A stretch of 60,716 bases of DNA, counting the filler, from Hausera hauseri (Eukaryota), in NCBI GenBank assembly GCA_046269625.1. It is 11 parts of 11 records of this genome, joined end to end, with 100 filler letters (N's around TTAATTAATTAA, not from the genome) between each part and the next. Parts side by side here need not be neighbours in the genome. Positions count along the whole stretch, not along the records: positions 38,206 to 42,516 come from JBJURY010642552.1; 10 more parts are not named here. The stretch is one strand, 5' to 3'. The number at the start of each line of letters is the position of its first letter. Positions within the stretch are counted from its first letter, which is position 1. Positions 1-60,716 of the stretch are shown here, one piece after another. The translations under genes and the position numbers were made by a program. Below the pieces are notes generated by a model. The model did no database searches. It saw nothing but the letters and a program-made list of their open reading frames with translations, and was not told where the DNA came from.

Positions 1-429
1 CGTTTGAAATTACTCATTGAAAAGTAAACACCAGTTGTAGAAAATTTTTATTGTAATCCAAAATACTTATTTGGAAATAAAAATTCTAAATTCAAATTAT
101 ACTTTTAATATTACACTTAAATTAAATTTTAAAATTTAAAAATGTTTTTAATTTAAATTTAGATTTTCCGTTCTCGATTATATCCTCACACTAAGAATGC
201 TGCTTTATAGCACGCTATATCTGCAATAACAGAACAGTTAAATACATTCTTACTTTCAAGAGATAGTTTCGGTTCAAACAGACATCGAAGTTCTTCGCGA
301 AATTCTCATACTTCGAAATTGCCTATGCGACATGCTATAAGTTACTAACATTCAAAATTTGATACAGATTTCCACAAAAATTAACATCAAGTGACCTTGT
401 TTGCATTTATCAAACCCTCATGAATTTTG

Positions 430-2035
430 AGTTTTAAGTACTATAATTAAGGCTCAACTACGTCTGACCATTCAGAAAACTAATTCAGCTGCAGAACGTT
501 GCGGTACATTCTTGTGTAGGCAATTCTCTTACAACGTTTCAGTCATTTATACATTAATAATATTAGTTACACATCTGCAGTCTTTACTTTAAAAGCTGCA
601 CATACCTCCTAGCCACATTCGGACAAATTTTCTTATTGACTCAGGCGTTGCAATATATTTCCTTCCTCTAAGGTTTGAAGCCCTTCAAAATTCATCTCCG
701 TTTGCCAAACTTTTTACAACAAATGATAAAGTTCTTCATATTAATGGTATCTCAGACCTTAAATTTGTACCGAATGATTTACCTGAGACATTCACGTGGA
801 AATTTACTACTGCAAAAATTTGAAATTTACTATTATTATTTACTTCTTTTTTCAAAAAAGTCAATTTTCTTGGATACATCATAACTCCCTACGGGCACTC
901 TCCTCAAGCAAACCGAGTACATCAACAAAAGAATATAGCTCGACCACAAACCCCTACAAAAATACGTAGCGTGTTGAAAATATTTCATTTCATTCATAAG
1001 TACGTTCCTCACAGTTCCGAATAGACGGCACCATTTGTCCAGTTATCATCAGTGAAAAGAAAGCAACTACTTATTGGCAACAACTACCAGAATTGATGAA
1101 TCAGTTTGAAAAACTATGTGACGTTCTAAAAATTGTGGAAATACTATAGTTTCCCAAACTTGATGCAGATTTAGTTCTCACAATCTATGCAACAACAATT
1201 ATCGTAGATGCTGTACTCCACCAAATTCATAAAGGTAACACTGAACCGCTTGAATTCTTTTCTCGGAAGGTCTATCCCCAAGAACAAATTTACTCCACAT
1301 TCGATAAGGAGCTTCTTACCATCGTTCTATTTTTAAATCATTTTTCTCATTTCTTAATTTCACGTTCATTTTTAATACAAACCCACCATAAACCTCTCTT
1401 ACACATAATGAATATGAAGAATCCGCCACCTCGTCAGGCGAGACGCATGTCCTATTTATCTACGTTTAATTTTTAAATAAAACATTTTTGGCACTCAGAA
1501 TTCAACTGCGGATTTTTTTCACACTAAGTCAGCAGAATCATTGTTAAACCGATTTTTTCGACAGAATGTATACATCAAAACCAACCTTCATAATCAATCG
1601 TACAATGTCATTGATTGTGTGGCTCTACATACCTCGAAACCTGGTAACAATCAACCAATGTTATCAACAGTTTTACATAAAATTGCTTTCAATCATGTGC
1701 ATTATTTGCACCACCAAGTTTCGAAAGCCACAACAACTTCTTCGACGCTAAGTAGCATGGTCACTAATGTGTACAGACGTGCAAGGTTGGATTAAAGAGT
1801 TTGGAGCTTGTTAAAAGTATAAAGTAATCACGCATCTAAAGCCGATACTTTCTTACTTCTCATACACGTCACCATTTGAACCAGTCTATCTCGATCTAGT
1901 TGGTCCATTACTTTCAGACAACGGTCACCAATTCATCCTTACAATGATGGACCGTGCACCTCGACGGCCAGAGACTGTACCTCTGCGTTCAATCAGTGGC
2001 GATACCATCGCTGAAATTTCTTGTTGTTTCCTTGA
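430..2035 (+). mobile_element. Degenerate Ty3/Gypsy pol (RT-RNase H-integrase relic)
   Basis: Frameshifted motifs: RNase H 'AVLHQ..EPLEFFSRK..EQIYSTFDKELL', 'THHKPL'; integrase 'YLDLVGPLLSDNGHQFILTMMDR..PETVPLRS'. Many stops. Confidence 0.85.
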
Positions 2036-2134
2036 ATTCATCCCGTGGAATAGAGAATTAGAAGCTGCCAACATATCGGATTTACATGTTTTTCTTACAT
2101 GCTTTGTGAATGTGATGTACTACTCATAGTAAGT

Positions 2135-2700
2135 GTCTTAACAAACACCTACCAGGAAAAAAGGAATAGACGAGTTTATGAGGCAGAGACAGAAGAAGGA
2201 TGAATCAGTCCAGGAGTTCGTTTGTGCTCTGCAGAAATAAGATACAAAAGCATTCCCGAATGGCGGAGAAGTTAGAGAGAATACTCTATTGTCACAGTTT
2301 TCATATGGTTTGATAAGATAATTGCTTCAGAATGCGAATTCGATAAAGAGTCTAACAGAAAAAGGAAAGTCAGATTTCAAGTACGAAATTCAGATAAAAA
2401 TTCAAAAGGACTCCGATCAGCAATGAAAAAATCACAGAATAAGGTAAACGGAAAAGTTCAATCGCAATGCTATAATTGTCAAAAATGAAGACACTTAGCA
2501 AAATCTTGCAGAAGCTGTCGGCGATCCAGAGAAGTTACTTCTCACGTTACAGAAACCGATTTTGAACATGAAAAAGACCGGATAATCAGGAAGTTAAGCA
2601 AGGAGATTAGTAGCTTACAAATCAAAGATACTGCATGTTTGATAGACGAATAAAACAAACGAATAAAAATGAATATAACTCTTGCTACAAAAATCAAGAA
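2135..2700 (+). mobile_element. Degenerate Gypsy gag with CCHC zinc knuckle (second element)
   Basis: 'RQRQKKDESVQEFVCALQK..AFP..LLSQFSYGL' gag-like segment and 'CYNCQK*RHLAKSCR' (CX2CX4HX4C) at about 2468-2512. Confidence 0.7.
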
Positions 2701-4472
2701 GAAACCGAAAACTACTAAACATTTGCCACAACCTGAATTCAGTTAGATTGGAAACTTAAAGAAATCAAAGAAACCTAAGAAAATATTCAATGATTCTGTT
2801 TTGTATGACGTTGTTACGGATAATAGTAAAACAGAATCTAAAGGAACTTTACTTCAAGAAGGATCATCAGATATATCCACCTCTCAACTACCATAAGTAC
2901 ATATGAATGCCCTTGACGACCCTACTGAAATAATAGGATGCATCAGCGCGTTTCAAAATAATGCTACTACTCAATTATAACCTGCTTTAGATCGCCTAAT
3001 TAAACTCACGATACTGCCACCAATAATCAAAACTGTTTTTCCATATTTAATAGCAAACGCTCACGATGAAAGCCAACTGAGAAATATGGTCCAAATTGTT
3101 CTGAAAAATTACAGGCGATAAACTATTGATTCAGTCTATGTTAACACTCCTGATACTATTTCTATCTACAGAAACGATGAATTTACCCGTTTACTGCAGA
3201 TGCGAAGCAGAAAACAAAATGTCACGCAATCAACATAACATTGTATCAACCATGACTAAGTGAAGGGCAGTATGAAAATTATTAACCCGGAAAGAATCAG
3301 AAGAAAGAACCTTCAAAATCTACTTAAATTTATGTTATCTAAACTAAATCATTCATTTGTAGAGATGGAAACACCGATATACGTTCCAGAAGAGGCCATC
3401 CTCGAAGTAACATATGATAAAATTCGGCCATATGATAAATGTACATTGGAGTTACCCGTGTAGTTTAATGAGAAACATCAATATCATACACCGATAACTC
3501 GAATTCTGGTAGATGAAAATGATCAACCAACATCTTTGGCAAATTGTTCAAGAAAAAATGGCGCCAATGTATAGAATAACTAATAAAATTTGGACCAAAA
3601 TTCCCTAGAGAAAAGAAATTGAAGCACTAAAAATTCTGGATACCATTGTTCTCACAACATGACGAAAACAGGTTTTCATACTTATGAACTTGGAAGACTC
3701 CTGTTATTCCCAGAGCAAAGTCGAGGAATAATGTCAGATATGGCCATGAAGATGATATACAAAATTCATGGTCCTCTGGACTGCGGCAAATTACTTGGAC
3801 CTGAATATCCAGCAAAGATCTTCCAGTCCTCTGAAGAAAACTTATGGGGAAAATGCGTAGTAATAGGATAATTTATGTCAGGTTTCATTTTCTTTTACGT
3901 TTCCTACTTAATCTTAAAAGTAATTATCACGTCATTAAATAAACCTTATGGAATACATGCTGCGTTGGAATGTATGTGGAAAATATTGATAGCTTTAATA
4001 CCACCTTGCGCCAGTTGTTTAATAACAAAAAGACGCAAAATTTAACAAGAAACTGTCTCATCATACAAACTTTCCAAATGTGTATATATATCTCTAGATC
4101 GACCATCAAGCAAAAAAATTAAAAGGATGAAAGAATGAACTGTACTAGGAGACATTCCAGTCAGTACTATGGTATAATGAAGAAAAACGCACAATTCGGC
4201 TTGAAGATATTCCAAAAATGAACAGGCCAGAAAATTATCTTAATCCGGCATCATTCGAAAGCTGTATCAGACTAGATTGGTATAATAGTGGATTGATATA
4301 TCCAAGAAACGATTTAAAGGCCATCTCAATCCGTTAAGCTATCTATGTATCCTATCGAAAATTTGAAGCAAATGACTTTATCGTATACAAACAACGAAAA
4401 ACAAAACAACAAAAAGTGACGATGGGAACGGTTTCTGCTGTGATTATTTCAACGCTGAAGCGTCTCCCAGAC

Positions 4473-4631
4473 CTGCGAACAGCACCAGGCCAAAGCACCA
4501 CTCGGTGTTCCTCAGCGTGCAGCCTCGCAGCAGGATTTTCTCGTTGTCCAGCGCGTATTTCTGACCGGCGAAGGTCAGCGTTCCCGCGAAACGGTCGAGG
4601 CGGTTGTTGGGGGCCTCACAGCGCACCTCAC
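4473..4631 (-). CDS. Single 159-bp exon of an ATP8B-subfamily P4-ATPase (phospholipid flippase), vertebrate/teleost-like
   Basis: Encodes GEVRCEAPNNRLDRFAGTLTFAGQKYALDNEKILLRGCTLRNTEWCFGLVLFAG. Acceptor ..ccaataag| at 4632 and donor |gtctgg at 4472, phase 1 at both ends. GC-rich relative to the flanks. Confidence 0.85.
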
Positions 4632-4699
4632 CTTATTGGAAAACATGACACGTTTGAGGTTACGCAGAGATACAGAAGATATTTTCTGAATGGTCTTTA

Positions 4700-4823
4700 A
4701 GAATAATAATAAGAATAAGAAAATAAATGATAAGAACAAGAAGAAGATTAATAAGAATAAGAAAAATAATAGAATAAGAATAATCAGAATAAGAAAATGA
4801 ATAAGTAGAGGGGAAAAGTAGAG
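4700..4823. repeat. Low-complexity (AAGAAT/AATAAG)n tract
   Basis: Imperfect aataag/aagaat repeats up to the contig end. Confidence 0.8.
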
Positions 4824-4923
4824 NNNNNNNNNNNNNNNNNNNNNNNNNNNNNNNNNNNNNNNNNNNNTTAATTAATTAANNNNNNNNNNNNNNNNNNNNN
4901 NNNNNNNNNNNNNNNNNNNNNNN
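4824..4923. other. Artificial contig-joining spacer (also at 8921, 13777, 18927, 24096, 32060, 38106, 42517, 50321, 54477)
   Basis: N44-TTAATTAATTAA-N44; the core gives stops in all six frames; ten identical copies. Confidence 0.99.
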
Positions 4924-5276
4924 CCTTCTTTACCAAGTTTGAGTAGCATTTCATTGGTGATGTGGTCTGGCCCTGGTGCTTTTTTGAGTTTCATCTTGTT
5001 AAGACTAGACTTGAATTCAGATGTAGTGAATTCGTCATAAAAAGCGCTATTGTTGGCTTTCTGTGTTTTCATCATGCGTTTGGTCAGAGTTGTGATGGCT
5101 TTGTCCACCATGGGTCTTTCACATGTCTTGTTGACTTCAGCAAATAATGTATTCAATGCTTGGGCTTTCTGTTTGTCTGTGTTGGCTGTGTTGTTGTTTC
5201 GGAGCTGCATAGGTGTGGCATGTTTCCTCTGTGAGGTCCCCGCCAGGCAATCTTTCACTTTTTCTTCTATGATCAC
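4924..5276 (-). mobile_element. Non-LTR retrotransposon (LINE) ORF2 fragment just upstream of the RT domain
   Basis: 'KAQALNTLFAEV...FTTSEFKSSLNKMKLKKAPGPDHITNEMLLKL' is the canonical KAPGPD pre-RT motif. Confidence 0.85.
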
Positions 5277-5904
5277 TTAAGCGTTGAGGAGTCTTTTGTC
5301 TGTTTCGTTATTAGTTTTTGCATAATTTCAATCCCCAACAGGTTTTATCATCAATCTTGTACCCCTTTTGTGTTACATTCGATGAATCATTCTATCGATA
5401 AATATCCTTTTCACCGGGACGAAATCTAGTACAACATAAAATCGGAGACCTGATCTATCGATTCATTTATTCATAGGGTGACTTATGTTTTCAAATATGG
5501 ATTGCTTTGAAATTTAATAAATTCTTGCAAAAGAATATTTAGCGGTCTAATATCCATTTAAAAATGCCAAATCAGTTCGTTATTTTTCCGATCTTCCAGA
5601 TAATAATAGTCGAATACTATATCATTAGTCGAAACCGTGGTAAAAAGAAACAAAAAAATTAAAAGAAAACATTTATCTTTAAGCAAACTGTAAATTGTTA
5701 TTTACTGTGTGTGACAATTTATTTATTACACATGTAAATTGTATGTTTATATCTGTTATGATTTAGGTGGGTTGCCATTCGTGCCGTTAGGCAATGAAAA
5801 CAAATGGATTACGAATTTAAAAACTTTATTTATCAAAACCAACTTTGATTTAAACGAATTATCATTTTAATTTCTTTTATGAATTTTCACGACTTCATCT
5901 TATT

Positions 5905-5921
5905 ACAGTTCTTCCCTCTCA
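5905..5921 (-). promoter_or_regulatory. Polypurine tract and start (TGT) of the 3' LTR
   Basis: Minus strand reads GAGAGGGGAAGAAC|TGTAATAAG right after the integrase end. Confidence 0.65.
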
Positions 5922-8920
5922 GATCCGTTCGGAATTGTTAGGAAGGCTGGTTTGAGTCGATCGGCCGAAAAGTTGTTTCCGTCTTCCAACTTGAAGTATT
6001 AGGGATATCTTTCCAGGACTCGATATTGTCACTCGTAGGGCACCTCCAGTGCTTTCTTTGCATGCTTTCGGATGTAGACGAAGTCGGAGTTTTCGATCGT
6101 TTTCGGAATTGTCGGATAACTCTTGTTCGTGGCGATCTTTTTGCGACTCTTGATTGTTTTTATTAAGTCCGGTGATGTCTCCTCTGGTTGGTGGAATACT
6201 GCCCCTAGGATCACTAAGTTGGCACCGTACACTTTCTGGCCTGGTGATAGCCCGGTCGCATATGCACAGTTACGTAAGCATAGAGCTAGAGTCAGCAAAC
6301 TTCTAATCCAGTTCCGTCGGGGATCTTGTGTAGCTATCATTATGGCCGTTTCATTGTGCGGTGGAGCCTTTCCATTTTTCCATTGGCTTGGGGGTGGTAC
6401 GACGTGGTCTGGATAACCTTAATCCCCAGTTGTTCGCACAGTTCGTGGAACAAAGCGCAAGTGAATTGCGTGCCTCTATCCGTCACGATTTCGGCCGGTA
6501 TGCCGATACATACAATCCAGTCGTCCAGTGTTTTGCTACTGTTTCCGCTGTAATGCTTCTGAAGGGCATCATTTCTAGCTATGACCTTTGTCTATCGATA
6601 ATGGCAGAACGTCCGTCTTACCGTTCACTGGTGGAAGTGAGCAGACTATGTTCATGCGAATCGTATGAAAACGACTTGCTGGCGGTAGTCGAGTGATTGG
6701 AGATTTGACGTGCCTGTATATTTTGGCTCTTGCACAATGTTGGCACTCTTGGCACCATTTTTGTATATATTGACATTTGGTTTCTATGTCTGACGAATCC
6801 ATGGGTGGCCTTGATTGTGGTGTAGACTGAATGCTTCTTTTCGGACCGACAGTAGTAGTATGACTCTCTCGTTTTTGGTGAGTAATTCCACTGACAGATT
6901 CTGTAGTTCCAGTCGTCTGTTTCGAATATCTTCGAATGGCCACTGAAACGTATATTCTTGTAATGTATCAATTTGTTGGACGTGTGTTCTTTAGAGTGCA
7001 TTCGCCACAGCATTATCAAGTCCCGGGCGGTATTTTATTTTACAGTCGCATTCGGAGATATATTGCAAGTATCTCCACTAGCGGTTCGACGGTTCCTTAG
7101 GGTGTTTGTGGGTCAACGGTCTGTGATCCGTATATATTGTGGTTGTAGTCGCCTGTAGGAAATGTCGAAAGTGTTTACAAGCTTTGTAAACAGCTAACAA
7201 CTCTCATAAGTGCTATATTTTCTTTCGCACAAAGATAGTTGTCTGGTGAAGAATGATATCGGTCTCCCATTTTTTTCGATTACTGTCCCGATGGCCGTGC
7301 CAGACGCATCCGTTCGTAGTATTGTCGGTGCTTTGTAGTCGAAGATCGTTAGTTCCGAAGCCCTAATTAGTGCCTTTTTGGTATTTTCAAAAGCTTCGCT
7401 CGCATCAGATGACCATATCAGTTTCGTTGTTCATTTCTTTGATAGTTCGTAAAGTTGACTCATTATTGTGGCCGCCTGTAGAATAAATAGATTGTAGAAA
7501 TTTACCATGACACAGGATCGTTTAATTTGTTGGTTGTATCGAATTTATTATAATTTGTTATTGCGGCAGCTTTGGATAGTATGAGTTTAATAGCCTTTTC
7601 GTTGATCTGGTGGTCAAAGAATTCGACGGCTTTTTTGAAAAATTGGCATGTCTTTGTTGATTGTCAGGATCGCTTTTGTTAGTGCCGTTTTGGTCTGATC
7701 GATATACTGAGTGTATTCTGCTTCCGTGGCTGACGCTATGATAATATAGCCGCGAATGGATAGGGGCAAAAAACGTTATCAATTGCCCTTTGGAACATAG
7801 CAGGAGCATTTCGTAATCCAAAGGTCATAAATAGGAACTCGAATGTACCAAATGGTGTGGTGATGGCCGTTTTAGGAGTTTTCTGCCATCGGTATCTGAA
7901 GGTACGCCTTCTCCAGGTCGATTGTGGAAAAAATTTTCTTTTTTCCCGTGATTTAGAGGATGTCTCCGATACTGGAAATTGAGTATTTGTCCGGAATCGT
8001 TTCCTGGTTAAGGGGTGTATAGTCCCCACAAATCCTGTATTTCTCCCACATTTTATAACCACTAGTGGGGATGCTAATGATGATTATGATAATCTTCATT
8101 TGTTTGCCTTTATCATTTTTTCCAACCATCCTTTGGCTGTCTGACTTCTCGCCGAACAGTCTTCTGGTGGTTGACTTCGTAGTAGTCCCGATAATAATAT
8201 TCCGTGACAAATTTTGTCTCTGATGGCGTTTTGTGTGCTTGTTTAGTACTTCTGCATGTACGATTGGATTGTGTTCCTACGAATTTTCCTTTGCTCATAG
8301 GCCAGGAAAAACGGGAAATAGCCAAAAAATCGTCTCCTTGTATTGGTTGATAACCTTCGCAGACGTGAAAGTTCCAAACCTATTCTCTGTCGTTAATAGT
8401 CACCGTTATTCGAAGCTTCCCCTGGCACTTCATTGTCGAATTGTTGCCGGCGTGTAATATGAAATTGCATTGCTGCTTCACTCGGAATCTGGATACTGGT
8501 AGACACGATATGGCTGCCTCTGTGTCCACTAGAAAGGTAATACTCCTGCTCGAGACGGATAATAAACTAATGCAGTGTTTCGAAGGTACATCTACGATGT
8601 CTATTTTCGGGGTATCATGTCGTTTCCCGGCGCGTTGAGAGTGCAAGGTGAGTCGTCCACTAATGCTTTGCACTTGATTGCTTTGTTTCCAAATTTAGCT
8701 TGAAAAAAACAGAGTGAGCATCGTTTATCGTTGAGTGGTTTCTTAATCTGTAATATGTCATTGCGGAGCTCGTTCAGATGGCACTGTAGGTCGTTCGACG
8801 ACGTGATCTGGTCGTACAAGAAGTCTCCGAGGTCCACCAGTTCCTCGATATCCTTATTCATGTGCCTCATGATGTTGCGTCGCAAATAGCGCGGCAATGC
8901 TTCGAAGAATTTAAACTTTT
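5908..8920 (-). mobile_element. Decayed Ty3/Gypsy (CsRn1-like) internal region: gag end, PR, RT, RNase H, IN, PPT
   Basis: Gag knuckle 'CFFQAKFGNKAIKC'; protease 'FLVDTEAAISCLP'; RT 'YRICGDYTPLN', 'KTAITTPFGTFEFLFMTFGLRNAPAMFQR'; RNase H 'TDASGTAIG'; IN 'VTDRGTQF', 'TTPYHPQANG', 'DRLKPAF'. Domain order is Gypsy-type. Confidence 0.92.
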
Positions 8921-9380
8921 NNNNNNNNNNNNNNNNNNNNNNNNNNNNNNNNNNNNNNNNNNNNTTAATTAATTAANNNNNNNNNNNNNNNNNNNNNNNN
9001 NNNNNNNNNNNNNNNNNNNNCGCCGTCGTTGTTTTCGTCTCATTTCATCCTCGATACGTTTTACGAAGAGCGATCTGACTATCAATTTAATATACTCTCA
9101 CGTGCTCATTGTTCTCGTTTTTGTGAGCTCACAAAAACTGTTCATGAAACATCTCCGGTCAAAATGTCATCGGTCAATCTCTGAATTTTACTTTCAATAT
9201 ACTCTTCCATTTGATTTAGTGCAGTAATGCCGATAAACGTTTATAGCCGATTTAGGCTACGTCTGAGACTGCAGTAAGGGGAATAAGTTATGGTGTATTG
9301 TAGTTATAATTATTTATTAATACATTTTATTTGTTTTTAGTTTAATTTGTTTATCATTCAGAAATGTTCGAAATATCCCA

Positions 9381-9717
9381 TGTATTGTGTCTCCCGCATA
9401 CATGAGGGTGGACAATGCCACAAAGAAATGTCCAAATATTCAGTGGCCAAGGACACGTACCTGTGTCTTTTGTTTTATTTAAACATGCCCGTACGCCGAC
9501 TTGTGAGATGCACAAGCATCATGTTGGCCCGGTCACGAGGTCCAAGAAGATGATGGTTGTGTATTGCTCCACATACCCACGTTACTGTACCAATAAAGTG
9601 CATGACGTTGATGGTTGCCATAGTGCAATGGAGCAATATTATGGCACCACAATGGAGTACAGTGAACGGGCCAATGTTTGTCCCGGTTGTTTTATAGCTT
9701 ATGATCAAATAAACTAA
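9381..9717 (+). pseudogene. Small Cys/His-rich ORF upstream of PolB, probably a frameshifted element gene
   Basis: Overlapping ORFs 9347-9553 and 9415-9717 with several Cys/His residues; same strand as PolB and ends about 20 bp before it. Confidence 0.3.
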
Positions 9718-9737
9718 ACAATTTTATAATCGGCACC

Positions 9738-12700
9738 ATGACCACTTAAACTAACTTAAGCGGTCGAAAAAACAAGCAGCAGCTGTATTCCCTCAACAAG
9801 CAGGAAACGTCAGGCATCAACAAGCCTTGACAAATACTTGCAAAACAACAGAAATAAAAAACAGCAGGAGCAACAGGGGAAGGAACCACACATTACTGTA
9901 ATGTACGATCTGAAAAAATCGTACGTGGATATAAAAGTGAACATGTCAGCGACAACAACAACAACGCAATTGCGATATGTTCCATCTATTGTGCGAAACC
10001 CGTTGGAATCTGAAGTGGACAAATTCCAACACCACAACAACTGCAAATTGCAGTATTGTGCACTTGCAGAATTCGAAAACGTAAAGGGCGACAGGAAACA
10101 ATGGTGTCTGTCACATCGAGCTATACCATATACCGATGATTTTATCGCTGAGATTGACGAAAGGCACGAGGAGAAAATCACCAACTACACTGAAAAGTGT
10201 AGTGGATTTCGAATTGTAGAGATTGTCACTCTCGACTTTATCATTACAAAGTCGAGTGACATGATTTACTTGTCGGGGCGATCATTCATACCGACTCCTG
10301 CAGCCCAAAAGCACTTTAAAACTGTAGTGAATATTGAAAATAATAGCGACGAATACTATTTTCTTTACAGTATTTTAGCCATATTAAAATATGACGAAGT
10401 GCCTAGAAATCGTGCAAATCGTTCAAAACAATATCGTCAGTATTTTTCCTAACTGGAATTTGATGAAAGCTGCATGCCGAAGAAACTCAAAACCATTCTG
10501 GCTTTTGAAGGCGTAATTCGACGCTGTTAATCAACGTTTTCCGGTACAAACTCAGTAATAGAGATACCGGCAGATGAGGAAATTTACAAGAATCCTCACG
10601 TTGACATAATCTATCAGTCGGAATCCAAATGGACGTCCAATATACCTGTTTCTTTTGGAGCAGGCAGAAAAATTTCATTACGTGGCAGTAACAAATCTGG
10701 ACAGACTGCTGAACATGAACCATGACCAGTTCATCCAAAAACAAATACGCTGAAAGTGACACCCTATATGTCTGTATGGCCTCTTATCAGAAGCGACATG
10801 CGAAAAACACGTGGCGCTATGCAGACGAAATATATCGGGAACAACAATGTCTTGCCCGTCAAAAATGAGATGCAATTCAGTGACTGGTCGAAAACGGGCA
10901 GTCCGACATATGTAGTCTATGCCGATATTGAAGCAATTATACCGCGGCACAACGTACACGACCAAAAGCACATTCCAATCGCCATCCATGTGTTGCTAGT
11001 ACCAATAAAACCCACCAGACAACCACTGTATTACGTTTTCCACGGATGGAACTGTGTACGTGATTTCTTGCACCAGTTGGAGGCAACAGTGGAAGCGGAA
11101 ATCGCATCGTGGTACAGTAACAATAGCACTAAACCTTTGATCTGGACAGACAAAGACAAACGCCTTACGTTTGCAGTCACAGATAAATGCTGCCTGTGAC
11201 ACGAAATAGTACCATTAGATAAACAGGAACGGCTATTACCTGATCACGACCACTTTACCGGATTATGCCTAGGAGCAGCATGAAATTCATGCAATTTAGT
11301 TCGGCGTGTGCGGCCATTCCTGCCGGCGATATTTCATAACTTCAGGGGTTATGATTGTCACCATATTCTGAAATTGGCCATTAATGGATTTCAACACTGG
11401 GAACTGTCCATCATTCCAACAACGATGGAGAAATAACTGTCTCTGTCGGCACGCATAAACCGGTTCCATGTGCGATTCCTTGACTCATTACAGTTCCTCA
11501 ATGAGTCTCTAGCAAAGCTGCTAAATGCCTTGCCGGATGTGTCGTTAACATCAACGCAGTTACCAATGCATATTGCACGTATCAAAGACATATTCCCGTA
11601 TGACTTTGCTGTATCGTACAAACGTCATCAGACAACAGAGGAATTGCCGCCGCAGTGTCCCAGTGTAACAGAAGATGAATATCGCAGAGCACAGGAATCT
11701 TGGTCACAGCTCGGCTGCAGAAGCCTATTGGATTACATGCATCAGTATCTGAAACTGGACGTGTACTTGCTGCCCGACGTGTTTCAGACATTTCAGAATA
11801 AGGCGTTGGCGGAAGATAGGCTGGATCCTCTCAACTTTTATTCCATACCGGGAATGAGTTGGGCGTCAGCTCTGATGTAACTGGACTGGGATATTGAGCT
11901 GTTGCAAGACCCAGAAATGTACCAATTGTTTGATGTTCATATTCTTGGCGGCATGACATTTGCCAACAAGCACCACGTAAACAGTGATAACACCACATTA
12001 CTGCTGTACATTGATACTAATAACCTGTATGGTTGTGCGCTTTTGCAACCCTTGCCGTACGGTTCATTGACAGTAGACACGGCAGGAAACAGCTCATTCG
12101 GCTGCTTGATGAAAGTTGATCTCGTAGTACCGGATGAGTTGCATGACACTTTGGACAAATTGCCTATGCACCAATCAGCCATTGTCCGCTCGGTGGCTCA
12201 AAGGTGAAGAAATTTCTTATGATGCATGAACCGAAGCTGAATTACGTGGTCCATTGGCGTCTGCTACAGTTCTACATGCAGCTCGGTGTACGCGTCACAC
12301 AGCCGCATCGTGCAATCCGATTTTCTCAGGCTCCCATATTCAAGGCGTACATAAATGGAAATTCGGAGAAACGAGCCGCAGCTTGTACAAAGTTCGAGAA
12401 ATACTACTACAAGCTGAAACCAATTGCCTATACAGAAAAAGAGTGGAGAATCTGAAAAAGCGGCTCTATCTACGCCTATGCAGTAGCGAAAAGCGGTTAA
12501 TCACGTACATGAGTAAAGCGCAGTTTTGGCAGTCAATGCACATTGCCGATGGATTGGTTGCGGTGCTGTTAAACAGAGAAGAAGTCGTTCTGGATAGGCC
12601 AAGTTACACAGGACAAGTGGAATTGGACCTGAACAAGTTGCGGATGTATGAGCTACAGTATCGCCATTTGGCACGTTACCGGAAAATATTTGACGGCTGT

Positions 12701-13173
12701 GACATTATTATAATTGTCGGTGACACAGACAGTTTTTCTTGCGACTGAAAACAGTCAATGGCGAACAGCTACTGTAGCAAATGCAGTCAGATGGATTACT
12801 GGACACGTCCAACTATCCACCGGATCATCCGTTGTACAGCAGCGCGATCACCAACAAAATCGGCTGCTTCAAGGATGAAAGTGAAGGGAATGGATATTCC
12901 TACTCCCAGTGCTAGTTTTCTAACGGACTGTGAACCAAAATGAGGGCAAAAGGAGTCCAGCTGAAACAGACGGAAATCGACCACGGTGATTACCGCCGTA
13001 TATATGAAGAGGCGGCAGAAGGAGGATAATCAGTGGCTGTTGTGTCTCAAACGATTATCCGATCAATTGAACACCAGCTGTACACAATAACTAGTGCAAA
13101 AGTCGCTTTGTCATGTAGCGATGATAAGCGAAAGTGGGTAAGGTGAAATAAGAGTTGGACGTATGGACATTGA
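9738..13173 (+). mobile_element. Pseudogenised protein-primed family-B DNA polymerase (Polinton/Maverick/adintovirus type)
   Basis: Ordered motifs across frameshifts: 'SGF..GRSFIPTP..VVNIENN', 'YVVYADIE', 'DHDHFTG..GAA..CNL', 'IFHNFRGYD', 'RFLDSLQFL', 'IFPYD', 'YLKLDV', 'LLYIDTNNLYG', 'VGDTDS', 'KIGCFKDE', 'ALSCSDDKR..YGH'. Confidence 0.9.
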
Positions 13174-13354
13174 CGGCTGAAATATACCCACGTCCAAACT
13201 ATAGGTGCTCTGTCGGTTCATACAAATCAGTTCAGTTCAGTTCAGTTACTGTGATTATCATTGACAATTATCCGATCTGAAATATGTAACACGAATACAT
13301 TTATTTATTGATCAGAGAAAAACTAAAATAACAAAAACACAGAAAGTAAGTCAG

Positions 13355-13776
13355 TTAAATCATAGTAAACTTCCCCATTTTCCATATTGGGTATTTGATG
13401 CCGCTCCTTTCCTTGAATCCTTTGAGCTTCAGTGTCAGATAGCTTTTAGCTCCTTCCGGTGGCAAAACTGCTGCTGCTGTTTCTACGCAATGTGAACTGA
13501 CAATTTTCGCCATATTTCCTGTGAAAAAAATCGACGATGTATCTTGGATATCGTTACTCAACGCCAAATCACTCTCAACTTTTCTAATTGTGTCTTCAAT
13601 GGTATCCAAATCATCGTCGCAGATCTTTTTCACCAATAGATCATATTTCACCGGTTTGATTTTGACTGTTTGCGTCAATGGCAATTGATTAGCCTTGCGC
13701 AGATAATGTAAGTTGTATCCATTGTACAACCGGGAATTTCTGAGCGAATATTCGCTGTACCGTGGCTTTTTTTGAG
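13355..13776 (-). CDS. Uncharacterised protein (5' truncated by contig end) convergent with PolB; likely an element/viral gene
   Basis: Open frame of at least 124 aa running to the contig end; minus-strand AATAAA about 50 bp after the stop (13300-13310). Confidence 0.5.
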
Positions 13777-13876
13777 NNNNNNNNNNNNNNNNNNNNNNNN
13801 NNNNNNNNNNNNNNNNNNNNTTAATTAATTAANNNNNNNNNNNNNNNNNNNNNNNNNNNNNNNNNNNNNNNNNNNN

Positions 13877-16800
13877 GACTCTCTTCTTTACTTGGCCATA
13901 TACACCAGTAGCATACATTTTTGATATTAACGCCACGAATCTTGAAATAATTGCCCCATTCACCTTATCATTAATTTCCCAAGGAACTTTTCGTTCTTCA
14001 TGGAGCAGTTCTTACGGTCTTTTGGATAGTTCTATGTATCCATATGCTACGACAAGTGAGCAAAGTCATAAAATATATTATCTGCATGGATCTGATATAT
14101 GAAATTATCAATATNNNNNNNNNNTGTTTTAATGAAAATCGTATGTCAAGGTCTTTGATATATCCGGTATCGACTTGCCAACGTAAATTGGCTTGTTGAA
14201 CTCAAGAGATATTTTCAGCATATAAATATTAACCAGGTTCTCAGTGTATATCGTGCTGTTGTGAAAGTTTGGCTTAGCAATCAGCTTCTTGGCCATTTTT
14301 CAATCACGGACCAGTTCAATGTTGATCCTGTTTCGGATGTTCTCCATAATTTTGTCAAAAGCACTTTTGTTATACAGCCTGAATTGGTCTTTCTCGAAGT
14401 CGTTTTTGGCATTAACCCGCAGCTGCGTATGGGGGTCTATATAAGATTTCAACCACATGGATTGGCTGAACTGCAGGGTCCGATGGATCTTCGTGAGGCA
14501 GAGTCCGTTCTTTATTGCTTACTGAAGATTGATGTAGTGGGCTATATACTTCTCCCTATTTTCCTGATGACAGAGCAGCTTTTGATGTGTTCCATTAGGC
14601 AGCTGCTTGTTCTCAGGGAGGAAATGCAGCTGTTCTGGCCTTTTATGGTTATTACGTCAATATTCAACATCCATCTTTAGTATGTAGCTCGTATTTCCAT
14701 TGGAATCTACATCTTGTATTGCTAGATCTTCCGGTTGATCAGTCATTTAAAGTTGTCATAAGGCAATGGAGCGTTCATTGTCCATCCATATAGGTTGTTG
14801 GCATCAAAATATGTTATATACGATGATTTCTTGGATGGATCATATTTGGCCATATATTGTTGTTGGCCTTACTATAGCAGTGAATGGTCTGGCATATTCC
14901 ACCTCTAATGCCTCGCTTTATCATGAAGATCATATTATAATCCTTCAAGATCTTTAACCTAATACCGGTATATCGCAGCATAGCTGTGCAACTCGTTCCT
15001 GGAGCTATAAAGAAATGAGCTGGATCCAATTTGTGGCTTGCAGCTGTGACATACCAAAAGCTTCCAAATACTTTTTCAGCAGAAGCGCATCCGTCTTGAG
15101 GTATACATCACAATATTCTCTTATTTTCCTACACATGAGTGCTTTCAAGACATTTTGAGCGTGTTGGTAATCTACATCGCTGATATCACTGTCTGAGATC
15201 TGACTGTAAAAGTCCTTCTTGACCAGCAATGCTGTTTTGACCAGTGTTCCCCATAATGTGATGTCATCATAGGGAAACACTCCTTTCCTTTTGACCAAGC
15301 CAAATGTAGTAGGAAAAAGTCGCTTCGTCTCTTTCAGTTTTCCTTCTGAAGGGTTTTTCACTAGGCTACTAACTGACAAAGACATGAATCGAAAGCTGTC
15401 TACGAAGTTGAGTCTGACTTTCCCATCATGCTTTGTAAATGTGGCACATTTTTCTTAGTTATTTGGGATCATGTCGATGTTACCTTCAATGTTTTCTAGT
15501 TCCTGAACAGTGAAGCGGAAATTATATCCACTGAGGTTGTGGAATATTAAAGGCACAAATGTCACTGTAGATTGCAACGTGGATTGCAATTGTTGCAAGC
15601 TGCGATTGGATATGTGCCTGTAAAATGGCCGTAATCCCTGACTTTGTGGTTTACCTTATATTGTTGCCTCAAACTATTCTTCTTATTCCTTCATTGTATC
15701 CAAATTTTTGCGTTGCTGCAACATAACTTCAATCATATGAACCATGTCTTTTAATTTATTCTTAAAATGTGCTGCTGCATTTAGATCCCTGAATAGAAAA
15801 GGGTCCTTGTCCATTTGTTTCGCATACAAACAATATTACGAGAGTTCAGGATATGCCGTTGTCCTGCTTTGGTGCAAATTTTGGTTACAACTCTGAACTG
15901 GACTCAAGATTGTTTCGTAGTTGCGATAGATGACTATTAGAACATTGAAATTCTTTTCGAATTCTTTAAATTCTATATTATTCTCTCTGGGAAATTCTGA
16001 CCTGATACAATAATTTTGTTGCAATATATCTTGTGTTCCGCAAGCTTTTTTATAGCTGCATCGCCACCAAAATGCGACACACATCTTTTGCAGATTTCAA
16101 TTCTTTCATGATTTGTTGTTAGTTGGGATCTCACTAGAAATTTAAAGTTCTTGATCCAAACAAAATGTTTTCTCCATCGTTCAGCATAAGCATATCTCTA
16201 TGATTTTTCAATTCGGCATCACATATTTGTAGAAAATAGAATTTATCTTCTTACAATCCAAAGATATTGATGGATATATTGTTAAGTCGCCAAAATATTT
16301 TGACTTCATCTTAGGATGACGGGAACGTAATACGTTGGAAGTCATAATTGTGCATGTTTTTGATCCCGTACGAGTTTTGAAAGAATGGAGTATTTAAAAC
16401 TCTTGCATCATTATTATGGACATTGATCATGCTTTTTTAACGCTCCATTCCGGAAGCTGTATATATGAGCTACCCCACATGGGGAACTACTTGTGCACAA
16501 ACAGAACCAATCTCTTTATGATGGCCAGAGTTCAGCCACTCTTCTTGTCCTGTTTTTCCTCGGCTTCATGTATCAGATTTGCATGTTCTTCCTGCAGCCA
16601 ATCTGAAATATTGATGGTTTTTAATAAGGCGCTATTTGATTCTTCACCATCAACATTGGTGAATGCGGCCTCTAATTTCAAGTTGACTTTAAGGGCCTTC
16701 AGCTCCGCCATGTTATCTTGGAGAATTTCCGTGGTTTTATCATTTGTATATTCCAAAAAATCATAGAGGGTTGTTTGATCAGTTGCAAATATGACATATC

Positions 16801-17400
16801 TGGGGACTTTGCTGTTTAGTGCTGCAATATCAACGGCTCGTTGCCTTTGAATTTTTGGTGGATCATATGAAATATCTTCCATAGCACATTTTAATCCTGT
16901 TTGCTGCTGCTTTATAGATTTTGGTTGCTGCGTCAAGGTGTGCTGCGTTGAAATATATGAAACTGGCTGTGCAGGATCTGGAACTGGTTGTAAATCAGCA
17001 ACAACAGCAGGATTATGTTGCTTATTGAAGATGGTCTTCTTTGACTTTGACTTGAAGTCTGTCAAATGAGCCTTGTGATTTTCATAAAACTGCATGTATT
17101 CTGCGCCGCATACAGTCTCGCATCTTGGCCGAATATAATATTGGATCCGGTTGAATAGTAGCGGAGTGTATCATGGCAGTTGTGCGAATTGTGTACTGTG
17201 ATGTGCAATACGCATAGGAAGTGCAGTTTTAAATTTTTTGTGTAACGTATGACTTAATCGGTATATTCTCTTTCTTCGGCTTGGTAAAGGAAGTCAGATG
17301 TTGTTTGTAGGCATTGTAGAATTCTTCATAACTGGTTCTTCACACTACCTCACATGTAGGATATAATTTTCAGTCTTGTTGTAATTGTGACTGAAATATT
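13877..17400 (-). mobile_element. Second pseudogenised protein-primed PolB (different Polinton/adintovirus-like family)
   Basis: 'GSSYIQLP', 'VRDYGHFTG..AACNNCN', 'LIFHNLSGY', 'FVDSFRFM', 'KRKGVFPYD', 'YCDVYLKTD', 'KRGIRGG', 'YFDANNLYG', 'NKPIYVG', 'FVALISKMYA'; many stops and frameshifts; internal N10 gap at 14115. Confidence 0.9.
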
Positions 17401-17799
17401 TTTGCATTGCATTGTGGCAATTCTCCGTCTCGTGAATATGAGCCACACAGTCTTTGTATAACTTACAATTCTAGAAATAGACAAATTATTTGTGGAGCAC
17501 AATTAAAAAACTCATCATTCTTGGAAGTGATTTCTGAAATAATGAAAAATATAACCATGTCAACGCACACGGTATCGTTTATTGATTTTTTTATTTCAAT
17601 TTTAAATTTATTGATTTTTTATTTGAATTTTAAATGTATTGATTTTTCTATTTGAATTTTATTGATTTTCGAATATTTCACAACAATTTGCTTTAAAACA
17701 TTAATTACACGAAATTGTCACCAACTTTGAAATTTGTTTTAATGCATCAGTTGCATAAATTTTACCGCGCCAATTTTAAAATTTTATTGAGGTTTTCCT

Positions 17800-18600
17800 A
17801 TATGGAGAATCCAAGGAAGTGGTCAAATGATTCGATTAATTTACGGTTGACTAATTATTCGAGTTCGACTCGATAATTATTCGATCCGGAAACTTGTTTT
17901 CAAGTACCTGACGTCATATTCCGATTTCTCATATTTCCTGTCTATCTATGCTTAAAGATTTACCGAATTCTGCGTGGTTCACCTTCAAATTCACATTCTA
18001 ACATTTAACAAATAATTAAAAAACCGGTCAATGTTAAATTCTATAATATTAATGCATAATTGAATTTATTGGAAAGCCTTGGTGTAATAGACAACGGTGC
18101 ATTGGTCGGCGTGAATTTTGTTTTTTTTACAGGTTTTCGCATATTGGGAATCCAAAGGACTCATCAGATTCTTCGAATAATTTCGTTTGAGCGAATTTTC
18201 GAGTTTGAATATCTAAATATTAGAGTTGTGAACCTGTTTCCGAATATCTGACGTCATATTCCGATTAGCCTTATATGGATTTTTATCCAACCCTGCATAA
18301 AGAATTTTCGATTTTTGCTTCATTGATCTTAAAATGCACATTTTGCTTAATTAGATTTATTCATTTTATATCTATAAAGCATATTTTCATGGAATAATTT
18401 TAATAAATCAAGGGGTTTTGGCACATGGGGAATCGAGTGACTTCATCAGATTTTTCGAATATTTCGAAGTTCGATATTCTGGCAAAATGTCGAATTTTGA
18501 ATATTTGACTCGAGATCTGAATACTTGGTTTTCTATCTATCCCGCTCAGTGTAATATCGAATTTTGATTCATTAGGACCTATAAAGCCTATGGGCATTCT
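17800..18600. repeat. Diverged ~300-340-bp tandem units upstream of PolB
   Basis: CTGACGTCATATTCCGATT at 17908 and 18248; GGAATC..GA(C/G)T..CATCAGATT.TTCGAATA-type block at about 18146 and 18428. Confidence 0.55.
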
Positions 18601-19026
18601 CCCCAACTTGCACTTTCGAGTAGATATTACTGGAACACCATTCGATCGGTTTAAATATTAATTGCACATTCGTATATTGCACCGTATTTGCACTCGATTG
18701 CACCCAGTGAAATGCGCTAATCATCAGTATTGGAATTATCGAAAAACCGGTATCATTGATTTGCACCAATTTGAACATGTTCAGGTGCATTGCACTGTGC
18801 ACAAAACTATGTACACTAATGTGCACTATCTATTTGCATTCTACCCTAATCAATGCGATCAATACTGCATTGTGAAGCGATCTATTTGTGAAATGTACAA
18901 AAGTGTTATGGCAATGGTGCCTAAGGNNNNNNNNNNNNNNNNNNNNNNNNNNNNNNNNNNNNNNNNNNNNTTAATTAATTAANNNNNNNNNNNNNNNNNN
19001 NNNNNNNNNNNNNNNNNNNNNNNNNN

Positions 19027-19115
19027 TGTGAGTGAGAGAGTGAATGGTTGTTTGTCTCGTTTGTCTCTATGTGTCCCTGTGATGGACTGGAGACCTGTCC
19101 AGGTGTCTCCACCTC
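19027..19115 (+). mobile_element. Fish V-SINE (HE1/Mermaid-like) 3' fragment
   Basis: gtgaatggttgtttgtct...ccctgtgatggactggagacctgtccaggtgt matches the recalled teleost SINE consensus. Confidence 0.75.
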
Positions 19116-21891
19116 TCACACACTGACTGCTGGACATAGAATTCACAATCAAGGAGGAACGAGCAGAAGACAAATCTAAATCAAATCAATATTTTATGTG
19201 ACCGATCTTTGCCTTCCAAACAGCATCGATACTTCCTGGTATACTTGCACAAGTCAGGGGTTATAGTCAGGTGTATAATTAAATATTTATATCAAACAGG
19301 TACAAATGAACATTTTGATACTAAAGTTGAAACGTTGTCATTAACTGAAGCAGAAACAGCTGTGAGCGAGACAAGAAACTAGATGAGGAACAGAAAAACT
19401 GTGCTGCCAATGTGAGGTTGTGGGAAACAGTTTCATGCCACAGGTCTGAAACCAGGACGAGACTGAACACAGCAACCAGACCAGTGGCACTACTGTTACA
19501 ACAAGATGGTCACGTCAAGGCAAACATTTCCAGTCAGCCTGGGATTTTAGGACAGGTTGTTCAAACTCTTGAAATTAAACTCAAAGAACTCAAAGGAAGG
19601 AATATATATTTCTTATGATCTTGCAAGATCTGTTGGGATTTCAGAGTCAGAGGTTTTTTTGGGGTCATTTCAGATACCATACTTGTCGCCGTACATGTCA
19701 CACTATCCTATAAGTCGCATCAGTCCAAAAATGTCTAATGAAGTGGAAAAATCCATAAATATGTAGCTTCGCTGTATATGTCACATCTATTATGCATCAC
19801 TGCCGACGACCCGGAAATGTGGGCCGGTGCTGTGCCAAAAATCAATTGGCTGCCAAATGGCGGCCACGGGAGCGTGCACGGGAGGACTTTAACAAGAATT
19901 TAACAAGATTAACACTTAAAAACAATTATTTGTTTGCTCGACATTATAGCAAAGATGTGTCTTAGTTGAACTTTTCCCTAATAAATGCACTTTAATGGTC
20001 AAATCAGCTGCATGCTGCCTGGGTGTTGCAGTGAAACGCAGCTGAGTTGACGTTTGCTCCAGGAGTTCCAGAGCGAGACAAAGGTGGTCTCTACGCTGGC
20101 AAATACAGAACGGACCAATACATATTGAAACAAAACAGCCTTCCCCAGGATCATGATGCAACATAGAACATAAAGTACAAAACAAAACAACACACAGTGC
20201 AGATACACAACAGTACAATAAATACAAACAGAGCTTTAATAAATGCAAAAAGACATCTAACCTAATCTAAACATTTCAATCTAAACAGGTAATTGAGAGA
20301 CAAGACTAGAGACAAGTAAAATGTTTGGAAGGGAAGGAACTGTTTTTTTGTAATCTGTGTATGCATGGGTATGTTCTTTTGTTTAACTTGACAGATTTAA
20401 TGAAACTAGCAGATGATAATTAGTGAAAGTGCTTGTAGCGCTATTATTAACTTTTCGGATTAACCTGATTGAAGATGGTCACCAAGTGACCTTAGCAAAC
20501 ATAAAATGGTGGTAATTTAGCTATTTGCTGTCAGCTAAAAATTGGTGTGGTTATCATTAACTACAGTGTATATAGGCCATTCTTTTTGTTGACAAAATAT
20601 CTAAAAAATGTCTTTATTGAAACTAATTAACTTCTGCAGTCAATCTAATTCAAGATGGCTACTATAGCTAACTAGCATTAGCCAACACAAAAATGGTCAT
20701 AAATCTGTCAATTTTTATAGATAATGAGTTGGATGTGGTCATAGCTGTGAGTAGTTCCCAACAGCAAATCCAAGTGACATCTAGTGATTTTGCATGAGAT
20801 TACACACAGTCATTTATTTTATCATTTGTAACATGAGATGATTTTAGTCTAAAACTCTGGCACTGGAAGATGGTGGGCGATGTGCACACCTCTAGAGAAC
20901 ACTATGCCTTCAGTCCTGCGGAGTAAAAAGGGGGGATTGGAAATATTCTCTGTTTGTGCATGTTGTGAGTATAAGTAGAAAAATAAGAGAGGGGCCAACA
21001 TCCATTTTGGTGTGTTGCTACATCTAGGTGGCGTGTCAAAATCCAAGATGGCCAACGCCAACTTTTTGAAAACCAACCACCCCGATCATTTTAGGAAGCT
21101 ATGCTTTTTAGTTTTTATTATACTTAAACGTATAGTTTCCTCATATCATTAGGGTGACCATATATTATTTTAAGTGGGCAAGGCCGCCACTGGCCACCCC
21201 CTGGGTCCGCCATTGCGCCTTGTGATGGATACACTTGCTCTTTTCACTCGCCATGATCGGTCACGCTGCGCTGTCTTGGACAACCAAAAATAAAAAAAAC
21301 ACCTCTATTCTTAAACACAGCATAACTCCTGCCTGCTTGAATATTTTGCACCAGAAGCATTAAAGTTCACGTGCATTCTGTGTTCAATGTGTGTAGAAAA
21401 ACTTGAAAAACTCAGCTCAGACTCTCGCATATAGAGCCAGAAGGATTCGAGCCAGCTCACATTCACAAGATCTGCTTCAGTCCTCCGAGGTGCTCAGAAC
21501 TCCCTTACTTTGGTTCCCTCACACGACAACCACTTTCACTAACACGTCCCCATTTTGCACAGTGCTCAATATAAATCCATCCATTACCTTTATCTGCTTC
21601 TTCCTTTTCAAGTCGCGGGGGTCACTACTGGTGCCCATGTCAAGCAGTCACTGTGCGAGAGGTGGACTAAATCTAAAATCTAAAATAATATAATAATCAG
21701 GAGCTGCGTTGTGGAACCCCTGCATAAACATTAAAAACAGCTTCACACACTTAGTCCATCTTTCGTAAGACTGTACGTACATATTCCCTTTGTACCTGGT
21801 GCAATGTCAATAAAGATTACTTTGACTCTGAATAATGCTTTGATAGCCGCTTGCTGTTCACAGACGGCTGAGTGAGCCTCACAATAACAGC

Positions 21892-21980
21892 ATTGAGAGA
21901 GGAGTGAAGGAAGCCATGTTTGTGAAGAGAAACAGGGTGGAGGCCTCCATGTCCAACTGTCACCTTCTTACAATGCTGTT
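21892..21980 (+). mobile_element. Penelope-like element GIY-YIG C-terminal relic
   Basis: 'ERGVKEAMFVK..NRGGGL..LSPSYNAV' across a frameshift. Confidence 0.6.
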
Positions 21981-21994
21981 ATTAGTCTGTAAAC

Positions 21995-22100
21995 ATAATC
22001 ATACGTGTGTGTATATATATACACATGTATATAAATATATATATTATGTACATGTATACCTATCTATCTATCTATCTATCTATCCATATCTATATACTAT
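21995..22100. repeat. (TA)n/(TCTA)n microsatellite cluster
   Basis: gtgtgtgtatatatat...tatctatctatctatctatc. Confidence 0.85.
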
Positions 22101-23860
22101 ATTTCCATATATGATTGTTTATTTCTATCCAGAGACAGTAATGAATCCAAAAGGTTTTGGTATTCTGAAGAATCTGGAATGATTACAAAGAAATCTTTGC
22201 ACTTGTCTGATGTAAGTAAAAGTTATAAATATACCATAAAAATACATGAAGAATTTAATAATAAAAACATGAATATTAATCAAATTGACCAAGTTAAAGC
22301 TAATTCAGTGTTGGTTAAGGTGGAGAGGATTCAAAAATTACGTTTCATTAAAATACGTCCAATCATTCATCAGATATTTTGCTAACAGACAGACATGACT
22401 TGACTCCAGCATAGAAAAGTTTTCAAAACAAATGCGTGATCTGTTAGCACTCAGAGTATGTGCTGTGAATGACTCCCAGCTACTACCACAACAACATCTC
22501 AGCTCCATGGAACTGATTTTTCACAACTATTTGTGTTGAAGGTCACTTAGCTGTGGCGGCCATCTTGAATGTACGGACTCCACAGGTTAATGAACATGAA
22601 ATGATTACTTTCTGAGTGTCAGTCAACCTGTTCATACCATATTTTGCTAACAGGACAAATGAACACACAGACATGGATGAAGACTTGAATTCCTTCTGAT
22701 AAGTTTCTTTGAGAGCAGCTTCAATTTGGAGTCAGTGCTCGATACTTCAACATGTTTAGAGCTTCAAAGTTTTAGAGCCCAGAGTTTTTACAGACTGCAG
22801 AATGATGAAGACATCTAAAGAGCTTCAGGTGAATCTGAAGCAGCTGCTCACTGAACCAGGAGTCCACGCTTCATGCGTCTGAATCTTCAGCTTCATTTAA
22901 ACACAGGAACCTCAGTAGAGCTCTTTGGTGATGCAGCATTTGTTTGTTTAAAGGAGAGTTAGCAAAATATTTCAGTAAACAGATGTTTGACATGTTTGAT
23001 CCTCGCCAGATGTTATAGACCACCACTGCTCTGCTCTGATGTCTGTTTCAGAGCCACTGGACTCTGCAGCCTTCTTTGGTCCCACTCAGCTGATTGATAC
23101 ATGTATTGGTTGTCATGACAACCGCTTCCCTGTTCCTACATCTGAGGCTGAACTTTGAAGAAGTGTGTGCGTTACAAACACGACACCACATCTGTTCCAG
23201 CATTTAACGTGAAGTGGGTTTAAAGTCTCGACACAAATACACAAATCATGACATCTTCCATGTTTACTGTCAAATAAACATTGAAAAACTTTGAATAAAC
23301 ACCAAAACAGTTCATGTTTACACATTTTATTCTTATTTTTATTGCAGTTGTCATTTGCAGAGTTTTAAAACGTCCATTCTAAACTTGACTTTTTTCCAGC
23401 AGTTACCTGCAAAAAGCAATAAAAACAATATGAGAGATCAAATAATCAAATGTGTAAGTACACAGCATTCTGTAGACATTTGTTTAAAAAAGTACTTACC
23501 TTTGTTTGTCCTCAGCTGTCAGTCACCTAAAAAACTAATAAACACAAAGTCAACATAATAACATTTACTTTATTTACATCAACTAGATTTATAAAATACT
23601 TCTTTCAAAATGGACTTGTCTTGTGTCATCTTGATTCCAGGTGGCAGCAATCTACAAAAAACACAAGATAATATTAATACACAGGAATTGTGTACAAATA
23701 TTTAAATGATGTTCTGGATATTTGTTTTTAAATGAACTTACCTTTTTTCAGATGTTGTTCAAGCTGTTGGCAACAAACTACCAGAGAGAATGGACAAATA
23801 TTAGAAAGGTTTATGTTTCACGTGAAATAGACTTTAAAACTATAAATATTTCTGTCCAAA

Positions 23861-24095
23861 AGGTACTTATCGTTCTTGTCCAAGGGTCACCCCCCCAAAA
23901 AAAACATAAACAAATGAATAAACAAATAAAAACAACATCCATAAACTTTATAAATACATAAAACATTATAAATAGTTTAAAGGTACTTATCTTTCTTGTC
24001 CAAGGGTCACCCCCCCTAAAAAAAAACATAAACAAATGAATAAACAAATAAAAACAACATCCATAAACTTTATAAATACATAAAACATTATAAAT
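23861..24095. repeat. 120-bp tandem duplication (2 copies)
   Basis: aggtacttatc..caagggtcacccccc.. starts at 23861 and 23981; near-identical. Confidence 0.9.
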
Positions 24096-24195
24096 NNNNN
24101 NNNNNNNNNNNNNNNNNNNNNNNNNNNNNNNNNNNNNNNTTAATTAATTAANNNNNNNNNNNNNNNNNNNNNNNNNNNNNNNNNNNNNNNNNNNN

Positions 24196-25295
24196 CATTC
24201 CGTAAGCCAAAAGGCATACGTAGGTACTCGAACAAACCAAAAGGCGTTATTACGGCCGTTTTTGGAATATCTACGGTAGCTACAGGGATCTGGTGGTATA
24301 CCCTTTCCAGATCGATTGTGCTGAATATTGCAGCACCATGTCGGCGATGCAATATATCTGTTACCAACGGTGTTGGGTAGAAATCGTGGATGGTGACGTT
24401 CTTCAACATTCTATAATCACCGCAAGGCTGGTATGATCCGTCCTTTTTGAGAACCATGTGGAATGGTGATGTCCACGGTGATGTAGAGCGGCGTATAATG
24501 CCTGTTTCTTCGATGTGTCGAAATTCAGCTACCGCGGCTGCTCGCTTGACAGGGTCAAGATTCCTCCGCAGTTGCCGAATCGGTCGGTCACATAATGTGA
24601 CGACAAAATGTGATGTTTTCACCTCCTTCTGTGTTGGTTGTGCTGAGCGTTTCAACAGGTTAGGATATTGCGCTTGCAGCAATGAAACGACGTCAATGGG
24701 ATTTGCGATTTTGATATCCGTGACAGCGTTTATAGTTGGTGTGAATGCGGATAGGTGTAATGGATTTCGCCCGCTGGTGAGTTGTCAATTTCGGTAATCA
24801 ACTGTAAGATCGTAGTGATCTAGGAAGTCAGAACCAAGGATCGGTTGCATGACATCGGCCAATATGAATAACCAAGCGTATGGTCAGCATTGTAGGTAAA
24901 ATTGTGGATACAGTGTACCTGTGTTGTTATGCTCGTGCCATTGACAGTTTTGAGCGATGCATGCAAGACCAGCGTAGGTCTAGTGTATTTGCTAGGTATC
25001 AGCGATAAAGCTGCACCAGTGTCGATTAGAAAATCGAGTTGTTTCGGAATGTAAGAGTGTAGTGGCACCTCTTCGAAAGTGAAAATAGCATCGACAATGC
25101 GTTCGCTGCCTGTGCACGGCAGTTGTAATGATTGGGTTTCCAGTCTACGTGCCGTTGGTCGTCTAGGCATATTTAGTTTTTTGATGGCTTGTGAAATTTG
25201 TAGCCGGGTCGACAGATTTTTGCATCTGGACCGAAATGGTTGTGATAAATGATAGTGTCTCGCATTTTTACGTTTGCCGATGGCTTGTCGAATTG
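24196..25295 (-). mobile_element. Gypsy gag end, protease and RT N-terminus
   Basis: 'YHNHFGPDAKIC' knuckle; 'FLIDTGAALSLIP'; 'SPWTSPFHMVLKKDGSYQPCGDYRMLK..FSTIDLERVYHQIPV..KTAVITPFGLFEYLRMPFGLRN'. Confidence 0.93.
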
Positions 25296-25329
25296 ACAAC
25301 TATGGTAACATGTATAGGCGGGCACCACA

Positions 25330-26547
25330 CCCTGCACATCAAGTTTTGAATTCGTGCATATCGATATCGTTGGCCGTCTTCCTCCAGACAACGGGCATCA
25401 ATTCTTCCTCACCATGATGGACCGTTTCTCGCGATGGTCAGAAGCCATTCCTTTGCGGAGCACAAATACCGACACTGTATCTGACGTTTTCATTCGCACA
25501 TGAATCAGAAAGTTTGGATCACCTCGCTTCATCATCACGGACGAGGGTCCACAGTTTGAATCCAACCTGTTCAAATCCCTTGTTAACCGATTGGGGATCC
25601 ATCACATACATACTATGCCTTATGACCCCCAATCGAATGGCCTTCTAGAACATTTCCACCAAACATTGAAAACGTCACTAAGAATTCTGGCAGAGTCCAG
25701 CACTAGTTGGACGAATCTTCTTTCGTTTCTTCTGCTCGGCTGGCGGAACACTCCGTCCACTTCTACAGGATGCTCACCTATTAAAACCTTATTCGGAGCT
25801 CCTGTACAATCATTACTCAAACTAACCGCCCTAGACGACACTGCCACGGATGAGACGATACGGGCGACGCAAAATCACTTCGTTGAGGTCAGCAAAGATT
25901 CGTTCTGCAGGCTACTTCACAAATACAAAACATACTTACCCGAAGATCTGTATTCGGCAAAATTCGTATGGTTAGAGAATCAGGCGCCTTGGGGTTTCCA
26001 GCCAAGGTACCTGGGGCCCTATAAACTGATACAGCTGCACTCACACAACGCCATTATCTTTAAAGATGGCAGAGAACTTACAGTACACATTAAGAACTTA
26101 AAGCCCGCTTTTTTTGTCGACGACACCTTACCAACCGACACGTCAACCTCTTCTCATTCCTCCACTCCCTACTATCCATATATTTGTTGCTACATAATTT
26201 CCACTTCCTCTTTCGCGCCTAGTCCTGCTCCATCATTTTCTACATTTTCTACTTCTATTCCTACCACACCCTATGTTTCATCTTCCTCTTCCACTCTTTC
26301 ACTCAACACCATTCAAATCTCTACTCCAACTTTTTCCTCGCTTCCTTTATGCGCCACTACACCTTTTATCACTCCTTCGTCTTCTAACACTCTTTGCAAT
26401 GCCTTTAACCATCCGTCTTCAATAATCCCTCTTCCTTCTTCGTCCTCTTCTTTTTATTCCGACTCATCTTCGCACGACACAACACCTACATCAAAACCTA
26501 CCAATTTTTCCCCAACCTCAATCGCTTCAAACAAACACATCGCATAA
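25330..26547 (+). mobile_element. Gypsy integrase with a long Ser/Thr/Pro-rich tail
   Basis: 'VHIDIVGRLP..TMMDRFSRWSEAIPL..IITDEGPQFES..PYDPQSNGLLEHFHQTLK..PRYLGPY..VHIKNLKPA'; G-rich PPT-like tract at about 26704-26715. Confidence 0.92.
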
Positions 26548-26879
26548 AGACACAACACGCAGAATCATATTTAGCAAGTATAGCAGGAAAAAATCAGTTG
26601 AAGGTACCCAAAGTGTTATTCACACTAAGCTCAACTGACACAAGCACTTTTCGTTTTGCGATTTTTTCTCTGTCCTTTTACACTTCATAGTTTCTACTTT
26701 GCCACGGGGGTGATATGGTGCCTACATCGACCGTCACCCTCTGGCCCATTTGGTTGGGCACGGGCGGGCCTCCGTTGCCGCCTCGTCGGGTCGATAGACG
26801 GGCCCGGATATTCCGCCTCGAGAACTTCACAAGACAATCTACTCACACACGATTAATTTATTTCAATGTCATCGATTGA

Positions 26880-28400
26880 AGCTGAGTTTTAAAAGTACAA
26901 GAAATTGATTTTATGCTTCAGGCTTTACTCTATTCAAAAGTGAAAAGTTTACTGAATGTATTGCAGCATGTAAAAAGGTTCTCGTAAAAAAACGAAAGGA
27001 TCATGCGGCTTTGTCGTTCAATGGAATTATACCATACTCGGTCAATAATTGCAGATAATTTGAATGCAGCTATTAATGCTAATGTACTTATCTATTTCTT
27101 GTTTTAGTGGACCTGGGTGACACACAGAATTATCGTTTCGAGAAACGCTTTGATTCCCAAAGGCTCAAATTATTCATTCATTATATCTCGGTGATATTAT
27201 TCATGATGGCTTTCTAATATATCCTCAATTATTCACAAAATCTCCGAGGTCGGTTATTTTATAAATAAAAGTTGTCAGACCCCGAATTTATGTTCACATA
27301 ACAAATTCAACATTCAAGAATAACGCTGGTCATGGTACCACAATCACCATTCTTTATGAATATCCAATCGATTATTCCATCTATGAAGATGATAAATCGT
27401 ATATTCGATCCGGAATTATTGGAGGTGTTATCCACACACCAAACATGATTCAAAACATTGCCCATCCAAATAAAACCAATAAGATTTACGAAAACTGCCA
27501 AATTAATAATTACTCCTCAGTGTTTTGGGGGTTATAGCATACCATTCGGTGAATCCCAATACGGCTTTTATTGAAAAGTAGACAATTGTTGCTTTGTTTA
27601 AGTGACAAAAAACCAATAAATTTTTTACTCGTCTTAATTTGAATTTAATAGCCATCTTTGAATTGGAATTTTCTTTGTATTTTCTATTACGGAATATTTT
27701 CACCGTAGTAATCGTGTTCTAAATTGGATTTTAATTTTTGCTTATTACTTCGAAAATTCCGCTTTTAATACTCGTTCTATCAACGACAATTTTCCAAGAA
27801 TTTGATTCTTTTACTGCATAATTTTGACGAATTTTATTAGGCCGATAATAGTTTACAAAACGTCGAACGAAATGTAAACAGAAAAAGAACCAATGTTAGA
27901 TTTTAAATACAGCAAGCAATTTGTTGATTCCATTGAAAAGAACGGTACCGACTTTAACATGCCGCTTGAATTTGGTTGGGCAAAATACTCATGAAGTAGC
28001 TCCATAGTATGTGCTGGTTGCTGTGGAGGTGCAATTGAGCACTGCTCAAATCTGAGCGTAAGTTTTGAAGCATAGCAGAAGGTTTCATATTCTCCGTCTG
28101 TCGCTTGGTGAAGACCAGGTTGAACTGGTCCTGTTGGGATGGCAGATATGCTTTGCATATGGCTGCTTTGATTTTGTCAAACGGCTTTTCATCTGACAGC
28201 AACGTGTCCAGATCCGTTATTACAGCGAGCGTCATTGGCTGTAGGTATTGAATCAATGTTAAGGCCTTGTTTAGTTGGACGGTTTAGTTAGACATAGAAC
28301 CATCTTAATGGCGTTCCGTCCGAACCTATAAAAAAGTGAGACAGGCTAATTTAAGTGGTTTTGCCGGTGCTGCTGAAGCCGTTTCATCTTTTTTGTCGGA
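26880..28400 (-). mobile_element. Highly decayed Gypsy element (gag plus pol traces)
   Basis: Gag 'KIKAAICKAY..MKPSAMLQNLR..ILWSYFMSILPNQIQA' (27954-28256); pol traces downstream are weak. Confidence 0.6.
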
Positions 28401-30339
28401 CGTAATGATGTCAACGCCTCTTTTTAGTTTGGTGTTGTGAGCAGTGTCGCATTGTTTGTAGGAAAGCAATCCGAAATAGGACTATCCCATGGACGTAAAA
28501 TGTTTGTGTTGTGAAAAAATGTAGTTCGGATATGAACTGGTGGTCAGTTGTAGCATTGTCTTAACGGACGTGTGTCGAGAAACGATACGCTTTGTATTGC
28601 GTAATCCGTGTATGAAAAATTGTATTTTTTGCGGTATTGTTTTGTCTTCAGAATTTTGTTCCGATTTGAGTGTATTAACGCGTGAAACCTTGCTTGGCTA
28701 TTTAAGCTTAGGCTTTTGTTTAGTTTTACTCGTTGTAATTTCCTGATTGATACCCGCGCTGAAAGTATTGATCACGTTTCGTGATGTAAACATGTGTGGC
28801 CGGATTGTTTTCGATGGAACTTGTTGGTGTATTGACCGGATTAATTTCAAAGGTGTTCGTATGAGTTTGAGCCGGATTGTTGTCAACGGGTGTGTTTGTT
28901 GTTAAAACCGGATGAGTATTTACAGTTCTGTCCGAAAGTGACGTGTGTGAGGTTTTAGTTGCCACTACCTTAGAGTTCTTATCCTTATTGGTGGAACTTT
29001 TAAATAAAAACAAGAAAGGAACATGCCGAAACAGTATAATAAAACGATGAAACAAAAATTGCGAAGAAAACAAAGAAATACCATGAATACTTTTTATTTT
29101 ATTCACGTAATTCTTTCGCTGAGGCATACGAGTCCTCGGTTGAGTCATGGGCTGAATTTGTCCTATGACTTCGTCGTGGAAGAGTCGGCGCGTTGTCCGA
29201 ACTGGAATTCGACTGTTTAGGTTCCCGTCGTATTGACTCGAACCGGCGTCAGCGGGACGGGATTGGAAAATCGTCTGAACTCGAACTTAACACCTTTAAA
29301 CGTGGAGTTCCGTCCGCTCGAGTGGCGGGATCAACTGGCTCTCTCTGACGGAACCAATGACTCGAACAATCGGTCGACGGCAGCCATAAACCGGATAACA
29401 TCGAGATGTATGCTAAGAGATCGACGAGCTTCCTCTTCTCTCCGTTGGCATAGAACTTTTGAGGTGACTTACCGGTAGCTAATACTGGTCGTATTCGGGT
29501 AGTCGGCTGAGATGTTTCATGAAACGGCTATGCTGCAGCAACTCACGCACCGCTCGGTAGTCCGAGTAGGATCAGTGCGGAGTTTGATGGTCCCGGACAC
29601 GGCGTCGTCTCCTGTGGACATTAGCATTTCTCAGGGTAGACTTTTCGCCGTTTCGACCGGCGGGATGTAGCTCTCTGCTTACCCCCTACTTATCGTGTGA
29701 CCTATCGTTGGGTGCCTGCGCGTTTTTTCCAGAGTGAGCTGATCGGTCTGTCTTTGGAATTCTGCACCCCGGAATGATAAGATCGTTCCCCTTGGCGATT
29801 GTTTCACCAGTTTGGACACTTTTTGGAGGCGACGTGAGCTTCGCTACCGCGTCAGGAGTTCTGGTGATTGGTTCACCTGGCCTTGTTGTTGAATTTCGAA
29901 TGTCGTGGGGAAATTCTGATTAATGATTTTGCATTTTTGTGGCAACTCGCTTTTCACTTTTTGAATAATCTGTTAATTTTTTTACTGTTGATTTAAACAA
30001 ACGGGTTTAAATCCACAGATTTTGTTCAGTAATTTTGCTTATTGACTACAAGTGCTGGTCACTTCGACAGTGATTCGTTTTTCGGTACTTGTAGTCATTT
30101 TGCTGATTTTGATATGTGTGAATCCGATATTTTAATTAAATTGTACCTCATAATTTTATGATTTCAAGTATTGGATTTCTATTCATTTTTATTTTATGAT
30201 TTAATTTTCACATTTAATTCCGTAACGTTTTAAGTTTTTACGATTTATTATTTTAATGAAGCTTTGATTGAATTTTATCTAATTTATATTTTTAAATTTT
30301 TTTGATTGTAAGGTGGAACCTTACAATATGGAACAACAG

Positions 30340-32059
30340 AACCAAAAAAACGGAGGCATTGATTAGGGTTGTGTAAATATTATGCAACTTATGTACCAGA
30401 TAATTCGAAGATAATGCACAACTGTATCGTTTACTTAAAAAAAGAATTAAGTGTAAATGGACGGTTGTCAAAAACAAAGCTTTCGATGAAATGAAAAAAA
30501 TTTCAACCCGTGAACCACTTTTAAGGTATCCTGATACTAAAAGTAATCCATGCAAAGAAGGCACTGAATACGAATTAACCCAGAAACGATATGAGGAATA
30601 ATTAGAAGATCCGACCGCCTATGGAGAACGATCACTAAAGAAAGCCGAGAAAAATTACTCAGTTATAGAGTTAGAAACATTGGCTGTAAGGAAAGCTTTA
30701 CGACATCTTGTCTTTATGTCTACGGGTACAAAATTATAATTATTACTAATCACAAAGCTGTTACGACGTTAAAAGTAAGAGCAAATAATCCAAAGTGTAG
30801 ACTCAACAGATGGATTGAAGAAATTTCACGATACAATACTGAATTCCAGTATAAGTCTGGAAATAAACATACCGACACCGATGCTTTCTGAAGACTAAAC
30901 TCCAAGACGAGTGCAATTACGATAATGAGAAAAACTAAACTCGCAGAGTTAGTATATAGACAGCGAGCTTTAACGCTAGATAAAGCAATTAAAATTTGGA
31001 TCGAAGAAAAAAAGGACAAAGCTATCAAACATACTGGTCAATTAGCAAAAATGTGATATTATGTCAAAGAGTCATCAATTAAGAAAACATTTACAAAGAT
31101 ATGATCATAAATACTGCGTATCGGACGACAAAAGTCACGAAAATGTTTTATATTACTAACGCAAGGACCGAAAATTGGTAACTACACCGAAAGGATTACG
31201 AACAGAAGTGTTAATGGCCCAACAAGACTCATACTTAGCTCGACGCTGGAAGAAGACATTATAAAGAATGTTAAATAAATATTACTGGCCAAGCATTTAT
31301 ATCGATACGAAAAATTTGGTAAACGCTTGTGAAATATGCGCAACCAAACAGAGAAAAGTAAAAAACTACATTGCTGAATTCAAACCGATAAACGTACAGG
31401 ACAGACCAATGCAAGTAATGTTTATGGATATTTTAGGATCACTACCTACAACTCGAAAAACTAATAAATACACCCTAACATGTACTGACCGACTAACTCA
31501 CTTTGTAGAACTAATATGATTAATTGATCAAAAGGCTGAAACTCTGGCAGAAGCCCTAATAAGGAAAATCTTTTTCATATATGGACCTCCTGAACAGATT
31601 TTGACAGATCGAGGAAGGAATTTTACAAATGAATTGTTTGAGGAAATTACCAAAATATTTGGGATTGAACAATTAACTACGACAGCCTATCATCCTCAAT
31701 GTAACGGAATGGTTGAATGAATGAACTCAACGTTTATACGAATTTTATCAGCAGTACTCTCAAAAGATCAGAAGGATTGAAATGAATTTTTATAAGGCAC
31801 TCAATTTGCTATAAATACAATACCATATTCCTCAATCGGATTTACAACATTTTTTATGATGTCTGGAAGAGAAGTCATATAAACAACTGATTTAGGAATG
31901 AAACCGTGTATGTTAAATCATGAAGATTTTGAACAGAATTTCGTAGAAGTATTGCAGACAAGATTACAAAGGTGTTGGGAAATAGCAAAAGAATTATCGC
32001 ATGAATACCAAGTGCAGTTTAAAAAGCAGTATGACAAGGAAGCTAAACCTCACGATTTA
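30340..32059 (+). mobile_element. Decayed Gypsy RT end, RNase H and integrase (different clade)
   Basis: 'LGLCKYY', 'AEKNYSVIELETLAV', 'ITNHKA', 'YYWPSIY..CEICA', 'MDILGSLP', 'ILTDRGRNF', 'TTAYHPQCNGMVE'. Confidence 0.9.
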
Positions 32060-32540
32060 NNNNNNNNNNNNNNNNNNNNNNNNNNNNNNNNNNNNNNNNN
32101 NNNTTAATTAATTAANNNNNNNNNNNNNNNNNNNNNNNNNNNNNNNNNNNNNNNNNNNNAACTGTAACTATTGTGATATAGTGGGAGTTGTATAAGGGCC
32201 ATCCCAATATATAACATTCCTAATCAGTATAAAATTTTGTACGTATTGAACCTGTAGAATTTGTAAAACTCCAACCAGCAATAAGGTGCTGTGCCTTGTT
32301 AGTATAATTCCAGGTGAATACGTTAAAAATGCAATTCAACGTTAAAATTCAATTTCCATTACAAAATCAAAATGATTGTTCCACATACTACTTCAGAATG
32401 TAAATCATTCAATTAACTATAGAATATTACTTAGAGAGAAAGGTATGATTTAATAGGTGTTCTTGGAATACGAAGTTCGTCAATGAACACAATATGGTTC
32501 AGAATGTCATGCTTGTGATTGCTTCTATGAAATTTTGATA

Positions 32541-33188
32541 TACAGGGTGAATTTTGAAATGCGTTGTGGTAGCTATGTCCAATTCGGATCTTGAGCTGTA
32601 AACAGTCTCACCATTTAGTAATTGTAGAAAATTTTGTTACAAACTTAAATTCGTCTGATTTACCCAATGGTGTTGTACAAAAATATCACAAAAATTAAAT
32701 AAATAGAATTTAAACAAAATTTGTTTGAATGAAATTTGTTTATTTTGTTGCACATGCATTGAACAGTCTTCCACAACTTCACAAAACACTGTTTCAACAG
32801 GATGGTGTGACATCGCACACTGCAAGGCAATCGATGGCAGCTGTGCGAGAATTGTTCGGTAACCGTGTCATCTCAAGATTCGGTGACATTCCCTGGCCCT
32901 CAAGATCACCGGATTTGTCCGCATGTAATTTTACTCTGGTCTACACGACTCGGCCAAGAACACTGGATGAATTGAAACAAAGAATTCAAGACGAAATTCG
33001 TGTATCCCAGCTGAGATGTTGCAGCGATCAATGGAGAACCTCAACAACAGATAGGAAGAATACATACGTACAGGAGGACGTCATCTGCAGGACGACATTT
33101 TCAAACATTGATAATTTGGATTACTGTCTCTTAAAATGCAATTTTTATTAGGTTTTTCAAAAGTTCCCGTTTTCTGTATCACCATGTA
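32541..33188 (+). mobile_element. Internally deleted IS630-Tc1-mariner DNA transposon (DDxD type) with TIRs
   Basis: 'FQQDGVTSHTA..RVISRFGDIPWPSRSPDLSACNF..PRTLDELKQRI'; ends TA-CAGGGTGA (32541) and TCACCATG-TA (33179-33188). Confidence 0.8.
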
Positions 33189-33509
33189 CTTGAGGTTTGA
33201 CAATTCCAATTCACGAGAGTAAATAGTTCAAGATGACAAAATTTTCCATTTCTGAAAGATATTTGATTTATTTTCTATGAAATGTTCCTAAGTCTATACA
33301 CCATACATTTATTTTACAATTATTGAAATAATCCATAATTCGATCAGTATCATTCATGCTGAATAAGTCAGATGGATTTTAAATTACGTATTGGATATGT
33401 TAATATCAGGTAACCAGAAAAGTCTTTGCCGTCTTTTGCACTATGTAACAATGGTTATTATATTCGTATTAAATAAGAGCTCCAATTTTCAAGGTACACA
33501 TTTAATACG

Positions 33510-33683
33510 AAATGACATCACAGCTCATCAGAGGTGTTTTGTTTTGTGAGTTCAAACTTTGAAGTTCTGATGCAGAGACCACCAGAAAAATGTGTACAGC
33601 ATTTGGAAATGGTGCTGTAAAGCAGCGCACAGGTAGAAAGTGGTTTGAGAGATTTAAAGCTGGAGATGAGTCACTTGAAGATG
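33510..33683 (+). mobile_element. Mariner transposase N-terminal HTH fragment
   Basis: 'IRGVLFCEFKL*SSDAETTRKMCTAFGNGAVKQRTGRKWFERFKAGDESLED'. Confidence 0.85.
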
Positions 33684-33744
33684 AACGAACGAACGAACGA
33701 ACGAACGAAAGAACAAACGATCGCACGCATTTACAGCGATGATG

Positions 33745-34869
33745 ATGGTGATATTGACTTCTTGTCAATGTGTTTTTTGTTGCATTTTTCACCGGGATCC
33801 ATTGGTCTGCTCGTAAGGCGGCTGTAATAAGAAATTCTCAACTACTGATAGGCTATATGCTCAACCCATTTCGACAACCAGCAGTCTTGAACAATGGGAA
33901 ATTTTTATAGTTCGAAATTTCCCCACTGATTTTTCTCCATGTTCCCATGGTTAAACAACGTTGAAATTATGCGCATTTGATTCCCCGAAATTGATTTGTC
34001 ATTTGCACCAAACATTGCGCAATTCGTAACTCGTGTCTCGTTTATCATAAAACATTTCCTGTTTTGCTTCTTTTGCTTTTAGCGCCATACAGTAATATTT
34101 TCGACTCTAGCCGCGCTACCAGCTCTACCGATTTCCGCCAGTGACATGTGCTTCCGGCGGAGGGGGGTCTCCGACAGCAAAACATGAAATTCTCAGAATT
34201 GTCAGATAGGTGGGGAAAACTGGTTTCCACCTCGATCTGAGCACTTTTTGGGAAGTGGTTAGGAGAGGACACTTCTACCTACTATGATGATTTTGACTTT
34301 AACTCCGCTTTTCTTTGGATGGTTCGTTCGTTCGATTGTTTGATTGCATTTTTCACCCCGATCCAATGGTCTGATCGTGAGGCGGCTATAATATGAAATT
34401 TTCCCCAACTTATGGGCAATGTATTAGACCAATTTCCACCACCGGCAGACTTGAACATTGGGAAATTTTACCCCTTTGAAATTTTCCCATCGATTTTTCC
34501 CCATGTTCCCATAGTCTGACCGACTTGCAACAGTGTCCATTGCAATGGACAATATCGATTGACCCCTTGTACACATGTTCTCAGTGCTAGAAACATGTTT
34601 CGCATTACACGTGGAGCTTGTCCTGTTTTTGCTTCTTCTTCCTCTAGCGCCTCTCCTTTACATTTCTGTAAGCCGCACCTCTGTTAACTTTTGCTCACCT
34701 CGTCACGCGCTATCGATATCACCTGGTCTGAACCTCTTTGCTCGACCTCATTTTCTGGGGGTTTGGTCTTGAGAAAATTTTAGTGAAATGTTCAGAATAG
34801 CCAATCAGGTGGCGAAAACTGGTCAGCGGACCAATCAGAGGTGCAGTGGAGAGCTCATTTCTACCTACT
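33745..34869. repeat. Two diverged head-to-tail ~560-bp units, each ending TCTACCTACT
   Basis: ttgcatttttcacc..gatcca.tggtctg at 33780 and 34343; cctgttttg..agcgcc at about 34057 and 34622; tctacctact at 34274 and 34860. Confidence 0.8.
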
Positions 34870-37800
34870 AACTACAACATTAGTGATCCTTTTACATCAG
34901 ATTGATCTGCAGCTTAGCACACGCAATTGGCGTATCAATATTCAATCAAATTTTGAGTGTTATTCACCCAGGAGATACTTAGGTTAGTTTTCACTTCAAG
35001 AACTCAAACTATAGAAATGATTTTAGTAGAATTTCTATATAGAACACAGAAAAACGATATCTACAAAATTCCAAAACTTAACAACCATCGCACAAGGCCT
35101 TTCATTACAGAAATCTAAATCTAACTAAAACTAAAGTGTTAATTTCAACAATAATTTAATCTATTATTGAAAATCCAATTGTGTGTGAGAAGCAGAAGTT
35201 TAATATGATTCAAAATGATCACATGACTGACTAACCATTAGCTATATTGAAAAATCCAAAGGGTTCCTGTTATTCATATGATATTTCTGTTTGCATGATC
35301 CGTATAGTCGAAACATCTGTTCACTGTAGATGAACATTTGGTTACTTCAGCACAAAGCTACGAGAATATGTTGCGGCTTTCTCACAATGTTACTATTGAT
35401 GAGTAAGGCCTTGAATTTCATGGATGACTCGGATTCCGTCAATGCATAATTGGAATTAAGATTGTTTGGATGAGTAACAGAGATAGAGAAAATGTATTTG
35501 GTGGCATTGTATATATTGGTCAAAGTAACAGTCACCGGAGTATTCTGAAGAATTTGTTTATCTATTTATGAAGCTACGATCATCCAGCTTATGAAGCATT
35601 TTCCTGACTTTTTGATATTTTCTGTTTTATTTTGATTTACTTCACCAGAATTTTGTGGTGACTTTTTAAATTTAGGTATATCATTAAATATGTTCGAAAA
35701 GTAATGTGTGTATGCAACTTATCTGTGTGTGTATCTGCATGTGAGTGTGTTTGTATTATTAGGTATGTTATTAAATGGAAAAATTGTAATTTATTTATTG
35801 AATATCTCCCTTAAAATTAATTCAAGTTTATTGTTTTTCACAGATGTTTATAAAAAATATTTTATCTTTTGGGCATTCAATTCAACGCCAGACGGGAAAT
35901 GTCATTAAAGTGTGTCTAAAAAAATCTCTTCTCGTTAATTTGATCGTGTATGATTTCAAATTTAAAGTCCATTCAAAAAAGAACTTACAGCTGTCTTTCA
36001 AATTTCTATTTACCATCACTGCAGAATCCCAGCGTCCCTTTTGTCTGCAATTACCATTATTGACTTTAAATAAAAAGATGAAATGTTTTATGGTACAACT
36101 TAAAAATATGCGTGTTGTGCTGATACATGTGTCAAATGAAAAATGTTCATCTGATAAGAAACGCATAAAAAATTTTACAAATTGATTATTAGTTCGGCAT
36201 ACACTGTAAATATGATTTCCGAACGACATACTAGCATTCCGAACATCCTCATAAAATTCCTCAAGGATAACGGGTTTAAACTTGATAAACTTCCTCAACA
36301 CATACATTAATAACATTTGAAAATGAGTTAACTAACATGGAGTTAATTGACATTAAATTCTCTTCGATTTTCAATGATTGCTTTGATATGTCAGATAAAT
36401 TCAAAACTGTTGAATGCGAATTTGTTAATTACAAAGTGGCCGATATGTTACATTGTTCAGTTTTATTTATCATCAATTTATTCATCTACGGCTGTTATTA
36501 CGCCAGTGTTTGCTATAACATTTGTTCTGATTTAATTTCAATAAAGATAATAAGATCTAATAAACGTCATTATGATTTATTTAATGAATCACTTAGATTA
36601 ACATTTTGAAATAAATACTGTTTTCATCAAACTATTTCAGATACTATTTTACTTAAATCGCAACTATTATGTTGGAATGTGATTGAAGATCGAAATAAAT
36701 TCCTTTATTGTAGCGTAGATATAATTAACTTTGAACGGGCTTCTAAGCAGATTTTTAATTTGACAATTTAATTTGAAATTATTTCTCCATTTTTTGACAG
36801 AACTTTATTTTCTTTAATTTGAAGAGGTGTATAGAACAAAGGGATTACAGGCAACAAAATGACAGCAAGAGAGTCTCCCAAATACTTAAAAACCTTCTTT
36901 GTGAACAGAAAACTCTCCAACAATCAAACTTGCTACCTACTCAACTTAAACAAAGTAATAATTCGTAGATATATATTTTCTTTTAAATGTTTCAACTCTC
37001 GTCAGAGATATCCACGTCGCGCTTAACGATACAACACCAATTTGTAGACGATCAATGTAGAGTAAGGGCCCACTTAAAGAGAATCAGACAAAAATTCCTT
37101 TTATTTTACACGCACAGCAATTTACCAGATTCAACAGATTAATCGTAGCAATTCAACGAATAGTCCACGTATCACTCGGCAACAGACAAACTATTTTGAC
37201 AACCACTCGATTTTAAGGCACACAAATCTTTCGTAATAAAAAATGAAATTTAATCTTGTCAAACTAACAAGTAAAATACCCCCTTGATTTCTTTAAATAG
37301 AAGTATCACGACTGTAAAATTATTAAGACAATCCAGTGAGATAGATTAATGAGTCAACTGGTGATTTTTATTTTCCTGTACAGTATTTATATCACTCCGT
37401 GTACAGAATCAAAAATAATTATGTTGGTGCAAAAAAATTACATTGAAAACTAATTATAAAACATTGTTCCCAGCGAACATTTTTACAATTCACTTGGGTG
37501 AGAATCAATCACCTTACACAGATTCAGCACATCCATCATTGCTGAATTAATTAAGTCAGTAGGTAGATGTGAGCACATTAGATCAAACCCCCCCTCCCAG
37601 GGAAGGAAGGAAAGAAGTAGTTCGGAGATGATTCATGAGATAGAAAAATTGATACACACATGCGGTTAATATGGGTGAGATAGGAGACACACAGTGAGAA
37701 AGTGGATACACACAAGCACGTGTACTGTATGGATTCGGGCGGTAAGTAAAAATTTGAATTTTGCGCCAATTTTTGTTTAAATTTTGATCTGATCGTGGTT

Positions 37801-38205
37801 TCACTATTCCCACCCCACTATCTGATTGGTCAGTTTGCTCCAAAAATTTTTGTTTAAATTTTGGTTGTTGACTATAAATAAAGGTGTTCTAATAGCATGC
37901 CGTTGTTTCAACAATTGATATGTTTTTTTAAATTTTATTCCCCAAAATAGTTTTAGAAGCAGAAATTAAACGGCTCACAAAGGAAATATGCAGTGGCAAA
38001 ATAGACTGTGTGCAATTTTTTAATGAACTGGAGAATGGATACTATCTGTCAAAGGAAGACTATGTCGAACTTATTGTTCGATCAATACTAATGACAAAGA
38101 TTAAANNNNNNNNNNNNNNNNNNNNNNNNNNNNNNNNNNNNNNNNNNNNTTAATTAATTAANNNNNNNNNNNNNNNNNNNNNNNNNNNNNNNNNNNNNNN
38201 NNNNN

Positions 38206-38745
38206 AAACAATAGGCTGTGAATCATTTGCAATGCTTTTTGATGACATTGATTCTAATTTAAAAGAAACTGATTCAAAAGTGTATAATTAGTCGGCTCAA
38301 GCTCAGGTCTCAGTAACAAATGAAATATATGATTTTTAAAACGTTTGAAATTGTTTTTCTTTTGTCCAACAGAATATTATAGAACTCGAGCTGTTCCACC
38401 AGTTAAATAGTCTGACTATCTAAAAACTGTCGGAGAATTTTTATCACCAGAAATTCGCGTTTTGTGGACTAGTCCAAAAGTTGTTTCGAAATTTATTTCG
38501 GTACTGCCGATCATTAAACTATCTGACGTTTTGCGACGGTTTCCTGTTATGTGACAATATTCAAGTTAATGACTATGTTCAACGTAGACTTTTTTTGGAT
38601 CCGTATTGTTGCCGTTCATCGAGTCTAATTCAGTACGTCAGCGGAGTACTTACTAATCCTAATTGCTAGTTCGAGGCTAATTATATTGCAACCCACACGT
38701 TGACTCAATGGACACAATGTTATAGAAGTAGTACAACCATTGATA
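38206..38745 (+). pseudogene. OGA: O-GlcNAcase (GH84 domain) fragment, intronless, disabled
   Basis: '[85 protein letters not shown]'; stops and frameshifts. Confidence 0.92.
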
Positions 38746-38759
38746 ATCTTACTGATAAT

Positions 38760-39134
38760 TATCGACTGTCAGAAGTTATCGAATTGATGGGCGATAGAAC
38801 TGAAGATTATATTAAAGAACTTAACCGTAATTTGCAATACGGTGTTCAGTTAGTTGTTACTTTGTTGTCTGCTGTTAGACAAGATCGTTATAATGCAATA
38901 AAGAAGTCATGTTATGTTGAAAATCCAGTTCTCAATCAGGTTGTTTTGGGCAACATAAGGAAGGATAGACCAAAATCAAACAGCGTTGCAATTGATATTG
39001 CTCTTGATATTAATGTGAAACTGGGCGGTGAGTTGTGGTCAGTAAAGATTCCAATTAACAAATTTACGGCCGTTGGTTTGGATGTTCGGCATGATTCTGC
39101 ATCCAGGGGCCGAAAGGGAGGCGAAAAATCTGTC
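38760..39134 (+). pseudogene. PIWI: Piwi-clade Argonaute fragment B (MID domain and start of PIWI domain)
   Basis: 'DRTEDYIKEL..QLVVTLL..RQDRYNAIKK..PVLNQVV..IALDINVKLGGELWSVKIP..VGLDVRHD'. Confidence 0.9.
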
Positions 39135-39428
39135 AGTGACATTTATTCGTGTAAAGAAGCGACGAAGTTACTTGGATATTGGAGAATAACGGTTGAGCAG
39201 GATACCGTTGAAATTAATGCGTGTAAAATGAATCCAGAGAAGATTTATTTTCGTAATGATGTTAACGTTAGTGCTGGTGAAAATGCTGAATTTAAACAGG
39301 TATTGGCTCACAATCGCGTAACTGCTGGAATTCGAATCGAGAATTGGTTGTTAATTGCTCAAAGAAGTTTGGTAAGCAAGGCTCAGGCATCAAGTCAGGC
39401 GTTGTGCAGTAAGGGTCCAAAAGTCGGT
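39130..39428 (+). pseudogene. PIWI: Piwi fragment A (L2 linker, natively upstream of fragment B)
   Basis: 'EATKLLGYWRITVEQDTVEINACKMNPEKIYF..AEF..IENWLLI..KAQ..QAL..GPKVG' resembles Piwi L2 (cf. 'L.DWGL.....GRIL..EKI...ADW...LDNWLLI..A..L.....P.MG'). Confidence 0.75.
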
Positions 39429-40207
39429 GTTCCTCAAATGATTGCTAAAAATTTAACGTTTCCAGAGAAGGTTACAATTTATAACATCAATTATCTCCAA
39501 CAATTGGTCAACAATGGATTCATGTACCCTGGTGCTACATTTGTTATAAGAGACAATGGCGAACGACTTGACCTGAAAAGACGGGCAGATACATCAGACG
39601 TTCGATTACAGTACGGATACACCGTGGAGCCTCATGTGCTTAACGACGATTTTGTGGTATTTAGTCGACAGCCAACTGCACAAAACATCAATGATGTGCC
39701 ATCGAGTGAAAGTTTTGCCTTTCTCAACATTTCGATTCAACCTTAGTGTCACAACACCTTACAACGCCGATTTTGATGGTAATGAAGTGAATTTGCATTT
39801 GCCACAATCCGTCGAAACAAAGGCCTAAGTATCAGATCTAGCCCGTGTCACGAAATTGGTCACTACTAATCAAAGTAACAAGCCAGTTATGAGTATCGTA
39901 CAGGATACACTAACTGCGTCCAAGAAAATGACTCGTAGAGACGTGTTTATCAATTGTGCCAAAATGATGCATCTTCTAATGTACTTGCCGACACGGAATG
40001 GTCGTTTGCCGAAACCAGTAATTTATAAGCCGTAAATGTTGTGGACGGGAAAACAATTGTTTTCACTAATAATTACAGGACGAATAGATTGTACTATGTT
40101 TCATTCGACTCATCCAGAAGTGGTAACCGCACAAGATAAGTATGTCACCATATGATACACATGTGCTTATTGAGGACGGTAAAGTGATTGAGCGAATGTT
40201 GTGTAAA
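39423..40207 (+). pseudogene. POLR2A: RNA polymerase II largest subunit fragment including the catalytic loop, disabled
   Basis: '[102 protein letters not shown]'. NADFDGD is mutated to NADFDGN; one or more frameshifts and stops. Confidence 0.95.
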
Positions 40208-40270
40208 CGATATCAATTGGATTTAGTTGGTCTACTGCAGTTTGTTTTAAATAAAATCAAAGACGGCCAT
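40202..40270 (+). pseudogene. THOC2: THO complex subunit 2 fragment (23 codons)
   Basis: 'KRYQLDLVGLLQFVLNKIKDG' resembles the recalled THOC2 segment '[21 protein letters not shown]'. Confidence 0.65.
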
Positions 40271-40478
40271 TGTGCTGAAATGTTCAAAAACTTCTTTTTT
40301 TCAGTTTTCGTTCTCGAAATTGAAAATCGAACATCCTGTCAGCTATTATTTCCTCGAGGACGCTATTAAAATGTTGAATTATTAGCCCCATGATTCATCG
40401 AAAAAGAAAAAATCGAGAGATGACGATGGAGATCAAGAAAGTACTGTTAGCGATACTGATGAGCTCGATGTAGATTGC
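40271..40478 (+). pseudogene. DHX9: DEAH RNA helicase A/maleless fragment
   Basis: 'EMFKNFF..VLEIENRT/HPVSYYFLEDAIKMLNY*PHDSSKKKKSRDDDGD..DVDC' resembles recalled DHX9 'MFCEYFF..IIEVYGRTYPVQEYFLEDCIQM..PPKDKKKKDKDDDG..DANC'. Confidence 0.75.
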
Positions 40479-41065
40479 AAATTCCCCTATAACAATTCAT
40501 CCTTGACTATTGAAGAAATCGAGCGTTTATGTTCCAGTGCATCCGATAAAGAGACTCTGAGTAATTCATATAAAGGTAATGCAACAATTGTTGATGATTT
40601 AACTAGCGTAAAATTAAACTATATCTTTGGCATGCAGTTCCTTCACGGTTGCTACAAGCCAATTTTGTTAATTTTGTATGAACCTATCGGGACAATTATG
40701 CGACATGCACTCACACGAAAGGACATATGCTGTGTGTTAAAATTATCGTTGAACCTACAAAAACGTACCACTCCACTTACATGGCATTTAAAAACTCTAC
40801 CTCAATTGTTTTAAAGTTGGCTTTATATCACGACCTATTGGCGGGACCATTATTTTGTCAATAAATATTGATTTATTTAAATCAAAGCCAATTTTCTTGC
40901 GGATTTTCGCTTAATGGACATGCCAAAAATCTACAAATTTCCCATTAAGACATACGACTTTATTCAATCCACTGACATTCGATGGCTGCGTTCGACACTA
41001 TAAATAACGAACAGCTGTTGGTTTCTACGACAACTGCAAAAGCATTTATTGTAAAATTCATTCTG
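40479..41065 (+). pseudogene. CPSF1: CPSF160 beta-propeller fragment, disabled
   Basis: 'KLNYIFGMQFLHGCYKPILLILYEP..RKDICCV..LSLNLQKR..P..WHLKTLP/..RPIGG../LIYLNQS..GFSLN' matches CPSF160; frameshifts. Confidence 0.88.
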
Positions 41066-41109
41066 AAAATGGACACGAGGATGGTTATTGGTCCACGCAC
41101 GAAAAAACA

Positions 41110-41308
41110 ATATAAAACGGTTTATAAACCACGTGTAAATAGGCAACCACCGGTTGCTTTTCCAGGTTCTGAAACAGCAAAAAGTAACAAAGGTGCTATG
41201 ACGATATCAAATACTAATACTATAGTTCAACTATCCAAGTCCCTACATAAGTCCTTCAACATTCTAATTCCTAAAGGAAGTTTTGTGCATTGGTACTCTG
41301 GAAGGGGA
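41110..41308 (+). pseudogene. Divergent alpha-tubulin C-terminal-domain fragment
   Basis: 'YKPRVNRQPPVAFPGSETAKSNKGAMTISNTNTI..LHKSFNILIPKGSFVHWYSGRG' aligns without gaps to '[56 protein letters not shown]'. Confidence 0.8.
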
Positions 41309-41309
41309 T

Positions 41310-42516
41310 CTTTGAGGCAGAATTCGGTCACCCCACAATTTGGGGCCCGCCGCGACGGGGCTGAGGTCTTGGCCGTCAACCCTGCGCCGGTTGGTCAGAC
41401 GGCGCCTTTCGCGTCAGCCCGGCAACACACCCCCGGGCACACAACCTCTCCTCTATTCATTTTTCTTTTTCTCAATAATAAACACATACACACTTTACAT
41501 TGCATTTACATATTGCAACCCTTCGTACCTTCATTTCTTTCTTACTCCACTCTTTCGATTTTTATCTTACTCATAACGGTTCTATAGTACTCCTCACCGG
41601 AACCCTACCATCTTTCTTAATCCATACTTGCCTCCACATACATTTCCGTACCCATAATGGCATGAACTCATCGCCAACCATAAACACCACGGATAAAACC
41701 ATTACGAAACCAAAATCTGTCATATTTCTTCAAAAACCCATTCCTACCCTTGCTAGCGACCTCTCACCTATTACCTCCTCCGCTCCTTTTCCTCACTGCA
41801 CCGAATTCTTTAGTGACAACCAAGGCTCCAGCAAAACTTGGTTGCAATTCCATAAACTATGGCTACAGGCAAATAATATTACTGATTCTTTAACCAAGGT
41901 ACACAGTCTTCTCTTCTTACTCCCTAATAACATCAAAACGCGAATTCACAACATTATCGAAGTCTTTGAACTTCCTGACCCATATCCCAACTCTTCAACG
42001 CCGTTCTTAAGATCACAGAACTCTCCATGGACACATCATACAACGTTTCTTCCACGACAATGTTATAGGCACCCAACGACCATCAGAATTCTTACGCACC
42101 TCTTTGGCACATCTACGTACCCTCGGCGTCACTAAAGAACACAATCCAGAACTACTGCGCCACTACTTCCTCAACGCGTTACCCATCCAAATCCGGGCCC
42201 TACTTACCGTGGTGGAAGACTCCACACCTCTTGAGAAATTGGACGAATTAGCCGATAAGACACACGACGTTCCACAGGTAAATTCCCCACCAGTTGTTTC
42301 GGCAGCAGTTGCCGCTAACGATATTCAAACCAATAACACATCAATAGAACAACAGCTTAAGCAGCTACGTGCTAAAAATATGACACTACACGTAACAATC
42401 AACAATATCAATAATAAACAAGCGAACTCACCCTGTCCCGCCGGATGGATGTTGTCGCTGACCGCGTCTGTTTTGCGTCTAGAAACCGCTCATCATCGCC
42501 TGCGCGTTTGTCGATC
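41310..42516 (+). mobile_element. Gypsy (CsRn1-like) 5' leader and frameshifted gag
   Basis: GC-rich ..CA-att-TGGGG leader, pyrimidine-rich UTR, gag 'EFF..KTWLQ..WLQANNITDSLTKVH..LP', 'PSEFL.HL..ELLRHYFLNALPIQIRALL..LEKLDELADK'. Confidence 0.8.
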
Positions 42517-42616
42517 NNNNNNNNNNNNNNNNNNNNNNNNNNNNNNNNNNNNNNNNNNNNTTAATTAATTAANNNNNNNNNNNNNNNNNNNNNNNNNNNN
42601 NNNNNNNNNNNNNNNN

Positions 42617-45600
42617 CAAAATGCTTTGTACTATGGGGTGGGAATAGTGAAACCCGGCAGCGGCCACAAAATGCTTTGTACTAAGGAGTGGGAATAGCGA
42701 AAGCCAACAGCTGCAATATAATGCTTCGTATTGAATATTAATCTGCAATTTTGGGCGGTCAAATAGGAAATTTACATTGGTCCAAAGCGCTCAAATCCCC
42801 CTCGGAAAATTAATATCGCAAAATTTAAACAAAAAGGGTGAGAATAAACAAATCCAACAGCGGCCACATAATGCTTTGTACTAGGGGATGGGAATATTAA
42901 AACCCAAAAGCGACAAGATAATGCTTCGTATTGAATATTGAATTGCAATTCTGGGGCGTCCGAGGTAGGAAATTCATATTGTACCAATGTGCACACGACC
43001 CCTCGGAAAATCAATATCGCAAAATTTAAACTAAAATGGTGGGAATAATGCAACCCAACAGCGGCCACTTAATGTTTGTACCGGGGGGTGGAAATATTGA
43101 AACGCAACAGCGGCCAGCTAATGCATTGCACTACGGGGTGGCAATAGTGAAATCCAACAGCGGCGACATAATGCTTTGTACCAGGGGGTGGAAACAGAGA
43201 AATCCAACAGCGGCCACATAAAGCTTTTTACAAAGGGTTCGGAATAGAGAAATCCAACAGCGGCCACATAATGCATTGTACTAGGGGATGGGAATATTGA
43301 AACCCAACAGCGGCAAGATAATGCTTCGTATTGAATATTGATTTGCAATTCTTGGGGGTCCGAGAGAGGAAATTCATATTGGCCCAGTGTGCTCACGTCC
43401 CTCTCGAAAAATTAATATCGAAAAATTTAAATAAAAAGGGTGGGAATAATAAAACCCAACAGAGGCAACATAATATTTGTACCAGAGTGTTGGAATAGTG
43501 GAGCCCAAGAGCAACTTGATAATGATTTGTACTAGGGAGTGAGAGTGGTGAAAACCAACAGCAAGTATACAGTTCTTTGGACTACGCGTGGGAATAGTGA
43601 AACCCAACGTCGGCCAGCTAATGCTTTGCACTAGAAGGTGGTAATAGTGAAAACCAACAGCGGCCATATAATTCTTTGGACTACGTGTGGGAATAGTGAA
43701 ACCCTGCAGCAGCCAGCTAATGCATTGCATTAGGGGGTGGGAAGAGTGAAATCCAACAGCGGCCACATAATGCTTTGTACCAGGGGTTGGAAATAGAGAA
43801 ATCCAACAGCTGCTGGATAATACTTTGTCCAAAGGGGTGGGAATAGTGAAACCAAAAAGCGGCCACATAATACTTTGTACTATGGGTCGGAATAGTGAAA
43901 TTCAACAGCGGCGACATAATGCTTTGTACCAGGGGTTGGAATAGAGAAATCCAACAGCGGCCACATAAAATCTTTGTACTAGGGAGTGAGAATAGTGAAA
44001 CCCAACAGCGGCCAGATAATACATTGTACTACGTGGTGGGAACAGTGCAAGCCAACAGCGGCAAGATAATGCTTCGTATTGAATATTGATTTCCAATTCT
44101 GGGGTGTCCGAGACAGGAAATTTATATTTGCCCATTGTGCTCACATCTCCCTCGGAAAATCAATATCGCAAAATTTAAAAAAAAGGTTGGAAAAACGAAA
44201 CCCAACAGCGGCCACATAATGTTTGTGCCAGGGGTTGGATATAGAGAAATCCAACAGCGGATAGATAATACTTTGAACGAGGGGGTGGGAATAGTGAAAG
44301 ACAACAGCGGCCAAATAATGCTTTGCACCAAGGATTAAAAATAGTTAAACACAACAGCGGCCACATAATTCTTTGTAGCAGTGACTGAAAACAGTGAAAG
44401 CCAACAGCGGACACATAATGCTTTGTAATAGGGTGTGGGAATATTGAAAGTCAACAGCAGCAAGATAATGCTTCGTATTGAATACTGATTTCCAATTCTG
44501 GGGAGTCCGAGATAGGAAATTTATGTTGGCGCAGTGTGCTCACTTCCACCTCGGAAAATAATATTGCAAAATTTAAACAAAAATGGTGGGAATAATGAAA
44601 CCCAACAGAGGCAAAATAATGCTTGTACCAAGGAGTGCGAAGAGCGGAGCCCAACAGCGACCAGATAATGCTTTGTACTAGGAGCTGGGAATAGTGAAAG
44701 CAAACAGCAGCTACACATTTCTTTGTTCTATAGGGTGGGAATAGAGAAATCCAACAGCGGCCACATCATCATTGCACTAGTGGGTGGGAATAGCGAAACC
44801 CAACAGCGTCCACATATTTCTTTTTACTATGGCGATGGAGTAGAGAAATCCAACAGCGGCCACATCATGCTTTGCACTAGGGGGTGGGAATAATGAAACC
44901 CAACAGCGGTTACATAATGATTTGTATCATGGGATGGGAACAGTGAACCTCGTCAGCTGCCACATAATTCTTTGTACTAATGCGTAAGAATAGAGAAACC
45001 CAGCAACGGCCAGATAATACTTTGTACTAGGGGTGGAAATAGTGAAACCCAAGAGCGCCCATATAATTCTTTGTACTGGGCGGTGGTAATGAAGAAGTCC
45101 AACAGCGGCCACATCATGCTTTGCACTAGGGGGTGGGAATAGTGATACCCAACAGCGGCCACGCATTTCTTTATACTAGGGGGTGCAAATAAAGAAATGC
45201 AACAGCGGCTAGATAATACTTTGAACTAGGGGGTGGGAATAGTGAAACTCAAAGCGGCCACGTAATGCTTTGTTCTAGGGTTTGCAAATAGAGAAATCCA
45301 ACAGCGGCTAGATCATACTTTGTACTAGTTGGTGGGAATAGTGAAACCAAAATGCAGCCACATAATGCTTTGTACCAGAAGTTGGAAAGAGAGAAATTCA
45401 ACAGGGGTTAGATAATACTCTGTACTAGTTGGTGGGAATAGTAAAACCAAAATGCAGCCACATAATGCTTTGTACCAGAAATTGGAAAGAGAGAAATTCA
45501 ACAGGGGTTAGATAATACTTTGTACTAGGTTTGGGAATAGTGAAACCCAAAACGGCCACATAAAGCTTTGTACTAGGGTTCGGAATAGAGAAATCCAACA

Positions 45601-48600
45601 GCGGAAATAAAATTCATTGGACTACGGGTGGAAATAGTAAAATCCAAGAGCGGCCAAATAATACTTTGTACCAGAGGGTGGGAATAGAGAAATCCAACAG
45701 CGGCTAGATAATACTTTGAACGAGGGGGTGGGAATAGTGAAAGTCAACAGCGGCAACATAACTCTTTTTACCAGGGAGTAAAAATTGTAAAACGCAACGG
45801 CGGCCACATAATTCTTTGTACCAGCGAGTGAAAATAGTGAAATCCAAGAGCGGCAACATAATGCCTTTTACTAGGGCGTGGGGATAGTGAAACACAACAG
45901 CGGCCAAATATTTCTTTGTACTATGGGGAGGGAACAGAGCAATCAAACAGCGGCCACGTCATGCTTTGCACTAGGGGGTGCGAATAAAGAAATCCAACAG
46001 CGGCTAGATAATACTTTGAACTAGGTGGTGGGAATTGTGAAACCCAAATGCAGCCACATGATGCTTTGTACCAGGGGTTGGAAATAGAAAAATCCAACAG
46101 CGGCTAGATAATACTTTGGGCTAGGGGTGGGAATAGTGAAACCCAACAGCGGCAAGATAATGCTTCGTACTATGGGGTGGGAATAGTGAGGCCCAACAGC
46201 GGCAAGATAATGCTTCGTACTATGGGGTGGGAATAGTGAGGCCCAAAAGCGGCCACATAATGATTTGTACCAGGGAGTAGGAATAGGGAAACCCAACAAT
46301 GACCAGATAATACTTTGTTCTAGGGAGTGGGAATAATGAAAGCCAACAGCGGCCACATAAGTCTTTATACTACGGGTGGGAATAGTGAAAGCCAACAGTG
46401 GCCACATAAGTCTTTATACTACGGGTGGGAATAGTGAAAGCCAACAGTGGCAAGATAATGCTTCGTATTAAATGTTGATTTCCAATTCTGGGGGATCCGA
46501 GATAAAAAATTTATATTTGCCCAGTGTGCTCTCATCCCCCTCGGGAAGTCAATATCGCAAAATTTAAACAAAAAGGGTGGGAATAATGAAACCCAACAGC
46601 GGCCACATAATGTTTGTGCCAGGAGGTGGAAATAGTGAAGCCCAACATCGACCAGATAATGTTTTGTAGTAGGGGTTGGGAATAGTGAAAGCCAACAGCG
46701 GCCAAATAATGCTTTGCACTAGGGTGTGGGAATAGAGAATCCAACTGCGGCCAAATAATACTTTGTATTACAGGGTGGGAACAGTGAAACCCAACAGCGA
46801 CCACATAGTGCTTTGTACTATGGTGTGGGAATATTGAAATTCAACAGCGGCAAAATAATGCTTCGTATTGAATATTGATTTCCAATTCTGGGGGGTCGGA
46901 GATAGGAAATTTCAGTTCGCGCAGTGTGCTCACATCCTCCTCGCAAAATCAATACCGCAAAATTTAAACAAAAATAGTGGGAATAATGAAACCCAACAGA
47001 GGCCAAATAATGTTTGTACCAAAAGGTGGGCATAGTGAAACCCAACAGCGGCCACATATTTCTTTGTAGTATAGGGTGGGAGTAGAGAAATCCAACAGCG
47101 GTCACATCATACTTTGCACTACGGGGTGGGAATAATGAAACTCAACGGCGGCCACATAACGATTTTTGCCAGGGGGTGGGAATAGTGAACCACCGCAGCT
47201 GCCACATAATTCTTTGTACCAGTGTGTGAGAATAGAGAACCCAACAACGGCCAGATAATACATTGTACTATGCGGTGGGAATAGTGAAACCCAAGAGCGC
47301 CCACATAATTCTTTGTACTGGGGGGTGGGAATAGAGAAATCCAATAGCTGCCACATAATGTTTTGTACTACGGGTGGCAATAGTGAAACACAACAGCGGC
47401 CACATAATGCTTTGTCCTAAATGGTGCAAATAGAGAAATCCAACAGCGGCTAGATAATACTTTTTCTCGGGGGTGGGAATAGTGAAACCCAAAAGCGGCC
47501 ACGTAATTCTTTGTACGAGGGGTCGGAATAGTGAAATCCAACAGATGTCACATAAAGCTTTGTACTAGGGGGTGTGAATAGTGAAACCAACAGGGGCAAC
47601 ATAATGCTTTGTAACAGGGTGTGGGAAAACTGAAACCCAACAGCGGCCAGCTAATGCTTTGTACTAGGGATGGGAATAAAGAAATCCAACATCCACTAGA
47701 CACTACTTAGTACTACGGGGTGGGAATATTGAAACCCAACCGCGACAAGATAATGCTTCGTATTGAATATTGATTTGCAATTTTGGGGGGTACGAGTTAG
47801 AACATTTATATTAGTGCAGTGTGCTCACATCCCCCTCAGAAAATCAATATCGCAAAATTTGAACAAGAAGGGTGGGAACGAAGAAATCAAACAGGCCACA
47901 AAATGTTTGTACCAGGAGGTGGGAATAGTGAAGCCCAAAAGCCACCAGATAATGCTTTGTACTAGGGGTGGGAATATTGAAAGCCAACAGCAGCCAGATA
48001 ATGCTTTGTAATAGGGGGTGGGAATAGTGAAACACAACATCAACCAGATAATGCTTTGTAATAGGGGGTGGGAATAGTGGAACACAAAAGCGGCCTGATA
48101 ATAATTTGTACTAGGGGCTGGGAATAGTGAAACCCAACAACGGCCACATAATACTTTGTACTAGTTTGTGGGAATAGTGAACCTCAATAGCGGCCACATA
48201 ATTCTTTTTATTAGAGTGTGAGAATAGTAAAACCGAACAACGGTCAGATAATGCTTCGTATTGACTATTAATTTCCAATCCTGGCAGGTCCGAGATAGGA
48301 AATTTACACGGGTGCAGTGTGCTCACATCCCCCTCGAAAAATGAACATTGCAGTTTTTGAAAATTTAAACTAAAAGGGTTGGGAATAGTGAAACCCAACA
48401 GAGGCCAGATAATGCTTTGTACCAGGGGTTGGGAATCGTGAAAGTCCAAAGCGCAACATAATGCTTTGTACCAGAGTGTGTGAAAAGTGAAACCCAACAG
48501 CGGACACATAATGCTTTGTACTAAGTGTGGGAATAGTGAAACACAACAGCGGCCACATAATACTTGGCACAAGGGGGTGGAAATAGTGAAAGTCAATAGC

Positions 48601-50320
48601 GGCCACATAATGCTTTGTACATGGAGGTGCGAATATTGAAGCCCAACAGTGGTCAGATTATACTTTATTCTAATGGGTGGGAACAGTGGAAGCCAGCAGC
48701 GGCAAGATAATGCTTCGTACTGAATACTGATTTCCAATTCGGGGGATCCGGGATAGGAAACTTATATTGGCGCAGTGTGCTCACATCCTCCTCGGAAAAT
48801 CAATATCGCAAAATTTAAACAAAAAGGGTGGGAATAATGAAACCCAACAGCGGCCACATAATGTTTGTGCCAGGAGGTGGAAATAGTGAAGCCCAACATC
48901 GACCAGATAATGCTTTGTACTAGGGGGTGGGAATAGTGAAAACCAACAGCGGCCGCATAATGATTTGTACTAGGGGATTGGAATAGTGAAATCCAAAAGC
49001 GGCCAGATAATACTTTGTACTAGGGGGTGGGAATAGTTAAAGCCAACATCAGCAAGGAACCCAACCTCGACCACATAATGCTTTTTACCGGCGAGCAAAA
49101 ATAGTAAAACCCAACAGCGGCCACATAATTCTTCGTACTACGGGTGGGAAAAGAGAAACCCAACAACTGCCACATAATGCTTTGTACTATCGGGTGGGAG
49201 TAGTGAAACCCAGAAGCGGCCACATAATACTTTATACTAGGAGGTGGGAATAGTGAATCCCAACAGCCGCGACATAATGCTATGTACTAGATAGTGAGAA
49301 TAGTATAACCCAACAACCACCAAATAATACTTTGTACTAGGGTGTGGGAATAGTGACACCCAACAGCGTCCAGCGGATTCTTTGTACTAGGGGTGGGAAT
49401 AGTGAAACCCAACAGCGTCCAACGAATGCTTTGTACCATGGGTTGGGAATAGTGAAGCCCAACAGCGACTATATAATCCTTTGTACTAGGGGGTGGGAAT
49501 AGTGAAAACCAACAGTGGCCAAATAATTCTTTGTACTAAAGAGTGGGATTAGAGAAACCCAACAGCGGCCACATCATGCTTTGTATTAGGGGGTGGGAAT
49601 ATTAAAGGCCAACAGCGGCCAGATAATGCTTCCTATTGAATATTGATTTCCAATTCTAGGGGGTCCGGGATAGGAAATTTATATTGGCCCACTGGGCTCA
49701 TATCCCCCGCGAATAATCAATATCGCAAAATTTAAACAAAAGTGTGGGAATAATGAAATCCAACAACGGCCAGATATGGCTTTCTTTAAAAATTGATTAT
49801 TGAATATTGATTTCCAATCCTTGGGGGTCCCACATAGAAAATTTATATTCTCCCAGTGTGGTCACATCCCCCTCGAAAAATGAATATTGCACTCTTTGAA
49901 AATTTAAACAAAAGGGGTGGAAATAGTGAAACCCAAAAGCAGCCAGATAATGCTTTTTACTAGGGGTTGGCAACAGTGAAACTCAACAGCGGCAACATAA
50001 TCCTTTGTACCAGGGTGTGGGAATAGTGAAACCCAACAGCGGTTACATAATGCTTTGTATTAGAGGGTGGGAATAATGAAACCCAACAGCGGTCACATAA
50101 TGCTTTGTACTGGGGCTGGGAATAGTAAAACCCAACAGCGGCCAGATAATGCTTCTTACTGAATATTGATTTCCAATTCTGGGGTATCCGGGATAGGAAA
50201 TTTATCATGGCGTATTGTGCTCACATCCCCCTTGGAAAATAAATTTCGCAAAGTTTAAACAAAAAGGGTGGGAATAATGAAATCCAACAGCGGTTACATA
50301 ATGTTTGTAATAAACTGTGG
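42617..50320. repeat. Satellite: 50-bp monomer array with about 13 interspersed 150-bp variant units
   Basis: Consensus ATAATGCTTTGTACTAGGGGGTGGGAATAGTGAAACCCAACAGCGGCCAC (period 50, e.g. 42621 to 42671). Long unit starts atgcttcgtattgaatattga at about 42721, 42921, 43321, 44069, 44468, 46458, 46858, 47753, 48251, 48710, 49626 and 50149, plus a partial copy near 49795. Confidence 0.97.
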
Positions 50321-50797
50321 NNNNNNNNNNNNNNNNNNNNNNNNNNNNNNNNNNNNNNNNNNNNTTAATTAATTAANNNNNNNNNNNNNNNNNNNNNNNN
50401 NNNNNNNNNNNNNNNNNNNNAGTAAAAGCCTCTGCCTATTCATCTACCAAGCAAACGAGAATTGTTCTCCTCATTAATTAATTAGTAATTTACAGTCGCT
50501 TCAAAAGTAAATTGGTAAGGATTGAACAATTTTCGTCATTACCTAACTGCATTTTCATATAAAAATTAAATTGATATAGTAAGTTGCTTATGCAGCACAA
50601 TGATCCAATTTACGAAAATATGCAGCTGTGAAACAAAATTTTAATTATCATTTATGTTGATACTAGGTGACGTTTTTTGTCTTGCCTAACAACCATGGAA
50701 ACCCAGTTATATCTCATCATAGTTATTGCAATCGACATTTTTACTCAACAATCCGAAATTCATCATAATAAATTAGTGGTCTTATGACACAACATTA

Positions 50798-52837
50798 ATG
50801 GAGAACATAGCCAACAACAATCTGGTAAATCTGATCACAGACTCATGCAATGGATACCTCTGCATAATTCCAGCTGCCTACGAACTCTTAATGGTATTTC
50901 AACGAACTCTACATGATACCAATGAAAATGAAAGATCCATCAATGGGAAATTCTTAAACTGCACCAGTGAAAACCCATTTGTTGGAACGATTAAATTCAG
51001 TGGGGTACTTCTGTCCGTCATTGCCATGGCAACAATGGCCTTTATGGTCAAACGAGTGTCATGTGGTAGACAGTGTTGCCATGGTCGACCTGGACTGGCA
51101 TTACCAATGGAAATGCTGGAATCCCACGATCATCTTGTGGAATATTCCTTCGTATTTCTGTCGACAACTGACGATGTCTACGTGAGTATATTCGAAGGAA
51201 CAAACATATTTGGATCTCAATTACCAATAGTAAAATTTTTCATCAAATTACTTCTCGTCTTTTCCATTGTGATTACTTATTATCCTTTGTTTTCAGGTGT
51301 GCGACATCGATGTTTGTATGGCTACATCATGGCATTGATTTTATCGATTATTTTGTTCAGCATCGTCATGTGTCAGAATTATTTCGTGATTATTTGTCTC
51401 ACAAAAATAAAAATTATTCCGTTTCTTTTTACTGTGATCTTCAGTACGACGTTTGACTTGGGTCTTATCATCATTTTTATGATGAGGATTGTGAACCATA
51501 TCAGATGGAATGGATGCAAATTATGGGAGAAATCAATCAGCAGCGATGAACAGAAAAATCAATATTGGTTCATTTATGTGAAGGAATTATTGAGGGACAA
51601 TAATTTTGAATTGGTTCAGATGGAGGAGACTCATAAAAGTACTGTGAAAGAAGTTTTGTCCAATTTCAAATGCAGCGCCATGAGGAACAAAATGAGGAAG
51701 AATATATACAGGGAAATTCCCGGATTCAGTTTGCCTCCACGGTTGATTATTGGGATACTATTTGGATTGTACTTTGCGTATCGAATATTCATTGACCAAA
51801 TTTATGATATGACCCCAATGGCATGGAATTTCATTGCGGCTATTCAATTGCTATACCCCACAACAAAAACAGACACTACTGCTGCATTCAAGGTCATCAC
51901 AGGCAACTTATCTCAATATTCAACTAAACAAGTCCTCAATTCATTCCGTTACATCATTTTCCTTTATGCCAATATTTTACTAGGGTGTCTCATATTTTCT
52001 GTCATCAGCAGCTTCCTCGTCACCATCATCCAATGTTTCCTCACTGTACGCAGTTATCGATTGAAATTTCTCCAGCTAACTCAAACTGGATTCTCCTCCA
52101 TGATAAATCTCGATAAAGCACCTGAACCTCATTCATTGATATTGGGATTTGTGAGATTTAGTGGATTCCAGGCTGCTTATATTCTGTGGGCAATTCTGGC
52201 AATGATCTTCTTCCAGTTTGTTGTAACATTCTTTGCTGTTGGAGTGTTCCTCGTGCCGTTGATCTACATCCCAAATTCGTGGAGCAGATCCGTTCTTATC
52301 AATTACAGTCCCGTCATTATTACATCGTTCATTTTCAACTATCTTCAATCGGTGATCATCAAATATGCATTCGTAAAGGAGAGGGGCCAACTTATGGAGG
52401 TGAACAATAGAAATGCATTTACTATCTACAGCCATGTTGTCTTCTTTGTCAATGCCATGATGGGATTCTTCAGTTCCATAAAGAAGGCCATTGTGTGGAT
52501 AGTTTGTGGAATTTTTTCCATGGGTCGAATTGATTTCAACTCTCTACCGGACTATTTGAAAGGGTGTGATGGAGGATTTATGAGTTTTCTTGGGTTCCTG
52601 TACACTGAACAGTATCACCACAATCCAATACTGCGCTGTTTTGTTAGTCTACTGCGTGATAAAGATAGCACGGTGGATGAAGGTTCGTTATTTGGAAACC
52701 AAATTTTATTGGATAACAGAAATGGTAGAAAATCAAAGAAGTATCGAAACAAATGGCTAGTAACGTACACTTTAATCCATAACCACAAACTTCTCGGTGA
52801 GAGGAAATTATTTCTGTCCAACAATATCATACCCTGA
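50798..52837 (+). CDS. STRA6: STRA6/RBPR2-family (retinol-binding-protein receptor-like) multi-pass membrane protein
   Basis: Intact 679-aa ORF with many TM segments and family motifs 'GRPGLALP', 'YYPLF', 'RFSGFQAAYILW', 'NNR..F', 'GRID', 'DGGF.SF.GFL..E..HHNP', 'RNKWLVTYTLIHN..L'. Confidence 0.88.
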   Translation: MENIANNNLVNLITDSCNGYLCIIPAAYELLMVFQRTLHDTNENERSINGKFLNCTSENPFVGTIKFSGVLLSVIAMATMAFMVKRVSCGRQCCHGRPGLALPMEMLESHDHLVEYSFVFLSTTDDVYVSIFEGTNIFGSQLPIVKFFIKLLLVFSIVITYYPLFSGVRHRCLYGYIMALILSIILFSIVMCQNYFVIICLTKIKIIPFLFTVIFSTTFDLGLIIIFMMRIVNHIRWNGCKLWEKSISSDEQKNQYWFIYVKELLRDNNFELVQMEETHKSTVKEVLSNFKCSAMRNKMRKNIYREIPGFSLPPRLIIGILFGLYFAYRIFIDQIYDMTPMAWNFIAAIQLLYPTTKTDTTAAFKVITGNLSQYSTKQVLNSFRYIIFLYANILLGCLIFSVISSFLVTIIQCFLTVRSYRLKFLQLTQTGFSSMINLDKAPEPHSLILGFVRFSGFQAAYILWAILAMIFFQFVVTFFAVGVFLVPLIYIPNSWSRSVLINYSPVIITSFIFNYLQSVIIKYAFVKERGQLMEVNNRNAFTIYSHVVFFVNAMMGFFSSIKKAIVWIVCGIFSMGRIDFNSLPDYLKGCDGGFMSFLGFLYTEQYHHNPILRCFVSLLRDKDSTVDEGSLFGNQILLDNRNGRKSKKYRNKWLVTYTLIHNHKLLGERKLFLSNNIIP

Positions 52838-53469
52838 TGACAATCTCATATTTCTATCATCCATACGGACGTCAAATGTTCATCAAATGTTACAGATTAA
52901 CAACAATTTTATTATACAAATTTTTATGGACCATTGTTACTGTTTCAGTGTCTTTCTTTATCTTCATTCTTATAAAACTTCTTATCAATTTTAATCATCT
53001 TTACTAACGTTTACTAATACAAATTCAAAATAATTTGTAATCAATATTATAATTAAATGACAAATATATAGTATTACCATTAGGGTTGTTTAATTCGGTT
53101 TGAAAATGCAGGACAAAATCCGTACAAACAAATTTGTCTCAGTCAGAAAATTAAAGTCCGCATTTTGTTAAGAAGAAAATTTTCTAATTTCTACAAAAAT
53201 ACAAGACCTTACAAATTGCATGAGGAAGTGTGTATGTGACATAAGTATATAGTCTGTATGGAAAATACTAGAAATTTATTTATCTTTCACAACTCATAAT
53301 CGACTATGAATTATTTTCATTTACAACAATACTAAATAACTTTCGTTATTGGATAAGTCGTCCATTGGGTAACTTGAGCTCGCCTTGTAAAATTGAGATA
53401 TTAATTAAATGCTTATTTCATTGATATTTTTTAAAACCTCATCCAATCTGATAACCCTTTATTTCATGC

Positions 53470-54338
53470 AGGAAATTCATTTTGATACTATCCTAAAACC
53501 ACGATAAATGCACCGTGTTTTCCCTCAAATCGGTCGGGAAATCCTCTGAAATTTTATAGGTTGGAAAAAATCTTGCGGCATACAACGTGCGTTACGTCGT
53601 TTACATACAATGAAGAAAAATACGATTCTCCAAACCGGAGAATATTTTTCGTCATATCACCAATATTCAGTTGGTTAAAACCAAATAAAACAATCCGACA
53701 CGACTGAAACAATTGACAATAAAAGTATTTCTCTGGAATATTCAACTGTTTTTTGTCCGAATGATTCCATAAACATTCTATCCAGAATTTATTTATTAGT
53801 TTTATATCTGACGATTTCGATTTGATCAACTTCAAAACGGGATTCAATCGAACCAATTGCATCCGATATGGGACAAAGTGTGTTGCAGTATGAATTTCAT
53901 CCGTCAACAATCCACCCATAAACAACACCTTCAATTTCAATGTTTCAACGAATTCGTTGGTAAATCCACGAAAACAAATCTTTTTCGATTGTAAAATACA
54001 ATTTATATTTGGATTTGACAATTTCTCTTTATAATCAGTTAAAAATTTACACAGGGCATTAACATCAACAACAACGCATGAAAACTTCTTTTCCCATTTC
54101 AATTTAGAATTTCGGTCGTTGACACAAACAACTGCATTGTTGAAATCCGACAGAGAAACATCTCCAACAATCACAGCACGATTGTCATTCACATAATGTG
54201 CATTAATTTTAAAAAAGACAATCTGAATTGGAGACTGAAAAAGATAAATATATGTCAATATTATGAACATTAAAATTCAACCCAATCATAGTTATTAATC
54301 TCGTTATTTGACTCACATTCTTCAACAAAAATCTTCAT
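53470..54338 (-). pseudogene. Tandem-BRCT protein (ECT2-like, TOPBP1 possible), disrupted at the end of the second BRCT
   Basis: Exon 1 at 54338-54282 (MKIFVEEC..), 47-bp GT-AG intron at 54281-54235, then 'ICFRGF..VLFMGG..ATHFV..WIECLW' and 'FQSCRIVLFGF..VTHVVC'. The BRCT-terminal 'VHLSWF*DSI' follows in a shifted frame with a stop. Confidence 0.65.
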
Positions 54339-54576
54339 TTTTCCTGAAATAAGTTAATGGCTTGTAAAAATTACAAAATAATTTTAAAATATTTTGTGTG
54401 AAACAATTTTACTATGAAAAAAACGAATGAAGTGAGCAACTTTATTGAAAGTTTTCAAAAATTAATTTCTTTATTTNNNNNNNNNNNNNNNNNNNNNNNN
54501 NNNNNNNNNNNNNNNNNNNNTTAATTAATTAANNNNNNNNNNNNNNNNNNNNNNNNNNNNNNNNNNNNNNNNNNNN

Positions 54577-55200
54577 AAATATAGTTATCAGAACTCTTGA
54601 TTCAGTTGGAATAAAAAAGCACAAACCTCTTAAGTGTCCTTGGCTCACTAGAAAGAACATCCTTGACAGAAAAAATTTTATGCCATAAATCATAAGAAAA
54701 GTGAGGATGAATTTAACTACTGGATCTTTAGTGATGAAAAAAAATTGGGTTGTCAGCAATGACGTCAATGAAAAGTGGTGGATCGGTTATGATGGGAATT
54801 CTTGTATCAAACCAACAGTAAAAATTAGTAACTCTATGATGATTTGGGGTTGCATGACTAGCAAGGGAGTTGGAAGATTGAAAGTATGTGAACAAAATAT
54901 GAATGTTGCTTACTACATATCCATTTTGGCTGATAGCTTGATGAATAGTGCTTTGGATTACTTTAGTGGGACTAATTTGGATTACTGGCTATTTCAAGAT
55001 GACAATGCTCCATGTCATCGTGACAAAGCTGTTGAAAAGTGGTACAACGTTAATGGAGCTAAGCGACTTTTTGGCCTTCCAGCAGTCCAGATGTTAGCCC
55101 CATTGAAAATTTGTAGGCCACTGCATGCTCAAAGTTGAAACATGAGATATTCTTTACAAAAAAACAACTTATAGCAGCTATAATCGAAGTTTGGTACTGT
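54577..55200 (+). mobile_element. Tc1-type (DD34E) transposase relic
   Basis: 'WIFSDE', 'PTVK..SMMIWGCM..GVGRL..MN...YISIL', 'FQDDNAPCH', 'SPDVSPIENL' across frameshifts. Confidence 0.9.
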
Positions 55201-57724
55201 TAGCGTTTGTTAATTGAAGCACAACAAAACTCAAGCCCCAAAAAACCCCAAACTACTGCCAGAGAGTAACCAACTCAGAGTAACCAGTACAATCCAAACA
55301 TGATTTAAAAAAGACAATTGATCCTGTTACTAATGAAAACTATAACTTTATCTGATCAATTCAAACATTATAAATGGTGACAATATGAATATTGATGTGA
55401 TGATTAATAAACCCCTTGTATATAATTGTCTTGCCTTCTGTTATTGTTAAACCCTTGATGGGTGTCCTGCCAAATCTGTTTCATGTACAAACATTGTTAA
55501 CCACGGCGGCTAAATAATAATTAATAAAAGACAATTAGATGTTAGAGTTCACCAGGTAAAATGCTAAACCAACAATAATCAATATACGTGAACATGTACG
55601 TGAATAGATAGTTGATAGCAGAAAGCAAATACACCAATTTGTTATAATCAATAGTGCACATAATTGATTTATCAGTTTAGAAAGTATAGTAAAACAAATA
55701 CAACAATTTATTACAACGATAATAGTACGCATAATTAATTAATTAATTTGGAAATTACAAACGAATTTGGAAAATCCAGAGATTTTGGTTCTTCTAAAAT
55801 CTAAAATTAGCAGAAAAATTATATTAGTTCTCGCAGAGATAGTGGAAACGAATTTGGAAAATCCAACAAATATTATTGGCTAAACATTTTGAAAATTCTA
55901 AAATTCCTGATAATTCGGGCTATATAAACAGTTTATTACCAGAAGAAAAGAACATTAATTCTAACACAAAATTTTTTACACATTAATCAAGTCTAATACG
56001 AATTTTACAACGAGATTGAAATAACAGTACAGTTAGTTACAGGTAATCTGGTCTGTTATTATTATTATAAATTAGTGCTTGTTACAGACCAGAAATTATG
56101 GATTCAGTATAATCATTATTACAGTTCAGTTTATATACTGAAGAGAAATTTTGTCGAAATATCGAATCATCGAAGGATAGACACTAAATCGATTTGGTAA
56201 GTACAGAGGAACAGTTATACAGGATCCACACACAAGCCAATCGCCACATCCGTTATTTAAATCCAATTCAACGATTTCAATTAGTAATATCAACTCTGAG
56301 AATGGCCGAACAAGAAAATAATCAATTGGAAATGCGAGGAGAATTTTTGGATAAATTCTTTACTTTACCAGTTAAGAAATTTAATCCATATTCGATAAAT
56401 TGATTAAACGTAAATATACAAAGCCGCCAAGAATTTTATTGTATGTCGAATTTGTCAATAATAAATCTTTTCAATAAAAAATCTTTGTTATTAACAGTGT
56501 GTATACTTGCAGCATGAGTGATGGCTCTTAGTGATGGCTGTGCGATCGATCACGAATCGACGAAACAAATTAACGACAATACCTTTTGTTGTTTCACGAT
56601 AAATTAAAGTTAAGAATTTTATAGGCAAACTATGTGGAAAATATATTTCATATCCTTAGTTGGTCAAGTTGTAAAATATTGTAATATAAATGTATATTAG
56701 CGATTATAAATAAGAAAATACCTTACAATACAGTTTGAACTCTAAAGTCGAAATCGGTAAATAATAAATAGTATGATATTCATTTCCTTTTAGTAAATTA
56801 TAAGTACCACTGAATTACAAAACTCATAAATATAATATGTATAACTATATCCTAAAATCCTTGATAAACTCGATACAAATGAGGTTGAATAAGTCGGACC
56901 AGCCGAGATATCCTTCATACAATATCGATTCAGACCCCGGGAAAAGTGAATCAGGTATTAAGGAAGTCAACTAATCAACTGAAATTTATTGATTGTACCT
57001 TGGACCAAGTCGACTGAGACGTTAGCACAATAGAGTCTCATCATTTAATGTGATGAACCTCTATTATAGACGAAAGATGACGTCATATAAATATGCTCTA
57101 ATTAACATTATCCAAACAGTCTTAATTGTGCTATAGTAAGTATAACTTGATTTTGTATTATGACTGGTACGACTATATTCAAATCGCCTACGTTATCAAA
57201 TATAGTTATGAACACCACGTATAGTCAGATAGGTTGGACAATGATTCAAGAACCAAAGTTGACGAAGCTTAGATTTTTAGATAATTGATCTAGGGTTGGA
57301 GTAAGCAAAGATTTCAATAACAACGTAATTATAAAATCTCGATAATTCTGTACTTACCAATAGTCCCGACTTATTAAGAAAGAAACATTGGATTCAGACA
57401 CCAGGATCGTCGAATCGTATGTAGAAAAGTGTAATGAAGAAGCGAATCCTTAATTAAAATGTATCTAAAAGTAGATACTCACTATAATCACGACTAACAC
57501 GATAGGACAATTTGATGGCACATTTGTTACATCAGGAGAAATAAAGTGTGAATATAATATTAGGCGCAGATTACGTTAGTAATAACCTCCTTCGATCTCA
57601 TACCTTCAGATCAATAAGATAGTATTTGCTCATTTTATATGTTATGGATGTTATAGCCTCTATGGTATTGGAACAGCCCAACACAGGATCAGATTAAAAA
57701 TGGCATGCTGAATTAATAGAGATA

Positions 57725-58441
57725 ATGGAAAATCATCGACATACTTTCGAGGAGACTATTTTCATAAAGAAATTAATTGAGGAAATCGATCCAGATTCCA
57801 AGGTTTTAAAAGATATAAGCAGATTAACGTCATTGTTATTAGAAATAGCGGAAATCAACGATGAGGAAATAAGACAATTGCAGAGTCGAATACGTCAGAC
57901 TCAGAAAATCACAATTCAAACTGACCAAAGGAAAGCAAAAATAGACGAACTGACTAGAGAATTGAACATATACAGAAATATATACGTTCTTATCGAATCG
58001 GAAATAGCCAATAAAACCGAATTCGTACAAAGGTGGCAGCAAGATGTAACTTTCGAGTTAACTGATTACCAATGAAAAGGATTTATTCAGGCAGACGAAA
58101 TTTGCCAAATGTTAACTTTGTTGCATCAGGTTTCCGGCAACGGACTCTGTTTCCGGACGACACAAATGGTCAAGACGCAACAAAAATTACGCGAAGTAAG
58201 GGAAATGGTACAAAATATTAGTGTAATCCAGCAACTAGAGATCCCTATTGACTATTGGCTTGCGGAAAATCACAACGATCCAGAATGGGATGCGTATTTT
58301 GATGCATTTCTCAGCAAAAATGTTATTAAAATTACACTTCAAGAAAATATTCGGAATCTTCTTATCGAGCACTATAGAATAATGTATATTTCACAAAATT
58401 CAGGAATGCATGATCGTTTCGAATTTCCTGCATCTTATTAA
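57725..58441 (+). CDS. Two adjacent uncharacterised coiled-coil-like ORFs (possibly one broken gene)
   Basis: 116-aa and 110-aa ATG-started ORFs in AT-rich DNA, rich in E/Q/I/L; no recognised motif. Confidence 0.35.
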
Positions 58442-58695
58442 TGGAATATTTAAGATTGTCAACTTTAAAACATTTGTTACGTTAGTATACGAATTATGAA
58501 ATATAGAGGAGTAAATACATATTTTATAATGAAAAATCGATTATTCGAAATATTTGTGAATATAAATTATTGTCTGATTTCCTGAAAATATATTTCCTAA
58601 ATAATTTTGACGAAATTTAACATAACATAACATTAAATATTGCAAATATTTGTTATAAAATTTTACATTAATTCATAAAATAACATAAAAATTCA

Positions 58696-60006
58696 ATGGT
58701 ACAAAAGTTTTCAAATCAGGAAGGAAATGAAAACCAAAATCCAGGAAAAAAGAAATTTGAAAAGCCATTACAAACAACTATTGGACAAAAGAAAAAAAGA
58801 GGTCCAGATTCTGTCAATAAATTACCCATCATAACTCCTATCCTTTCATGTAAATTGCGTGAGTTGAAACTTAAAAGACTTCACGATATGTTACTGTTAG
58901 AAGAAGAATTTGTGGACAGATTTAACCTCATAAAAAATGAACAACCCAATCAAGAGCAGGACGAAATCAATAATAAAACTATTTCAGAACTTCGGGGTCG
59001 TGAACAGCATTTGGCCAGTCTAGAGGAGATCATTGATGATAATCACGCTATTGTAAGTATTTCGGGATATCTGGATTTTTACGTTTCTATTTTGTCAATT
59101 GTGGATAAAGAAAAATTGGAACTTAATTGTACAGTATTATTAAATGAACATCACGATGCTATTGTTGGAGTGCTTGACGACAATATTGATTCTGCAGTTT
59201 CCTCAATGAAAATTAACAAGCCTCCTACAGTAACATATGCCGACATTGGAGGACTTGACAGTCAAATTCAAGAAATCAAAGAATCGGTAGAGATGCCACT
59301 TACCCATCCGGAGAAATATGAAGAAATGGGCATCAAACCACCAAAAGGAGTTATTTTGTACGGTGAACCAGGAACTGGCAAAACGTTACTTGCCCAAGCC
59401 GTTGCTAACCAAACGTCGGCTACATACATTCGTGTCTGTGGATCAGAACTTATAAAGAAGTACAGTGGAGAGGGACCGAAACAAATTAGAGAAATATTTC
59501 GAGTTGCCGGAGAACGTGCTCCTTCAATCATTTTCATCGATGAAATTGACGCTCTCGGCACAAAACGACGTGACACTGACTGTAGTGGTGAGAAAGAAAT
59601 TCAACGAACTATGATTGAATTGCTCACTCAATTAGATGGATTCGATTATAAGAGTGATGTGAAAGTTATCATGGCAACAAACAAAATAGAACCTCTTGAT
59701 CCTGCACTTATTAGACCCGGAAGAATAGATAGAAAAATTTATTTTCCTTTACCAAATTTCGAAACGAGAAAAAGAATCATTCAAGTTCATACGTCAAAAA
59801 TGAATTTGGCATCTGATGTTGATCTAAACGACGTAATACGTAACAACGACCTTTCTGGGGCTGACATAAAAGCCATTTGTACCGAAGCTGGACTCTTGGC
59901 TCTACGAGAACGCCGAATGGTGATAAATATGGACGATTTTCTAAAGGCAAAGAAAAGTCTTCTTTGTGAAAAGAAAGAAGATATTCCGCAGATTCTCTTC
60001 ATATAA
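58696..60006 (+). CDS. PSMC1: 26S proteasome AAA-ATPase regulatory subunit 4 (Rpt2)
   Basis: Intact 436-aa ORF: 'KKKRGPD..KLP', '[59 protein letters not shown]', Walker B IFIDEID, SRH '[14 protein letters not shown]'. Confidence 0.96.
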
Positions 60007-60434
60007 AATCAAGTTTTAAAACTAATCATTAAATTGTTTGTTACCATTCTCTGTAATCGGCTATTCGTCAATTTTCAGAATCAATTATTAGTTCTAATTG
60101 TCAAATCTGTCATCTCTAAATGGATTATGAGCTTTCAACCGTCAATTTACAATAGCTTTCTAAATTCCTGACGATAATTATTAACAATTTGTAAATTCCA
60201 TAAATTCCTGACGGTAATTGGTAAATTTCGCAGTCATTCTATTTTAATTCACTATTCTTCTTTAATATTCTACATATACATCAACTTGCCGCTTGGTTAA
60301 CAAACAACCATTTACAAATATCAGTGATAAAAAGGTGCTTCCCATCACTCAGGGGCTCCACAAAATAAAACAAGGGAAAGAAAAATTTTATTTTTGATTA
60401 GTCAGACGATCAAGGTCAGAAAATTATAAAAAAA

Positions 60435-60535
60435 TTCTCAATCAAAAGTAAATGTTTCAATGTTTCTCAATCAAAATTAAATGTTTCAATGTAAAACAAT
60501 TTTTAATCAAAAGTAAATGTTTCAATGTTTCTCGA
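60435..60535. repeat. Short tandem repeat (tcaatcaaaagtaaatgtttcaatg, about 3 copies) inside a probable non-autonomous DNA transposon
   Basis: Three imperfect copies; hAT-like end CAGGGGCTCCACAA at about 60350. Confidence 0.55.
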
Positions 60536-60716
60536 CCATGATATGCTTCTCATGTTAAAAGTTATAGAGCCTCAACACTACTTCAATTTGCTCTCGAACG
60601 GCGGTGATTAATAATGGATAAATATTTTGCTGTAAATTTATCGTTCCAGAAGGTAATTTCAAATGCTGATAATAATGATTACTACAGAAATCAACGTACC
60701 AACTTACCTCAAGCTA

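What the first reader, a model, noticed from the sequence alone, without database searches (positions are those of the whole stretch)
38206..41308. Concatemer of fragments from seven unrelated host genes, all sense and intronless, fused to a Gypsy leader
Seen: in 3.1 kb on the + strand, with no spacer DNA and no recognisable introns, the order is OGA (GH84), Piwi MID, Piwi L2, RPB1 catalytic region, THOC2, DHX9, CPSF1, alpha-tubulin, then a Gypsy leader and gag. Each piece is an internal 70-800 bp slice of a large conserved gene. The array begins at the contig edge and may be longer. Known: LTR-element RT can template-switch onto co-packaged mRNAs, and Helitrons and Pack-MULEs capture gene fragments. 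Inference: this is a serial mRNA-capture cassette built by a mobile element. I know of no described animal case with this many essential-gene slices in one contiguous string.
Basis: partly seen in the sequence, partly recalled or inferred. Interest (0 to 1): 0.92.

Follow-up and report, generated by a model that had tools for sequence, protein, structure and literature searches.

The report
Seven host genes stitched in frame
In what is probably a free-living flatworm, a dead copy of a likely jumping gene carries eight coding slices of seven host genes joined end to end, with the reading frame kept at every joint that could be tested, which suggests that the element's RNA likely had to look like an ordinary translatable message to keep spreading.

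Summary
The array is real. OGA, two swapped Piwi pieces, RPB1, THOC2 (weak), DHX9, CPSF1 and alpha-tubulin lie sense-to-sense over 3.1 kb and end at a likely LTR end, primer site and gag. Contigs of one public run bridge several joints, both exactly and as sister copies 86-91% alike, so it is an amplified family and not a chimera. The Piwi piece is closest to planarian DjPiwiC. The window copy is a decayed single frame of about 1,030 codons (6 stops, 10 frame hops, neutral substitutions). Best reading: serial reverse-transcriptase switching among host mRNAs (known, Tan 2016), filtered for translatability, in the LTR position. Not shown: intron loss (the host's intact genes here are intron-poor), the element's left end, expression. 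One frame break looks shared with a sister. The scan noted similar LTR mosaics before on other DNA. New variant of a known kind.

The parts
38206..38775 (+). O-GlcNAcase (OGA, GH84) coding slice, cut by the contig edge; 3 stops, 2 frame hops
   Evidence: Pfam PF07555 E 3e-11 and 1.3e-5; right end from a loose end at 38775 in 2 contigs
38774..39130 (+). Piwi MID and start of PIWI domain (DjPiwiC about 631-747); 2-nt overlap with OGA, in frame
   Evidence: a contig with the natural order enters at 38774 (table 5c)
39131..39431 (+). Piwi L2 slice (DjPiwiC 526-625), placed after the MID slice although it precedes it by only 17 nt in the natural gene; in frame
   Evidence: natural-order contig leaves at 39431 and is in frame
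39423..40205 (+). RPB1 slice, domains 2-3 with the catalytic-loop motif degraded; 2 stops, 2 frame hops; both ends approximate
   Evidence: Pfam PF00623, PF04983; PDB RPB1
40197..40279 (+). THOC2 slice, in frame at both ends
   Evidence: PDB THOC2 E 0.72; loose ends at 40197 and 40279, read as THOC2 from recall
40277..40593 (+). DHX9 slice; 3-nt overlap with THOC2; 1 stop, 1 frame hop; last 120 nt not matched at significance
   Evidence: PDB DHX9 E 6e-5, MLE E 0.09; loose ends at 40277 and 40593
40594..40802 (+). CPSF1 slice (human 197-262)
   Evidence: PDB CPSF1 E 1.2e-10
40803..41090 (+). Unassigned by tools; likely the frameshifted continuation of CPSF1 (recalled resemblance)
   Evidence: no hit; stop-free when read along the frame hops, three of which match indels in other contigs
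41117..41326 (+). Divergent alpha-tubulin C-terminal slice
   Evidence: PDB E 1.5e-9; Atlas Tubulin_C 0.94
41327..41358 (+). Likely last 11 nt of an LTR (ends in CA) and a degenerate primer-binding-like site
   Evidence: sequence; tRNA-Pro likeness is recalled and loose; a 91%-alike contig bridges the joint to tubulin without gaps (record 7)
41359..42516 (+). GC-rich then pyrimidine-rich leader and decayed gag-like frame of a high-copy repeat, to the contig end
   Evidence: DUF7041 E 0.12; summed contig depth 830-5300 against 22-119 over the cargo

Best explanation
This is a dead, decayed copy of a multi-copy element, likely a Gypsy-type LTR retrotransposon of a free-living flatworm, in which eight coding slices of seven host genes are joined in one reading frame directly before a likely LTR end; the slices were likely picked up by reverse transcriptase jumping between host mRNAs, and in-frame products were likely favoured because the element's RNA had to be translated through to survive. 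Shown: the pieces, their order and strand, sister copies with the same joints, in-frame joints and in-frame deletions, neutral decay of this copy. Inferred: (1) priming at the primer site, a very short copy of the LTR end, then a jump to a host mRNA and further jumps at short overlaps, over one or many rounds; (2) the swapped Piwi pieces come from two passes over one RNA molecule (or one circle), because they abut within 17 nt in the natural gene; (3) the mosaic lies in the LTR and so at the front of the element's RNA; (4) RNAs whose first frame stops early are removed by nonsense-mediated decay or by the planarian pioneer-round piRNA filter, so that only frame-keeping captures spread; the chimeric protein itself need not do anything.
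For: Identities. Reality and amplification: exact or near-exact contigs bridge DHX9|CPSF1 (0 differences) and 41090-41117 (1 difference); contigs 86-91% alike bridge Piwi|RPB1, DHX9|CPSF1 (two), the joint before tubulin and tubulin|LTR end. Frame: 5 of 5 testable joints in frame; 6 stops in 1,032 codons along the host frames against 170 in 2,065 off-frame; 8 of 10 frame hops coincide with an insertion of matching length modulo three in another contig. Deletions of net 99 nt (2 contigs, counted once) and 51 nt across the Piwi|RPB1 joint, and 33 nt in CPSF1 (short side 25, weak), are all multiples of three. In-phase share of chance microhomologies is 0.34-0.45 for 1-10 nt, giving 0.0005-0.004 for 7 of 7. 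Six stops fit about 5% neutral decay (2.4 expected per 358 codons), half the distance between sisters. Overlaps of 2 and 3 nt at the two joints where both parents are seen. Precedent for the capture step: PMC5131818. Precedent for the filter: PMC10954484.
Against: Intron loss is not shown: no laid contig carried an intron-like insertion inside a piece (only 6 of 64 loose ends shown), and intact genes in this window run 686, 440 and 240 codons without introns. The 2-3 nt overlaps are near chance length. Record 4 (89% alike) crosses the frame hop at 40330 without a gap, and only 8.5 of 86 depth there differs, so this break looks shared and the family may have gone on copying with a shortened frame. 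Contigs that restore a frame inside a piece may be the parent genes, not sisters. Other contigs carry frame-breaking 2-nt losses (38329, 38408). The frame test is post hoc; DHX9|CPSF1 and CPSF1|tubulin could not be tested firmly. The left end, the 3' LTR and pol are off the contig, so 'inside the LTR' is inferred. All read evidence is one run, perhaps the source of the window. The gag and primer-site calls are weak by tool.
Confidence: 0.52

Rival explanations
1. Same reverse-transcriptase capture, but the frame is kept by mechanism or luck: switches fall on shared peptide motifs or on mRNA fragment ends cut in ribosome phase, and no selection for translation acts.
For: Two joints lie on similar peptides in both parents (Piwi|RPB1, RPB1|THOC2; overlap perhaps 9-10 nt, inferred). 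In-phase bias rises to 0.45 at 9-10 nt. The apparently shared break at 40330. Ribosome-phased mRNA decay ends are recalled knowledge.
Against: Even at 0.45 per event 7 of 7 has chance 0.004. The in-frame deletions arose in already fused copies and two joints have only 2-3 nt overlaps, where the bias is 0.35.
Confidence: 0.22
2. The mosaic is a functional anti-host device: its protein acts as a decoy, or its RNA yields or absorbs piRNAs against Piwi and RNA-processing genes, or borrows their 'self' status.
For: Five of seven donors act in transcription, RNA processing or silencing (established knowledge). The Piwi donor is the PiwiC/SMEDWI-3 type, which binds many mRNAs and may license them (PMC6824462, Discussion).
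Against: Slices are sub-domain fragments, 83-780 nt, with Piwi in swapped order; this copy's substitutions are neutral (11 synonymous of 40 shown, 11.8 expected). Long, abundant stem-cell mRNAs would be captured by chance. All pieces are sense, so antisense piRNAs would need opposite-strand transcription.
Confidence: 0.1
3. DNA-level capture: small DNA circles or repair templates from seven loci were pasted in by microhomology-mediated repair or by a Helitron- or Pack-type element, next to or into an LTR.
For: Circular permutation of the Piwi slice is what an opened DNA circle gives. Intron loss is unproven and the host looks intron-poor. The loose end at 40593 follows a donor-like site and is AT-rich, so 18 nt of intron may be retained (alternatively it is DHX9 coding in another frame).
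Against: All eight slices are coding and sense to gag (chance 1 in 256 without selection); the chain ends 11 nt before the LTR end and primer site; no terminal inverted repeats in the contig.
Confidence: 0.12
4. Assembly or amplification chimera.
For: Short contig, array at its edge; four joints are not among the bridging pieces shown (8 of about 260 pieces shown).
Against: Exact contigs at depth 11-13 and several 86-91% sisters share joints; all 30 bins are covered; decay is spread over the pieces.
Confidence: 0.02

Closest known systems
LTR-mediated retroposition in metazoans (Tan et al. 2016, PMC5131818; abstract, Results parts 1-2 of 3, section 8 and passages read; supplements not read)
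   Same: Partial, internal mRNA slices fused to LTR-element sequence at short overlaps; chimeras of several genes; re-mobilised copies.
   Different: There the cargo replaced part of the internal ORFs in all fly cases; the record is four genes plus an Alu (mouse). Here at least seven genes lie before the LTR end and primer site with gag behind them, and the gene-to-gene joints keep one frame. Whether the mouse 'Super' retrocopy keeps frame may be in supplements that I did not read.
Bs1 of maize (seen only through passages of PMC13317346 and PMC5131818; the original paper was not held)
   Same: An LTR element with slices of several host genes forming a hybrid ORF.
   Different: Three genes, one of them out of frame; internal position; plant; reported as translated and possibly functional.
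Burro giant Gypsy elements of planarians (passages of PMC6431247)
   Same: Planarian Gypsy elements that carry host-like domains in long frames.
   Different: Burro domains are old, whole, and part of the gag-pol polyprotein or accessory ORFs; here the pieces are recent sub-domain slices of housekeeping genes.
SMEDWI-1 pioneer-round filter in Schmidtea neoblasts (PMC10954484; abstract, Discussion part 1 of 2, passages read)
   Same: Supplies the proposed selective force: poorly translated transcripts are turned into piRNAs.
   Different: The paper proposes the filter; in the parts read it does not describe elements that evade it with captured ORFs, and the host here is not shown to be that species.

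Membership tests
LTR-mediated retrocopy (Tan 2016) | Partial host-gene slices fused to LTR-element sequence | tested here: met
   tubulin|LTR-end joint bridged by a 91%-alike contig
LTR-mediated retrocopy (Tan 2016) | Loss of parental introns | tested here: inconclusive
   no intron-like insertion among joints listed; parents not available; intact genes in the window are intron-poor
LTR-mediated retrocopy (Tan 2016) | Microsimilarity at switch points | tested here: inconclusive
   2 nt and 3 nt at the two joints with both parents seen, near chance; about 9-10 nt inferred at two others
LTR-mediated retrocopy (Tan 2016) | Cargo replaces part of the internal ORFs, between two LTRs | tested here: not met
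   cargo ends 11 nt before a likely LTR end and primer site; leader and gag-like frame follow; left end off the contig
LTR-mediated retrocopy (Tan 2016) | No poly(A) tail at the cargo's end | tested here: met
   sequence at 41300-41340
LTR-mediated retrocopy (Tan 2016) | Re-mobilised as several copies | tested here: met
   sisters 86-91% alike share joints; dispersal across insertion sites not testable
Ty3/Gypsy LTR retrotransposon | gag ORF after a primer-binding site | tested here: inconclusive
   DUF7041 E 0.12, below cut-off; primer-site likeness loose and recalled; no match to the two recalled primer motifs at this place
Ty3/Gypsy LTR retrotransposon | pol in the order PR-RT-RH-IN, paired LTRs and target-site duplication | not testable with these tools
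   contig ends at 42516; no genome held; no relatives in metagenome or viral contigs
Helitron or Pack-TIR gene capture | Terminal inverted repeats or hairpin-CTRR end; intron-bearing DNA cargo in mixed orientation | tested here: not met
   no terminal inverted repeat among the 25 longest of 51 pairs; all slices sense and coding; left end unseen

The most novel reading that the evidence does not exclude
Flatworm LTR retrotransposons build a 'translation passport': they overwrite their LTR with slices of essential host mRNAs, and selection keeps the patchwork in one long frame so that the element's RNA passes the stem cell's pioneer-round, Piwi-linked quality check as a normal message. The protein is irrelevant; being translated is the function.
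Probability: 0.3. Interest if true: 0.86.

Novelty: new variant of a known kind. Interest (0 to 1): 0.66.

Why it matters
If the frame is selected, this is a natural read-out of what a stem cell counts as 'a real mRNA', and a way for a transposon to evade piRNA entry without any suppressor protein. It makes the pioneer-round model of planarian piRNA birth testable from genome sequence alone (frame statistics over a family's copies). It is also an extreme exon-shuffling engine: long in-frame chimeras of conserved genes are made and multiplied for the element's sake. Practically, such mosaics will mislead gene annotation, RNAi probe design and small-RNA mapping in these flatworms.

Tried and rejected
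Kunitz domain at 40240-40330 (E 0.14): rejected; loose ends show THOC2 then DHX9. A separate unknown gene at 40800-41000 in the CPSF1 frame: no hit among 1.84 billion representatives, Pfam; probably the wrong frame. Other frames there: no informative PDB hit (a designed Kelch repeat only), no Pfam hit. A chimeric protein of the OGA-Piwi-RPB1 frame in the protein database: 1 hit of 1,389 candidates, an ordinary Piwi (lengths 196-627 only). Planarian DHX9 for the 40440-40593 question: 0 of 54 candidates. Read-through from the cargo into gag, as noted for BEL/Pao elements in earlier findings: one frame is open over 94 codons of leader, but 31% of shuffles are too and it stops at 41585; not supported. 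Special RNA structure at the LTR end and primer site: z 0.06. LTR-end pattern in viral contigs: 33 matches, none alike to leader or gag. Relatives in metagenome and viral contigs: none. No RNA holder listed, no evidence on expression either way. No tRNA genes in the window. Purifying selection on this copy: not seen (the 40 best-supported of 247 differences). Stop-free tubulin despite divergence: not significant (P 0.25-0.74). Earlier-finding look-ups by sequence found nothing. Paper searches for multi-gene, in-frame or LTR-located capture in flatworms or animals gave no description of this arrangement; the library lacks most subscription papers.
Full report
SETTING. The window is a string of short contigs joined by N-spacers; the finding lies on one contig, 38206-42516. 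No whole genome is held. One public run, X1, holds 60% of the contig's sampled words; it may be the source and is not independent support. The Piwi piece is 65-69% identical to DjPiwiC of Dugesia japonica, of the PIWI3/C group with SMEDWI-3 (PMC5750089, passages); the next hits of the 5 found were 46-51% identical. Parasitic neodermatan flatworms lack Piwi (PMC8191739, abstract). The host is therefore likely a free-living flatworm, a triclad or ally.

OBSERVATION. Six-frame Pfam found OGA, Piwi and RPB1 on the plus strand and nothing on the minus strand. PDB sequence searches added DHX9 (E 6e-5), CPSF1 (E 1e-10), alpha-tubulin (E 1.5e-9) and weakly THOC2 (E 0.72). The stretch 40803-41090 has no tool assignment; from recall it reads as the next part of CPSF1 across four frame hops. 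The chain ends at an 11-nt motif ending in CA (41327-41337), followed by a loose primer-site-like sequence, a leader and a gag-like frame (DUF7041 E 0.12) with summed contig depth of 830-5300. The Gypsy label is likely, not proven.

NOT AN ARTEFACT. At 90% likeness 1,783 contigs were laid and all 30 bins were covered; of the 8 pieces shown, one exact contig (depth 13) bridges DHX9|CPSF1, one with a single difference bridges the joint before tubulin, and one with 15 differences in 162 nt bridges tubulin|LTR end. At 80% on the cargo alone 260 contigs were laid; of 8 pieces shown, contigs 86-89% alike bridge Piwi|RPB1, DHX9|CPSF1 (two) and the joint before tubulin. Summed depth (23-167, against 5-16 for most single contigs listed) is no copy number, but the diverged bridging contigs show several sister copies. 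OGA|Piwi, Piwi|Piwi, RPB1|THOC2 and THOC2|DHX9 are not among the few bridging pieces shown.

JOINTS. Six of 64 loose ends were shown. Four mark joints: the OGA side runs on after 38775, the THOC2 side begins at 40197 and runs on after 40279, the DHX9 side begins at 40277. Their translations continue the named proteins (judged from recall; the DHX9 one holds the helicase SAT motif). A contig leaves the Piwi L2 piece at 39431 and enters the MID piece at 38774 after 17 letters, in frame: the natural order, matching DjPiwiC 526-625 and 631-747. So the cassette holds a circularly permuted Piwi slice. OGA|Piwi overlaps by 2 nt, THOC2|DHX9 by 3 nt. The loose end at 40593 (3 contigs) is ambiguous: intron after a donor-like site, or DHX9 coding in another frame.

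THE FRAME. Read segment by segment in the host frames, the cargo has 6 stops in 1,032 codons, against 170 in 2,065 in the other frames; the frames were chosen from the protein matches and, in 40803-41090, from the indels and recall. All 10 frame hops lie inside pieces, none at a firm joint, and 8 coincide with an insertion of matching length modulo three in another contig. The five testable joints (OGA|MID, MID|L2, L2|RPB1, RPB1|THOC2, THOC2|DHX9) are in frame; DHX9|CPSF1 and CPSF1|tubulin are open in one frame but rest on uncertain parents. Among coding pieces of this window, chance microhomologies are in phase 0.34-0.45 of the time. Sister contigs carry deletions across the Piwi|RPB1 joint of net 99 nt (two contigs, one event) and 51 nt, and a weaker 33-nt skip in CPSF1; all are multiples of three. 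Downstream, a 51-nt skip in the leader is a multiple of three and a 95-nt skip in gag is not. Seven firm events in frame have chance 0.0005-0.004; the test is post hoc.

AGAINST AND LIMITS. This copy is dead: 11 of the 40 differences shown are synonymous, 11.8 expected, and 6 stops fit about 5% neutral change. Record 4 crosses the 40330 hop without a gap, so that break seems shared with an 11%-diverged sister; it would end the frame about 1 kb before the LTR end. Frame-restoring contigs inside a piece may be parents. Intron loss was not seen, and the window's intact genes are intron-poor. Sense orientation of all slices fits the RNA route but also follows from frame selection, so it is not independent. 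Read-through into gag is unsupported.

MECHANISM. LTR reverse transcriptases switch onto co-packaged mRNAs at short overlaps and can join several genes (PMC5131818; abstract, Results parts 1-2, section 8, passages). Here the last switch lies 11 nt from the likely LTR end, as expected if the first short cDNA jumped to a host mRNA; the product then sits in the LTR and at the front of the next RNA (inferred; this placement was prompted by earlier notes). The Piwi swap fits two passes over one molecule. For the frame, planarian stem cells are reported to turn poorly translated transcripts into piRNAs during the pioneer round (PMC10954484; abstract, Discussion part 1, passages), and pseudogene-like transcripts feed a second tier of piRNA clusters (bioRxiv 10.64898/2026.01.28.702291, abstract only). 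An element RNA that opens with a long host-derived frame would pass; one with an early stop would not. I put capture by reverse transcriptase at about 0.8 and selection for frame at about 0.65, 0.52 together. I noted the in-frame pattern before seeing the ray note e1-9932620, whose wording on translation I reuse.

COMPARISON AND NOVELTY. It works like an LTR-mediated retrocopy but fails one defining feature, replacement of the internal ORFs. Published records that I saw are four genes plus an Alu in mouse (PMC5131818) and three genes, one out of frame, in maize Bs1 (passages of PMC13317346 and PMC5131818). Burro elements differ (PMC6431247, passages). SMEDWI-3 licensing (PMC6824462, outline and Discussion) underlies one rival. 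A meeting report held nothing relevant (PMC10680173, passages). Seven paper searches found no description of in-frame multi-gene mosaics in the LTR position; supplements of Tan et al. were not read and may bear on frame. The scan's own unchecked notes describe similar mosaics on other DNA of probable flatworms and a ray; they are leads, not support. Verdict: real, new variant of a known kind, interest 0.66.

Noticed in passing
Foreign DNA pick-up or contamination.
   Followed up: partly
window 26700-27600 (+): After an integrase frame (25504-26547) come a purine run, a 130-170 nt GC-rich head and an ATG followed by decayed coding-like AT-rich DNA: possibly the left end of the same kind of LTR mosaic. 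Pfam, PDB and Atlas gave no assignment.
   Followed up: partly
window 50777-52837 (+), 58684-60006 (+), 53554-54276 (-): Uninterrupted frames for a STRA6-like receptor (686 codons, E 3e-59), a divergent proteasome AAA subunit (440 codons) and a BRCT protein (240 codons): the host looks intron-poor, or these are retrogenes.
   Followed up: partly
window 42617-50320: A whole contig of a degenerate tandem repeat of about 58-59 nt with a longer interspersed unit (seen; strong purine skew).
   Followed up: no
window 9760-12748 (+) and 15005-17170 (-): Decayed frames that resemble Polinton/Maverick-type DNA polymerase B from recall; not tested.
   Followed up: no
window 40578-40595: A perfect 12-nt palindrome right at the DHX9|CPSF1 joint, 16 nt long in the contigs that continue the DHX9 side; a possible pause site for the switch.
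   Followed up: no
window 41117-41302: The tubulin slice is only 38% identical to canonical alpha-tubulins yet has no stop: either a divergent paralogue or the oldest slice, nearest the LTR end.
   Followed up: partly

Follow-up and report, generated by a model that had tools for sequence, protein, structure and literature searches.

A segment of 675 nt (38757-39431) consists of two pieces of a planarian PiwiC/SMEDWI-3-type gene that are joined in reversed order, with the downstream part of the gene (piece B) in front of the upstream part (piece A). The segment lies within a cassette of host gene fragments, which comprises, in this order, O-GlcNAcase, Piwi B, Piwi A, RPB1, an unassigned stretch, CPSF1 and alpha-tubulin, followed by a Gypsy gag-like remnant (Table 1). 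The reading that we favor, with a probability of roughly 0.55, is a capture of mRNAs by template switching, during which one piwi template was used a second time, via a loop-back guided by microhomology or via a closed cDNA. If confirmed, the segment would be a compact fossil of the handling of host RNA by a reverse transcriptase, in a planarian unit that has captured a minimum of five transcripts of housekeeping or stem-cell genes, among them that of the piRNA effector.

Table 1. Features of the gene-fragment cassette and of the block that contains it.
Feature	Position	Strand	Remarks
Block with the whole cassette	38206..42516		bounded by filler spacers; left end of the cassette lost at the block edge
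O-GlcNAcase coding fragment	38211..38744	+	PF07555 positions 103-272, three frame segments
358-codon open frame	38670..39746	+	O-GlcNAcase end, Piwi B, Piwi A, RPB1; first ATG at 38787
Piwi piece B	38757..39138	+	remainder of MID and first PIWI strand; P0001 ~182/190-309
B/A junction	39126..39140	+	in frame; imperfect repeat K-S-V-G / E-F-V-D
Piwi piece A	39132..39431	+	end of L2 and start of MID; P0001 82-181, ungapped
Piwi/RPB1 overlap	39421..39431	+	V-G-V in frame in both parents; microhomology of at most 11 nt
RNA polymerase II RPB1 coding fragment	39423..40210	+	colinear, 791 versus 795 nt
Coding-like stretch with acidic segment	40211..40604	+	in frame with the CPSF1 piece
CPSF1 (CPSF160) coding fragment	40605..40802	+	E 7e-11
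Alpha-tubulin C-terminal coding fragment	41117..41311	+	E 1.5e-9, strongly diverged
GC-rich structured stretch, then AT-rich with AATAAA	41312..41658	+	can be read as LTR end and primer site, or as short LTR
Ty3/Gypsy gag-like remnant	41659..42516	+	frameshifted, on the strand of the cassette, ended by the block edge

The window, i.e., the whole stretch of 60,716 nt that was analyzed, is composed of 11 blocks of 4-8 kb each, which are separated by identical N-linker spacers. The blocks look like unrelated contigs, and frames run off their edges. Within the cassette all five identified genes (5/5) are represented by coding sequence in sense orientation, on the strand of gag, and neither intronic nor intergenic content was seen. 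The O-GlcNAcase fragment (E 4e-19 against the PDB O-GlcNAcase) has no gap of intron size; it is interrupted by two frameshifts and three stops (38289, 38408, and 38667). The RPB1 fragment is disrupted by two frameshifts and two stops. The Piwi and RPB1 pieces are colinear with their reference proteins and deviate from the respective lengths by no more than 4 nt, which argues for a copy without introns. The open frame that spans the Piwi pieces has matches to the Piwi family and to domain 2 of RPB1. No poly(A) tail was seen at the joins of the cassette and no terminal inverted repeats were found at it; the block contains no tRNA genes, and the search against Rfam returned a single match at chance level (27 bits versus a cut-off of 90).

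The stretch between RPB1 and CPSF1 is probably a sixth captured gene. Assignments to USP, PH, Kunitz or THOC2 were discarded, every hint being below significance. Downstream of the CPSF1 piece, a frameshifted continuation to about 41085 presumably resembles CPSF1; a search with all three frames gave no CPSF1 match. The alpha-tubulin piece has diverged from canonical tubulin far more than the other pieces have from their respective genes, yet it is open in frame.

The reversed order of the Piwi pieces, which the first-pass annotation had described as a MID/PIWI-start piece in front of an L2 piece, was borne out by independent comparisons. In a phmmer search against the PDB, residues 5-145 of the query matched residues 438-573 of 7kx7_A (Piwi-A) and residues 122-209 matched 331-417. 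Piece A aligned without gaps to residues 82/84-181 of P0001 (72/100 identical), so that the assignment to L2 withstood the alignment, while the alignment of piece B began at residue ~183 and was good to ~308/309, with an identity of ~65%. Among the 163 proteins that were fetched, 70 were Piwis that matched both pieces, and A preceded B in all 70; a Piwi piece together with an RPB1 piece was found in none of the 163. Piece A presumably comprises, judged by the general structure of Piwi proteins, the end of L2 and the first strand and helix of MID, so that the cut would lie inside MID. A functional Piwi has N, PAZ, MID and a full PIWI domain in this order. Here only the part that corresponds to P0001 82-309 is present, from L2 through MID to the first PIWI strand, and it is permuted and decayed. 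The lack of PAZ and of a complete RNase H fold indicates that this is not a working Piwi.

The closest relatives of the segment are P0001, DjPiwiC of Dugesia japonica (P0002), and P0003, i.e., proteins of the planarian PiwiC type, and the other Piwis listed in the comparison were at most 46% identical. The source gene is thus a planarian PiwiC/SMEDWI-3 (65-72% identity for both pieces), and the DNA most likely stems from a triclad flatworm. In separate trees piece A fell into the PiwiC clade (100/94), and so did piece B (100/99), as sister to P0001 (99/94); the trees comprised 23 and 26 rows, and no row carried the name of a further planarian paralogue. For the two pieces an equal nucleotide divergence was fitted (0.09 and 0.10). 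An origin from different Piwi paralogues was therefore rejected, with the exception of very recent PiwiC duplicates. Membership of both pieces in the PiwiC orthologue class is supported by these comparisons and agrees with the proposal that they stem from one gene, within the same limit of very recent duplicates.

The two pieces had also been proposed to be adjacent in the native gene. This could be narrowed down to near-abutment, and exact abutment is not proven. The first Piwi codon of piece B corresponds to one of the residues 182-194 of P0001, with ~63% of the weight on 186-190 and ~26% on 194, which places the true start of B within 38757-38793. Codons up to 181 do not fit a Piwi, and the probability of an overlap with A is below 1%. 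The gap between the end of A and the start of B in the parent is therefore 0-13 codons (0-39 nt). With free fragment lengths, assumed to be 400-800 nt, the chance of such a small gap without overlap is about 5-10%. Independent switches among many mRNAs would hardly draw on one gene in two consecutive steps and leave a tiny gap but no overlap, which suggests that a single molecule served as template. On neither strand does the window contain a second occurrence of any 20-mer of the block, and it contains no further Piwi match, and thus no leftover of a duplicated Piwi sequence.

These observations bear on the possibility that a colinear piwi retrocopy was rearranged later. A slippage duplication at an imperfect repeat would have produced an A-B/A-B arrangement, from which the first A and the last B would have been lost by microhomology deletions during further rounds of retrotransposition. 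The VGV motif at the end of piece A would have served as deletion microhomology, the retention of B's bases at the B/A join (see below) fits a slippage on the sense strand, and chimeras of this type can retropose again (PMC5131818). Nevertheless, we regard this course of events as rather unlikely: three events are required, the near-abutment without overlap would be a coincidence of 5-10%, and the duplicated Piwi sequence that might have been left behind is missing from the window.

The junctions were analyzed with back-translated proteins of other species standing in for the parent gene, and this applies to all figures given for them. At the B/A join the native K-S-V-G at the end of B meets, in frame, the native E-F-V-D at the start of A. 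The crossover had been placed at about 39130; it was found at 39136-39140 instead, with a posterior of 68-96% over 12 parameter settings and a peak at 39138. This is the 3' margin of the region of similarity, so that the bases of B are kept. The best 9-mer has 5.8 expected matches versus 3.1 in the null (fraction 0.005), and the fractions for 6, 12, and 15 nt are 0.04, 0.03, and 0.12, respectively. At the A/RPB1 join the expected matches in the best 9-mer amount to 6.9, with 3.1 as the mean of the null (fraction 0.0004 among 40000 random pairs), and the fractions are 0.001-0.006 at other lengths. Piece A ends in a VGV that it has in common with RPB1 (33 of 40 RPB1-like motifs that were fetched read Q-, E- or similar followed by VGVP), so that the last base of A can be anywhere in 39421-39431. 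Microsimilarity is therefore present at both testable fusion points (2/2). In-frame joins are to be expected at sites of microhomology, since their share is 0.33 overall and 0.75 among the 1% of pairs with the highest similarity.

Template switching among mRNAs packaged by LTR retrotransposons has been described; 25 of 29 junctions showed microsimilarity, and one mouse retrocopy was composed of four genes (PMC5131818). By analogy, a reverse transcriptase could have switched among co-packaged host mRNAs, or their cDNAs, and have generated the multi-gene chimera as in LTR-mediated retroposition. The Piwi flip would then result from the double use of one piwiC template molecule, by a loop-back, or by a closure of the cDNA ends, at the imperfect repeat that codons 80-83 and 306-309 have in common. 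Synthesis would stop at the first entry point into the template, presumably because the RNA has been consumed there by RNase H or is occupied by the new strand, which we derive from the established behavior of reverse transcriptases, and it would exit at the nearest microhomology, the VGV common to RPB1. Loop-back and forced exit together would account for the B-A order, for the lack of overlap and for the small gap, and a back-spliced RNA would not be required. The retention of B's bases favors a join at the level of the sense strand or cDNA over a plain minus-strand jump by a factor of about 2 to 20, and we lean to the former. Against the loop-back, the B/A microsimilarity is weaker at lengths other than 9 nt, and the crossover is on the side opposite to that expected from a simple switch of the minus strand on mRNA.

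The first-pass annotation had offered two mechanisms, a circular intermediate and a jump of the reverse transcriptase on the same template. The microsimilarity at both testable junctions makes the jump the best fit, once it is widened to a microhomology-guided loop-back. Of the circular intermediate, the circular topology and the double use of one template are retained. The insertion of a DNA circle by one homologous crossover, in contrast, is not supported, because the left edge of the Piwi segment has no second copy of the 9-nt VGV overlap. A circle of genomic DNA could instead have been formed from an intronless stretch of piwiC, been opened once and been patched into a break between O-GlcNAcase and RPB1. 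Flipped blocks are known from circular DNA duplications, together with microhomology and the loss of 1-27 bp (PMC7450558; PMC7188851), and the decay pattern of the Piwi piece is unlike that of its neighbors. However, every identified neighbor is sense coding sequence, which argues for an RNA source, and both an intronless stretch of 680 nt and a strike on an existing chimera would be needed in addition to an integration other than by a single homologous crossover. This origin is accordingly improbable.

Another candidate for the template is a piwiC circRNA, about 675-680 nt long, that would have arisen by back-splicing. The reverse transcriptase would have entered at VGV, have copied one round and have run off near its entry. 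This would likewise predict the B-A order, the lack of overlap and the near-abutment, and the bases of B are indeed kept to a sharp point, the last of them being a G (39138, after T, or 39136, after A). In our reading, one of 114 proteins (P0135) apparently continues into an intron just after the motif homologous to K-S-V-G; the corresponding position (39135), however, has a posterior of only 0.004 in the base model. Other apparent read-throughs into introns, read from protein tails of the Piwis of other animals in the same set of 114 proteins, are found at P0001 positions 144, 212, 274, 280-281, and 321, and the start of piece A is not convincingly marked by any of them. A circRNA would not predict the similarity between the joined sites (0.005-0.12), and it would demand that the exon preceding piece A ends in A, which is a less common exon end. 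There is precedent in circRNA-derived pseudogenes, which are enriched beside LTRs (PMC4897178). In sum, we consider a circRNA template unlikely.

Near-abutting B-A order is usually taken as proof of a covalent circle. A microhomology loop-back on a linear template gives the same pattern, and therefore calls of circRNA-derived pseudogenes need a test at the level of exons.

The state of decay differs along the cassette. O-GlcNAcase and RPB1 together have four frameshifts and five stops in 1325 nt, while the 675 nt of Piwi sequence are free of both (P ~0.025, post hoc). Nevertheless, 45 of the 182 Piwi residues that are invariant in three planarian proteins are altered, versus 6 of 63 in the RPB1 piece (Fisher p 0.011, with invariant sets of different depths), and the terminal branches of the two Piwi pieces are 0.32 and 0.47 long versus ~0.04 for intact orthologues. 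Purifying selection on the Piwi piece is not supported, as 21% and 28% of the invariant residues are altered. As judged from the sequence, the Piwi piece looks like a product of neutral decay or of a capture from a diverged paralogue, not like part of a conserved fusion protein, and the permuted cassette is probably non-functional. That the Piwi piece is open and yet more altered than RPB1 may reflect a difference in the age of capture, or an origin from a diverged paralogue.

The decay is also relevant for the question of an assembly or library chimera. The assembly comes in blocks of 4-8 kb and only a single copy of the chimera was seen: the window contains no second one, and none was found among the best 150 of 2036 matches in the 50% library. 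P0050, P0088, and similar long matches were considered as copies of the chimera and turned out to be plain RPB1 pieces. Against an artefact, the joined pieces are decayed copies and not live genes, with 45/182 altered invariant residues in Piwi and stops and frameshifts in its neighbors, three joins would have to be in frame, and there is no repeated 20-mer to mislead an assembler. An artefact is therefore highly improbable. A more far-reaching scenario is that a planarian Gypsy element reverse-transcribed a back-spliced circRNA of piwiC, a host gene that silences transposons, into the chimera, which was then kept open in frame or was transcribed as a source of anti-piwiC small RNAs. If true, an LTR-captured cassette of an invertebrate would harbor a circRNA-derived pseudogene, with a possible effect on the silencing pathway. 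Constraint is hinted at solely by the freedom of the Piwi piece from stops and frameshifts, and we regard this scenario as very improbable.

Each candidate mechanism for the Piwi flip has a published precedent. The cassette likely belongs to the LTR-mediated chimeric retrocopies (Tan et al., 2016, PMC5131818), with which it has in common partial, intronless-looking mRNA pieces of several genes, joins with microsimilarity, an adjoining LTR retrotransposon on the same strand and the lack of poly(A) at the joins. Unlike the retrocopies described there, it contains at least five genes, one of which is permuted. Retrocopies of this class take the place of the internal sequence between a 5' and a 3' LTR; in the present block gag lies downstream, the left end is cut off, and no flanking LTR pair was found. 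The circRNA-derived pseudogenes (Dong et al., 2016, PMC4897178) are defined by an exact back-splice exon junction. The cassette resembles them in the reversed order of two parts of one gene, which was found here, and in the LTR-type sequence nearby, and it differs from those described by its microsimilar join, the multi-gene chimera and the invertebrate host. With circular DNA duplications (PMC7450558; PMC7188851) it has in common flipped blocks, a near-abutting opening point, short losses, and microhomology; however, genomic segments of at least 20 kb are reported for these (PMC7450558), in contrast to the present 675 nt, which are purely coding and are surrounded by mRNA-like pieces. Pack-TIR elements and Helitrons also string together fragments of host genes, with microhomology at the joins (PMC8277862; PMC6431247), but capture at the DNA level usually brings introns or intergenic DNA, and no terminal inverted repeats were found at the cassette.

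A permuted retrocopy from a jump on the same template was not found in the literature surveyed, which is weak evidence of absence. A permuted piece in a multi-gene chimera was likewise missing from the literature surveyed, including the main text of PMC5131818, the supplements of which may hold one, and the titles and first lines of abstracts of the circRNA literature surveyed name no piwi circRNA. The sections covered of a preprint on planarian piRNA clusters (10.64898/2026.01.28.702291) describe pseudogene-like clusters and nothing on cassettes of this type, and those of PMC3510499 deal with circles of LINE cDNA, not with permuted host pieces.

The screen for a primer-binding site of the adjacent element made use of known primer-site motifs. 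A tRNA-Pro-like motif at 41340 has three mismatches and is within chance (14/100 shuffles). No tRNA-Trp primer match was present at the gag-bearing element; the form of this site is given in PMC2582038. The fold of the structured stretch upstream of gag has a z of -2.6, and 2 of 200 shuffles were equally good. Neither the interpretation as LTR end with a tRNA-Pro-like primer site nor that as short LTR clearly beats chance. An LTR pair was not found, and neither was a clean primer site. The assignment to gag is a moderately strong lead: the remnant goes with DUF7041/Retrotrans_gag clusters (0.92-0.94, with low counts of shared features) and resembles a gag elsewhere in the window (27957-28283, minus strand; E 1e-5), and it has no Pfam match. 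The capture of the host genes by this Gypsy element is a proposal that is unproven, and the position of the cassette, upstream of gag and not demonstrably between two LTRs, speaks against an LTR-borne capture.

The related gag lies within 24196-32059, which together with 1-8920 contains several remnants of Ty3/Gypsy pol and gag; they are decayed and differ in orientation. Two further blocks, 9760-12748 and 13877-18926, are decayed and related to each other; they include a piece of a type-B2 DNA polymerase and are Polinton/Maverick-like. Fragments at 32729-33151 and 54689-55138 are, by their motifs, presumably Tc1/mariner-like transposases; 54689-55135 had no Pfam match. A 7.5-kb satellite at 42617-50154 has a 50-nt unit and higher-order periods that range from 99 to 400 nt, and a 21-nt piece of it recurs in inverted orientation at about 37797-37817.

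The window also contains several host-type open frames. An intact intronless frame at 58684-60006 resembles 26S proteasome ATPase subunit 4 (~58-66% identity to the best relatives) and is possibly a retrogene or a fast-evolving paralogue. An ORF with BRCT at 53554-54276 on the minus strand is one which we take to be TopBP1- or ECT2-like. Lastly, an intronless frame of 686 codons at 50777-52837 belongs to the STRA6/retinol-binding-protein receptor family (PF14752, E 3e-59).
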